Source of the DNA: an uncultured cyanobacterium
Lineage (GTDB): Bacteria; Cyanobacteriota; Cyanobacteriia; Cyanobacteriales; CAWUOF01
Assembly (NCBI GenBank): GCA_963744145.1
Contig: CAVUSO010000001.1
Location: forward strand, 768,001 to 832,000
DNA length: 64,000 nucleotides
Direction of reading: 5' to 3'
Position numbers and translations under genes: made by a program. The notes below the pieces were generated by a model. That model had not been told where the DNA came from, ran no database searches, and saw only the letters and a list, made by a program, of their open reading frames with translations. Shown here in pieces: positions 1 to 64,000 of the stretch (positions are counted from its first letter, which is position 1; every line of letters begins with the position of its first letter).

Positions 1-916
1 TTGCGATCGCGTCAAGGCAATTTGCCAAAGTATTGAAACTAAACCCTATAATTATAAGTTAGTGGGTTTTATCGATCGAGAGTTTAATGAATTTGCATAT
101 AGTTCTTCTTTTGAAGACAACCTAAAAGGACATAAAGTAGAAGGTAGACTTGTATGGTCAAGAGGACATTCTATTGAAAATTACTTTTTTGAATACTCAA
201 TCCTTCGCGAACATTTTCGGGGTCTAGCTCTAGACTATTTTAGTGAAGCATTGGAAGTTTTCAGTAGTCAATTTCTAGAATCTATTCTGAAAATAGCTTG
301 TGCTGTTACTCTTGCTAGTAAAGAAATTGGCAAAATTCAAAAAATTGAAGATAGAATCATTCAAGATTTTTTTCAAATAATTAATAATGAATTTCTGATA
401 AAGTTAGAATTTTTTAAAGAAAACTTAATTAAAAGTAAGAATGATTTTACTCTAGAAGAAGCTGAAGAATTCTACAGAGAATATATTAATTTTCAAGATA
501 AAATCACATTATTTAAAGATCCACAAATTATTAGATGGCTTTGTCATGGTCATATAGGTATAAAATTAATATGCTTAAGTTATGATTTATGTATTGATGA
601 GTTGGCAAAACATTTTGAAAAATATGCTAGAGAATTATACAATAATTTTCAAGCCATAATCACATTATTTAAAGATTTGCAAATTATTAGATATCTTTGT
701 CGTAGTTGTGTAGGTATAAAATTAATATGCCTAAGCTATGATTTATGTATTGATAAGTTAGCAAAATGTATTGATGATTTAGAGAATAAAATATATATCA
801 AAACAAAGGAACTTATTAAAATCAATGGTATTGCTAACATTTGGGCTGTAAAAGCACTTGATGGAAAATGTGAATATCCTCAAGAAATTTTTCAATTATT
901 GGGAATTGATACTTAA
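1..916 (+). CDS. DUF4435-like protein, 5' end outside window (possible PARIS AriB-type)
   Basis: Frame is open from base 2. 'GFIDREF...GHSIENYFF...HGH' motifs are typical of DUF4435. Confidence 0.6.
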   Translation, partial: CDRVKAICQSIETKPYNYKLVGFIDREFNEFAYSSSFEDNLKGHKVEGRLVWSRGHSIENYFFEYSILREHFRGLALDYFSEALEVFSSQFLESILKIACAVTLASKEIGKIQKIEDRIIQDFFQIINNEFLIKLEFFKENLIKSKNDFTLEEAEEFYREYINFQDKITLFKDPQIIRWLCHGHIGIKLICLSYDLCIDELAKHFEKYARELYNNFQAIITLFKDLQIIRYLCRSCVGIKLICLSYDLCIDKLAKCIDDLENKIYIKTKELIKINGIANIWAVKALDGKCEYPQEIFQLLGIDT

Positions 917-942
917 TTTTTTTATTAATCCAGTTATTGCTT

Positions 943-1710
943 ATGCTGATTCGTTCAACTTGGACACTAAAAGTACAGGAATCGACAAGTCTACCCCGAT
1001 CGCACGGTTTAGAACTTACTAAACTACTGCATCAAAAACTAGGTTGGGACATCGGTAATGAAAGAATTCCTTCAACAACCTATTCTGGTTTGCTAGGATA
1101 TTATATAGGAAATGGGGATTTTCTGACATTTTTGCCAGAGGAAACTTATCAGCTTTCTCTCAGTGGTTTACACCGAGAAACTGCTCAAGCGATCGCATCT
1201 TTGGACCTATCTTCTGGGTTAGAGTTTTTGGGGGTAAAATTTGAAGTCTGCGATCGCCAAGACAAAATCACCAGCTACGAGGAACTTTATACTACTTTAG
1301 TTGCTAACGAACCAGAACCAGTTCATCGCTTTAATTTAAAATTTATTACTCCCACAGCTTTTGCTCAACAAAAAATTCACTTACCATTACCAGTTCCCAG
1401 TTTAATGTTTCGCAATTGGTTAGAAAGATGGAATGAATTTGCACCAGTTTATTTAGGAGGGGATGAACTAATTGGGTATTTGGAGAATACAGTGGTGATT
1501 AAATCGCACCAAATCAAAACGCGATCGTTTCAACTATCGAGAGGGTACATCAATGGATTTATTGGTAATGTAAATTTACAAATTCCTTACCGAATAGATG
1601 CTTTACTGGTAAATGTAGCTAATTTATTGATTCAGTATAGCCAGTATTCAGGTACGGGAATCAAAACCCGTTTAGGAATGGGACAGACTATGATAAGGAA
1701 TGAAAACTAA
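943..1710 (+). CDS. cas6: CRISPR endoribonuclease Cas6 (no array or other cas genes in window)
   Basis: 'LKFITPTAFAQ', 'PLPVPSLMFRNWLERWN' and C-terminal Gly-rich loop 'YSGTGIKTRLGMGQ'; ATG at 943. Confidence 0.9.
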   Translation: MLIRSTWTLKVQESTSLPRSHGLELTKLLHQKLGWDIGNERIPSTTYSGLLGYYIGNGDFLTFLPEETYQLSLSGLHRETAQAIASLDLSSGLEFLGVKFEVCDRQDKITSYEELYTTLVANEPEPVHRFNLKFITPTAFAQQKIHLPLPVPSLMFRNWLERWNEFAPVYLGGDELIGYLENTVVIKSHQIKTRSFQLSRGYINGFIGNVNLQIPYRIDALLVNVANLLIQYSQYSGTGIKTRLGMGQTMIRNEN

Positions 1711-1875
1711 ATAACTTGATGATTTATTGTAGTAAGCACCAAGAGCGCTCTCATCGCTTTTAATTTCTATTTTTAAGTTTATTCTCGACGTGAAATCAAC
1801 CTTGATTTTGTCAGGGAGTTGAAAAAATAAAAATTACCAGTTAAAATAAGAACAGATTAAATCAATGAACAAATT

Positions 1876-2475
1876 ATGATTGCTAATCCTCAAAACTTTC
1901 AAAAAATGACAGCGGTACAATACCTAGAATGGGAAGCTAAACAAGAACTTCGCTATGAATATATTGATGGGGAAATTTTAGCGATGACAGGGGGTACTAT
2001 TCCTCATAACAAGATTTCCCTCAACTTCTATAGGACTTTGTACCCTCATTTACGTCAGAGAGGTTGTGAAGCTTATGTTTCAGATGTGAAAGTTCAGGAT
2101 AGTAATAATACTCGTTATTTCTATCCTGATTTAGTTGTCACTTGTCACCCTGATGATTTAAAAGCTAGTGATTTTCTTGAATATCCTAAAATTATTGTTG
2201 AGGTTCTTTCTCCCAGTACAGCAAGTTACGATTCTCCTATGGAGACGCTACGCGAACGCGGTGACAAATTCAAATATTATCGTCAGATTCCGACTTTACA
2301 AGAGTATGTTTTAGTCGATTCTGAATCCATCTCCGTTGAAGTTTATCATCGAGGAGAAGGTAAAATGTGGCTTTATTATGCTTATACAGCCGAAGAAGCG
2401 ATCGCATTCTTCAGTATTGAGTTTGAGTGTCCGATTGAAGTTTTGTATGAAGGAGTTAGCTTTGAGAAAGAGTGA
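1876..2475 (+). CDS. Uma2 family (DUF820) endonuclease with 8-aa insertion
   Basis: 'YEYIDGEI', 'YPDLVV', 'IVEVLSPST', 'LQEYVLVD'. Confidence 0.9.
2233..2256 (+). mobile_element. 24-nt small dispersed repeat inserted in frame
   Basis: TCTCCTATGGAGACGCTACGCGAA splits ACGAT^CGC; removing it restores the canonical 'YDRGDKF'. Confidence 0.8.
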
Positions 2476-2683
2476 GCGCAAAAATAGGTATTAAGAATTT
2501 CATTAAATTTGATCTGTCCGTCCCATTTCTGCTAAACTAGACTCAGACTTGATTTAGGAGTCCAATAATTTATGAATTAGATCAACTTTTTGCAGCAGTT
2601 AACTACATTTTTCAACAGGGCATTTTCCAGTTAGATAAACTTGTACACTGTTAATATTTTCAGATTACCTTAAGGAACAAATT

Positions 2684-3256
2684 ATGATTGCTAATCCTCA
2701 ATACCCTCAAAAAATGACAGCTGAAGAATACCTAGAATGGGAAGCAAAGCAGGAATTTCGCCATGAATATGTTGATGGCGAAATTTTGGCAATGACAGGA
2801 AGTCCCCTTCCTCATAATGACATTGCTCTCAATTTATATACAGCACTAAGACCTCATTTGCGTCAGAGGGGTTGTCGAGTTAATGTATCAGATGTGAAAG
2901 TTCATGATAGTAAAAACAGTCGTTATTTCTATCCTGATTTAGTTGTTACTTGCGCCCCTGAAGACTTGAAAGCTCACAAATTTATTCAATATCCCAAAGT
3001 TATTATTGAAGTTCTTTCTCCTAGTACCGAAAATTACAACCGCACTAAAAAATTCAAATATTATCGTCAGATTCCCAGTTTACAAGAGTATGTTTTAGTA
3101 GATTCAGAAGAAATAGCTGTTGAGGTTTATCATCGAGGGGAAGGTAAAATGTGGCATTATTATGAATACGCAACCGGAGATGCGATCGCATTCTTCAGTA
3201 TCGAGTTTGAGTGTCCGATTGAAGTTTTGTATGAAGGGGTTAGTTTTGACCAATAG
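2684..3256 (+). CDS. Uma2 family endonuclease
   Basis: Tandem paralog of 1876..2475 with the same motifs. Confidence 0.9.
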   Translation: MIANPQYPQKMTAEEYLEWEAKQEFRHEYVDGEILAMTGSPLPHNDIALNLYTALRPHLRQRGCRVNVSDVKVHDSKNSRYFYPDLVVTCAPEDLKAHKFIQYPKVIIEVLSPSTENYNRTKKFKYYRQIPSLQEYVLVDSEEIAVEVYHRGEGKMWHYYEYATGDAIAFFSIEFECPIEVLYEGVSFDQ

Positions 3257-3297
3257 TAAAAATGGAGAAAGATTAACTTGTATGAGGAAGTCATAAA

Positions 3298-3903
3298 ATG
3301 TCTTATAGTCAGTTTACTTTAGAGACAGTTGAACAAGTTTTTGGGCTAAGTATTATTGAAAAGTTGGATATTTTTGCGACAGTATCGGAAGTTTCCATTA
3401 GTAATTTCTTAACACAGTGTTTGCAATATAATACTCCTTTAGCATTGGAAATTGCTACAGAGAAAGCGCGATCGGAGATGATTATTACACCAATTTTAAT
3501 TGAATTGAAACAGCAGTTTGAGTCTAAAATTAGTCTATTCTCAGGGAGAGAATTTAATGTGGATAGTCAACAAAGATTAATTGGTTATTGTGATTTTCTT
3601 ATTAGTAAATCTCCATCTCAATTGCTAATTAAATCACCGATCGCTGTAATTGTAAAAGCTAAAAATGATAATATTCAATCTGGGTTAGGTCAGTGTATTG
3701 CTGAAATGGTAGCAGCACAAATATTTAATCAGCGTCAGAATAATTCCCATCCAACTATTTATGGTTCTGTAACTACTGGAACTAACTGGAAGTTTATGCG
3801 ATTACTTGATACCATAGTTGAAATTGACCCTAATGAATATTTTCTCAACCATATCGGTAAGTTAATGGGTATATTAAGAAGTTTTATTGAATCAGGAGAG
3901 TAG
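3298..3903 (+). CDS. Conserved cyanobacterial PD-(D/E)XK-fold hypothetical protein
   Basis: 'TEKARSEMIITPIL', 'GYCDFLIS', 'GLGQCIAEMVAAQ', 'GSVTTGTNWKF'. Confidence 0.7.
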   Translation: MSYSQFTLETVEQVFGLSIIEKLDIFATVSEVSISNFLTQCLQYNTPLALEIATEKARSEMIITPILIELKQQFESKISLFSGREFNVDSQQRLIGYCDFLISKSPSQLLIKSPIAVIVKAKNDNIQSGLGQCIAEMVAAQIFNQRQNNSHPTIYGSVTTGTNWKFMRLLDTIVEIDPNEYFLNHIGKLMGILRSFIESGE

Positions 3904-3953
3904 TCCAAGTCTTTTTATTGACTTAATTCTTGGCGATTGCTCTCCTGCTAATT

Positions 3954-4580
3954 TCATCGGATCTGTCTTACCCAATTTCGGATAGCTTGTCTAATTGCTC
4001 GTCTTCCATTTGGACGAGATTGGTCAATTATTGAGGGAATTTCTTGCACTCGCAACATGGGAAAAATTGAGCTAGTTTCTACTTCCACATATTTCTCATT
4101 TTGGAGTTGATAAATTTTCAATTCACCAGAATCATAACACCAAATTTCTGGTATACCTAAACGAGCGTAAATGGGAAAGCGATTTAAAGATTTACTGGTT
4201 AAATCGATTTCTAAAGCTAAGTCAGGAGGAGGATCTTGATTCAAGTCAAACTTTAATTGACCCCTGACTCTAGCTTCATTTTGAAAATAAAAACAGTTAT
4301 CTGGTTCAATTCCAGCTTTGCTAATTTCCCGTTTCCAAGTAGTTGATCCGTAACTTTCATAATTAATTTCTAGTTCTTCTGATATGTCTTTAATTGCATC
4401 ACTAATAGATTCTTTGTAATACTCATGTTCAGGTAATGGGGTCATAATTTCCAAAGTTCCGTTATCGTAAGCAACTCGTGCAGCACGAGTTTGACCTAAG
4501 TCAATTAGTAAATTTTCAAATTGCTGCCAACTAATATCGTATAAGATCACGCGATCGGCACGGTGTTCGGTCAGTTGCAT
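3954..4580 (-). CDS. Uma2 family endonuclease
   Basis: 'ISWQQFE', 'GIEPDNCFY', 'PPPDLALEIDLTS', 'LGIPEIW'. Confidence 0.9.
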   Translation of the reverse strand: MQLTEHRADRVILYDISWQQFENLLIDLGQTRAARVAYDNGTLEIMTPLPEHEYYKESISDAIKDISEELEINYESYGSTTWKREISKAGIEPDNCFYFQNEARVRGQLKFDLNQDPPPDLALEIDLTSKSLNRFPIYARLGIPEIWCYDSGELKIYQLQNEKYVEVETSSIFPMLRVQEIPSIIDQSRPNGRRAIRQAIRNWVRQIR

Positions 4581-4654
4581 AAGCTTTTTTCATCCAGTCT
4601 GACAAACAATTATTATATTATCATTTACTTTAGTAAGATGGTTATTTTATTTAG

Positions 4655-5155
4655 GATTTTGAAATATTGGGCGATCGCGCTTTGATAATTTTACCCTATT
4701 ACTGATGGATCAATTCAAACTTCACTTTAACCGTATCCCAGGATATTTATCATGCTTCTGCTTCTCTCCCTCTGGGACAATAAGTAATGCTTATCTATTA
4801 TCGATCACTCAAAATTTTATAAAAATTTTAGAAAGTTCAGTGTTTTTCGATATTTACAATTGATCAGGGAGACATTATAGTGATAAGTGGTTAGAATACT
4901 TTAAGCGTCAGATATAAGTCATGTCTAAACTAATTATGTCTCTTCTTAGTCGTCGCCATTTTCTTGGTCAGCAGCACTAATTGGAGCTGCCGGATTGTCG
5001 TCAATTGCGTTAGTCCAGGAAATGGATAGCGAAGATCGAAAAAATTTAGGAATTGCAATTAGTACAGGAACAATAGCTGGTGCTGCTACAGTTTTAGGTG
5101 CTTGGACTGCTGCTAGTGCTTTGGGAGTAGCAGGCACGATCGCCTAAAATTGATA
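4655..5155 (+). pseudogene. Internally deleted copy of the 794-aa gene with its upstream region
   Basis: 4671-4970 matches 7749-8194, 4971-5138 matches 9423-9589, and 5138-5155 matches 10547-10564. Confidence 0.9.
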
Positions 5156-5192
5156 GAAATCGATTGAGCGATGAGGAATAAAAATGACAAGA

Positions 5193-5531
5193 TTAGCCTA
5201 GCGCAAACTCTGTGTACTGTCGCACATAAGGTGCATAATAGGCTAGTACAATTTCCTGTTTCGGCACACCCAGGGCTACTAATTGATCAGCGATCGCTTC
5301 TTCTGTTCCATCATGTTGCACCCAAATTTTTCCATCTTTAATATCAACATGAAGTATACAACCATAGATCCGAGTAGTGCTGTCCTTCCAACCCACATTT
5401 ACCAGCTGATAGCGATCGCTGATCGGATCAAAAATTGTTTCGCTGACAACCGGATCATGAGGTGAGCGTCGGTTGGCTCGTTGAGTCAGTAAGTCCTGAA
5501 TATACTGACGATATAAACTTATTTTATCCAT
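5193..5531 (-). CDS. xisI: XisI family protein
   Basis: 'RIYGCILHVDIKDGKIWVQHDGTEEAIADQLVALGVPKQEIVLAY'. Confidence 0.9.
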   Translation of the reverse strand: MDKISLYRQYIQDLLTQRANRRSPHDPVVSETIFDPISDRYQLVNVGWKDSTTRIYGCILHVDIKDGKIWVQHDGTEEAIADQLVALGVPKQEIVLAYYAPYVRQYTEFALG

Positions 5532-5565
5532 TGGACAATCTCCTGGTTTTCTATATTATAGATCG
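5519..5565 (-). pseudogene. C-terminal stub of xisH
   Basis: Reads 'IYNIENQEIVQWIK*' and overlaps the xisI start, as XisH C-termini do. Confidence 0.55.
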
Positions 5566-5726
5566 TTTAGCGTGCCGTAGCATCAGCATTACTATGGCAT
5601 AATTAGAGGATATAAGCATACTGAAGTCTCGTTTTAGGAGAAAAAATCTCTCTGATTTGATTTTCACAACCTGGTTAAGGTAAGTTAATAGAATAAGGAT
5701 GTAGTATTTTAACTAGACAAAAAGCT

Positions 5727-7139
5727 ATGCTAGTTCAATTCACAATAGAAAATTTCCTATCATTTAGGGAAGCAAAGACCTTTAGTATGCTAGGTGTGAA
5801 CAATGATCTGAATCATCTAGAGCATCTGGGAGTGAATCTAGCAGGTAAAGGGAAGTCTCTTCTACCTGTTGCTGGTATTTATGGTGCAAATGCAGCGGGC
5901 AAATCTAACCTCATTAAAGCCATTGATTTTGCAAAGGATTTAATCGTTGAAGGAACCCGTAGTGGACAATCTATCCCTGTTTCCCCATTCAAATTAGGTG
6001 ATTACAGTCAGAAACCTAGCCAATTTGAATTCATATTTACTTATCAAAACACGCTTTATTCATACGGGTTTAAGCTTAATTCCAGCCAAATATTAGAAGA
6101 GTGGCTTTATGGCACTCCTCCTGAAAAAAAGAGAGAGATACTTTACTTTGAACGAACTACTTCTGAGCAGAAAGAAACCATAGTAGAATATGGAGCAACC
6201 CTCAGAGGTAGAGGTGAAAATAATAAGCAGTTTCTCGATTTTATTAGCAAAGGAACTCGCTCTAACCAACTCTTTTTAACGGAAGCTGTAGAACGCAATG
6301 TTAACCTATTAATACCTATTTTTGACTGGTTCAAAAAAGTTCTGACTATAATTCCGGCTGAATCTGATTATACAGATTTAGAAATTGGCATATTAGGCAG
6401 CATAGAATTTACTACTTTTCTGAGCGACTTTTTAAAATTTGCTGGTACAGGGATTGATTCGATCGGATTAGATGAAGTCACACTTGATTTTGATTCTCAC
6501 TTTCCAGAGATGCCCAAAAGTATGCGTGAGAAACTTAACCAGCAACTTGCTGAAGCTGGTGCAAATTCTGTTGTAATGATTGAGAATTCTCTCAGAAAAA
6601 AAAGATATCTTTTGATGAAAGGAGAACAAGAGAAAATAAATTTAATGCAGATTAAAACTAAACATCGCCATGAAAACGGTCAACTTGTCGATTTTTCAAT
6701 CGATGAGGAATCAGAAGGAACACAACGTTTAATTAATCTAATTCCAGTTCTATTTGTTTTAAGGAAAAATCCTGAGAAAGTTATATTGCTAGATGAACTT
6801 GATCGTCGATTACATCCTTTATTATCACGTCAATTTTTGGAGTTTTTTCTACAATGCAAAACGGAAAATAGTAGAAGTCAGCTAATTTTTACAACTCATG
6901 ACAGTAACTTACTTGACTTAGATATACTACGTCGAGATGAAATTTGGTTTGTCGAAAAAAATCAGCAGGGAGTTTCACATCTTTACTCCTTAGCAGAATT
7001 CAAGATTAGACCTGATCTCAAAATTGAGAAAGGATATTTGAATGGTCGATTTGGAGCGATTCCATTCTTTGGTGATATTCACAGTTTAGGTTGGGTCGAT
7101 TGTCAAGCAGAACCTGCTATTAGGATCACAAAGGTTTGA
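5727..7139 (+). CDS. AAA_21/RloA-like ABC-type ATPase
   Basis: Walker A GANAAGKS, 'ESEGTQR', 'LLDELDRRLHP', 'QLIFTTHD', 'YLNGRFGAIP'. Confidence 0.85.
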   Translation: MLVQFTIENFLSFREAKTFSMLGVNNDLNHLEHLGVNLAGKGKSLLPVAGIYGANAAGKSNLIKAIDFAKDLIVEGTRSGQSIPVSPFKLGDYSQKPSQFEFIFTYQNTLYSYGFKLNSSQILEEWLYGTPPEKKREILYFERTTSEQKETIVEYGATLRGRGENNKQFLDFISKGTRSNQLFLTEAVERNVNLLIPIFDWFKKVLTIIPAESDYTDLEIGILGSIEFTTFLSDFLKFAGTGIDSIGLDEVTLDFDSHFPEMPKSMREKLNQQLAEAGANSVVMIENSLRKKRYLLMKGEQEKINLMQIKTKHRHENGQLVDFSIDEESEGTQRLINLIPVLFVLRKNPEKVILLDELDRRLHPLLSRQFLEFFLQCKTENSRSQLIFTTHDSNLLDLDILRRDEIWFVEKNQQGVSHLYSLAEFKIRPDLKIEKGYLNGRFGAIPFFGDIHSLGWVDCQAEPAIRITKV

Positions 7140-7173
7140 TGCCGATCGATTCGCTCACCAATTCTTTTTAACG

Positions 7174-7335
7174 CTAATTTTGAGGATTTTTCGGTTTAAT
7201 TATCGGTTTAGGTTTTGGTGTGCTGGGGATAGAAATATCTAAATTCTCTACAGCTTGACGGTTAGCAATTTTTTTATTATTGACTTGATTTTGGAAAGCA
7301 GATTTAACTGCAACTGATTGGGATAGAACTTTCAT
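7174..7335 (-). pseudogene. In-frame 53-aa deletion derivative of the NERD gene
   Basis: Joins the NERD gene 5' end (11462-11545) to its 3' end (10822-10905) across the shared AGCTTG. Confidence 0.85.
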
Positions 7336-7350
7336 AAGACTTTAACTTGT

Positions 7351-7395
7351 GAAAACATCTAGTAATACATCACTATCAAATCAGACTTTCTTCAA
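7351..7395 (-). pseudogene. N-terminal stub of a PIN/VapC toxin
   Basis: 'LKKV*FDSDVLLDVF' overlaps the stop codon of 7392..7643. Confidence 0.5.
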
Positions 7396-7643
7396 CGGTA
7401 TTTCTCCTCTAGATAATTGATATAAGATTCGTTTAAATCTGCCGATTCAAGCTGAATTACACCAATTAGACTTTGAGTCCAATCAGCGAGTTCTGTTAAA
7501 GATTTTTCCTTTGGGAGAAAAGAAATAGGTGGGGAATAAATTGTGGTTTCCCGTTGAATTGATGTTAAGATTGACTGAACTAAATGCCAGCGATCGGAGA
7601 GTGATAATTTTAATATCTGATCTTCTAACTCTGATAATATCAT
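7392..7643 (-). CDS. Small hypothetical protein, probable antitoxin
   Basis: 83 aa with an RBS upstream; 'YINYLEEKY' end; coupled to the PIN stub. Confidence 0.6.
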   Translation of the reverse strand: MILSELEDQILKLSLSDRWHLVQSILTSIQRETTIYSPPISFLPKEKSLTELADWTQSLIGVIQLESADLNESYINYLEEKYR

Positions 7644-7880
7644 CAGTTTTCCTCCCTAAATTGACTTGCTGAAAATCTAACTATGACCCACTCGAAAATT
7701 ACATAAGATTACTGATGTTATGATTTTAGCCAATATTTTGAAATTTTGAGCGATCGCGCTTTGATAATTTTACCGTATTACTGATGGATCAATTCAAACT
7801 TGACTTTAACCGTATCCTAGGATATTTATCATGCTTCTGCTTCTTTCCATCTGGGATAATAAGTAATACTTATCTATTAG

Positions 7881-8022
7881 GGATAATACCAATTTAATGT
7901 GAAGTTGCATAGAGCTAGATCCCCCTAAATTCCCCTTAAAAAGGGGGACGCGAGAATTCTTGCTCCCCCTTTTTAAGGGGGCTGGGGAGATCGGATTATA
8001 TGCAGGTTAATAAAAAATATAG
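7881..8022. repeat. Palindromic MITE-like repeat
   Basis: GATCCCCCTAAATTCCCCTTAAAAAGGGGG...CCCCCTTTTTAAGGGGGCTGGGGAGATC; absent from the paralogous region at ~4800-4810. Confidence 0.75.
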
Positions 8023-8144
8023 TTCAAAATTTTATAAAAATTTTAGAAAGTTCAGTGTTTTTCGATATTTACAATTGATCAGGGAGACATTATAGTGGTA
8101 AATGGTTAGAATACTTTAGTATAAGGAAGCGTCAGATATAAGTC

Positions 8145-10529
8145 ATGTCTAAACTAATTATGTCTCTTCTTAGTCGTCGCCATTTTCTTGGTCATGTGGC
8201 TTTAGCTACTTTTGGATTGCTGACAAAAGACTTTCTTTATCCAGTTAGTGCTAGAGCTAATAGCGAGGGATTAGTCAAGAGTTCTGATATCTTAGAAAAG
8301 TATCATATTTGTGTTCCTTATATAACGGCGCTGCGGGGGGGTAAACAAACAGTACCTCTCCGTTCAGGAGATAATTTTGAGATAAAAATTTCTCCTCGAA
8401 CTCAAGAGAATCAGGAGATTACTATTAAAGGGTATGGTCAAGATGGTAAAGATATGATTGTAGTCTTCCATACCTTATACGATCAACAACTTAGAGTAGC
8501 GGATCAAGTTTATCAAGAAATTGACAAACATACGGAATTTTTTGAACAAGCAAGTAAAGCTAAATGTAAATCAGTGTACGAGCAAGTTGAAGATGGTCAA
8601 TATATTGACAATATGATCTCATTAGACTTGTTAGATTATGTGATATCCACTTCAAAGCTAGATAGCAAAATTAAAGAGCGTTACCAAATTGCCAGCACTA
8701 ATTCGCGTCTGATCGGAATTCAGGAAAGTATTGAATCTACATTAGCTAAATCTAAATTGACTGAATCAGACAAAAAACTGCTTAGAGGAACTTACGCTTA
8801 TGTCCGAGCTGGTGAACCAGTTCCTAATTTTAAAGCACTGACAGACATTGACTCAATTGTGACTAACTCAACCCTACCATTAGAAATTCAGCGGAGTTAT
8901 TTTTTAGCTAGTGCCAAATCAAAAGCGTTAACGGTTGACTTTATTATTGTTAAACTGATTAACGACAGCCAACAACTGAACTCCGAACAAAAGACACTTT
9001 ACCTATCAATTTATCAACAGGTCCGCGATGGCAAGACAGTTGAGGATGAAGCAAATTTAAAGTCCCTAGACTTATTCATAAGAAATGCTAAAATTTCAAA
9101 AAACGCTAAAATTGTTTACTCAATCGCCAGAATAAATAATTTAGATAACCAAGAAGATTTTGCCAAAAATGTAGTTGGTTTTGTGCAAGATGCTCAAACA
9201 TTTCAAGAGCAGCTAGAGGACATTAAAGGCCAAGGATTTGCTATTATTCCACAAGCTACTAAAATCCTGAGTACACTGGGAGCAGAAGCAGGAACAGGTG
9301 TCAGTATTAGTAGTTTGTCTGGAGCAGCTGCTACCAACGCAACTTTAGCCGTTTTAGGTGGTGGTTCAGTTGCAGCAGGTGGTTTAGGAATGCTGGGTGG
9401 ATTAGCAGTAGCAACAGGAGGAGCAGCACTAATTGGAGCTGCTGGATTGTTGTCGATTGCGTTAGTCCAGGAAATGGACAGCGAAGATCGAAAGAATTTA
9501 GGGATTGCAATTGGTACAGGAACCATAGCTGGTGCTGCTACGGTTTTAGGTGCTTGGACTGCTGCTAGTGCTTTGGGAGTAGCAGGCACATTGTCCGGTG
9601 CTGCTGCTATTACTACTACCATCTCGGCTCTTGGTGGACTCAGTATACTTACTGGTGGTGCTGCGCTGGTTGCATCAGGTACAGCATTTTTAATTTGGTC
9701 ATTGTTGCAAGGACAAAAGCAACGAGATCAGTCCTTATTGCATCAATTAGAAACTCGAACTTACACCTATACTGAAGATATAATTTCAAGTAATGTGGGC
9801 TCATTTATCCAAAAAGATATCGGCCAAAAATACAGTTTAGCTAATGCCTTTTATGCTCCTAATATTCCCTTGGATAAGCTATCGAATTCTTTATCTAAAT
9901 GGCTAGATATTGATTCAAACGAAAAGGTAATCGCTTTAATCGATACGAGTGGATGGTTTGGTACTTACGGTGCTGTTTTTACTGAAAGTCGGCTCATCTG
10001 GACAAATAACTTGATCAACTATGAAGATTTAGTCAGGTTTTTCAAGAGGGAAACAGAATTAGCCTTATTGTTATCTGACCAAAACCAGATGACAAAATTG
10101 TCTAATTTGAAAGAGGTAGTAGATATTTTATCTGATGATAATTATAAGTCAGATCTATCTAAGTTGAAAAAATTAGTTGACATATTATCTAATTACCCAG
10201 ATATAAAGCCACTTCTATTAGACGATAGGTATAGGACCCAATTAACTAAATTGAAAGATATAATATATATATTTTCTGATGATAATTACCAAAGAGATTT
10301 GTACAAATTAAAAGAGGTAGTAGATAGTCTATCTGATCATGAAAATAACTTAGTAATCTTTTTAGTAATCTTTTTATCACCGGAATTAGTCTCACTAATA
10401 TCTGATGATAATTACAAACAATACTTATCTAAGTTAAAAGATTTAATCTATACCTTATCTTATCAAAGTATCCAAGATTCTTTGATGCAAATGCTTCGAG
10501 AACTTGGTCAAAGATATAGCTATGTTTAG
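8145..10529 (+). CDS. 794-aa multidomain hypothetical protein (Tat-like leader, repeats, glycine zipper)
   Basis: Long ORF; 'SRRHFLG' leader; Gly/Ala-rich hydrophobic region; C-terminal 'SDDNY' repeats. Confidence 0.8.
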   Translation: MSKLIMSLLSRRHFLGHVALATFGLLTKDFLYPVSARANSEGLVKSSDILEKYHICVPYITALRGGKQTVPLRSGDNFEIKISPRTQENQEITIKGYGQDGKDMIVVFHTLYDQQLRVADQVYQEIDKHTEFFEQASKAKCKSVYEQVEDGQYIDNMISLDLLDYVISTSKLDSKIKERYQIASTNSRLIGIQESIESTLAKSKLTESDKKLLRGTYAYVRAGEPVPNFKALTDIDSIVTNSTLPLEIQRSYFLASAKSKALTVDFIIVKLINDSQQLNSEQKTLYLSIYQQVRDGKTVEDEANLKSLDLFIRNAKISKNAKIVYSIARINNLDNQEDFAKNVVGFVQDAQTFQEQLEDIKGQGFAIIPQATKILSTLGAEAGTGVSISSLSGAAATNATLAVLGGGSVAAGGLGMLGGLAVATGGAALIGAAGLLSIALVQEMDSEDRKNLGIAIGTGTIAGAATVLGAWTAASALGVAGTLSGAAAITTTISALGGLSILTGGAALVASGTAFLIWSLLQGQKQRDQSLLHQLETRTYTYTEDIISSNVGSFIQKDIGQKYSLANAFYAPNIPLDKLSNSLSKWLDIDSNEKVIALIDTSGWFGTYGAVFTESRLIWTNNLINYEDLVRFFKRETELALLLSDQNQMTKLSNLKEVVDILSDDNYKSDLSKLKKLVDILSNYPDIKPLLLDDRYRTQLTKLKDIIYIFSDDNYQRDLYKLKEVVDSLSDHENNLVIFLVIFLSPELVSLISDDNYKQYLSKLKDLIYTLSYQSIQDSLMQMLRELGQRYSYV

Positions 10530-10589
10530 CTAATGAGAAAATTAGCGATCGCCTAAAATTGATAAAGATCAGCGATCGATATTTTTGTT

Positions 10590-10695
10590 GATATAGTTGA
10601 TCTATTGGATGCAGAAATGGCTGAGGGCAAAGCATTTCGGTCATAATTTTCTGTGTGATGACGATGTTTTTTCGCCGAAATGCTTTGCCCCTACA
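10590..10695. repeat. REP-doublet repeat unit
   Basis: GGGCAAAGCATTTCGG...CCGAAATGCTTTGCCCCTAC; same unit as 33290-33400. Confidence 0.8.
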
Positions 10696-10821
10696 AAGAT
10701 GGACAAAATTCTGTTTTTTTGGTAATATTCACAGTTTAGGTTGGGTCGATTGTCAAGCAGAATCTGCTATTAGTACCACAAAGTTTGATACCGATCGATC
10801 GCTTACCAATTATTTTTAACG

Positions 10822-11545
10822 CTAATTTTGAGGATTTTTTGGTTTAATTATCGGTTTAGGTTTTGGTGTGCTGGGGATAGAAATATCTAAATTCTCTACA
10901 GCTTGGGCAAGATTCTAAAACTTGCGTTGAATTAAGATATAGTGGAGATTCAGCGATGAGCTTTAACAATGGAATAGCACCTTGAAAAACTGGAACAGAA
11001 CATTGATTAATTCCCAACCATTTAGCTACTGGAAATATTACCGGAGCCATAATGCAATCTGGAGGTAAATTAGGAACTTGGGTAGTTATCCATTGTCGAA
11101 ACATTTTTTGATGATAAGCACTTTGACTCGTTGGACTATTAGTAACTTTCACCCAGTTTTCTCCTTCCCGTCGTTTCCAGTTGTCCTTGTACGCGCTAAA
11201 TGATCCTTTCCAAGTCTTAACTTCGATTAAAAATATCCCACCTGGACCAATGATTAAATGATCGATTTCAGTAAAAGTACCGATGCGGTTGGTAGGAATA
11301 ATTGCATTGTTAAACATTACCCAGGTGTCTGGTAAAGATTTTAACAAGAGAGAAATCCCCCATTCTCCTAAGCTTCCGGTGACCTGATTTTTCACCTGCT
11401 TAAAATCAAACATAAATGCACCGATCGCACCAAAAAAACCACCACCTAATGATTCTTGAGTAGCTTGACGGTTGGCAGTTTTTTTATCATTGACTTGATT
11501 TTGGAAAGCAGATTTAACTGCAACTGATTGGGATAGAACTTTCAT
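10822..11545 (-). CDS. NERD-domain nuclease-related protein with a frameshift near the C-terminus
   Basis: 'EIDHLIIGPGGIFLIEVKTWKG'; the true tail 'QAVENLDISIP...' lies in another frame after ~10910. Confidence 0.8.
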
Positions 11546-11641
11546 AAGACTTTAACTTGTATAGTAAGAAGTAGCTTGACTTTTTGATCCTTATTATACC
11601 CAAATCATAGATAATCTTCTTCTACAAGCTGATCCAGAAAT

Positions 11642-12298
11642 CTAGCCCCGATGGTTGATATTTTTGAACAAAGAATGAGCTAGCAATGCTGCTTGAGTTC
11701 GATCGCGTAAACCCAAGTGACTCAGAATATTAGTGACATAATTTTTCACCGTATTTTCTGAGAGAAAAAGTGCTTGAGCAATCTCACGGTTATTTGCTCC
11801 CGAAGCAATTAAGCGCAATACATCCATTTCTCTAGGAGTTAGTTGGGCTAATTCTGGGTATTGTTCCATCGATGGAGTAGCTGGAGGAGGGGACATAATT
11901 GCTTTTTCAAATAATCCTGGACCTAGTTGAGTATGTCCTTTATATATAGCTCGAATTGCTGATGCTAATTCATCTGGTTCTGTATCTTTGAGTAAATAAC
12001 CCTTAGCACCTAGTCTCATGGCTTGGGAAACATATTCATCATCATCAAAAGTTGTTAAAATTAACACTTTAGTCTGGGGATAGTTTTCTGCGATCGCTTT
12101 AGTCGCAGCTACTCCATCCATGACGGGCATCCGAATGTCCATTAATACTAGATCAGGTTTGAGTTGCCCAATTTGGATTAGTGCTTGTTGTCCATTTTCA
12201 GCTTCCCCAATCACTTCCATGTCAGCATTAGGCTCTAACAGACTTTTAATTCCTTGACGAATTAAAAATTGATCATCAACTAACAAAATCTGAATCAT
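11642..12298 (-). CDS. NarL/LuxR family response regulator
   Basis: REC motifs 'LLVDD' and 'LMDIRMP'; LuxR HTH 'LTPREMDVL'. Confidence 0.95.
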   Translation of the reverse strand: MIQILLVDDQFLIRQGIKSLLEPNADMEVIGEAENGQQALIQIGQLKPDLVLMDIRMPVMDGVAATKAIAENYPQTKVLILTTFDDDEYVSQAMRLGAKGYLLKDTEPDELASAIRAIYKGHTQLGPGLFEKAIMSPPPATPSMEQYPELAQLTPREMDVLRLIASGANNREIAQALFLSENTVKNYVTNILSHLGLRDRTQAALLAHSLFKNINHRG

Positions 12299-13497
12299 AA
12301 TATTATTTTTGATAAGGGTAAAGAAACCGAGATCCGACATCCTGTTCCGCTTTCACTGTCAATGTGAAACATCCCACCGATCGCTGTGGCTCGTTCACGC
12401 ATTCCTTGCAGTCCAAACCCTGTGGTATTCTGATTTGGATTAAATCCTTGACCATTATCTTCAATCAAGATATGAACCATTCCTAGTTGTTCGTATATTT
12501 TAATAATGACAGACTGGGCTTGAGCGTGCTTGTAAATATTCGTGAGTGATTCTTGCACAATTCTATACAGACTAGTGTTAATTTCTGTCGGTAATAATTC
12601 TGGTAAATCAATTTTAGCCGAAGGTTCAATTCCCGTAGTCTGCTGAAATTCCGTGAGTAGTTTTTTAATCGCTGATTCAATCGATTGACCATATAATGGA
12701 TTTGAACGTAATACAGAAACTGAACGACGAATTTCTAGTAATGCTTCCGCTCCCAATTGTTTGGCTTGTTTAACAAAGGTCAGTGCTTTACTATTATTTG
12801 ATTCCCAAAACAACAAAGCATTATTAAGCTGAATAGTTTGAGCAGCTAAAGTATGTCCCAGTCCGTCATGGATTTCCCGGGCAATTCGGTTACGTTCCTG
12901 TAAAGTTGCCTGATCTTCAATTCGGAGTGAATATTGTCTTAGTTGCTCGTAAGTAATCGCTAATTTTTGATGAGCATTTTCTAATTGCGATCGGCTCTGT
13001 CTTTCTGCTAATAAAGCATTAATTAATAATAAGGCAAATACTAAGGTTAAACCATACAATAATACATTACTTAACCGCCAATCCCAGATCGTGACTACCA
13101 ACTTTTCGGGGACAATCGGTCTGGATAATAGCCATGTCCCATAGGAGAAAAGCGATAACCCCAAAACCACTAAGCGTCCTGTCCGCTCAAAAATCAGACA
13201 ACTTCGCATTAGTAATACTAAACAAAGTAGGAAAACAGCGCGAGTCGATAAGCCATTTTCAATCGCTGATAACACAATCAAACTGAATTCTGCTGTTGTA
13301 TAAAATAATTTTGTGATCAATTGACCCGTAGGTAATCTTAACCCCATTACCCCAAACACAGCGATCGCCATAATTCGCAATGGTAAAGACCAGGATAATG
13401 GTAATGGTTGTAATAATTCCATTAAGATCGCCATTACTAATAACAACCACTCTAGGTATAGTAAAAAACGAAAAGATTGATAAGGTAGGCAAATCAT
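12295..13497 (-). CDS. HisKA_3 sensor histidine kinase
   Basis: TM segments, 'ERNRIAREIHDGLGH', 'DNGQGF', 'GFGLQGMRER'. Confidence 0.95.
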   Translation of the reverse strand: MICLPYQSFRFLLYLEWLLLVMAILMELLQPLPLSWSLPLRIMAIAVFGVMGLRLPTGQLITKLFYTTAEFSLIVLSAIENGLSTRAVFLLCLVLLMRSCLIFERTGRLVVLGLSLFSYGTWLLSRPIVPEKLVVTIWDWRLSNVLLYGLTLVFALLLINALLAERQSRSQLENAHQKLAITYEQLRQYSLRIEDQATLQERNRIAREIHDGLGHTLAAQTIQLNNALLFWESNNSKALTFVKQAKQLGAEALLEIRRSVSVLRSNPLYGQSIESAIKKLLTEFQQTTGIEPSAKIDLPELLPTEINTSLYRIVQESLTNIYKHAQAQSVIIKIYEQLGMVHILIEDNGQGFNPNQNTTGFGLQGMRERATAIGGMFHIDSESGTGCRISVSLPLSKIIL

Positions 13498-13898
13498 AGC
13501 ATTCTGATTACCGATAAAGAACTGGAGCAAAGCACCCAGCGGATTTTTTATTTTTCGCGAAGAAATCAAATAATCAAACAACATTTTAGCCCTTATGAAT
13601 TGACAATTTGCCCTAGATGTGGGAATAGTATTGGTATACCGTTCCCATGCTTATTTCTCTATAGCAATATATCTCAGAAATTGATAGAGTCATTGGGACT
13701 AATTAACAATTCCTCAACTAGGAAAAAAGTCATATAACCTTTAGGACTTTTTCACTGATTAAGTTAGGAATCCTACTTCATCCATAAGTTGATAGTTAGA
13801 TTTTAAGATAAGCTGATAAAAGTAGACGACAATTTAAATAAAGGCTCTATCTAGTTATCCATGCTGGCAAATTATCTGTTCAAAATCCAGAGGAGATC

Positions 13899-15747
13899 AT
13901 GACCCATCAAGTTTCCGATGAAATTTCTCCAGAAGTTGTTGATGAAATTCCCCAGGAAATTCCCCAGGAAATTCCCTATGATGACTTAGTGGAGAACGGG
14001 AAGAAACCAATCCGCAGTTCTGGGGGAAAAAAAAGGATTGGTTTAGCGCTCATTGGTGTGCTGTTACTTACCGCGGTGGGGTTTCTGGTGATCCGCAACC
14101 TAGCTACTCCTAAACTTGAAAAAGCTGGAAGATACGGTGCGAAGGGACAACAAGTAACACCTGTAACAGTAGCAACTGTGATCCAAAAAACAGTTCCTTT
14201 ACAATTACAAGCAGTTGGTAATGTTCAATCCAGTTCTACAGTATCAGTTACACCCCAAGCAAGTGGAATTATCACTGGAGTGTATTTCCAGAAAGGTCAG
14301 GAGGTAAGCAAAGACGCAACTTTTGTTTACACTTGACGATCGCACACAAGGTGCTGCGATTGAGCAGGCTCAAGGGGTGATCGCTAAAGACCAAGCTCTG
14401 GTAGGACAAGCTCGAGCTACTTTAGCTAAAGACCTAGGACAAGTAGAGCAAGCTCGAGCTACTTTAGCTAAAGACCTAGGACAAGTAGAGCAAGCTCGAG
14501 CTACTTTAGCTAAAGATCAAGCGATGGTGCGACAAGCTCATGCAACTTTAGCAAAGGATGAAGCGCAAGCAGATTACGCTCAGGCGCAGAACAAGCGTTA
14601 TGGTGATCTGTACAATGAAGGTGAAATTAGCCAGGATACAGCTCAACAGTACGCTACCAACTATCGATCAAGTCAGGCAACACTTCAAGTAGATCAAGAA
14701 GCGATCGCTAATGCTGAACAAGTCGTTAAAGGTGATCAAGTAGCGATCGACAATGCTCAACAAGTCGTCAAAGGTGATCAAGTAGCGATCGACAATGCTC
14801 AACAAGTCGTCAAAGGTGATCAAGAAGCGATTAAAAATGCTGAAGCTGTTGTCAGTAGTGACCAAGCTGCGTTGAAAAGCGTCCAAGTGCAATTGTCCTA
14901 TAGCAAAATTTATGCACCAATTGATGGTCTAGCTGGAAACGTTCTAGTTACTGAAGGTAACGTAGTTCAAGCTAACAGTACCACCCCCCTAGTTACCATC
15001 ACCCAGATTCACCCGATTCAGGTTTCCTTTTCAATCCCTGAATCCAATCTGCCTGCGGTGCAAAAACGTCTTCAGAATGGCAGACTTAAGGTTGACGTCA
15101 CCTTCCCTGACAGCACTCAATCAATACCCGGTACATTGACTTTTGTCAATAACACAGTTGATCCTACTACAGGGACAATCCAACTAATTGGCGATTTTGA
15201 TAATACTCAGGGAAAACTTTTTCCTGGTCAATTTGTCAATACTACCCTGACGCTAGCTGAAGAACCGGATGCGATTGTAGTTCCCGACCAATCTGTGCAA
15301 AATGGACCAAATGGACAGTTTGTTTTTGTCGTTAAACCTGACATGACCGTGGAAAATGTGCCCGTAGTTGTCAGCAACAGTGTTGATGGATTAGATGTAG
15401 TACAAAAAGGACTGCAACCTGGTGATCAGGTAGTAACAGACGGACAAGCAAATCTAGTATCAGGTAGTTCCATTAGCATCAAAACTGGAGCAGGTGCTGC
15501 TGATAGTGATGATTCAACTAGTTCCGTTCGCATTAATACGGGGAAAAATTCTGCTAAGGATAATACTCCAAATTCAGCGGGTAATAATGACAAAGATAGT
15601 AAAGAGAAAGCGGGTAAACAAAATGATCCTGGGAACAATAAGGTAAGCGGTAATGATGCAAATCCAAGTGGCAATCAGACTTGGAAATCAGGGAGAAAGA
15701 GAAAAGCCAAAGAAGACCAATCCTCACCATCAACTGGAGGGAACTAA
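13899..15747 (+). CDS. RND efflux periplasmic adaptor (MdtA-like), frameshift at ~14315
   Basis: Two overlapping ORFs join as 'GQEV..GQLLFTLD'; 'IYAPIDG', 'VDPTTGT', 'LFPGQF'. Confidence 0.85.
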
Positions 15748-18700
15748 TGAATCTATCGGAGATATTTATTAGACGTCCCATCATGACCACGTTGGTGATG
15801 GTAGGGATTTTGATCTTTGGTTTGATGAGTTATCGGTTGTTACCGATCAGCGATCTACCCAATGTGGATTATCCAACCATCCAGGTGAGTGCATCGCGAC
15901 CAGGTTCGAGTCCAGAAACCATGTCAGAATCAGTTGCTCGTCCCCTCGAAAAGCAATTTACTACCATCGCTGGACTTGATTCCCTCAATTCAACCAGTAC
16001 CTTAGGTAAAACTCAAATTGCGCTGCAATTTAACCTCAGTCGTAATATTGATGATGCTTCACAGGATGTAGAAGCAGCGATCGCCGCAGCATCGGGACAA
16101 ATTCCCAACGACTTACCTAATCCTCCCTCCTACAGTAAAGCTAATCCTGCCGATCAACCCATTCTTTATCTTTACCTAGACTCACCAACTTTACCCCTAT
16201 CCCAGGTAGATAACTATGCTCAAACTTTTCTAGCCCAAAAGTTATCTACCATTACTGGAGTAGGACAGGTGCAAATCTATGGTTCTCAAAAGTATGCTGC
16301 TCGCATTCAGCTTAACCCAGACCTATTAGCCAGTGCCCAAATCGGGATTGATCAAGTCCAAACTGTAATTCAACAGGGAAATGTAGATTTACCTACTGGT
16401 AGTCTTTCCGGAACTCATAAAAACTTTACAGTCCAGACCAACGGTCAACTTGAAGATGCTGTAGCTTATCGCAAATTGATTGTGTCTTATAAAAATGGAG
16501 CACCTGTCTATCTTAGTCAATTAGGTCGAGTAATTGATAGTGTAGAAAATAATAAGGTAGCAAGCTGGTATAATAACGACCGGGCGATTATTTTGACCAT
16601 CCAAAGACAGCCTGGAACCAATACAGTCAAGATTGTAGACACAATTAAAAAATTGCTACCGACGTTAAAGAACGAGATTCCTGCTTCGATTGAAATTGGC
16701 ATTCTCTATGATGCGTCTCAGTCAATTCGCGATTCCGTCGATGATGTCCAATTTACCTTAATGCTGACAATTGGTCTAGTTATTCTAGTAATTTTTCTAT
16801 TTTTGCGAAATCTTTCAGCAACGGTCATTCCTAGTCTCGCTTTACCCGTTTCGCTGATTGGTACTTTTGCTGTAATGTATGAACTCAATTATTCTCTAGA
16901 TAACCTATCCTTAATGGCATTGACCCTTTCCGTGGGCTTTGTGGTAGACGATGCAATTGTGATGCTAGAAAATATCGTTCGTCACATGGAAATGGGAGAA
17001 GCTCCCCTAGAAGCCGCCTTGAATGGGTCAAAAGAAATCAGTTTCACAATTTTATCAATGACACTCTCTTTGGTGGCAGTGTTCATTCCGATGCTATTCA
17101 TGAATGAATTATTAGGACGATTATTTCATGAATTTGCAGTGACGATCGCGGTATCAATTCTAGTATCAGGTTTTGTTTCTCTTAGCCTTACTCCGATGTT
17201 ATGCAGCCGTTTTTTGCGTCCGGTTGATCATAATGCTCATCAAAGTCGCTTGTATGAGGCTTCTGAATATGTGTTTGATCGAATTCTAGCTCTCTATGAT
17301 TGGAGCTTGAAAATAGTCTTAAAATATCACCGCACTACGATGATTTTGTCAGCTGCTTTGCTAGTAGTTACGGCGCTATTATTGGTAGCTGTTCCTAAGG
17401 GCTTTATTCCTAGCGAAGATACTGGACAGATTACTGCTATTACTCAAGCAGCACAAGATGCGTCCTTTGATGAATTGGTACGTCATCAGCAGCAAGTTGT
17501 TGATCTAATTCGTCAAAATCCAAATGTAGATGCAGTTAACTCTAATATTGGACCTGGTTCTAGTTCAACTGGTGGTGGAGCAGCTGTCGCTAGTAACTCC
17601 GGGAGTTTGTTTATTCGGTTGAAACCGATATCGGAACGTCATCAAAGTGCTGATGAAATTATTCAAGATTTACGCACTAAACTTGCTGATATTCCTGGTA
17701 TTCAAGTATTTCTTCAGAATCCTCCGGTCATTCCTATTGGTGCTCAGCAAACTACAGGACTATATCAACTCGGACTTCAGAGTTCGGAACTTCAACCCTT
17801 ACAAACCTATGTTCCACAACTGGTTAACAAAATGAAAATGTTACCAGAAATCCAGGATGTTAACAGTGATTTACAGTTTACTTCCCAGCTCAAAATTGAT
17901 ATTGATCGTGATAAAGCTTCAGCCCTTGGTGTTACTGCTCAGCAAATTGAAGATGCCCTCAGAGATGCTTATGGTGCTTATCAAGTATCGACTATTTATG
18001 CTGCAACTAATGAGTATCAGGTAATCCTAGAATTAGACCCCCAGTACCAACAAGATCCCAATGCTTTGCTGAAGCTTTATATTACTTCTAGTAACAGTAA
18101 CGGTAGTAGTACACAGGTAGTTACCAACTCCAGTAGCAATAACTCCAGTAGTACACAGGTAGTACCTAACTCTAGTAGCACACAGTTAGTTCCCCTAAGT
18201 ACATTTGCCAAAATATCTTCGGGAACAGCACCTTTAATTGTTAATCATTTAGGTCGGATGAATGCGGCTACAATTTCCTTCAATTTGGCTCCTGGAGCAT
18301 CCCTAGGAAATGCTACTCAAGCGATTGACGATCTCGTTAATACCATTATTCCTAAAAGTATCGCTACTAGCTTTACGGGTGCGAGTCAGGTGTTTCAAAG
18401 TTCACTACCGAATCTAGCGATGTTGTTAGCGATCGCCATCTTGGTAATTTATCTGATTCTGGGTATTCTCTATGAAGATTTTATTCACCCACTCACGATT
18501 CTTTCGGGACTTCCTTCAGCAGGTTTTGGTGCATTGTTAACATTAATGTTTTTCAATGTTGAACTTAATGTTTACTCTTTTATTGGGGTAATTTTGTTAG
18601 TGGGTATCGTCAAGAAAAATGGGATTATGATGGTAGACTTTGCCATAGAAACTCAACATCATCACGGGAGCAAACCTGCTGAGGCGATTTATCAAGCTTG

Positions 18701-18953
18701 TTTAGTCCGTTTTCGTCCAATCATGATGACAACTATGGCAGCATTAATGGGGACATTACCGATCGCGCTGGGATTTGGAGCTGGTTCAGAATCTCGCCGA
18801 CCCCTAGGTATTGCGGTTGTAGGTGGATTAGTGTTCTCGCAGATTTTGACCCTTTATCTTACACCAGTATATTACATTTACATGGAATCATGGCGCAAAC
18901 AACTAAGTCAGGTTAAATTTAGTCAAATCTTTTCACTTATAAATGGGCGATAA
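15747..18953 (+). CDS. RND efflux permease (MdtB/MdtC-like)
   Basis: 'MNLSEIFIRRPI', 'VVDDAIVMLEN', 'GIVKKNGIMMVDF', 'RFRPIMMTT'. Confidence 0.95.
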   Translation: MNLSEIFIRRPIMTTLVMVGILIFGLMSYRLLPISDLPNVDYPTIQVSASRPGSSPETMSESVARPLEKQFTTIAGLDSLNSTSTLGKTQIALQFNLSRNIDDASQDVEAAIAAASGQIPNDLPNPPSYSKANPADQPILYLYLDSPTLPLSQVDNYAQTFLAQKLSTITGVGQVQIYGSQKYAARIQLNPDLLASAQIGIDQVQTVIQQGNVDLPTGSLSGTHKNFTVQTNGQLEDAVAYRKLIVSYKNGAPVYLSQLGRVIDSVENNKVASWYNNDRAIILTIQRQPGTNTVKIVDTIKKLLPTLKNEIPASIEIGILYDASQSIRDSVDDVQFTLMLTIGLVILVIFLFLRNLSATVIPSLALPVSLIGTFAVMYELNYSLDNLSLMALTLSVGFVVDDAIVMLENIVRHMEMGEAPLEAALNGSKEISFTILSMTLSLVAVFIPMLFMNELLGRLFHEFAVTIAVSILVSGFVSLSLTPMLCSRFLRPVDHNAHQSRLYEASEYVFDRILALYDWSLKIVLKYHRTTMILSAALLVVTALLLVAVPKGFIPSEDTGQITAITQAAQDASFDELVRHQQQVVDLIRQNPNVDAVNSNIGPGSSSTGGGAAVASNSGSLFIRLKPISERHQSADEIIQDLRTKLADIPGIQVFLQNPPVIPIGAQQTTGLYQLGLQSSELQPLQTYVPQLVNKMKMLPEIQDVNSDLQFTSQLKIDIDRDKASALGVTAQQIEDALRDAYGAYQVSTIYAATNEYQVILELDPQYQQDPNALLKLYITSSNSNGSSTQVVTNSSSNNSSSTQVVPNSSSTQLVPLSTFAKISSGTAPLIVNHLGRMNAATISFNLAPGASLGNATQAIDDLVNTIIPKSIATSFTGASQVFQSSLPNLAMLLAIAILVIYLILGILYEDFIHPLTILSGLPSAGFGALLTLMFFNVELNVYSFIGVILLVGIVKKNGIMMVDFAIETQHHHGSKPAEAIYQACLVRFRPIMMTTMAALMGTLPIALGFGAGSESRRPLGIAVVGGLVFSQILTLYLTPVYYIYMESWRKQLSQVKFSQIFSLINGR

Positions 18954-19026
18954 ACATCAGATGTTTACAGAAAAAATTCACATTTTTAGGTATACTAAAA
19001 ATACGCTGATCTGAACAAAAATACTT

Positions 19027-19230
19027 ATGCTGAAAACAATTTGGGCAATAGTTAACCAAGGCAAAATTGAGTTACTAGAAAAAGTCAATATTCCTGAAGG
19101 AACAAGGGTGCTTATCACTCTTTTGCCTGATGAAGAAGATGACTTCTGGCTCAATACAAGTCAAAGTTCTATAGATAGTATTTGGGATAATACAGAGGAT
19201 GATATCTATGCCCAGTTACTCAAAAAATGA
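19027..19230 (+). CDS. Small putative antitoxin
   Basis: 67 aa ending 'WDNTEDDIYAQL'; overlaps a PemK-like stub. Confidence 0.65.
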   Translation: MLKTIWAIVNQGKIELLEKVNIPEGTRVLITLLPDEEDDFWLNTSQSSIDSIWDNTEDDIYAQLLKK

Positions 19231-19336
19231 TGTTATCTTAGTCAGATATCCTTTTTCAGATCTATCTAGCGTCAAAGTTAGACCTGGTATTGTTATAAAT
19301 GCACCACATATTTCTCAAGATGTTTTTATTCATTAA
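19208..19336 (+). pseudogene. Truncated PemK/MazF toxin
   Basis: 'MPSYSKNDVILVRYPFSDLSSVKVRPGIVI' stops at 42 aa. Confidence 0.75.
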
Positions 19337-34505: not shown

Positions 34506-35739
34506 TCATTTGCCCTCAAGAGTAGGTGATTTTAGCTTTTCTCCTGGTTCTAAAATTAAGTAGCCGTTAACACCTGACGATTCTGGCAGTTCTTTAATTT
34601 TATTCTCAAACTCAGATGGAGTCATTTCCTGGTTTTTTAAAACTTCATACTGTGCTAGATATCCTTCTAAAACTTTACTCCTTGCCATCAGCTTTCTCAA
34701 AGCAGGAATAACCATTTTTTGCTCTTTCTCTAATCCAACACCAATATTCTTATTAAGACCAGATCCTCCATGCATTGGAATCCAATTTTTTGCATACCAA
34801 GCTTCATCAATTTTACCTCTAAATTCATCGATCCAAGTAAATCCTTTTTGTTCTTTGTAGACAAAATCTAACCATTCAACTAACTCCGAAACTGATACAA
34901 GTTTAACAAAGTCACTTGCTAAAAAACGTTCTGGATAATCTGATACCAATATCTTTTGTGCAATTCGGTGAGCTTCTTTTTGCCAAAACAAGTTAGCGTC
35001 ATCTATTTCTTTATAGGCAATATCATACATTCCCAATTCAGCAGTACAGCGAATTTGAGCAAGTGCAGTTAACGAAAAATATTCCTCACTTGCCATTGCT
35101 GTTTCTATAGTACCTGGCTTCTGATAAAACTTCCCGATAACGCATATTTATTGCGGCTAGGGTATTTCTTGAGTTATGCAGCATGGTATGACGGTGCTGG
35201 GAAGCAGTATTAGAATCAATTTTGAGGAGTTCACTAAGTGCAGCTTGGAGCTTTCCCCGTTCAGTGCTTGCTAGAAAATGATTAATAGTTTGTACATCTT
35301 TCTGAATTTCTTTTAATCTATTATCAATAGTGTTTAGTTTTTTGTTCATAGCAGCAAATCCGATCATGCTTACTGCTAAACCCAACCCAGACAAAACTGC
35401 TGTTCCTGTAGCAATCTGAAGAATTTGATAGGTTGTTTGTACCTGGGAATAAATTTGCTTTGACAGTTGTATTAATTGATATTTATTAGCCAGTTCAATA
35501 TTCTTTAATTCGTTTATTTGAAAATTTGCAATAATTCCGGGGATAAAATCAAGACCTGGAATAATATTGAGCAAATTCGTACTAGCCACTGGAATGAGAT
35601 GCCGGACAATTTGACCTGCGTTTTCTGTTCCTGCTGCCCAACGGATCACGCCTCCATAAATTTTGTATTGTTCTGTTATTAGTCCTACTAGAACGTCATA
35701 AGGGATAGTTCTGGCAAGATTCCAATCTGGAAATATCAT
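34506..35739 (-). CDS. Hypothetical TM/coiled-coil protein split by a frameshift at ~35115
   Basis: Two ORFs join as 'LSEA|GTIETAMASEEYF' after removing one base. Confidence 0.7.
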
Positions 35740-35963
35740 AGTAACCTCGGGTTTTTATTATATATCGTAACGTTTACAGAAGCATATACAGAACTTACAG
35801 CAACGTGAAATCAATGGGTTGAGATTGTTTGACGACTTACCGCTACACCAAAGCAAGCTACGCAATAACATCGATATGCTCACATGACATTATATATAGA
35901 ACTTACATTGATGTCAAATTAATAGGCTAAGATTGCTTTATTGCGATCGCGGTGGTAAATCAA

Positions 35964-36220
35964 TCGAAAACTCAGCAAGTGTTGGAACTGGTGAGAGAAA
36001 TAGGACTGTCCCCAAGATTTAGCACTACCGGATTCATCGAGAGTCTCTGTGATGGTTCTTCAAATACCGCCATAAGATTGGTTTGAACGTAGCACTGGAA
36101 GCTCTATGGGAGTGCTGGCGCGATCGCCCGCGCGATTGTCCGATGGACGAACTCTGGCACTATGCCCAAATCTGTCGGGTAAATAATGTCATGCGTCCTT
36201 ACCTGGAGTCGGTCACTAGA
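35964..36220 (+). pseudogene. Internally deleted AbiEi-type (type IV TA) antitoxin
   Basis: 'SKTQQVLELVREIG' then 'FKYRHKIGLNVALEAL..MDELWHYAQICRVNNVMRPYLES'. Confidence 0.7.
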
Positions 36221-36269
36221 ATAAGCTGTATTATTAATATTTCCTATATTTTTCTAAACTAAACCGATC

Positions 36270-36578
36270 GTGACCACAGGTGGAATTCCCAATGAAATTC
36301 CCAGCAATTTAAAAGAACAACTCCTTTTACAAGACGCTAAAGCTGGCAATTGTAGACCCATTCAAGTTGGTACAGATAAATTACTTGGAGATGCACTAAG
36401 ACTAGTAGCTATTTATGGCGGTAATTATGAAGATTGGGATAAAATGACAAGTAACCAAGCCTTTGAAATTAATGGAGCATCTGTACAAGTTCATTGGTTC
36501 CGTAATAGTCAAACCCTTCAAGATATTGAATTCAAATTCAAACGTCAGTATCCAAAAACAGCCCCTAAAAATTTGTAG
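36270..36578 (+). CDS. Hypothetical protein, toxin-domain-like
   Basis: 'RLVAIYGG..EDWDK...QVHWFRN...EFKFK'. Confidence 0.55.
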   Translation: MTTGGIPNEIPSNLKEQLLLQDAKAGNCRPIQVGTDKLLGDALRLVAIYGGNYEDWDKMTSNQAFEINGASVQVHWFRNSQTLQDIEFKFKRQYPKTAPKNL

Positions 36579-36589
36579 GGAATTTAATT

Positions 36590-37093
36590 ATGAAAATTCG
36601 TTGTATTGCCAATACTGGAGCAGCGCTTCCCGATCGCTACCTCGATTCAAGAAGAGGTTACAAAAAAGAAACCGAATTTCCGCTAACAGTTGGAAAGGAT
36701 TATATTGTTTACACTTTCTCAGTCAAATTGGGGCAAGTTTGGTATTATATCTGTGAGGATAACTATATGTATTATCCGATGCGAAGTCCTGCACCGTTAT
36801 TTGAGGTAGTTGATAACAAAATGTCTATTTATTGGAGGTTTAAACTTTCTCCTACTGGGTTGTTAGAAGTTGCCTTTGAACAGTGGATATCTGATCCTTA
36901 TTTTTACGATAAACTAACAGATCAAAAAGAAGAAGAAGTTTTAATTTTTGAGAAAATTAAAGAACTAATAGATGCAGAAGATATTTCTGGTCAAGCTCAA
37001 TTTTGGGAATTAAATAAGTCTAAATCAAATCGGCTCATCCCCAAAATAGAAGATCATCTTATGCGATCACATTTCTCTACAAACGCACCCTGA
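36590..37093 (+). CDS. Hypothetical protein, immunity-like
   Basis: Starts 11 nt after the previous gene; 'MKIRCI...LTVGKDYIVY'; aromatic and acidic composition. Confidence 0.6.
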   Translation: MKIRCIANTGAALPDRYLDSRRGYKKETEFPLTVGKDYIVYTFSVKLGQVWYYICEDNYMYYPMRSPAPLFEVVDNKMSIYWRFKLSPTGLLEVAFEQWISDPYFYDKLTDQKEEEVLIFEKIKELIDAEDISGQAQFWELNKSKSNRLIPKIEDHLMRSHFSTNAP

Positions 37094-37147
37094 AATAAGA
37101 AATATCTCTCTCGACCATTACCCACTAAATATACTTGTTTTTTTTGC

Positions 37148-37630
37148 TCAATTAGAACTCTCTGGTAATTGATTAGGTTGAAAAACTAGGATTGATTTAT
37201 CATCAGTATCTATAACCCAACCTAACTGTGTTCCGTGTTTAATAGAGAAAAGAATTTTGTTAATTATCTTAGTAGTAGATTGCTCTGGTGATAAAATTTC
37301 AATTATCCAATCTGGGGCAATTTCGACTTTATTAGCAATTTCTCCATTTGGGTCAATCGGAATCCGTGACCATTCAAATACTGCAAGATCGGGCACAATT
37401 GAAAGCCCCCCAAATGTACAACGTAATTCGGTAAAAGCACGAGCTAATTTTTGAGGTCTTCCAATTTGATTTATCGCAGGTGCTAAATCAGTTTGAATTA
37501 TACTATGTTTTCCTTGAGGCATCGGTTTTTGATAAATTTCTCCATCAATGTACTCACTAGCGGGTTTGGTTTCTGGTAATTGCAAAAACTCAGCTAAAGA
37601 TATCTGTGATTTATTTATTGATAAGACCAT
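37148..37630 (-). pseudogene. Uma2 endonuclease, C-terminally truncated
   Basis: Near-identical to 38434..38997 but lacks its last ~27 aa. Confidence 0.8.
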
Positions 37631-37645
37631 GTTTAGTACCTCTGA

Positions 37646-38209
37646 TTAAGTTAAATACAGACATTGAAATAAACTATTCACTGAAATTTGCCAATCACCT
37701 AATACATCTAAGCCTGTTAAAATTTCATCACCTGATTTAACAATCGGGGCGCGATCGCGTTCAAAAACTATCACAGATTCATCATCAGGATTCATAAACC
37801 AACCTAATTTTGTACCATGATTTAAACAAAAAGTAATTTTCTTAATTACCCGACTAGCAGATTGTTCAGGAGAGAGAATTTCAATTGTCCAATCGGGCGC
37901 AATTTCAAAGCGATCGGCAATTCTTCCTTTCTGATCTTTAGGAATACGCGACCATTCAAATACTGTCACATCGGGCACAACTGAACCACCACCAAAAGTG
38001 CAGCGTAATTCAGGAAAAGCACAAACTAATTTTTGAGGTTCACCTACTTGCGAAATTACATCTAATAAATATTTTTGTAATCGACTGTGTTTTCCTTGGG
38101 GCATAGGTTTTTGATAAATATCTCCGTCAATATAATCGCTAGCAGGTTCAGTTTCTGACAATGACAAAAACTCTTGTAATGAAATTTTCTGAGATGATTG
38201 AACTATCAT
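37646..38209 (-). CDS. Uma2 endonuclease (MIVQ-type)
   Basis: 'QKPMPQGKHS', 'PELRCTFG', 'APDWTIEILSP'. Confidence 0.9.
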   Translation of the reverse strand: MIVQSSQKISLQEFLSLSETEPASDYIDGDIYQKPMPQGKHSRLQKYLLDVISQVGEPQKLVCAFPELRCTFGGGSVVPDVTVFEWSRIPKDQKGRIADRFEIAPDWTIEILSPEQSASRVIKKITFCLNHGTKLGWFMNPDDESVIVFERDRAPIVKSGDEILTGLDVLGDWQISVNSLFQCLYLT

Positions 38210-38360
38210 AAGTCCTCCTGAAATCAACCTAACGAACAAATTATCTGTGGTTATTGTGATTAGTTCTGCTCTTTGGTTTTCATAGATAATAGCACATCTT
38301 CAGGCTGTAAAGGTGAAGGAGGTTGAGAAATACCTGGGAAGAATCATCTTCAAAAAACAA
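38206..38360 (-). pseudogene. Helicase 3' remnant
   Basis: Patchwork match to 40822-40868, 41163-41178 and 41329-41352, plus extra sequence shared with 44941-45025. Confidence 0.75.
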
Positions 38361-38433
38361 CCGCACGCTCTCGCGTTCACCCCTACAATTAACTGAACTG
38401 TATTGAAATATGGATGGGATTGACAGAATTTAT

Positions 38434-38997
38434 TTAAAAAATCAACCAGGAAAATATATCTGCTGCTGAAATTTGCCAGCTTGCTAATACATCTAGCACA
38501 GGTAAAATATCTGTATTAGATTTACTTTCTGGTAATTGATTAGGTTGAAAAACTAGGATTGATTTATCATCAGTATCCATAACCCAACCTAACCGTGTTC
38601 CGTGTTTAATAGAGAACAGAATTTTGTTAATTATCTTAGTAGTAGATTGCTCTGGTGATAAAATTTCAATTATCCAATCTGGGGCAATTTCGACTTTATT
38701 AGCAATTTCTCCATTTGGGTCAATCGGAATCCGTGACCATTCAAATACTGCAAGATCGGGCACAATTGAACGCCCCCCAAATGTACAACGTAATTCGGTA
38801 AAAGCACGAGCTAATTTTTGAGGTCTTCCAATTTGATTTATCGCAGGTGCTAAATCAGTTTGAATTATACTATGTTTTCCTTGAGGTATCGGTTTTTGAT
38901 AAATTTCTCCATCAATGTACTCACTAGCAGGTTTGGTTTCTGGCAATTGCAAAAACTCAGCTAAAGATATCTGTGATTTATTGATTGATAATACCAT
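38434..38997 (-). CDS. Uma2 endonuclease (MVLS-type)
   Basis: Uma2 motifs, full length. Confidence 0.9.
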   Translation of the reverse strand: MVLSINKSQISLAEFLQLPETKPASEYIDGEIYQKPIPQGKHSIIQTDLAPAINQIGRPQKLARAFTELRCTFGGRSIVPDLAVFEWSRIPIDPNGEIANKVEIAPDWIIEILSPEQSTTKIINKILFSIKHGTRLGWVMDTDDKSILVFQPNQLPESKSNTDILPVLDVLASWQISAADIFSWLIF

Positions 38998-39012
38998 ATT
39001 TAGTACCTCTGA

Positions 39013-39579
39013 TTAAGTTAAATAGAGACATTGAAATAAACTATTCACTGAAACTTGCCAATCACCTAATACATCTAATCCTGTTAAAATTTCATCACCT
39101 GATTTAACGACAGGATGGCGATCGCGTTCAAAAATTATCACAGATTCATCATCAGGATTCATAAACCAACCTAATTTTGTACCATAATTTAAACAAAAAG
39201 TAATTTTCTTAATTACCCGACTAGCAGATTGTTCAGGAGAGAGAATTTCAATTGTCCAATCTGGGGCAATTTCAAAACGATTAACTGTTCTACCATTAGC
39301 TAAACGAGGAATACGCGACCATTCAAATACTGTCACATCGGGCACAACTGAACTACCCCCAAAAGTACAGCGTAATTCAGGAAAGGCATAAGCTAATTTT
39401 TGCGGTTTAGCTATCTGATTAATAGCTGATACTAGCTCACCTTGGATTATACTGTGTTCTCCTTGAGGCATAGGTTTTTGATAAATATCTCCATCAATGT
39501 AATCGCTAGCGGGTTCGGTTTCTGGTAATTGCAAAAACTCAGCTAAAGACATCTGCGATTTATTGATCGATAATACCAT
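39013..39579 (-). CDS. Uma2 endonuclease (MVLS N-terminus, MIVQ-type body)
   Basis: Uma2 motifs; mosaic of neighbouring copies. Confidence 0.9.
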   Translation of the reverse strand: MVLSINKSQMSLAEFLQLPETEPASDYIDGDIYQKPMPQGEHSIIQGELVSAINQIAKPQKLAYAFPELRCTFGGSSVVPDVTVFEWSRIPRLANGRTVNRFEIAPDWTIEILSPEQSASRVIKKITFCLNYGTKLGWFMNPDDESVIIFERDRHPVVKSGDEILTGLDVLGDWQVSVNSLFQCLYLT

Positions 39580-39594
39580 ATTTAGTACCTCTGA

Positions 39595-40161
39595 TTAAGT
39601 TAAATAGAGACATTGAAATAAACTATTCACTGAAACTTGCCAATCACCTAATAGCTCTAAACCTGTTAAAATATCATCACCAGATTTGACAACCGGATGG
39701 CGATCGCGTTCAAAAACTGTCACAGATTCATCATCAGGATTCATAAACCAACCTAATTTTGTACCATGATTTAAACAAAAAGTAATTTTCTTAATTACCC
39801 GACTAGCAGATTGTTCAGGAGAGAGAATTTCAATTGTCCAATCGGGCGCAATTTCAAAGCGATTAGCTATTCTACCATTAGCTAAACGAGGAATACGCGA
39901 CCATTCAAATACTGTCACATCGGGCACAACCGAACCACCACCAAAAGTACAGCGTAACTCAGGAAAAGCACAAACTAATTTTTGAGGTTCACCTACTTGC
40001 GAAATTACATCTAATAAATATTTTTGTAATCGACTATGTTGTCCTTGTGGCATAGGTTTTTGATGAATTTCTCCGTCATCAATATAATCGCTAGCAGGTT
40101 CGGTTTCTGGCAATGACAAAAACTCTTGTAATGAAATTTTCTGAGATGATTGAACTATCAT
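39595..40161 (-). CDS. Uma2 endonuclease (MIVQ-type)
   Basis: Uma2 motifs; ATG follows GGAGG. Confidence 0.9.
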   Translation of the reverse strand: MIVQSSQKISLQEFLSLPETEPASDYIDDGEIHQKPMPQGQHSRLQKYLLDVISQVGEPQKLVCAFPELRCTFGGGSVVPDVTVFEWSRIPRLANGRIANRFEIAPDWTIEILSPEQSASRVIKKITFCLNHGTKLGWFMNPDDESVTVFERDRHPVVKSGDDILTGLELLGDWQVSVNSLFQCLYLT

Positions 40162-40261
40162 AAGTCCTCCTAAAATAAACCTAACGAACAAATTATCTGT
40201 GGTTCCCGCTTTTGTCCTTCTACGATTTATTGATCGATAATACCATATTTAGTACCTCTGA

Positions 40262-40825
40262 TTAAGTTAAATACAGACATTGAAATAAACTATTCACTGA
40301 AACTTGCCAATCACCTAATACATCTAATCCTGTTAAAATTTCATCACCTGATTTAACAACCGGAGCGCGATCGCTTTCAAAAATTATCACAGATTCATCA
40401 TCAGGATTCATAAACCAACCTAATTTTGTCCCATGATTTAAACAAAAAGTAATTTTCTTAATTACCCGACTAGCAGATTGTTCAGGAGAGAGAATTTCAA
40501 TTGTCCAATCGGGCGCAATTTCAAAGCGATCGGCGATTCTTCCTTTCTGATCTTTAGGAATACGTGACCATTCAAATACTGTCAAATCGGGTACAACTGA
40601 ACCACCACCAAAAGTACAGCGTAATTCAGGAAAAGCATAAGCTAATTTTTGAGAGTTACCAACTGAATTAATCTTAGTTCCTAAATTCATTTGCAAAATG
40701 CTATGTTTTCCCTGGGGCATAGGTTTTTGATAAATTTCTCCGTCAATGTAATCGCTAGCAGGTTCGGTTTCTGGCAATGACAAAAACTCTGGTAATGAAA
40801 TTTTCTGAGATGATTGAACTATCAT
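40262..40825 (-). CDS. Uma2 endonuclease (MIVQ-type)
   Basis: ATGA overlap with the helicase stop codon. Confidence 0.9.
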   Translation of the reverse strand: MIVQSSQKISLPEFLSLPETEPASDYIDGEIYQKPMPQGKHSILQMNLGTKINSVGNSQKLAYAFPELRCTFGGGSVVPDLTVFEWSRIPKDQKGRIADRFEIAPDWTIEILSPEQSASRVIKKITFCLNHGTKLGWFMNPDDESVIIFESDRAPVVKSGDEILTGLDVLGDWQVSVNSLFQCLYLT

Positions 40826-43515
40826 AAGTCCTCCTGAAATAAACCTAAAGAACACATTATCTGTGGTTCCCGCTTTTGGGCTTCTTCACTGATAATACAC
40901 AAGCGATCGTCCATCCGCAAAGCGACAACTAATTCTGCTAAGTGTAGATCACTAATGCCACTTTTTAATTGACGGTTTATCGTATCGATCGCTGATTGTC
41001 GTAAGGGATAGCGATAAATTTCGTCAATCGCTTTTAATAATTCTTCAGATATAAATATAGTACCCTTCATCTCTTGAGCATAACGCTTAAGCCGTTCATA
41101 AGTGCGAAATCTTGCCCCAGAAGGTCGTCCTAATTGACCACCAGCATGATTCTCTTCCTCTGCGATTAGTTCCGCTCCTTTTTTAACTAATTCATGGTGT
41201 TGATCGTTTCTAGGAATCGCGGGAGTATCTTCTTCACAAGCAGCCATTCGTAGCACTGCTAACTGTGATTGAGTAACACTATTACCATGACGATCGATCC
41301 ATGCTAGGGAATCATTACCCTCAGTTGTTTTCATATATAATAGCACCCCTTCTGTCAATTTTTCATCTCGTTCTGGTTTCCAGTCACCGCAGGTTTTCAA
41401 CACCTCGATTAATGCTTTAGCATCCGCTTGTAAATCACGCTTGAGAATTTTTAGATCAAATAGGGTAGAATGCAGCCACTTAAACCGCTTTTGATAACGA
41501 GTTTGATATTCTTGATAAACTAATTCAGCTCGCTGACGAAAACTATCTTCTGGCTGTAATATCTGCTCTTTAACATCAGCAACTGATTCCTCTCCATCTT
41601 CTATTTCCAAATCAAATAATGTGGCAGCGATCGCATCTGGATCTTCATCATTATTATTGGTATCTAATAACTCTGCATCTTGGGTGCCAATCGGAATATC
41701 TAACTGATTTTCAATTGCATATAAATAGATAAAGTTCCGCAGAATATGGCGTTTAATGGATTGAATAAAAGTCACACCACTGCTTTCGAGACGTTTAAAT
41801 ATATTTGTGCGTGAAAATCCCATTAACCGTCTTCCACCACGAAATAAGCTATTAAGTTGGTGTTGTTCAGTTTCAGTAGGTGGTTGTTTATGCTTTGTAG
41901 CAATGTAATTACCTAACCCATAACGAGGCAAATTTAGTGCATTAATGACTTCTACTACTGACTCAGAATAAAGCTGAGAGTAAGCATCAATATTACTACT
42001 ATTCAAATTAAACTTAACCGTTCTTGGTAAGCGATCGGGAAAATAAGATTGACTACCATTGGCAAATTTTAGATATTTCCGACCAACTGCATCAGTCTCA
42101 GCATAGTTATCTTTAATAAACGAACGAGTACGTCTCACCATGTATCGTTTCATTAACTCTCGCCAATCATCAGGATGTTCACTTTTTTCAAAAGCTGCTA
42201 GCGATCGCACCGAGCATTGATGTTTTCTAATAAACTCTAATTCTCCATCAGCACCTCCTCCTAACTGATTGATTAATCCTTCTGGTCTAACCCCTAAATC
42301 CTGATCTTCTGGTACAAATAACCGCAATTGAGCAGAAAGATCGAGATAAGTTTTATTATAAGGAGTAGCAGATAGCAGAATACATTTACTTTCATTCGCA
42401 GCAATATATTCCTGAATCGCTCGATATCTTTTCCCGTCCCGATTACGCAAGTTATGACTTTCATCTATTAGTACAATGCGGTAACGACGTAAATCAGGCA
42501 AATGATTCTGCACTTTACTAATTGACATCACCTTCGCATATAGACGGTAATTATCTACATATTCCTGCCACATTTTTACTAAGTTTTTTGGACAGATAAT
42601 TAGAGTTTCTAATAAACAGTCTTCTTGTAAAATTTTAGCCAGTGCAGTTCCAACCAACGTTTTACCTAAACCAACCACATCACCCACTAACACCCCACCG
42701 CGTCTAGTCACATGACGAGCAGCTAATTGCACAGCAGCTTTTTGGAAGTCGAATAAATTGTTAAATTCGCGAGGAATCCGAAACTCAGAAAGTCCAGCGA
42801 TCGCTTCGTGAGACAAATGATAAGCAATCTTTAAATATATGTGATAAGGTGGAATTAATTCTTCCCTAGCCCAACTTTGATCAATTATTTCTGCTAGTTC
42901 CTTAGAAATATCTACACAACCATAATCTTGCCAGCGATCGTTAAACCACTTGTGCAATTTATCACCAGCATCATGGTCAAGAATATCAACATTCAATTCA
43001 CCTTGTTTAGCCAATCCAGGTAAAGTTAAATTACTACTACCCAAAAAACCGACAATGGGAGTATTAGGATCATTACGGTGAATTAAATATAACTTAGCAT
43101 GAAGAGGATAGCGCAGAAACAATTTAATAATTACCTTCTGAGTTTTTAACTGATTACTCAACCGTCTCAATCCAGCTTCATCTTGATTAGTGGGCGCACC
43201 AATTATTAATTGCTGACGAAATTCAGCAGCTATTCTTTTTTTTAAACGGAGAATAGCACTATTATCAATCCGCTGTTCACCACCAGCAAGAGTAAAAGCT
43301 GCATAAACTTCATCACTAGGTAAACTTTGCATTCCCACCAATAGACGACAGCAAGCACTTTCTCCACCCACATACTGTTCAACCAATCCGTCAATTTTTT
43401 GCCAACCTCTGAGATTAAAGTAACCAACACAAAAATCAGCCCGATAAGAAACTTTCAATGTCTCTCGTAAACTCGGTAGCAGAGATAAATTAATGTTGTC
43501 AAATATCCGTGGCAT
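40822..43515 (-). CDS. PLD-nuclease + SNF2-type helicase fusion, apparently lacking the Helicase_C domain
   Basis: 'LHAKLYL..GSSNLT...GELN'; Walker A 'DVVGLGKT', 'IDESHN', 'SATP'; no motif IV-VI region. Confidence 0.85.
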   Translation of the reverse strand: MPRIFDNINLSLLPSLRETLKVSYRADFCVGYFNLRGWQKIDGLVEQYVGGESACCRLLVGMQSLPSDEVYAAFTLAGGEQRIDNSAILRLKKRIAAEFRQQLIIGAPTNQDEAGLRRLSNQLKTQKVIIKLFLRYPLHAKLYLIHRNDPNTPIVGFLGSSNLTLPGLAKQGELNVDILDHDAGDKLHKWFNDRWQDYGCVDISKELAEIIDQSWAREELIPPYHIYLKIAYHLSHEAIAGLSEFRIPREFNNLFDFQKAAVQLAARHVTRRGGVLVGDVVGLGKTLVGTALAKILQEDCLLETLIICPKNLVKMWQEYVDNYRLYAKVMSISKVQNHLPDLRRYRIVLIDESHNLRNRDGKRYRAIQEYIAANESKCILLSATPYNKTYLDLSAQLRLFVPEDQDLGVRPEGLINQLGGGADGELEFIRKHQCSVRSLAAFEKSEHPDDWRELMKRYMVRRTRSFIKDNYAETDAVGRKYLKFANGSQSYFPDRLPRTVKFNLNSSNIDAYSQLYSESVVEVINALNLPRYGLGNYIATKHKQPPTETEQHQLNSLFRGGRRLMGFSRTNIFKRLESSGVTFIQSIKRHILRNFIYLYAIENQLDIPIGTQDAELLDTNNNDEDPDAIAATLFDLEIEDGEESVADVKEQILQPEDSFRQRAELVYQEYQTRYQKRFKWLHSTLFDLKILKRDLQADAKALIEVLKTCGDWKPERDEKLTEGVLLYMKTTEGNDSLAWIDRHGNSVTQSQLAVLRMAACEEDTPAIPRNDQHHELVKKGAELIAEEENHAGGQLGRPSGARFRTYERLKRYAQEMKGTIFISEELLKAIDEIYRYPLRQSAIDTINRQLKSGISDLHLAELVVALRMDDRLCIISEEAQKREPQIMCSLGLFQEDL

Positions 43516-43606
43516 TTTTTCTATCCCTTACAAGCTGCATCCTGCGTGTCCTTTTGGCAATTTTCCTAAATTATACTTTAACGCTAAGTGATGGAAAATG
43601 ATCACG

Positions 43607-44040
43607 ATGTATTGCCAATATTGGATCAGCTCTTCCCGATCGCTACCTCGATCTAAGACGGGGTTACAAAAAAAAGAAACCGAATTTCCTCGCAACATTT
43701 GGAAAGGATTATATTGTTTACACTTTCTTGGTCAAATTGGGGCAAGTTTGGGATTAGAGCTGTAAAGAAGAAGAAGTTTTAATTTTTGAGAAAGTTAAAG
43801 AACTAATAGATGCAGAAGATATTTCTGGTCTAATCCGGTTCAGTTAAGAATGTTTTGGGAGATATCGGCAAAGAAGGGCGAAGCATTCGGATATAATATT
43901 AACGGACTTGAGCAATAAATGATCGCCCGAATGCTTCGCCCCTACAGTTAATCGCATTCCTCTACAAATGCACCATGAAATAAGAAATATCTCTCTCGAC
44001 CATTAACCACTAAATATATTTGGTCTTTTTACTCAATTAG
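43607..44040 (+). pseudogene. Degraded copy of 36590..37093 interrupted by a MITE
   Basis: Matches 36602-36742, 36925-36992 and 37065-37155. Confidence 0.85.
43832..43951. repeat. REP-containing MITE copy
   Basis: CGGTTCAGTTAAG...GGGCGAAGCATTCGG...CCGAATGCTTCGCCCCTACAGTTAA. Confidence 0.85.
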
Positions 44041-44044
44041 ATCT

Positions 44045-44297
44045 CAATACGGTTCAGTTAATAATATTTTGAGCGATATCGGCGAAGAAGGGTGAAGCAT
44101 TCGGATCTAATATTAACGCCCTTCGACTACGCCCTTCGACTCCCCCTTCGACTACCCTTCGACTACGCCCTTCGACTCCGCTCAGGGTAAACTCAGGGCA
44201 AGCGCTCAGGGCAAGGCTCAGGGAGCACTCAGGGTAAAATTTAAGTTATAACTTATCGCCCGAATGCTTCACCCCTACAATTCACTGAACTGGATGG
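44045..44297. mobile_element. REP-containing MITE carrying the nested 24-nt array
   Basis: CAATACGGTTCAGTTAA...CCCCTACAATTCACTGAAC. Confidence 0.85.
44119..44238 (+). repeat. Five nested copies of a 24-nt element
   Basis: 5x CCCTTCGACT followed by 5x CTCAGGG; 120 nt in total. Confidence 0.9.
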
Positions 44298-44309
44298 AAA
44301 TATAAATGA

Positions 44310-44873
44310 TTAAGTTAAATATAGACATTGAAATAAACTATTCACTGCTACTTGCCAATCACCTAATACATCTAAGCCTGTTAAAATTTCATCACCTGAT
44401 TTAACAATCGGAGGGCGATCGCGTTCAAAAACTATCACAGATTCATCATCAGGATTCATAAACCAACCTAATTTTGTACCATGATTTAAACAAAAGGTAA
44501 TTTTCTTAATTACCCGACTAGCAGATTGTTCAGGAGAGAGAATTTCAATTGTCCAATCCGGCGCAATTTCAAAGCGATCGGCAATTCTTCCTTTCTGATC
44601 TTTGGGAATACGCGACCATTCAAATACTGTCACATCGGGCACAACTGAACCACCACCAAAAGTACAGCGTAATTCAGGAAAAGCATAAGCTAATTTTTGA
44701 GAGTTACCAACTGCATTAATCTTAGTTCCTAAATTCATTTGCAAAATGCTATGTTTTCCTTGGGGCATAGGTTTTTGATAAATATCTCCATCAATGTAAT
44801 CGCTAGCAGGTTCAGTTTCTGGCAATGACAAAAACTCTGGTAATGAAATTTTCTGAGATGATTGAACTATCAT
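44310..44873 (-). CDS. Uma2 endonuclease (MIVQ-type)
   Basis: Near-identical to 40262..40825. Confidence 0.9.
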   Translation of the reverse strand: MIVQSSQKISLPEFLSLPETEPASDYIDGDIYQKPMPQGKHSILQMNLGTKINAVGNSQKLAYAFPELRCTFGGGSVVPDVTVFEWSRIPKDQKGRIADRFEIAPDWTIEILSPEQSASRVIKKITFCLNHGTKLGWFMNPDDESVIVFERDRPPIVKSGDEILTGLDVLGDWQVAVNSLFQCLYLT

Positions 44874-45083
44874 AAGTCCTCCTGAAATCAACCTAACAAA
44901 CAAATTATCTGTGGTTACTCTGATTAGTTCTGCTCTTTGGTTTTCATAGATAATAGCACGTCTTCAGGCTGTAAAGGTGAAGGAGGTTGAGAAGTACCTG
45001 GGAAGAATCATCTTCAAAAAACATCTCACCAGTTCCGACTACTTCAGCATTTTCTTGTAACCGTTGCTGAAAACGCGATCGCT
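44870..45083 (-). pseudogene. Helicase C-terminal remnant
   Basis: Encodes 'QQRLQENAEVVGTGEMFFEDD' plus pieces matching the 3' end of 40822..43515. Confidence 0.75.
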
Positions 45084-45510
45084 ACCTCGATCCAAGACGA
45101 GGTTACAAAAAAGAAACCGAATTTCCTCGCAACAGTTGGAAAGGATTATATTGTTGACACTTTCTTGGTCAAATTGGGGCAAGTTCAGTTAATTGTAGGG
45201 GCGAAGCATGTTTAGCGACAATTGAACAATCAAAGCAGTAATATTATATCCGAATGCTGATGCCGTAGGCATCGCTACGCGAACGCCCTTCTTCGCCGAG
45301 ATCTCCCAAAAAAAGATGGTAACTGAACCGTATTGATTTATGGTCAAGCTCTATCTTGGGAATTAAATAAGTCTAAATCAAATCGGCTCATCCCCAAAAT
45401 AGAAGATCCTCTTATGCGATCGCATTCCTCTACAAACGCACCCTGAAATAAGAAATATCTCTCTCGACCATTACCGACTAAATATACTTGGTCTTTTTAC
45501 TCAATTATAT
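45077..45510 (+). pseudogene. Second degraded copy of 36590..37093 interrupted by a MITE
   Basis: 45077-45185 matches 36631-36739; 45342-45505 matches 36988-37153. Confidence 0.85.
45183..45335. mobile_element. REP-containing MITE with one small insert
   Basis: GTTCAGTTAATTGTAGGGGCGAAGCAT...TAACTGAACCGTATTG. Confidence 0.85.
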
Positions 45511-45512
45511 TT

Positions 45513-45692
45513 CAATACGGTTCAGTTAAGAATATTTTGGGAGATATCGGCGAAGAAGGGCGTTCGCGTAGCGATGCCTACGGCATCAGCATTCGGATAT
45601 AATATTAACAGGCTTGAGCAATAAATGATCGCCCGAATGCTCTGCCTACGGCACGCTACGCGAACGCCCCTACAGTTAACTGAATTGTATTG
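45513..45692. mobile_element. REP-containing MITE with two small inserts
   Basis: TIRs CAATACGGTTCAGTTAA and TTAACTGAATTGTATTG; flanks AATTATATTT and AATTATATCT (9/10 TSD). Confidence 0.85.
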
Positions 45693-45700
45693 AATTATAT

Positions 45701-48154
45701 CTATTTTATTTCATCAGGAATAGCCCACTCTTGTTCAATTCTCTCTAACTCTTTAGCCGCTCCCAATTGCTGAAAGATTTGGTGGGCTGTATCGTAATGT
45801 TGTTGAGCAAGTTCAGGATTACCGCGCCGTCGTTCAAGTTGAGCTAGATCGTAGTTAGCTTCAGCAATATGCCAAGTCATTCCCAATTCTTGCACTTTTA
45901 CCAAAGCTTCTTTTAATAATTTTTCGGCTTTATCTAAATTGCCTTTACGGAGTTCATTTTCTCCTAAACAACCTATTGATATAGCGATACCTTGCCAATC
46001 GCCCAATTCTGTCCTAAGTTCTAAAGATTGGCGATAGAGGCGTTCGGCGGCATCCCAGTTCCCTCGCTTAAGCTCGATATCTCCCAACATATCCCAAGAT
46101 GTTGCCATCCCACTTTTATTTTCCTTTTCTTGTTCAATGGCTAAGGCATCTTGAAAATATTTCTCTGCTAAATCCCAATTTCCCGCATCTCTATAGACTC
46201 TACCGATTTGCCTTAAGCAAATGGGACGGTCATCGTCATCAACTTTGGGTAAAATCTGCTCATATAAGTCTTTTAATAAATTCCAATGCCCCCAAGGACG
46301 AAGATATTCTTCTAACTTCCCCATCACTAAGCTAGAAGCCTCGCTGTAATTTCCTAACTGAAAAGCAAAATATTGTGCTTCTAAAATTGGTTGCAAATCT
46401 GCTAAATTCTGAGGATTTTCGACATTCTTACCCGAACTATAAAACTTATAAATGCTTTCCATCAATTTGGGTAATTCTGCTTGATATTCCTTTTGCAAAA
46501 ACTCCACAATGACACGATGCAGGTCATAAAAATCTTCTCCCTGTTGTTCATCGTAACGACTTTGCACCAAACTGCTATCTAGCAAGCCCTTTAAAATTAA
46601 TTGTGTTTCCCTAATTTCTATTTCTGTAAATTCAGCAGGTTCTTCTAATATTCCTGCCATTTCAAATCTGTCATCTTTTTCCCAATCATCGGTGTACAAT
46701 CGCAAGAAAGTTAAACCTCGAATATCTATCCCTACCCGCAAAACACACATCCGTCGCAGTAAATCTCTTGCTGCTTCGCTTTGTCGCGATAGTTGTTCTC
46801 GCAAGATTGGTTCTATCTTGCGCGTTACTAATTCTGGATGTTTGCGAAGATATCCCGGTTTATCTTTCCCCAAACTAATTAATTGGTCGCATTCTGGCGC
46901 TTGAGCTTGACCTGCTTGAGGATGACTAGCTGGATGCAAAATATCTTCTAGGTTATCCAAAAAAAATATGCAGCGATGTTTGCGTAAACCAGTCAAAATC
47001 AGGTTAATTTTTTGGGTGGCATCTTTAATAGTTTCGTTAACTTCTATTTGCAACCAGCGCAACAGCAATCCCGCTACTTCATCAAAACTGCTACCTGTTT
47101 GTGCTTTAAAACACAGGGCACAATGATAAGGACTATCTGCGGTTAAGGTTTCTGTGGTGAATTTTGCACCTAATGCTTCTAGTAGTTTAGTCCCTAGACT
47201 AGATTTGCCAATACCCCCTTGTCCTACCAATACCAGCATTTTCAGGGTTGAATCTGGTGTCAGTAATTGATCTTTGAGTTGTTGTAACAGTTCATCACGC
47301 CCCACCCATACGGGAACTGGACGAATTGCTTCTATCCCAAATAGTCTTTTTTCTTTAGCTTGACTAGGAGTAACTGCGATCGCGGTTTGCTGTTCAACCG
47401 CACCTAAAGTTGGCCAAAAATTAATCGGTTCTCCTGCGGTATTAGTGCGAAATCGCTGCCGAAACGTACTCAGTTTAGGATCATTTCGCAGTTCGTCATT
47501 AATAAAAGCATCTAAATTTTTACTATTAATCCATTTTCCCGGCGGATTTTGCTCAACACTCAATCCCCGTAACAGTAGAGATGTCAGTAAACCATGACCT
47601 TCCACTCCTATTGCTTCCTCGAACTTGCGACAAGCTGCAATAAAGGAACGATTCACATTTTCTCGACCCCGATTTTGGGGATTTGCCTGATCAAACGTGA
47701 GATTAGTAAATTCTCCACTATGGCAACAGTCTAACCAAACTATCTGATTGCGGACTGGACTATCAATTAATTCCTCAAATAGCCAGTCAAAGGGAATACC
47801 CCATTTTTCTCTACTCGGATCGACATCACTAGGGGCTAAATATCCCTTAAATTTATTTCTTGGTAAGGGTTGTTGTAACCCATGTCCCGCAAAAAACAAC
47901 AATGCTGTCTCTGGACAATCATCACCAGGATTAAATAGCTGAGAGATTTCCTCTCGGAGACTTTTCCCTTTCACCGTCCCCTTTTCTTCAACCTGATTAG
48001 CCCCATTCTGGTAGATTTCAGGTAGCAATGTCACCTCAAAATTACCGTGCTTTCTCAGGAGACGGGCAATTTCCTCTGCATCCCTTGCAGCATATTGCAA
48101 ATTTTGGAAATAAGGATATCGATTGATCCCCACTACTAACCCTGACCTGATCAT
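45701..48154 (-). CDS. Caspase-family peptidase + P-loop NTPase (NB-ARC-like) + TPR protein
   Basis: 'FFAGHG' and 'LDCCHSG' dyad; 'VGRDEL', 'GQGGIGKS', 'FLDNLE'; C-terminal TPRs. Confidence 0.88.
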   Translation of the reverse strand: MIRSGLVVGINRYPYFQNLQYAARDAEEIARLLRKHGNFEVTLLPEIYQNGANQVEEKGTVKGKSLREEISQLFNPGDDCPETALLFFAGHGLQQPLPRNKFKGYLAPSDVDPSREKWGIPFDWLFEELIDSPVRNQIVWLDCCHSGEFTNLTFDQANPQNRGRENVNRSFIAACRKFEEAIGVEGHGLLTSLLLRGLSVEQNPPGKWINSKNLDAFINDELRNDPKLSTFRQRFRTNTAGEPINFWPTLGAVEQQTAIAVTPSQAKEKRLFGIEAIRPVPVWVGRDELLQQLKDQLLTPDSTLKMLVLVGQGGIGKSSLGTKLLEALGAKFTTETLTADSPYHCALCFKAQTGSSFDEVAGLLLRWLQIEVNETIKDATQKINLILTGLRKHRCIFFLDNLEDILHPASHPQAGQAQAPECDQLISLGKDKPGYLRKHPELVTRKIEPILREQLSRQSEAARDLLRRMCVLRVGIDIRGLTFLRLYTDDWEKDDRFEMAGILEEPAEFTEIEIRETQLILKGLLDSSLVQSRYDEQQGEDFYDLHRVIVEFLQKEYQAELPKLMESIYKFYSSGKNVENPQNLADLQPILEAQYFAFQLGNYSEASSLVMGKLEEYLRPWGHWNLLKDLYEQILPKVDDDDRPICLRQIGRVYRDAGNWDLAEKYFQDALAIEQEKENKSGMATSWDMLGDIELKRGNWDAAERLYRQSLELRTELGDWQGIAISIGCLGENELRKGNLDKAEKLLKEALVKVQELGMTWHIAEANYDLAQLERRRGNPELAQQHYDTAHQIFQQLGAAKELERIEQEWAIPDEIK

Positions 48155-48371
48155 TGGTAATTAATGATTTGGATTGGAAAAGGCTTGCTGAATGTTCTAT
48201 CTTCATTTAACTGAGGTAAGGCAGGATCTTAAGCAAATCTTCAAGGATTGTTACTTGGTAAAAAATCATGGGTTGGGATTGCTTCACTTTGTCCCGCTAC
48301 ATTTGACAGCATCGATTTGGTACTGGTGGGATGGTTTTGGCGATCGCCGCTATGGTTTGAGTACATTATTA

Positions 48372-48627
48372 CGATTCAGTTAACTGTAGGGGCAAAGCAT
48401 TTCGGCGAATAAATTATAGCCCAAACGAAGAATAATGTGACCGAAATGCTTTGCCCTCACCATCTATGCAACCAACAGATCAACTATATATAATAAAATC
48501 CAATTTAGATATCTCGGCGCAGAAATGGGTGAAGCATTCGGATCTAATCAGGGAGCACTCAGGGTAAAATTTAAGTTATAAATTATCGCCCGAATGCTTC
48601 ACCCCTACGATTAACTGAACTGGATGG
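48372..48627. mobile_element. Composite REP-containing MITE
   Basis: Two REP doublets; inverted relative to 33166-33410. Confidence 0.8.
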
Positions 48628-48639
48628 AAATATAAATGA

Positions 48640-48861
48640 TTAAGTTAAATATAGACATTGAAATAAACTATTCACTGAAACTTGCCAATCACCTAATACA
48701 TCTAAACCTGTTAAAATTTCATCACCTGATTTAACAATCGGGGCGCGATCGCGTTCAAAAACTATCACAGATTCATCATCAGGATTCATAAACCAACCTA
48801 ATTTTGTCCCATGATTTAAACAAAAAGTAATTTTCTTAATTACCCGACTAGCAGATTGTTC
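48640..48861 (-). pseudogene. 3' fragment of a Uma2 gene
   Basis: Matches 44310-44531. Confidence 0.88.
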
Positions 48862-49277
48862 TTAGTTAATGGCGATCGCGATCTGATCAAGCGATTAATT
48901 ACTCAAATTCAAAAAAAAACAACCTGGTAAAACGATTGATTGGTACTAGCGAGAAAATCATTTGGGATTTAGAACGCGATCGAAGCTAATCGCCCATTAA
49001 AGGTAAACTTTACTGCTCATTTGCTAAAAGGTTGTCTCCACTTCTCCCACATCTGGCGATTAAAGGGCGATCGCTTTCCATCTGTCTCAACTATGATCGC
49101 ACCTCACCGAATATGGACAATTGGGGAATTTGGGGTAGCGATCAATTAAATTGCCTCAACCCAGGAAAAAGGCCAAGGAAATATTGGCGGTTGATATTGC
49201 CAGCAATTTAGATTAATATGATCAGAGAAAAGCTCGGGAAAACCTCAATCCTGATTAAGGATTAACGAAAAATCAGC

Positions 49278-50594
49278 ATGACTAACGAGTTAAATTCTAA
49301 TTCTTCCCAGCCTTCTAATTCTTCTCTACCAGAAAATCAGTCCGCTGCCGCAAAAATAATTACACCCGATGCTAACACTCTAAATGCGACGGTGAACTCA
49401 ACAGCATCAGCAACTCTGGTAACAGTTAAACCCTCATCCCAGGATCAGTTTCGGCACCAAAAAGAGCAAATTAGTCAGGCTAATCCCGATCTGGTAATTG
49501 GGGGTGCGATCGCTGTGATGTTAATTGGGTTAGCCATTAATAATTCATGGTTAGGAATTGGTGCTGCGCTGATCACCTTGTTAATTACTGGAGTCAGAAT
49601 TTGGCCCGTTCTGGCGAGAATTTGCGCTCAATTATTACCACCAAAAAAGCGATCGCAAATATTAGTTGCGGTCGGAATCTTCATCGCGTTTCTCAGTTTA
49701 TTAAAATTTCTAGGTGTGTCTGAATATTTCCAGAACTGGAGTCAAAAGATTTCTTGGGAAGCATTTGGGACGATCGCTGAATGGTTTGGAGCCTTAGGGC
49801 AAATCTTTATTGCTATCTTAGCTGTTTATATCGCTTGGCAACAATATGTAATTTCTCGCGATCTGACCCTAGAACAAAATCGTCTGACTACCCAACAAAA
49901 TATCCTGACCCAACAACAAACCATCGATGCTTATTTTCAAGGAATTTCCGAATTAGCTTTAGATGATGAAGGATTATTAGAAGATTGGCCCCAGGAAAGA
50001 GCCTTTTGTGAAGGACGTACTGCGGCGATTTTAAGTAGTGTTGATGCTTCTGGTAAAGCCAAAGTGTTACGTTTTTTGTCTCAGTCGCGCTTACTGACAC
50101 CTTTAAAACGCGATCGCCACTTAGGTCGTCCGATTTTAAATGGGGATGGAGGTTATGAAGAAGATTGTATTGACGGTGTTCGCGTGATCGATCTAGGCAT
50201 TATGTTAGCTGGTGCTAATCTCGCTGGGACTGATTTACGCTGGACAGAACTCAGAGAAGCAAATATGATCAAAGCCAATTTAACTGCCTGTGATCTAGTA
50301 AAAGCCAATCTCGCCCGCACCATATTATATGAAGCCAAACTCATCGGTGCAGATCTCAAAGGAGCGAAATTATTTTATGGTAAAGCTGAAGCCGCCAGTC
50401 CCCGCAGTCGGACTCAATTTCCGGACTATCAAACTGGGCTATATACAGGTGCCGTAATCGAAAATGCCGACTTCACCAACGTCCAAAGACTTGATGATGA
50501 ACAGCGCTATTATTGCTGTGCTTGGTGTGGAGAAAAAGCCAGAGCCAATATCCCTGGAGGTTGTGAGGGTATTCCTAACAAACTAGGACGCTGA
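49278..50594 (+). CDS. Membrane-anchored pentapeptide repeat protein
   Basis: TM helices followed by 'LAGANLAGTDLRWTELREAN' repeats. Confidence 0.9.
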   Translation: MTNELNSNSSQPSNSSLPENQSAAAKIITPDANTLNATVNSTASATLVTVKPSSQDQFRHQKEQISQANPDLVIGGAIAVMLIGLAINNSWLGIGAALITLLITGVRIWPVLARICAQLLPPKKRSQILVAVGIFIAFLSLLKFLGVSEYFQNWSQKISWEAFGTIAEWFGALGQIFIAILAVYIAWQQYVISRDLTLEQNRLTTQQNILTQQQTIDAYFQGISELALDDEGLLEDWPQERAFCEGRTAAILSSVDASGKAKVLRFLSQSRLLTPLKRDRHLGRPILNGDGGYEEDCIDGVRVIDLGIMLAGANLAGTDLRWTELREANMIKANLTACDLVKANLARTILYEAKLIGADLKGAKLFYGKAEAASPRSRTQFPDYQTGLYTGAVIENADFTNVQRLDDEQRYYCCAWCGEKARANIPGGCEGIPNKLGR

Positions 50595-50601
50595 TATCTA
50601 T

Positions 50602-50636
50602 CCCTTCGACTCCGCTCAGGGAACACTCAGGGCAAG
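50602..50636 (+). repeat. 24-nt element plus an orphan right half
   Basis: CCCTTCGACTCCGCTCAGGGAACA followed by CTCAGGGCAAG. Confidence 0.85.
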
Positions 50637-50638
50637 CC

Positions 50639-51184
50639 TTAAGATTGTTCTAACAGATTTAGTCGCTCCCACCACCGATTGAGGGGAAAATAAACAACCG
50701 GAGCCCACAAACTACTCAGAATCGCTGAAGCTAGAGCGATCCGCTGATAATAAGTCCAAATTTCAGCTATAGTGCGATCGCCCTGGAGTGCAAACTGACA
50801 AGCTCGTACCGTTTCCGATAATAGCGACATCCCAAATACAATTAAAGCCGCAGAGATAAAATCTTCTTGAATATAACGCTGCTTCTGTAAACGAGCTGTC
50901 AGATATCCCACTAATCCCAGACTAATCGCATGAGTAGGATGGGGAGAAGTCATGGCATCTTGCAGAAACCCTAAAGTTAATCCAGCAATCATTCCTTGTC
51001 TAGATGTGCGCTTCACACTCCAAGCTACCACCCAAATTAATAACCAATTAGGACTTATTCCTAATAATTCCATCCCAGGAAAACGAGTGGGCAAGATTAA
51101 TAAACAGATAATCACAGAAACAATCGTGACAATCGCGTTGAGAATATGCCGAGTCCAAGGATTCCAACGAGACAAATTGTTCAC
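50639..51184 (-). CDS. mreD: Rod shape-determining protein MreD
   Basis: Hydrophobic, 'PNWLLIWVVAWS'; follows mreC. Confidence 0.92.
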   Translation of the reverse strand: MNNLSRWNPWTRHILNAIVTIVSVIICLLILPTRFPGMELLGISPNWLLIWVVAWSVKRTSRQGMIAGLTLGFLQDAMTSPHPTHAISLGLVGYLTARLQKQRYIQEDFISAALIVFGMSLLSETVRACQFALQGDRTIAEIWTYYQRIALASAILSSLWAPVVYFPLNRWWERLNLLEQS

Positions 51185-52014
51185 TGACTTGGTTCTCCTT
51201 CCTCATGTTCAGGAGTTGGTAAAAAAGGATTGGTTTTTGGAGGTGACTGGGGTGGAAAGAAGTTTTTTTCCGAGATCGGCTTAGTCGGAGTGACAATTAC
51301 CCATTCAAGATTATTAATTGGTGCCGAAAGTTCAATGATTGCTTCAGGAGCAGGACTTTTATTCAGATTTACCGACTCTATATGTCCTACTGGTAAACCT
51401 GGGGGAAACAACTGACTAAAACTTGAGGTAGAAACCACATCACCACGACGTACATCTGGGTCTTTATCAAAAAACTCCATTACGGCAAGATTTTCTGCTT
51501 GTCCGCGCATAAAACCCATATAACGACTTCGGCTAATCGTTACTCCCACTCGACTCGTCGGATCACTAATTAGTAATACCTTACTGGTATTTTCAGTCAC
51601 GGCCACAATTCGCCCGACTAAACCACCAACACCACTCACCACAAAACCGACTTGAATGCCATCTTTAGTCCCGCGTCCAATAATAATCTGTTGCCACCAA
51701 TGGTCTGAACTACGTCCTACAATCGGCGCGACAATTTCGTCTTTTTTATTGGTAGAAATATAACCAGTTAACTCTTTGAGCTTTTGATTTTGGTTTTCTA
51801 GTTCTACTAAACGCTCTTGCAGTTCTTTCATCCGAGCATTCACCATCCACTCTTGCTGAGGTGGATCAAAATCAAACGGACGGATCACCGATTTATAAAT
51901 TTCAAACAGAGCAGCTCCTTGAGTCTGCCGAACTAACCAAGCGGCACCGAGAGCTAGACCTCCCAGAATGATTTGTAATCCATGCCGATCCCACCAATGA
52001 CGCAGTGTATACAT
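51181..52014 (-). CDS. mreC: Rod shape-determining protein MreC
   Basis: Coiled coil, 'GGLVGRI', 'GDVVSTS..FPPGLPVG'. Confidence 0.95.
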   Translation of the reverse strand: MYTLRHWWDRHGLQIILGGLALGAAWLVRQTQGAALFEIYKSVIRPFDFDPPQQEWMVNARMKELQERLVELENQNQKLKELTGYISTNKKDEIVAPIVGRSSDHWWQQIIIGRGTKDGIQVGFVVSGVGGLVGRIVAVTENTSKVLLISDPTSRVGVTISRSRYMGFMRGQAENLAVMEFFDKDPDVRRGDVVSTSSFSQLFPPGLPVGHIESVNLNKSPAPEAIIELSAPINNLEWVIVTPTKPISEKNFFPPQSPPKTNPFLPTPEHEEGEPSQ

Positions 52015-52238
52015 TCCACCTAAAAAGTCTTTAATTTATTTGGGCTATTTTTGGGCATATTTTCCATGTTTCTCGCACCCTGTTTTCATTCATTCCCTGG
52101 CGAGGTTTAAATATCTAAATCAGCAAAGATTTTATCTAGCCCCAGCCTGTTCTAATTTCACTAACTTGCACCCTAAGATTTACAACAGCTCTGATCTTTC
52201 ACTTATCGGCTCAAATTAGCCGATCGACAGTTTTAATT

Positions 52239-53282
52239 TTACATATGACGTGAGCGTCCACTAAAGACCCGCTCTAACTGTTTGAAGTTTTCCAATACGC
52301 GGCCCGTACCTAACACCACACAACTGAGCGGATCGGCGGCTACATGAGTAATAATACCCGTTTCATGACTGATCAATGTATCTAATCCTTTCAACAAAGC
52401 CCCACCACCAGCTAACATGATGCCGCGATCGATAATATCTGCGGCCAGTTCTGGGGGAGTTCTTTCCAGAGTGCGTTTTACCGCTTCTATAATCACCGCT
52501 AAAGGCTCTGCCATACTTTCTCGAATTTCTGGTCCTTTGATCGTCACCGTTCTTGGCAATCCAGACAGCAGGTGCAATCCCCGCACTTCCATCAGGGCAT
52601 CATCATCATCGTGAGTGGGATAAGCCGAGCCAATTTGGATCTTGATTTCTTCTGAAGTCCGTTCCCCAATGACTAAATTATGGACTTTTTTCATGTATTG
52701 GGTGATGGCTTCGCTTAGTTCATCTCCAGCGATGCGGACTGATTCGCTAATCACTGTACCTTGTAGACTCAACACCGCCACTTCGGTCGTGCCACCACCT
52801 ATATCAATAATCATGTTTCCCGTCGGTTCAGCCACGGGTAAACCAGCACCGATCGCTGCTGCTACTGGTTCATCAATCAGGTAGACATCCCGCGCACCTG
52901 CTTGGGAAGCGGCTTCCATGACTGCTCTTCGCTCTACACCAGTTACACCAGAAGGAATCCCAATCACCACCCGGGGTGAAACTAAAGTTCTCCCGTCATG
53001 GACTCGTCTAATAAAATGCTTGAGCATCAATTCGGCAGTATCGAAATCCGCAATTACACCATCACGTAGAGGGCGTAGAGCAATTACGTTTCCCGGAGTG
53101 CGCCCCAGCATCTTTTTGGCGTCTTCCCCAACAGCTAAGGGGACTTTTTCGTCTTTGTCAATAGCAACAACTGAAGGTTCTTGAAGAACAATGCCTTTAC
53201 CAGATACATACACCAGCGTGTTAGCGGTACCAAGATCGATACCCATGTCCCGGGATAATGAAAAGCGACTGAAAAGACCCAC
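52239..53282 (-). CDS. mreB: Rod shape-determining protein MreB
   Basis: 'GIDLGTANT', 'DIGGGTTEVAV'. Confidence 0.98.
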   Translation of the reverse strand: MGLFSRFSLSRDMGIDLGTANTLVYVSGKGIVLQEPSVVAIDKDEKVPLAVGEDAKKMLGRTPGNVIALRPLRDGVIADFDTAELMLKHFIRRVHDGRTLVSPRVVIGIPSGVTGVERRAVMEAASQAGARDVYLIDEPVAAAIGAGLPVAEPTGNMIIDIGGGTTEVAVLSLQGTVISESVRIAGDELSEAITQYMKKVHNLVIGERTSEEIKIQIGSAYPTHDDDDALMEVRGLHLLSGLPRTVTIKGPEIRESMAEPLAVIIEAVKRTLERTPPELAADIIDRGIMLAGGGALLKGLDTLISHETGIITHVAADPLSCVVLGTGRVLENFKQLERVFSGRSRHM

Positions 53283-53493
53283 TCGTTTCTACGCTCCCAA
53301 ATAAAAGATTATGCGAGTTATAATGTAACGTATTTGTAACCGAGGTGGATTCTATTATGTTTTTTCTCTAGAGTCTAGTCAGGTAGAATAAGTTCTTCTC
53401 ACCTGCCGATCAGAGTGATCATCCACTTATTGAGTCCGAGTTGAGCAAAACCTAATCCGGATTAACTGTTACCAGCAATCCTGGCTATTTGGT

Positions 53494-53721
53494 TTAGAGG
53501 GGAGTTTTTTGTAATTCTGGGCGTTCTTCAGGTAAAATCGCCCCTTCGATCGGGCAGACCTGAAGGCAAATTCCGCAGTCAATACAGGTAGCAAAATCAA
53601 TCCAGTACCATGAGTTACCTGTGACATTTGTGCCCGGACCTGGATGAATACAAGCTACTGGACAAGCGTCAACGCAGTCGGCAATTCCTTCACAGGTATT
53701 GGTAACGATTGTATGTGGCAA
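53494..53721 (-). CDS. 2[4Fe-4S]-type ferredoxin
   Basis: 'CEGIADCVDACP', 'CIDCGICLQVCP'; TTG start after AGGAG. Confidence 0.9.
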   Translation of the reverse strand: MPHTIVTNTCEGIADCVDACPVACIHPGPGTNVTGNSWYWIDFATCIDCGICLQVCPIEGAILPEERPELQKTPL

Positions 53722-53748
53722 TGTGTTCTCCTTACCTACCAATAGTTT

Positions 53749-54981
53749 TTATTCATTAGCTAAGGTTTCAATTTCTGGTATTCCTTCAGATTTTACCCAG
53801 GCAATTTGACTAATTCGCCGCTCTTGAGCATACTCACGTACTAAGTCAGGTGTTTTTCTATCACCTAAGTCTATCTCAACCCGAACTAAATGAGGAGATG
53901 ATGCCCTCAATTTTTGAGCATAGATAAATGCGGCGCTGTAAGCTTGGGGATTAACTGCTGCGACTAACCAGTCACTTGTAGGGGTTTGATGAGGAATTTC
54001 TCCGTTGGTGAGGAGGAATTGGTGTAGTTCTTCGATATTGAGTGCAAAGCCAATCCCGGAGATTTGTTTATGTTTGGGATGGTACAACTCTAATAAATGA
54101 TCGTAACGTCCCCCCTGTCCAAAAATCCGCAATCCTGAATGGGTATGACTCACTACTTCAAAGACAATACCTGTATAGTAATCAAAGGTTTGTAACAAAC
54201 TCAGGTCTAGCACCATGGGCAATTGGGTTGGGGGGTAACACTCTTGCAGTAAATCAGTGAGGGATTTCAGATTATTAACGATTTCCTGCTGCTGGGGTGC
54301 TAATTCTAAATTGCTAATTCGCTGCAAGACCTCTTGCGGTTTTCCCCTTAATCCCAAGATAAATAATGCTAGCTGACGTAGTTCTGGAGACAGGGGTAAA
54401 GTTTCTAGCGTCACTTGATCAAGATTGGCGATCGCTAGACGTACTTGGTCTCGTAAATCTGGTGGAAAGGGTGACAGGAGCGATCGGGTCAGTCCCGCTT
54501 CTCCTAAAATCAAGTGCCACCCTGAACATCCCAAACTTTGCAAACAATCTGACAGCAAAAGTAAGATTTCACTATCAGCTAAGATCCCGTCAGCACCCAA
54601 TAATTCTACTCCTGTCTGGTAAAACTCATGCTGAGTGCCATCGGCACTTGACCGGGAGCGACGAAAGATATTGGCATGATAATACAACCTTTGGGGATAG
54701 GTATCTTCTGCCATTCGGGTAACTGCGGTTCTCGCGATCGATGCAGTTAGTTCTGGACGCAACCCTAAAATTTCATCTTCAGCATCTTGAAATTGAATCA
54801 CGTTAGCACGCTGAATTGCGCCACCAGCCATTAAAGTATCTAACCGCTCTAAAGTTGAGGTCATAATGCGATGATAACCCCAACGATGAAATACTTGCTG
54901 TAAGCGCTTTTCGATCCAACTTTGTTGGGCTACATCCAGCGGGAGCAAATCTCTAGCCCCAGTTGGTGGTTGATGAACCAT
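53749..54981 (-). CDS. hisZ: ATP phosphoribosyltransferase regulatory subunit
   Basis: 'PTGARDLLP', 'LRPELTASIAR', 'DYYTGIVF', 'GGRYD'. Confidence 0.93.
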   Translation of the reverse strand: MVHQPPTGARDLLPLDVAQQSWIEKRLQQVFHRWGYHRIMTSTLERLDTLMAGGAIQRANVIQFQDAEDEILGLRPELTASIARTAVTRMAEDTYPQRLYYHANIFRRSRSSADGTQHEFYQTGVELLGADGILADSEILLLLSDCLQSLGCSGWHLILGEAGLTRSLLSPFPPDLRDQVRLAIANLDQVTLETLPLSPELRQLALFILGLRGKPQEVLQRISNLELAPQQQEIVNNLKSLTDLLQECYPPTQLPMVLDLSLLQTFDYYTGIVFEVVSHTHSGLRIFGQGGRYDHLLELYHPKHKQISGIGFALNIEELHQFLLTNGEIPHQTPTSDWLVAAVNPQAYSAAFIYAQKLRASSPHLVRVEIDLGDRKTPDLVREYAQERRISQIAWVKSEGIPEIETLANE

Positions 54982-55961
54982 TATTTTTTCTTTCCACCTC
55001 CAAATAGACCGCCAAAAAAACCACCTCCACCAGATTTATCTGGGGGTTTTTGACCTGGTTTTGGTGGTGGTGCAGCTTTTCCTCCTCCCGATTGGGCTTT
55101 TGGTGGTGCTGCGGGTTTCCCACCCGTTGTGCCCGATCCTGGTTCTAATTTTTTCTTTGCTTCTAAAGCAATTGGTTCTTGTGGATTCAATTGCAATGCT
55201 TTGTTAATATGACTTTTAGCCGCTGTTGGTTGATTTTGCTTTATGTAAATCATCCCCATCAAGCCATGGGCTCGACTACTATTAGGATCTAACTTCAGCG
55301 CTGACTGTAATTCACTTTTAGCCCGAGCTAAATCATTCAGCTTAATCAAGTCTTCCGCTCGACGACAGTAACTATCAATCATCCCTTGCTGTGCTACAGA
55401 CCGATTCGGAGTAGAACCTCCCGTTGTCGATGGGGAAGCTTGAGCAGGAGATGCTGGGTTTGCTGCTGGACGAATACCTTTGCTTTCTTTGCGTAGTAAA
55501 TACACTAGATTTAGCTCACTAATCTGACCGATTAAGTTCAACACTTGATTGAGTGATTCATACTGATTTTGAGCTAAGTGGTTTAAAGCTGTATGGTAAG
55601 CGTTATCTAAGTCTCCGGCTTTGGCTAGTTGTTTAGCTGCTTCGGTGAGCAGTTCAATTTTATTTGGTTCTTGAATCAGACGCTGACCGGTTCTTTTTAA
55701 CAGTACACCATATTCAGCTTTTTCCCGTTCATGGGATAATTTTGAATAAGCGGGACTGACTAATTTAGAAAATAGCTGAGTGGCCATTTTTTTTTCAATC
55801 TCGTTGTTTGCACCGCAGCTATCTGGATGAAGACGACGGGCTAGATATAAGCGATATCGTTTACTTATTTCCTCGATTGATGCGTCAATTGGTACTCCCA
55901 AAACTGCATGGTAGTCAGTGAAATCAAATTTGAATAGCCCTTGTTTAATTTGAAAAGACAT
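54981..55961 (-). CDS. DnaJ-domain + TPR protein
   Basis: J-domain 'LHPD' and C-terminal TPRs. Confidence 0.88.
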   Translation of the reverse strand: MSFQIKQGLFKFDFTDYHAVLGVPIDASIEEISKRYRLYLARRLHPDSCGANNEIEKKMATQLFSKLVSPAYSKLSHEREKAEYGVLLKRTGQRLIQEPNKIELLTEAAKQLAKAGDLDNAYHTALNHLAQNQYESLNQVLNLIGQISELNLVYLLRKESKGIRPAANPASPAQASPSTTGGSTPNRSVAQQGMIDSYCRRAEDLIKLNDLARAKSELQSALKLDPNSSRAHGLMGMIYIKQNQPTAAKSHINKALQLNPQEPIALEAKKKLEPGSGTTGGKPAAPPKAQSGGGKAAPPPKPGQKPPDKSGGGGFFGGLFGGGKKK

Positions 55962-56069
55962 ACTGCGCTTTCCAACTCCGTTGCCGATTATATATTTTTA
56001 TTGTACTTCGCTCTCTCCGAGCGATTGGTATGATATTTGTGCTACTACATGGCTAAGATTTGCTAGTTT

Positions 56070-56894
56070 TCACTTTTCGCTGCCAGAAGATTTACTAGCA
56101 AGAAGTTCAGCTGATAAAGCTGTATGTAAATGACCATTAGTGGCCAAAACTCGACCAGATTTAATTTCCACTGGACTACCATCGTAAGCAGTTACTTTGC
56201 CCCCAGATTCTGCCACGATTAAAATACCTGCGGCTATATCCCAAGGGGATAATCCTCTTTCCCAGTATCCATCTAATCTACCACAAGCAACATAAGCTAA
56301 GTCCAGAGCTGCTGAACCACTCCGACGCACTCCTTGGGTTAAATGGGTGAGGTGACAAAATTCCGCATAATTATTGTCGGAGGTTTCGCGCCGATCGTAG
56401 GCAAATCCAGTTACTAGCAAACTTTTACTCAATTGGTTGGTTGATGACACTGTAATTGGACGACGGTTACGAGTAGCACCATTACCTTTGACTGCTCGAA
56501 ATAGTTCGTTCCGAAAAGGATCAAAAATTACTCCCACTTGCGGAATTCCCTCCATCAGAAGTCCAATTGAAGTAGCTGCAATGGGATATTGATGTGCATA
56601 GTTAGTCGTCCCATCTAACGGGTCGATCGCCCAAAGATATTTGCTATCGAGAACTCCCAGTTGACCTGATTCTTCGGCTAGGATGCCATGATCGGGAAGA
56701 TGACGTTGCAATATTTCTAAAATAGCTTTTTCTGCGGCTTGATCTGCTTCTGTAACTAAATCTCCAGGATGGGTTTTTTCTTGAATATCTTCTAGTTCTC
56801 CTAGTTTAGCTTGCAAAATCGCACCAGCCGCTAGTGCTGCTTCGGTGGCAATATCTAAAAAGTTTAAAAGTTGCTGGGGATGATTCAGGTTCAT
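56070..56894 (-). CDS. suhB: Inositol monophosphatase family protein
   Basis: 'WAIDPLDGTTNYAH', 'WDIAAG'. Confidence 0.9.
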   Translation of the reverse strand: MNLNHPQQLLNFLDIATEAALAAGAILQAKLGELEDIQEKTHPGDLVTEADQAAEKAILEILQRHLPDHGILAEESGQLGVLDSKYLWAIDPLDGTTNYAHQYPIAATSIGLLMEGIPQVGVIFDPFRNELFRAVKGNGATRNRRPITVSSTNQLSKSLLVTGFAYDRRETSDNNYAEFCHLTHLTQGVRRSGSAALDLAYVACGRLDGYWERGLSPWDIAAGILIVAESGGKVTAYDGSPVEIKSGRVLATNGHLHTALSAELLASKSSGSEK

Positions 56895-56939
56895 GGTTTG
56901 GCTCAATAAGTTCTCAATGAGGATTTTTTCCACCTATGC

Positions 56940-57446
56940 TTAAGACCGATTTTGAGCGCGAAACTCACTCGGAGTCAGACGCATCGGATTTTTTGAGTCC
57001 CAGATTCCTAGTCCTAGTAGTCTAGCTTGTTCTTGAGCGCGAGCCAGACGTTCATTATATTTATTGTTAGGCGATCGCGGTACGGCTAAAGCATATCCTT
57101 GGGCAACTAATTTTTCATTGACTAAATCCCGATCGCACCATACATAAGCCATCTTTCTCCCATAGTTGTCTTCTGGTTCTCGGTCTAACTCTAATAATAC
57201 GGGTTGTTCCTTGAGTATTTCTGTTAAATATTGTTTGGCTGCTTGTCCCCAAGGTTGTTGACGCAAGTCTGGTGCTTCAATTCCAATCAAACGCACTTTG
57301 ACCAGAGGTTGACCTGCGATTTCTAAGGTTTGACCACTAATTACTCGCTCTACCTTGACTGTTAATTCTGGGGATGGAGATTGAGTTTGACAACTGATCA
57401 ACAAGGGAAGACAGCTAATTAACAGATGGAGCGGATTGACAAATTT
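56940..57446 (-). CDS. Thermonuclease family lipoprotein (start approximate)
   Basis: Lipobox 'LISC', 'VRLIGIEAP', 'DNYGR', 'GLGIW'. Confidence 0.85.
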   Translation of the reverse strand, partial: KFVNPLHLLISCLPLLISCQTQSPSPELTVKVERVISGQTLEIAGQPLVKVRLIGIEAPDLRQQPWGQAAKQYLTEILKEQPVLLELDREPEDNYGRKMAYVWCDRDLVNEKLVAQGYALAVPRSPNNKYNERLARAQEQARLLGLGIWDSKNPMRLTPSEFRAQNRS

Positions 57447-57447
57447 T

Positions 57448-57816
57448 TTAATCTTCGTCCAGAGGTAGTCCAACTTGAACCTTTCCTTTACCAAAGTAGC
57501 GACCAAACTGGAGTTCGTAGACTTCATCTTCGTCTTGGGTTTCTACTTCCAAGTCCGAGCGGGGATAGCTGACACATAATAAAGCATATCCTTGGGCACG
57601 TAAACCAGGAGAAAGTCCCATTGCTTCCGGTTGATGTACTTCCCCAGCAATAATTCGCACAGCACAACTGGTACAAGCACCATTTCGACAAGAAAAGGGG
57701 AGAATAAAACCTTGACTTTCTGCCCAATGCAGAATATAGCGATCTTCTGGTGCTGTAAAAGTATAGCGATCGCCTTTTTGACGATCATGAATGGTTACAT
57801 TATAGGAACGGGTCAT
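57448..57816 (-). CDS. 2Fe-2S ferredoxin
   Basis: 'PFSCRNGACTSC', 'ALLCV'. Confidence 0.93.
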   Translation of the reverse strand: MTRSYNVTIHDRQKGDRYTFTAPEDRYILHWAESQGFILPFSCRNGACTSCAVRIIAGEVHQPEAMGLSPGLRAQGYALLCVSYPRSDLEVETQDEDEVYELQFGRYFGKGKVQVGLPLDED

Positions 57817-57965
57817 TTATTTGGTGCCTGGAAGCAAATTTCAGCAATATATCTCAAGCTAAGACTAAGACAAATTAGACCTGATTGATCTATTGTTATT
57901 TATTGATTTTAGTGTCCCACTTTGAGAGTCTGTCCCTTTTTTATCTAAAAATTTTTTCTATCCTC

Positions 57966-57995
57966 TTGACATACTTATTCAGGTTCTGCTAATAT
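57966..57995 (+). promoter_or_regulatory. tRNA promoter
   Basis: TTGACA-18 nt-TAATAT. Confidence 0.6.
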
Positions 57996-58030
57996 TGTTT
58001 TCCTGTGGATAATTAAATAAGTTAGTTTTT

Positions 58031-58117
58031 GGAGAGGTGGCCGAGTGGTTTAAGGCGCAGCACTGGAAATGCTGTGATGGGGTAACTTATCCGAGGGTTC
58101 AAATCCCTCCTTCTCCG
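58031..58117 (+). tRNA. tRNA-Ser(GGA)
   Basis: GGAGAGG/CTTCTCC acceptor stem, loop CTGGAAA, long variable arm. Confidence 0.96.
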
Positions 58118-58151
58118 TATTTTTTTACTAAAATAGCATTGAGTTCAGGAT

Positions 58152-58931
58152 TTAAGTTCTGAGTTCGTTTTTCCATGCAATTACTCGAATGCGTCGATAG
58201 TCGGCGCTCCATTTGCCATGATCATATAAAATTGGTCGTAGCTGCTGTTCAACTGCTTTAATCACCTCAGCTTTTTCAGTCTGATCTAGTCTTGATAGCA
58301 AAGAATTAGTAAACATTTCTAACCAATTTGCTAGTCCTAAATCTCCATCTGCTAAAGGTGTTGGACGTTCAAATAAAACTGCATATTTAACATCAAAACC
58401 TTGCTGTTCTAACAGGGTAGTATATTCACCAATACTGGGAAAATACCAAGGGTTGATTTCTGTTAGGTCTAGATGATTTTTAGTTTCTAAAACCTGGAAA
58501 AGAGCAGTAGCGATCGCTTGAATATTTCCTTTTCCACCAAATTCTGCGACAAATCTACCTCCTGGTTTTAGCGATCGCCAAATACAATTAATTACTGACT
58601 TTGCTTCGAGAATCCAGTGTAATGCTGCATTGGAAAAAACCGCATCAAATAATTGTCCAAGTTGAAAATTTTTACCATCAGCAACTACAAATTCAATTTG
58701 AGGATAGTTAGCTTTAGCTGTACTAATCATGGTGGAACTATGATCAATTCCCATTACTTCTGCACCAGTTTGGGAGATTTGAGCAGTTAATTGTCCTGTC
58801 CCACAACCGAGGTCAAGAATTTTTTCTCCTGGTTGGGGATTAAGTAAGGAAATTAAATCTTCTCCATATTGCCAAACAAATGCGTGTTTAGCTTCATAAA
58901 GATCAGAATTCCAGATATTTTCAGATGACAT
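58152..58931 (-). CDS. Class I SAM-dependent methyltransferase
   Basis: 'ILDLGCGTG', 'FSNAALHW'. Confidence 0.92.
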   Translation of the reverse strand: MSSENIWNSDLYEAKHAFVWQYGEDLISLLNPQPGEKILDLGCGTGQLTAQISQTGAEVMGIDHSSTMISTAKANYPQIEFVVADGKNFQLGQLFDAVFSNAALHWILEAKSVINCIWRSLKPGGRFVAEFGGKGNIQAIATALFQVLETKNHLDLTEINPWYFPSIGEYTTLLEQQGFDVKYAVLFERPTPLADGDLGLANWLEMFTNSLLSRLDQTEKAEVIKAVEQQLRPILYDHGKWSADYRRIRVIAWKNELRT

Positions 58932-58945
58932 AATTTCCTGAGTGA

Positions 58946-59323
58946 TTAATTTTGATGGAACTGAGAATACTTGATTTTTGTTCGTAGGGTTTTGATGTAG
59001 TTAGATGTTACTGTCACTATGTCATTCAGCTCGGTCATTAAATTATCCAGCTTCTGCGCTGGGATTAATTCCGATTCGATCAATAATTCTAACCAATATA
59101 GACATCGATCTCCTTCTTGTTCTACTAAACTTAATTTCGTGATCATATCGGGATAGGATTTACAGCGACAAGCAGCACGGTAATAAGCACCCATAAAACT
59201 AGATGTGCGGAGTAATTCTTTACTAATTAATTCTGTTTCTGCGCTTAATGGTAATGCTCGGACTAATCGCATTACTCGTAAAGCAACATTTTTAGTGCGG
59301 TGTTTAAATTCTAGTTCATTCAT
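58946..59323 (-). CDS. Four helix bundle protein
   Basis: 'LLRTSS..GAYYRAACR..S', 'YWLELL'. Confidence 0.85.
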   Translation of the reverse strand: MNELEFKHRTKNVALRVMRLVRALPLSAETELISKELLRTSSFMGAYYRAACRCKSYPDMITKLSLVEQEGDRCLYWLELLIESELIPAQKLDNLMTELNDIVTVTSNYIKTLRTKIKYSQFHQN

Positions 59324-59353
59324 AGGTAAATGTCTAAATTTAAGTCTTTTTCT

Positions 59354-61177
59354 TTAAGGTGAATAAGTAATGCTAAAATAAAAAGCTTTATCTTGAGCAT
59401 TATTACCGCGATCTTTAATACTAATGAAAGGAATTCCATAATCCATCCGGACATTAACATGAGAGACCGGTTCCCAAATTAATCCTAACCCACCTCCAAC
59501 TAAAAATTTGGTTTTGGGTATAGTATTAGGATTTCCCGGTTCATTCCAAACCTCACCCGCGTCCACAAAAGGAGCAAACTGCAAAACCGGAAGTCCCGAT
59601 TCATTCCGATCCATAGTAATTCGATCTTCTAAAGAAACTCGAAATCCATTGTCACCGGAACGAATATTTTGACGATATCCACGTAAAGATTGACCACCAC
59701 CAATGACAAATTGTTGGGAAGGTAATAGACTATCTGGAGTTAGTTGTAAATCAGCAGAAAGAATGACTAACTGATCATCACTCAAACGCTGTAAACGCTG
59801 AATTTGTCCTAACCAACTAAAAAAACGTCCATCCGGAATTGGGTGTTTATTAATGGTCGGATCAAATAAATCTACTCCTACACTAAATTGCGATCGCAAA
59901 GACCAAGCACCGGATAAATCTCTAGAAACATAATCCTGTCCAAATTTAAAGGTGCTGGTACGACTCACACCATTTTTATCTGGTCCTTGACCAAAAGGTG
60001 TGGGTCCAGAAAAAGTAAAAGTTTGTCCATCTTGATAGCTATAACCTAGAGAAAGAGCAAATTCTTTCCGAGGAGAGCGTAAGAAAGGTTGTCGATAACT
60101 AATTTCATAAAGTTGTGATTCTCCATGAATATTTAAGCTGGAAAAAGATGGTTCAGTAATATGGTTCCAATTGGGTGCTGCTCGTAATTGAATTGTACCA
60201 TTCATAGCATTAATGGGTAACCGATAGGTAAAATCTAAAACATCTGCACCACTATTAGTTGTGTGATTATAATCAGCAACAATTTGATCTCCTAATCCAG
60301 TTACATTATTATATCCTAACAATAAACCTAATCTTTCTGAACCGACACTTGGAGGGGAATAATTATCAGCACTAACGCTCCGAAAAAAGCGTTCATTTTC
60401 GGTAACACGGACAACCAGAATACTTTGACCAATAGCTTTACCTGCTTTCAAACTAGCTTCGACGTTTTTTAACAATGGATCAGCACGTAGTAACCTTAAC
60501 TGATCTTCTAAAGCTGCGGTATTCAGGGGTACTCCTGCTCCTAATAAGATCCGACTACTGATATAATTTTTCTTTAAATGTTCTGTTCCTTGCACCACAA
60601 CTTCAGAGAGGACACCTTCAATTACTCGGATTTGTGCTACCCCATTCGTAATAGTTTGATCAGCAACTATTGCTCTTGATGTAATATAGCCTTTATCTAA
60701 ATATAATTGGGTGATGTTATCAGCAGCTTTCCGTAATTCATCGATCGTAATATTCTGTCCTTCTAAAGGTTTAATAATCGGATTCAATTGCTGATCCCCA
60801 AAGATCGTACTACCAATGACTTCAATTTTTTTGATTGGGAACTTTTGACCAACTGGTATTGGTGCGGTCGTTGGTGCGGTCGTTGGTGCGGTCGTTGGTG
60901 GGGTTGTTGTAAGTGGTTTTTCCTTTGGACTAGATTCGGTTGGAGATGTAGGTTGTTGCAAAAAGCGATCGCGGTTAGGATCGGGTTGAAGTTGAGGAGG
61001 AGGTGCGGGAATATTCTCTCCTAGTTCTAAACCATTTTGGTGATTAACGGTCTGAATTGGATCAGAATTAACAATCTCAGAACTAGCACTAGCATCACTT
61101 AAGGTATTGAATATTAGAACTATGCTAGAAATTGACACTCCACACCAAAAAAATCCCAGATTGTTAGTCCAGTACAT
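59354..61177 (-). CDS. ShlB/FhaC/HecB (TpsB) outer-membrane transporter
   Basis: POTRA 'YLDKGYITS', 'GGGQSLRGY', beta-barrel C-terminus. Confidence 0.9.
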   Translation of the reverse strand: MYWTNNLGFFWCGVSISSIVLIFNTLSDASASSEIVNSDPIQTVNHQNGLELGENIPAPPPQLQPDPNRDRFLQQPTSPTESSPKEKPLTTTPPTTAPTTAPTTAPIPVGQKFPIKKIEVIGSTIFGDQQLNPIIKPLEGQNITIDELRKAADNITQLYLDKGYITSRAIVADQTITNGVAQIRVIEGVLSEVVVQGTEHLKKNYISSRILLGAGVPLNTAALEDQLRLLRADPLLKNVEASLKAGKAIGQSILVVRVTENERFFRSVSADNYSPPSVGSERLGLLLGYNNVTGLGDQIVADYNHTTNSGADVLDFTYRLPINAMNGTIQLRAAPNWNHITEPSFSSLNIHGESQLYEISYRQPFLRSPRKEFALSLGYSYQDGQTFTFSGPTPFGQGPDKNGVSRTSTFKFGQDYVSRDLSGAWSLRSQFSVGVDLFDPTINKHPIPDGRFFSWLGQIQRLQRLSDDQLVILSADLQLTPDSLLPSQQFVIGGGQSLRGYRQNIRSGDNGFRVSLEDRITMDRNESGLPVLQFAPFVDAGEVWNEPGNPNTIPKTKFLVGGGLGLIWEPVSHVNVRMDYGIPFISIKDRGNNAQDKAFYFSITYSP

Positions 61178-61286
61178 TAGATTTTGACTTCCCGTGATGA
61201 AAGTTATTTTGAGGAAAACTGTAAGGATATAGGTTTGACATTGATATATTATGATCGATTTTAACTCGAAGATTTGGATTAGCCTG

Positions 61287-61898
61287 ATGATGAATCTTAC
61301 AGCTATAATCCTGGCTGGAGGTAAAAGTTCCCGGATGGGTCAAGATAAAGCGATGCTGATGATTGCTGGTTCTACTCTGTTAGAAAGAGTTTGTCAAGTT
61401 GCCCAAAAATGCACTCCCTTAGTCTATATCGTGACACCTTGGTCTGACAGATATCAACAACTTGGATCAGCAAGATATCGGTTGATTCAAGAATTACCTT
61501 TACCAGGAAAAACTACCTATGATGGACCACTATTAGGTTTTGTCCAGGGATTGGTACAGGTAGAGACTGAGTGGGTATTATTACTAGCTTGTGATTTACC
61601 TTGTCTAAAAGTTCAGGTTTTACAGGAAGGAATTGAGCAATTAGTTCATGTTAATCAGAATGCGATCGCGTTTTTACCCCGTGATCAGCAAAGATGGGAA
61701 CCACTCTGTGGATTTTATCGTCGTAGTTGTTTAGCAACCTTAACTAATTTTATTCAGCAGGGTGGAAGATCCTTTCAGCATTGGTTAGGGGAAAATCTAG
61801 TTGAGGAATTTCTGATTAGCGATCGCCAAATTCTGTTTAATTGTAATACACCTACTGATTTTAATTTACTGAAACCTGAAGATTTCCTTGATTTTTAG
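61287..61898 (+). CDS. mobA: Molybdenum cofactor guanylyltransferase
   Basis: 'ILAGGKSSRMGQDKA', 'LACDLP', 'NCNTP'. Confidence 0.92.
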   Translation: MMNLTAIILAGGKSSRMGQDKAMLMIAGSTLLERVCQVAQKCTPLVYIVTPWSDRYQQLGSARYRLIQELPLPGKTTYDGPLLGFVQGLVQVETEWVLLLACDLPCLKVQVLQEGIEQLVHVNQNAIAFLPRDQQRWEPLCGFYRRSCLATLTNFIQQGGRSFQHWLGENLVEEFLISDRQILFNCNTPTDFNLLKPEDFLDF

Positions 61899-62097
61899 TG
61901 TGGTTTCCCTGTTCGCGATCGCTGCTAATATATCTTTAGTTAGGATTTATTCACCCTAGCTTTGGAGATATCTGAACCTTAACCTAAATTATCCTTGACA
62001 CTTGTTTGTAAATATGATAGGGTAAATATTATATTGTGTAAAATCAAAAATTTCCAAATAATTTATGATGATAATGTCCTGAAGTTAAAAAACAATT

Positions 62098-63108
62098 ATG
62101 GCCAATATATTAGTGACTGGAGTTGCTGGTTTTATCGGGTTTCATTTTTGCCAACATCTATTAGAAAGTGGTGAAGTAGTTAAGGGAATTGATAATCTTA
62201 ATAGTTATTATGATGTCAATTTAAAACAAGCTCGTTTAGAGCAATTAAAAAAATATAAAAATTTCCAATTTCAGCAGTTAAATCTCAGCGATCGACCAGG
62301 AATGACAGAATTATTTGCTCAGGTGGAACCAGAAAAGGTAGTTCATTTAGCAGCACAAGCAGGGGTGCGTTATTCTTTAGAAAATCCATCAGTTTATATA
62401 GATAGTAATTTAGTTGGATTTGGCAATATTTTAGAGGGATGTCGTCATACAAAAGTTAAACATCTAGTTTTTGCGTCTTCTAGTTCGGTTTATGGTGCAA
62501 ATACAAAAATGCCTTTTTCAGTCCATGATAATGTGGATCATCCCTTAAGTTTATATGCAGCTACAAAAAAATCGAATGAATTAATGGCTCATTGTTATAG
62601 TCATTTGTATCAAATACCAATCACAGGATTAAGATTTTTTACGGTTTATGGACCTTGGGGACGTCCGGATATGGCTTTATTTTTATTTACTAAATCGATT
62701 CTAGAAGGAAAACCAATAAATGTGTTTAACCATGGAAAAATGCAACGTGATTTTACCTATGTTGATGATATAGTTAAAGGAATGTTACTGGTCTTGAAGC
62801 GGATACCTCAACCTAACTTAAATTGGTCTGCGGATCTACCAGATCCCGGTACGAGTTTTGCTCCTTATAATATTTATAATATTGGTCATAACCATCCAGT
62901 TGAGTTAAGCAAATTTATTGAAGTTTTGGAAGATGCGATCGGAATCAAAGCACAAAAGAATTTTTTACCACTCCAACCGGGAGATGTCCTTGCAACCTAT
63001 GCAAATACAGAAGATTTAGAAAAAGCAGTAGGATTTAAACCGAGCATTTCCATTGAAGAAGGTATCCCTAATTTTGTGAATTGGTATCGTAGTTATTATC
63101 AAGTTTAA
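62098..63108 (+). CDS. NAD-dependent epimerase (UDP-glucuronate 4-epimerase-like)
   Basis: 'TGVAGFIG', '[11 protein letters not shown]', 'YAATKK', '[10 protein letters not shown]'. Confidence 0.93.
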
Positions 63109-63153
63109 GGGGGATTAGCGATCGCGAATTTTTTGGAAAAAACAGCAGCTAAA

Positions 63154-64000
63154 TTAGCATGGTACTAATTTACCACCTTTAAGCAATTTTAATTTCTGTC
63201 CACGCCATTGGACTGTATTACCAATAAAGCCATAAACCCAAATAAAAAAGCTGACTAAATCACGTAGCGGTACTAACCAAATAAATTTTTTGGCGATCGG
63301 ATCACGAAATTGATTAACTGCAACTATCCAAACCATTAATAATCTTAAACTCCAGGTAATCCCGAAAACTGTCCAACCTAACCAAGAACCATTAGACACC
63401 AGTAAAAATAATAAGCTGGTACTTACTCCATTGGTAAAAATTAATCCCACATAACCCCAAGGTCTAGCATAGCGCATACAACGATACCAACGGATTTGAT
63501 GAGCAATCAGATCCAATAAATTGGGAGTATCGAGAAAATGTTCAACTAGATAGTCAGATAAAACTACTTGATAACCAGCTTGGGCTGGAAGATAACCCAG
63601 TTTATAATCATCTTGTAAATAATCGGCGATCGCGGCAAAACCACCAATTTCTTCTAATACTGATCTTTTGATGGCAATTCCTGCTCCAAAAGCAAATGTG
63701 ATACCTTCTAAATATCGAGCTACTAACACACTAGGTTGGAAATCACAGGAAATTCCCAGAGCTTCAAAAGTAGCTACCCACCCTTGAGTTAGGGAATTAT
63801 ACATACAGGTTACTACCCCCACTTGTGGATCTGCTAGGGGTTGCACAACTCGGCTCAAATAATCAGTCCCAACTTTGACATCACTATCAGAAATCAACAA
63901 AATTGAATACTTAGCTTTTTCTAAACCGTTGGCTAAATTACTGACTTTGAGATTAGTACCTATTACCCGGTCATTAATGACAAAATCAATGTCAATATTA
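63154..64000 (-). CDS. hpnI: HpnI-like glycosyltransferase, 5' end outside window
   Basis: 'ISDSDV', 'L.DDY.LG', 'HQIRW', 'VQWRG'; the frame continues upstream ('GTNLKVSNL'). Confidence 0.8.
   Translation of the reverse strand, partial: NIDIDFVINDRVIGTNLKVSNLANGLEKAKYSILLISDSDVKVGTDYLSRVVQPLADPQVGVVTCMYNSLTQGWVATFEALGISCDFQPSVLVARYLEGITFAFGAGIAIKRSVLEEIGGFAAIADYLQDDYKLGYLPAQAGYQVVLSDYLVEHFLDTPNLLDLIAHQIRWYRCMRYARPWGYVGLIFTNGVSTSLLFLLVSNGSWLGWTVFGITWSLRLLMVWIVAVNQFRDPIAKKFIWLVPLRDLVSFFIWVYGFIGNTVQWRGQKLKLLKGGKLVPC

What the first reader, a model, noticed from the sequence alone, without database searches (positions are those of the whole stretch)
44119..44238. Five-deep nesting of a 24-nt element inside itself
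Seen: five left halves (CCCTTCGACT at 44119, 44132, 44144, 44155, 44168) precede five right halves (CTCAGGG at 44181, 44192, 44205, 44217, 44228). Removing the innermost unit (44168-44191) regenerates a complete 24-mer, and this works five times (5x24 = 120 nt). Break points fall after nt 11-13 of the host copy, with no target duplication. Removing all five restores near-colinearity with the MITE at 43832-43951. Known: 21-27 nt small dispersed repeats (SDRs) are described in cyanobacteria, mechanism unknown. Inference: replication slippage gives tandem copies, not nested ones, so this records repeated targeted insertion of the element into its own centre by an unidentified factor.
Basis: partly seen in the sequence, partly recalled or inferred. 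Interest (0 to 1): 0.85.

Follow-up and report, generated by a model that had tools for sequence, protein, structure and literature searches.

The report
Nested 24-nt hairpin repeats in a MITE
Five copies of a tiny 24-base hairpin element sit one inside the other like Russian dolls in a cyanobacterial genome, and the same hairpin turns up in many other bacterial phyla, usually at the tip of a larger hairpin.

Summary
Window 44119-44238 holds five left halves followed by five right halves. Removing the one intact 24-mer five times in a row leaves only the flanks. The uneven cut points in the left halves (after nt 13, 12, 11, 13) are completed exactly by the extra bases behind the matching right halves. 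Two independent slippage arrays do not predict this. The block lies in the central loop of a MITE-like inverted repeat, and other copies of that repeat lack it.

The element is not specific to cyanobacteria. Its 20-nt core occurs in more than 15 phyla. It forms a hairpin with a covarying 3-4 bp stem and a conserved 14-nt loop. The nesting point is the loop apex. Elsewhere the unit also sits at the apex of longer, locus-specific hairpins or inside a related hairpin (L072, L012).

Best reading: serial, same-orientation insertion without target duplication into an exposed hairpin apex, by an unidentified factor acting in trans. Loci with unequal half counts also exist, so local duplication and deletion act too. 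Small dispersed repeats are a known kind. The paper that defined them was not available to me.

The parts
44119..44238 (+). Whole nest: five 24-nt units, outermost unit U1 = 44119-44131 plus 44228-44238
44132..44227 (+). Unit U2 (left part 44132-44143, right part 44216-44227), inserted after nt 13 of U1
44144..44215 (+). Unit U3 (left part 44144-44154, right part 44203-44215), inserted after nt 12 of U2
44155..44202 (+). Unit U4 (left part 44155-44167, right part 44192-44202), inserted after nt 11 of U3; same letters as U3
44168..44191 (+). Unit U5, the only uninterrupted 24-mer, inserted after nt 13 of U4; by inference the youngest
44046..44296 (+). Host MITE-like inverted repeat (15-nt arm cores 44090-44104 and 44260-44274); the nest lies in its central loop region
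   Evidence: (fold z -3.06; 0 of 200 shuffles fold as well)
43826..43962 (+). MITE copy of a sister subfamily without any unit (empty reference)
48549..48568 (+). Remnant in a paralogous MITE copy (48488-48630): the last 20 nt of the nest only (partial right half of U2 plus right half of U1). The equivalent of 44112-44218 (107 nt) is missing
50602..50625 (+). Second locus: a single intact 24-nt unit between convergent genes (pentapeptide-repeat protein and MreD)
50626..50636 (+). Extra right half directly behind that unit, giving an unequal count of one left and two right halves

Best explanation
The block is a stack of five copies of a 24-nt hairpin element. Each copy has a 3-4 bp stem (CCC(T) pairing with (A)GGG), a conserved loop TTCGACTNCGCTCA, and a 4-nt 3' tail. 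Each copy lies in the apex of the loop of the copy around it. All five have the same orientation and there is no target duplication.

The most likely history has two stages. A first copy entered the central loop of a MITE-like inverted repeat. Four further copies, from different donor copies, then entered one after another the apex of the most recently inserted copy (positions 11-13 of 24). The target is therefore an exposed single-stranded hairpin tip rather than a sequence word. Being inside a 15-bp-armed inverted repeat would favour extrusion of the hairpin, which would explain repeated hits at one site.

The activity that excises or copies the unit and joins it is supplied in trans and is unidentified. 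I infer that it acts on single strands: DNA at the replication fork or in a cruciform, or RNA followed by copying back into DNA.

Shown: the nested anatomy, the complementary break points, the hairpin covariation, and the apex position in other loci. Inferred: the order of events (innermost last), separate donors, the single-strand substrate, and the existence of a dedicated factor.
For: Peeling gives five complete units, and the break points are complementary (need [0,1,2,0], observed [0,1,2,0]; 1 of 12 orders fits). The 19 core positions are identical in all five units. All differences lie at position 11 and in the tail. The 48.5 kb paralogue keeps the same two outer tails although its flank differs by about 4% (by eye; aligned). 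The tails are therefore not hypermutable, and U1 and U2 predate that duplication.

The element is a hairpin. On 33 family members, 88.3% of cells are paired against 73.6% in shuffles (0 of 500 reach it). The covariation score is 0.394 against 0.137 (0 of 500). Slid controls give 29-43% paired. Changes on both sides occur in 12, 13 and 3 sequences at the three stem pairs next to the invariant T-A pair that closes the loop (a first count is).

Apex insertion recurs elsewhere. L072:342-385 (Sphingomonadaceae) has a 24-nt unit with another stem inside a CCC/GGG unit. L012/L124 (Treponema saccharophilum) has a 24-mer letter-identical to window 50602-50625 inserted after the TTCGACT of a related hairpin. 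L028:352-391 and L101 (two sites) have other inserts at the same central site.

Units also tend to sit at the tip of longer, locus-specific inverted repeats. An exact inverted repeat of at least 8 nt within 35 nt on each side occurs in 17 of 119 loci, against 4 of 233 controls shifted by 150 nt (Mann-Whitney p 1.3e-4). The insert is co-oriented with its host in 7 of 7 events: 4 in the window, plus L123, L012 and L072.
Against: No layer has an empty orthologous site, so mobility is inferred from anatomy alone. The hairpin is weak. The 120-nt nest folds no better than shuffles (z +0.62; 144 of 200 shuffles fold at least as well), and single units give z -0.1 to -0.85.

Loci with unequal halves exist (window 50602-50636 and 48549-48568; L116; L121). 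The only other Nostoc nest, L123:19994-20050, can also be read as an exact 10-nt tandem duplication plus a degenerate right half.

Only 2 loci in 64 kb hold an intact unit. Among the 122 scan loci I saw one family-in-family nest by script (L072) and one by eye (L012). Five hits at one place therefore need a strong local bias that I cannot demonstrate.

No Y1/HUH transposase or reverse transcriptase appeared among the 41 window ORFs scanned (of 56 listed), nor among the 150 flank frames scanned (of 215 candidates, loci L001-L081). The bases 5' of the insertion points share no word, unlike IS200/IS605 targets.
Confidence: 0.6

Rival explanations
1. Two adjacent tandem arrays, one of left halves (period about 13) and one of right halves (period 11-13), each grew by replication slippage and reached five copies by coincidence.
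For: TRF reports exactly such arrays. The 3 nt before the block (ACG) equal the spacer of U1, which offers microhomology for slippage of the left half. Extra half copies occur elsewhere: window 50626-50636, L116, L121, and the 10-nt exact duplication in L123.
Against: Slippage copies are born identical and of one period. Here the periods are 13, 12, 11, 13 on the left and 11, 13, 12, 11 on the right. They are complementary pair by pair in mirrored order, with the right letters. The right halves carry three different tails. The heterologous nest in L072 cannot arise this way.
Confidence: 0.1
2. A local process acting in cis, such as a replication or repair error at the hairpin or gene conversion from a neighbouring copy, re-copies the resident unit into its own apex. 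No free element or dedicated enzyme is involved.
For: Five events at one site although only two loci lie in 64 kb. U3 and U4 are letter-identical. No candidate enzyme was found nearby.
Against: Adjacent layers other than U3/U4 differ at 3-5 of the 5 variable positions and at none of the 19 core positions. The same tails are unchanged in the 48.5 kb paralogue, so the differences look inherited from different donors. I could not construct a template-switch path that yields a whole unit inside a unit without homology at the junctions.
Confidence: 0.17
3. The hairpin is a functional module, for example a binding site for a conserved protein or RNA. Its copies, including stacked ones, are kept by selection, and the nest is a by-product of recombination among such sites.
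For: Eleven loop positions are conserved across many phyla while the stem covaries. The unit occupies the same pyrH-frr spacer in two Flavobacteriaceae (L006, L069).
Against: No Rfam family matches. The unit occurs inside coding regions as in-frame extra segments, in rRNA spacers (L053) and in MITEs, a spread typical of selfish insertions. Function would not by itself produce nesting.
Confidence: 0.1
4. Assembly artefact: reads from a repeat family were collapsed or mis-joined.
For: Short repeats with a period of about 12 are hard to assemble. I could see no reads.
Against: Every junction in the nest is unique. The outer 20 nt recur independently in the paralogous copy at 48549-48568, which has diverged flanks.
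Confidence: 0.03

Closest known systems
Small dispersed repeats, SDR1-8, of Nostoc punctiforme and relatives (Elhai et al. 2008, Genome Res 18:1484; not held in the library, so recalled from its abstract)
   Same: Length of 21-27 nt. Cyanobacterial (HIP1-rich) host. Embedded in minitransposons and in heptamer repeats (L042). A hairpin supported by compensatory changes. No target duplication. Mechanism unknown. Nesting of SDRs within SDRs is, as I recall, reported there.
   Different: I could not check whether this 24-mer is one of the eight published consensus sequences, nor how deep the published nests are. A passage in PMC5861425 summarises that paper as finding no SDR outside the Nostocaceae. 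This core, by contrast, occurs in many phyla.
REP / REPIN elements mobilised by RAYT (Y1 HUH) transposases
   Same: Short extragenic hairpins. Inverted doublets are common (18 of 122 loci). Non-autonomous. Single-strand recognition is plausible.
   Different: No GTAG or CGTC tag at an end. Here the loop is conserved and the stem varies, and the same loop is kept across phyla. No RAYT gene was seen in the window or in the scanned flanks. REPs are not known to me to nest in their own loop.
IS200/IS605 single-strand 'peel and paste' transposition
   Same: No target duplication, hairpin-dependent, strand-specific.
   Different: Those elements insert 3' of a fixed tetra- or pentanucleotide and carry two subterminal hairpins and a tnpA gene. 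Here the junction bases vary, the cut is in the target's loop apex, and the element is 24 nt.
IS1397 / ISKpn1 (IS3 family) insertion into the loop of palindromic units of BIMEs (recalled; cited in the reference list of PMC3116915, seen)
   Same: The apex of an extragenic hairpin is the preferred insertion target.
   Different: Those are full insertion sequences of about 1.4 kb, with a DDE transposase and target duplications.
Rickettsia palindromic elements, and the GC clusters and double-hairpin elements of fungal mitochondria (recalled)
   Same: Small hairpin elements that invade intergenic and coding DNA in frame. Here 24 nt equals 8 codons, and the unit lies in extra segments of an agmatine deiminase and an E1 dehydrogenase.
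   Different: Those elements are larger (about 40-150 nt), lineage-specific, and not known to share a loop across phyla.

Membership tests
SDR (Elhai 2008) | Unit of 21-27 nt | tested here: met
   24 nt at each of five peeling steps
SDR (Elhai 2008) | Dispersed copies in Nostocaceae genomes | tested here: inconclusive
   Two loci in the 64-kb window. One locus in a Nostoc flagelliforme plasmid. Single hits in Nodularia and Cuspidothrix.
SDR (Elhai 2008) | Found embedded in minitransposons or heptamer repeats | tested here: met
   Inside a MITE-like inverted repeat. L042 lies within heptamer-like repeats.
SDR (Elhai 2008) | Predicted hairpin supported by compensatory changes (SDR4-6) | tested here: met
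   covariation 0.394 against 0.137, 0 of 500 shuffles reach it
SDR (Elhai 2008) | Sequence identity with one of the eight published consensus sequences | not testable with these tools
   The paper is not held. No held paper prints the core.
SDR (Elhai 2008) | Restricted to Nostocaceae (as summarised in PMC5861425) | tested here: not met
   the core occurs in Acidobacteriota, Bacteroidota, Chloroflexota, Patescibacteria, Spirochaetota, Proteobacteria and others
REP/REPIN-RAYT | GTAG or CGTC tetranucleotide at one end of the palindrome | tested here: not met
   Alignment A1: the ends vary and no such tag is present
REP/REPIN-RAYT | Inverted doublets forming a larger hairpin | tested here: inconclusive
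   18 of 122 loci have an inverted partner within 100 nt, against about 3 expected by my arithmetic. The window nest itself has none.
REP/REPIN-RAYT | Cognate RAYT gene in the genome, often flanked by the repeats | tested here: inconclusive
   None among 41 window ORFs or 150 flank frames. The whole genome was not available.
Tandem repeat made by slippage | Head-to-tail copies of the whole unit with one period | tested here: not met
   TRF finds no period-24 array. The halves are segregated and the break points complementary.
IS200/IS605-type element | Fixed target word 5' of the insertion, and a Y1 transposase | tested here: not met
   The bases before the six insertion points in the window differ. 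No Y1_Tnp hit.

The most novel reading that the evidence does not exclude
The 24-mer is one lineage of a family of minimal hairpin elements that invade hairpin tips. The family has a covarying 3-4 bp stem and a loop conserved letter for letter. It is spread patchily over many bacterial phyla, including small-genome Patescibacteria. No near-exact copy of the CCC/GGG core (roughly 18 or more matching bases) was found in 5,426 E. coli genomes or in 50,697 phage records. These elements would insert into the tips of hairpins of any origin, including terminator-like stems, MITEs, coding loops and their own loop. They would be the smallest mobile DNA known. Their mobiliser would be either a still unrecognised, widely but patchily distributed single-strand hairpin integrase, or a reaction that the conserved loop itself catalyses or templates.
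Probability: 0.3. Interest if true: 0.85.

Novelty: new member of a known kind. Interest (0 to 1): 0.6.

Why it matters
Very small dispersed repeats have lacked a mechanism since 2008. A five-deep nest is a direct record of the insertion rule: a whole unit, the same strand, no duplication, and a hairpin apex hit within a 4-nt range. The cross-phylum spread of the same loop opens a practical route to the missing factor. Presence or absence of the hairpin across sequenced genomes can be correlated with gene families. The family also inserts in frame into genes and into rRNA spacers. It may therefore be an unrecognised source of short protein insertions and of spurious 'hypothetical proteins'.

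Tried and rejected
- **Rfam.** No family covers the unit. Twenty loci searched at E up to 1 gave only true rRNA and tRNA plus weak miRNA noise. The window at gathering score gave only rRNA and tRNAs.
- **Folding energy.** Neither the nest nor single units fold better than shuffles. The case for the hairpin rests on covariation only.
- **BLAST of the filled MITE (261 nt) against plasmids.** No match.
- **BLAST of a 50-nt nest core against plasmids at E up to 10.** 14 records matched. Only Nostoc flagelliforme looked nest-like.
- **BLAST of the single-unit locus (36 nt) against other collections.** No match in phages or in E. coli complete genomes.
- **One pattern to catch both left-left and left-right junctions.** It had too few specified bases for a collection scan.
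- **tRNA origin.** The loop resembles a T-loop plus a 3' strand, and L076:9-34 is a real tRNA end with one mismatch. However, the 5' stem does not fit a T-stem and no tRNA model matches.
- **Hammerhead-like core on the minus strand.** Rejected by eye, because the NGA of the core is missing.
- **Copy of 16S rRNA.** There is one 10-nt near-match at 25751 and no more.
- **An HUH nick in the loop, as at rolling-circle origins.** By my reasoning this would produce tandem units, not nested ones.
- **Neighbouring-gene search for a mobiliser.** 0 of 150 flank frames hit a transposase, HUH or RT family. The other 65 candidate frames (L082-L122) were not scanned.
- **Literature.** Nine searches found no held paper that describes the nest or prints the core.

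Full report
**1. The observation**

- The left motif CCCTTCGACT occurs exactly at 44119, 44132, 44144, 44155 and 44168. Its only other exact copy in the window is at 50602.
- The right motif CTCAGGG occurs at 44181, 44192, 44205, 44217 and 44228. The window holds 17 copies against 4.95 expected, and 0 of 100 shuffles reach 17.
- Tandem Repeats Finder sees two adjacent arrays of period 11-13 and no period-24 array.
- A script removed an intact unit (left motif, 3 nt, right motif, 4 nt) repeatedly. At each of five steps exactly one intact unit was present. After five steps only the flanks were left.
- The block lies between two minus-strand genes: a SNF2/PLD protein ending its 5' side at 43515, and a Uma2-family gene whose stop is at 44310.

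**2. Nest or two slippage arrays?**

The left halves keep 3, 2, 1 and 3 nt of the 3-nt spacer. The right halves are followed by 0, 2, 1 and 0 extra nt, from the innermost outward. Read as nested units, every pair sums to 3, and the displaced letters restore the usual spacer ending in CG. Only 1 of the 12 distinct orders of the extras does this. Independent arrays give no reason for it.

The five units are identical at 19 positions. They differ only at position 11 (A or C) and in the 4-nt tail (TAAA, AGCA, CAAG, CAAG, TAAA from the outside inward).

A paralogous MITE copy at 48488-48630 arose by a segmental duplication whose flank is about 96% identical (by eye). It retains only the last 20 nt of the nest, 48549-48568, with the same two tails. 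The equivalent of 44112-44218 is missing. Three things follow.
- The outer two units predate that duplication.
- The tails are stable, so the differences between layers were most likely inherited from different donor copies.
- Part of the nest is confirmed independently of this one stretch of assembly.

**3. The host**

The nest lies in the central loop region of a MITE-like inverted repeat with 15-nt perfect arm cores. The repeat folds with z -3.06, and 0 of 200 shuffles fold as well. The copies at 43826-43962 and 45515-45692 lack the nest. They belong to a sister subfamily whose loop has diverged to the right of the insertion point, so they are an imperfect empty site.

**4. The element is a hairpin and is not confined to cyanobacteria**

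- The loci come from Acidobacteriota, Bacteroidota, Chloroflexota, Patescibacteria, Spirochaetota, Verrucomicrobiota, Planctomycetota, Proteobacteria, Clostridia, Nitrospirales, Gemmatimonadales, Armatimonadetes and others.
- Nine loci are cyanobacterial: L035, L038, L039, L042 (Nodularia), L053, L071 (Cuspidothrix), L117, L120, plus the Nostoc plasmid found later.
- By my arithmetic about 280 chance matches are expected in the whole 596-Gb collection, so the matches had to be checked for non-random features.
- Of 130 matches, 120 have a 3-nt spacer (chance 25%) and 102 have a spacer NCG (chance 1.6%). The tail is pyrimidine-purine-purine in 116, 113 and 100 of 130.

Other members in the same loci have different flanks, and those flanks pair.
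- In 25 unique members not fixed by the search, the three positions next to the loop pair in 22, 22 and 19 cases. Shuffle means are 18.1, 10.9 and 11.4, and 3, 0 and 0 of 1000 shuffles reach the observed values. That set includes three probable chance hits: window 14740, a true tRNA end in L076, and L062.
- I then aligned 33 members: 2 from the window, 24 of those 25 (window 14740 dropped), and 7 of the 110 unique CCC/GGG members.
- On this alignment a two-helix structure has 88.3% of cells paired against 73.6% in shuffles (0 of 500). Covariation is 0.394 against 0.137 (0 of 500). Slid controls give 29-43%.
- G-T pairs outnumber A-C mismatches 8 to 3 in the outer stem, a weak lean towards the plus strand as the folding strand.

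No Rfam family matches.

The core was not found in 50,697 phage records or in 5,426 E. coli genomes at E up to 10. Its distribution is wide but patchy.

**5. The apex rule elsewhere**

A script looked for family stems split by extra DNA.
- L072:342-385 (Sphingomonadaceae): a 24-nt insert that is itself a family member with a different stem.
- L028:352-391: a small unrelated hairpin at the same central site.
- L101:328-389 and 397-458: a 42-nt insert at the same site, inside a tandem array of 26-27-nt units.
- L004, L020 and L047: inserts of 10-14 nt.
- L012, which is the same locus as plasmid locus L124: a 24-mer letter-identical to window 50602-50625, directly behind the TTCGACT of a related hairpin.

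Units are also enriched at the tip of longer, locus-specific inverted repeats.
- An exact inverted repeat of at least 8 nt within 35 nt on each side is present in 17 of 119 loci. Three of the 122 loci were dropped for short flanks, and only the first match per locus was used.
- The same measure gives 4 of 233 in controls shifted by 150 nt, and 7 of 353 with permuted partners.
- An exact inverted repeat of at least 12 nt: 4 of 119 against 0 of 233. Mann-Whitney p is 1.3e-4.

In all family-in-family cases the insert has the orientation of the host: 7 of 7 events.

**6. Results that cut the other way**

- Unequal half counts exist. Window 50602-50636 has one left half and two right halves. L116:129-174 repeats the right half. 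L121 twice has a partial extra left half.
- The Nostoc flagelliforme pNFSY08 locus (L123:19994-20050) can be read as a two-deep nest. It also contains an exact 10-nt tandem duplication, and its outer right half is degenerate.
- Tandem arrays of whole units occur (L089, L101). Fourteen of 122 loci have another direct copy and 18 of 122 an inverted copy within 100 nt. By my arithmetic about 3 of each are expected by chance.
- The hairpin is thermodynamically unremarkable.
- Only two loci in the 64-kb window carry an intact unit, so five hits at one site need a strong bias.

**7. Search for a mobilising gene**

- Pfam scans of 41 of the 56 window ORFs of at least 110 aa found none of the families sought: no Y1/HUH transposase and no reverse transcriptase. 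They found Uma2 arrays, the SNF2/PLD protein, a caspase-STAND-TPR protein, Cas6, RND pumps, MreBCD and one DUF4277 ORF.
- Of 215 candidate open frames in the scan loci, 150 (L001-L081) were scanned. None hit a transposase, HUH or RT family. The neighbours are ordinary genes.
- In several loci the unit lies inside a real gene. In L060 an agmatine deiminase has 37 residues where its solved homologue has about 13. That segment contains the unit at the tip of an 8-bp hairpin. In L041 an E1 dehydrogenase has 13 extra residues around the unit (a distant alignment). The unit's 24 nt equal eight codons.

**8. Mechanism**

Shown:
- whole 24-nt units inside units;
- the same strand each time;
- no target duplication;
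- cut points spread over 4 nt at the 3' side of the apex;
- hairpin tips as the recurring site.

Inferred:
- serial integration from separate donors, innermost last;
- a single-stranded substrate, because orientation is kept and the target is a structure rather than a word;
- a trans factor with a patchy distribution.

I put 0.6 on serial apex insertion. The nature of the enzyme remains open. A Y1/HUH-type single-strand transposase is the nearest known chemistry, but its defining target word and gene were not found.

**9. Literature seen**

- Elhai et al. 2008 is not held. What I say of it is recalled from its abstract.
- Passages seen: PMC4390886 (SDR5 inserts inside HIP1); PMC5861425 (no SDR outside Nostocaceae); PMC3116915 (SDR origin unexplained).
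- PMC3184786, PMC3733652 and PMC2884548 were searched for terms only and said nothing on nesting.
- No held paper prints the core.

**10. Host organism**

The window has 53 HIP1 octamers and 39.6% G+C, an rRNA operon and Uma2 arrays. This fits a filamentous cyanobacterium, but I did not identify the species.

Noticed in passing
window 45563-45586 (+), 45261-45284 (-), about 45642-45664 (+): A second, unrelated 24-nt insert sits in the left arm of two MITE copies. One of those copies also carries a near-mirror insert of 22-23 nt at the symmetric position of its right arm, but with the 3-nt loop of its small inner hairpin not inverted. A third copy (43826-43962) has neither insert. This looks like another small-repeat insertion polymorphism.
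   Followed up: partly
window 48549-48568: A paralogous MITE copy keeps only the last 20 nt of the nest. A 107-nt deletion removed all left halves. The junction shares only a single base of microhomology (T).
   Followed up: yes
window 37148-40855, 44310-44903, 1876-4580: Arrays of Uma2-family (putative restriction endonuclease) genes of about 190 aa, seven of them in tandem with 582-785-nt spacing. Nearby are a SNF2/PLD protein (40822-43515), a caspase-STAND-TPR protein (45701-48154), an AbiEii-like AAA protein (5727-7139), a NERD protein and Cas6 (937-1710). The context resembles a defence island.
   Followed up: partly
L053 (cyanobacterial MAG), two copies: The unit occurs twice in the rRNA operon spacer, between the 16S end and the two tRNA genes.
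   Followed up: no
L060:340-500 (-), L041, L014, L010, L079: The unit lies inside open reading frames of real enzymes (agmatine deiminase, E1 dehydrogenase, ChlI/ComM-like ATPase, ThiS-MoaE, GT4) as in-frame extra segments.
   Followed up: partly
L006 and L069: Two different Flavobacteriaceae carry the unit in the same pyrH-frr intergenic spacer, so some copies are old or are retained.
   Followed up: no
L076:9-34: A genuine tRNA 3' end (T-loop, T-stem 3' strand, acceptor strand) matches the family loop with one mismatch. The resemblance of the loop to tRNA T-loop and 3'-strand sequence is unexplained.
   Followed up: partly
L012/L124 and window 50602-50625: A spirochaete (Treponema saccharophilum, in two independent assemblies) and this cyanobacterium share a letter-identical 24-mer, including spacer and tail.
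   Followed up: partly
window 14362-14854: A 42-nt tandem repeat lies inside the HlyD-like ORF 14323-15747. In the copies at 14687-14854 (family D19) each unit carries HIP1-like GCGATCG sites.
   Followed up: no
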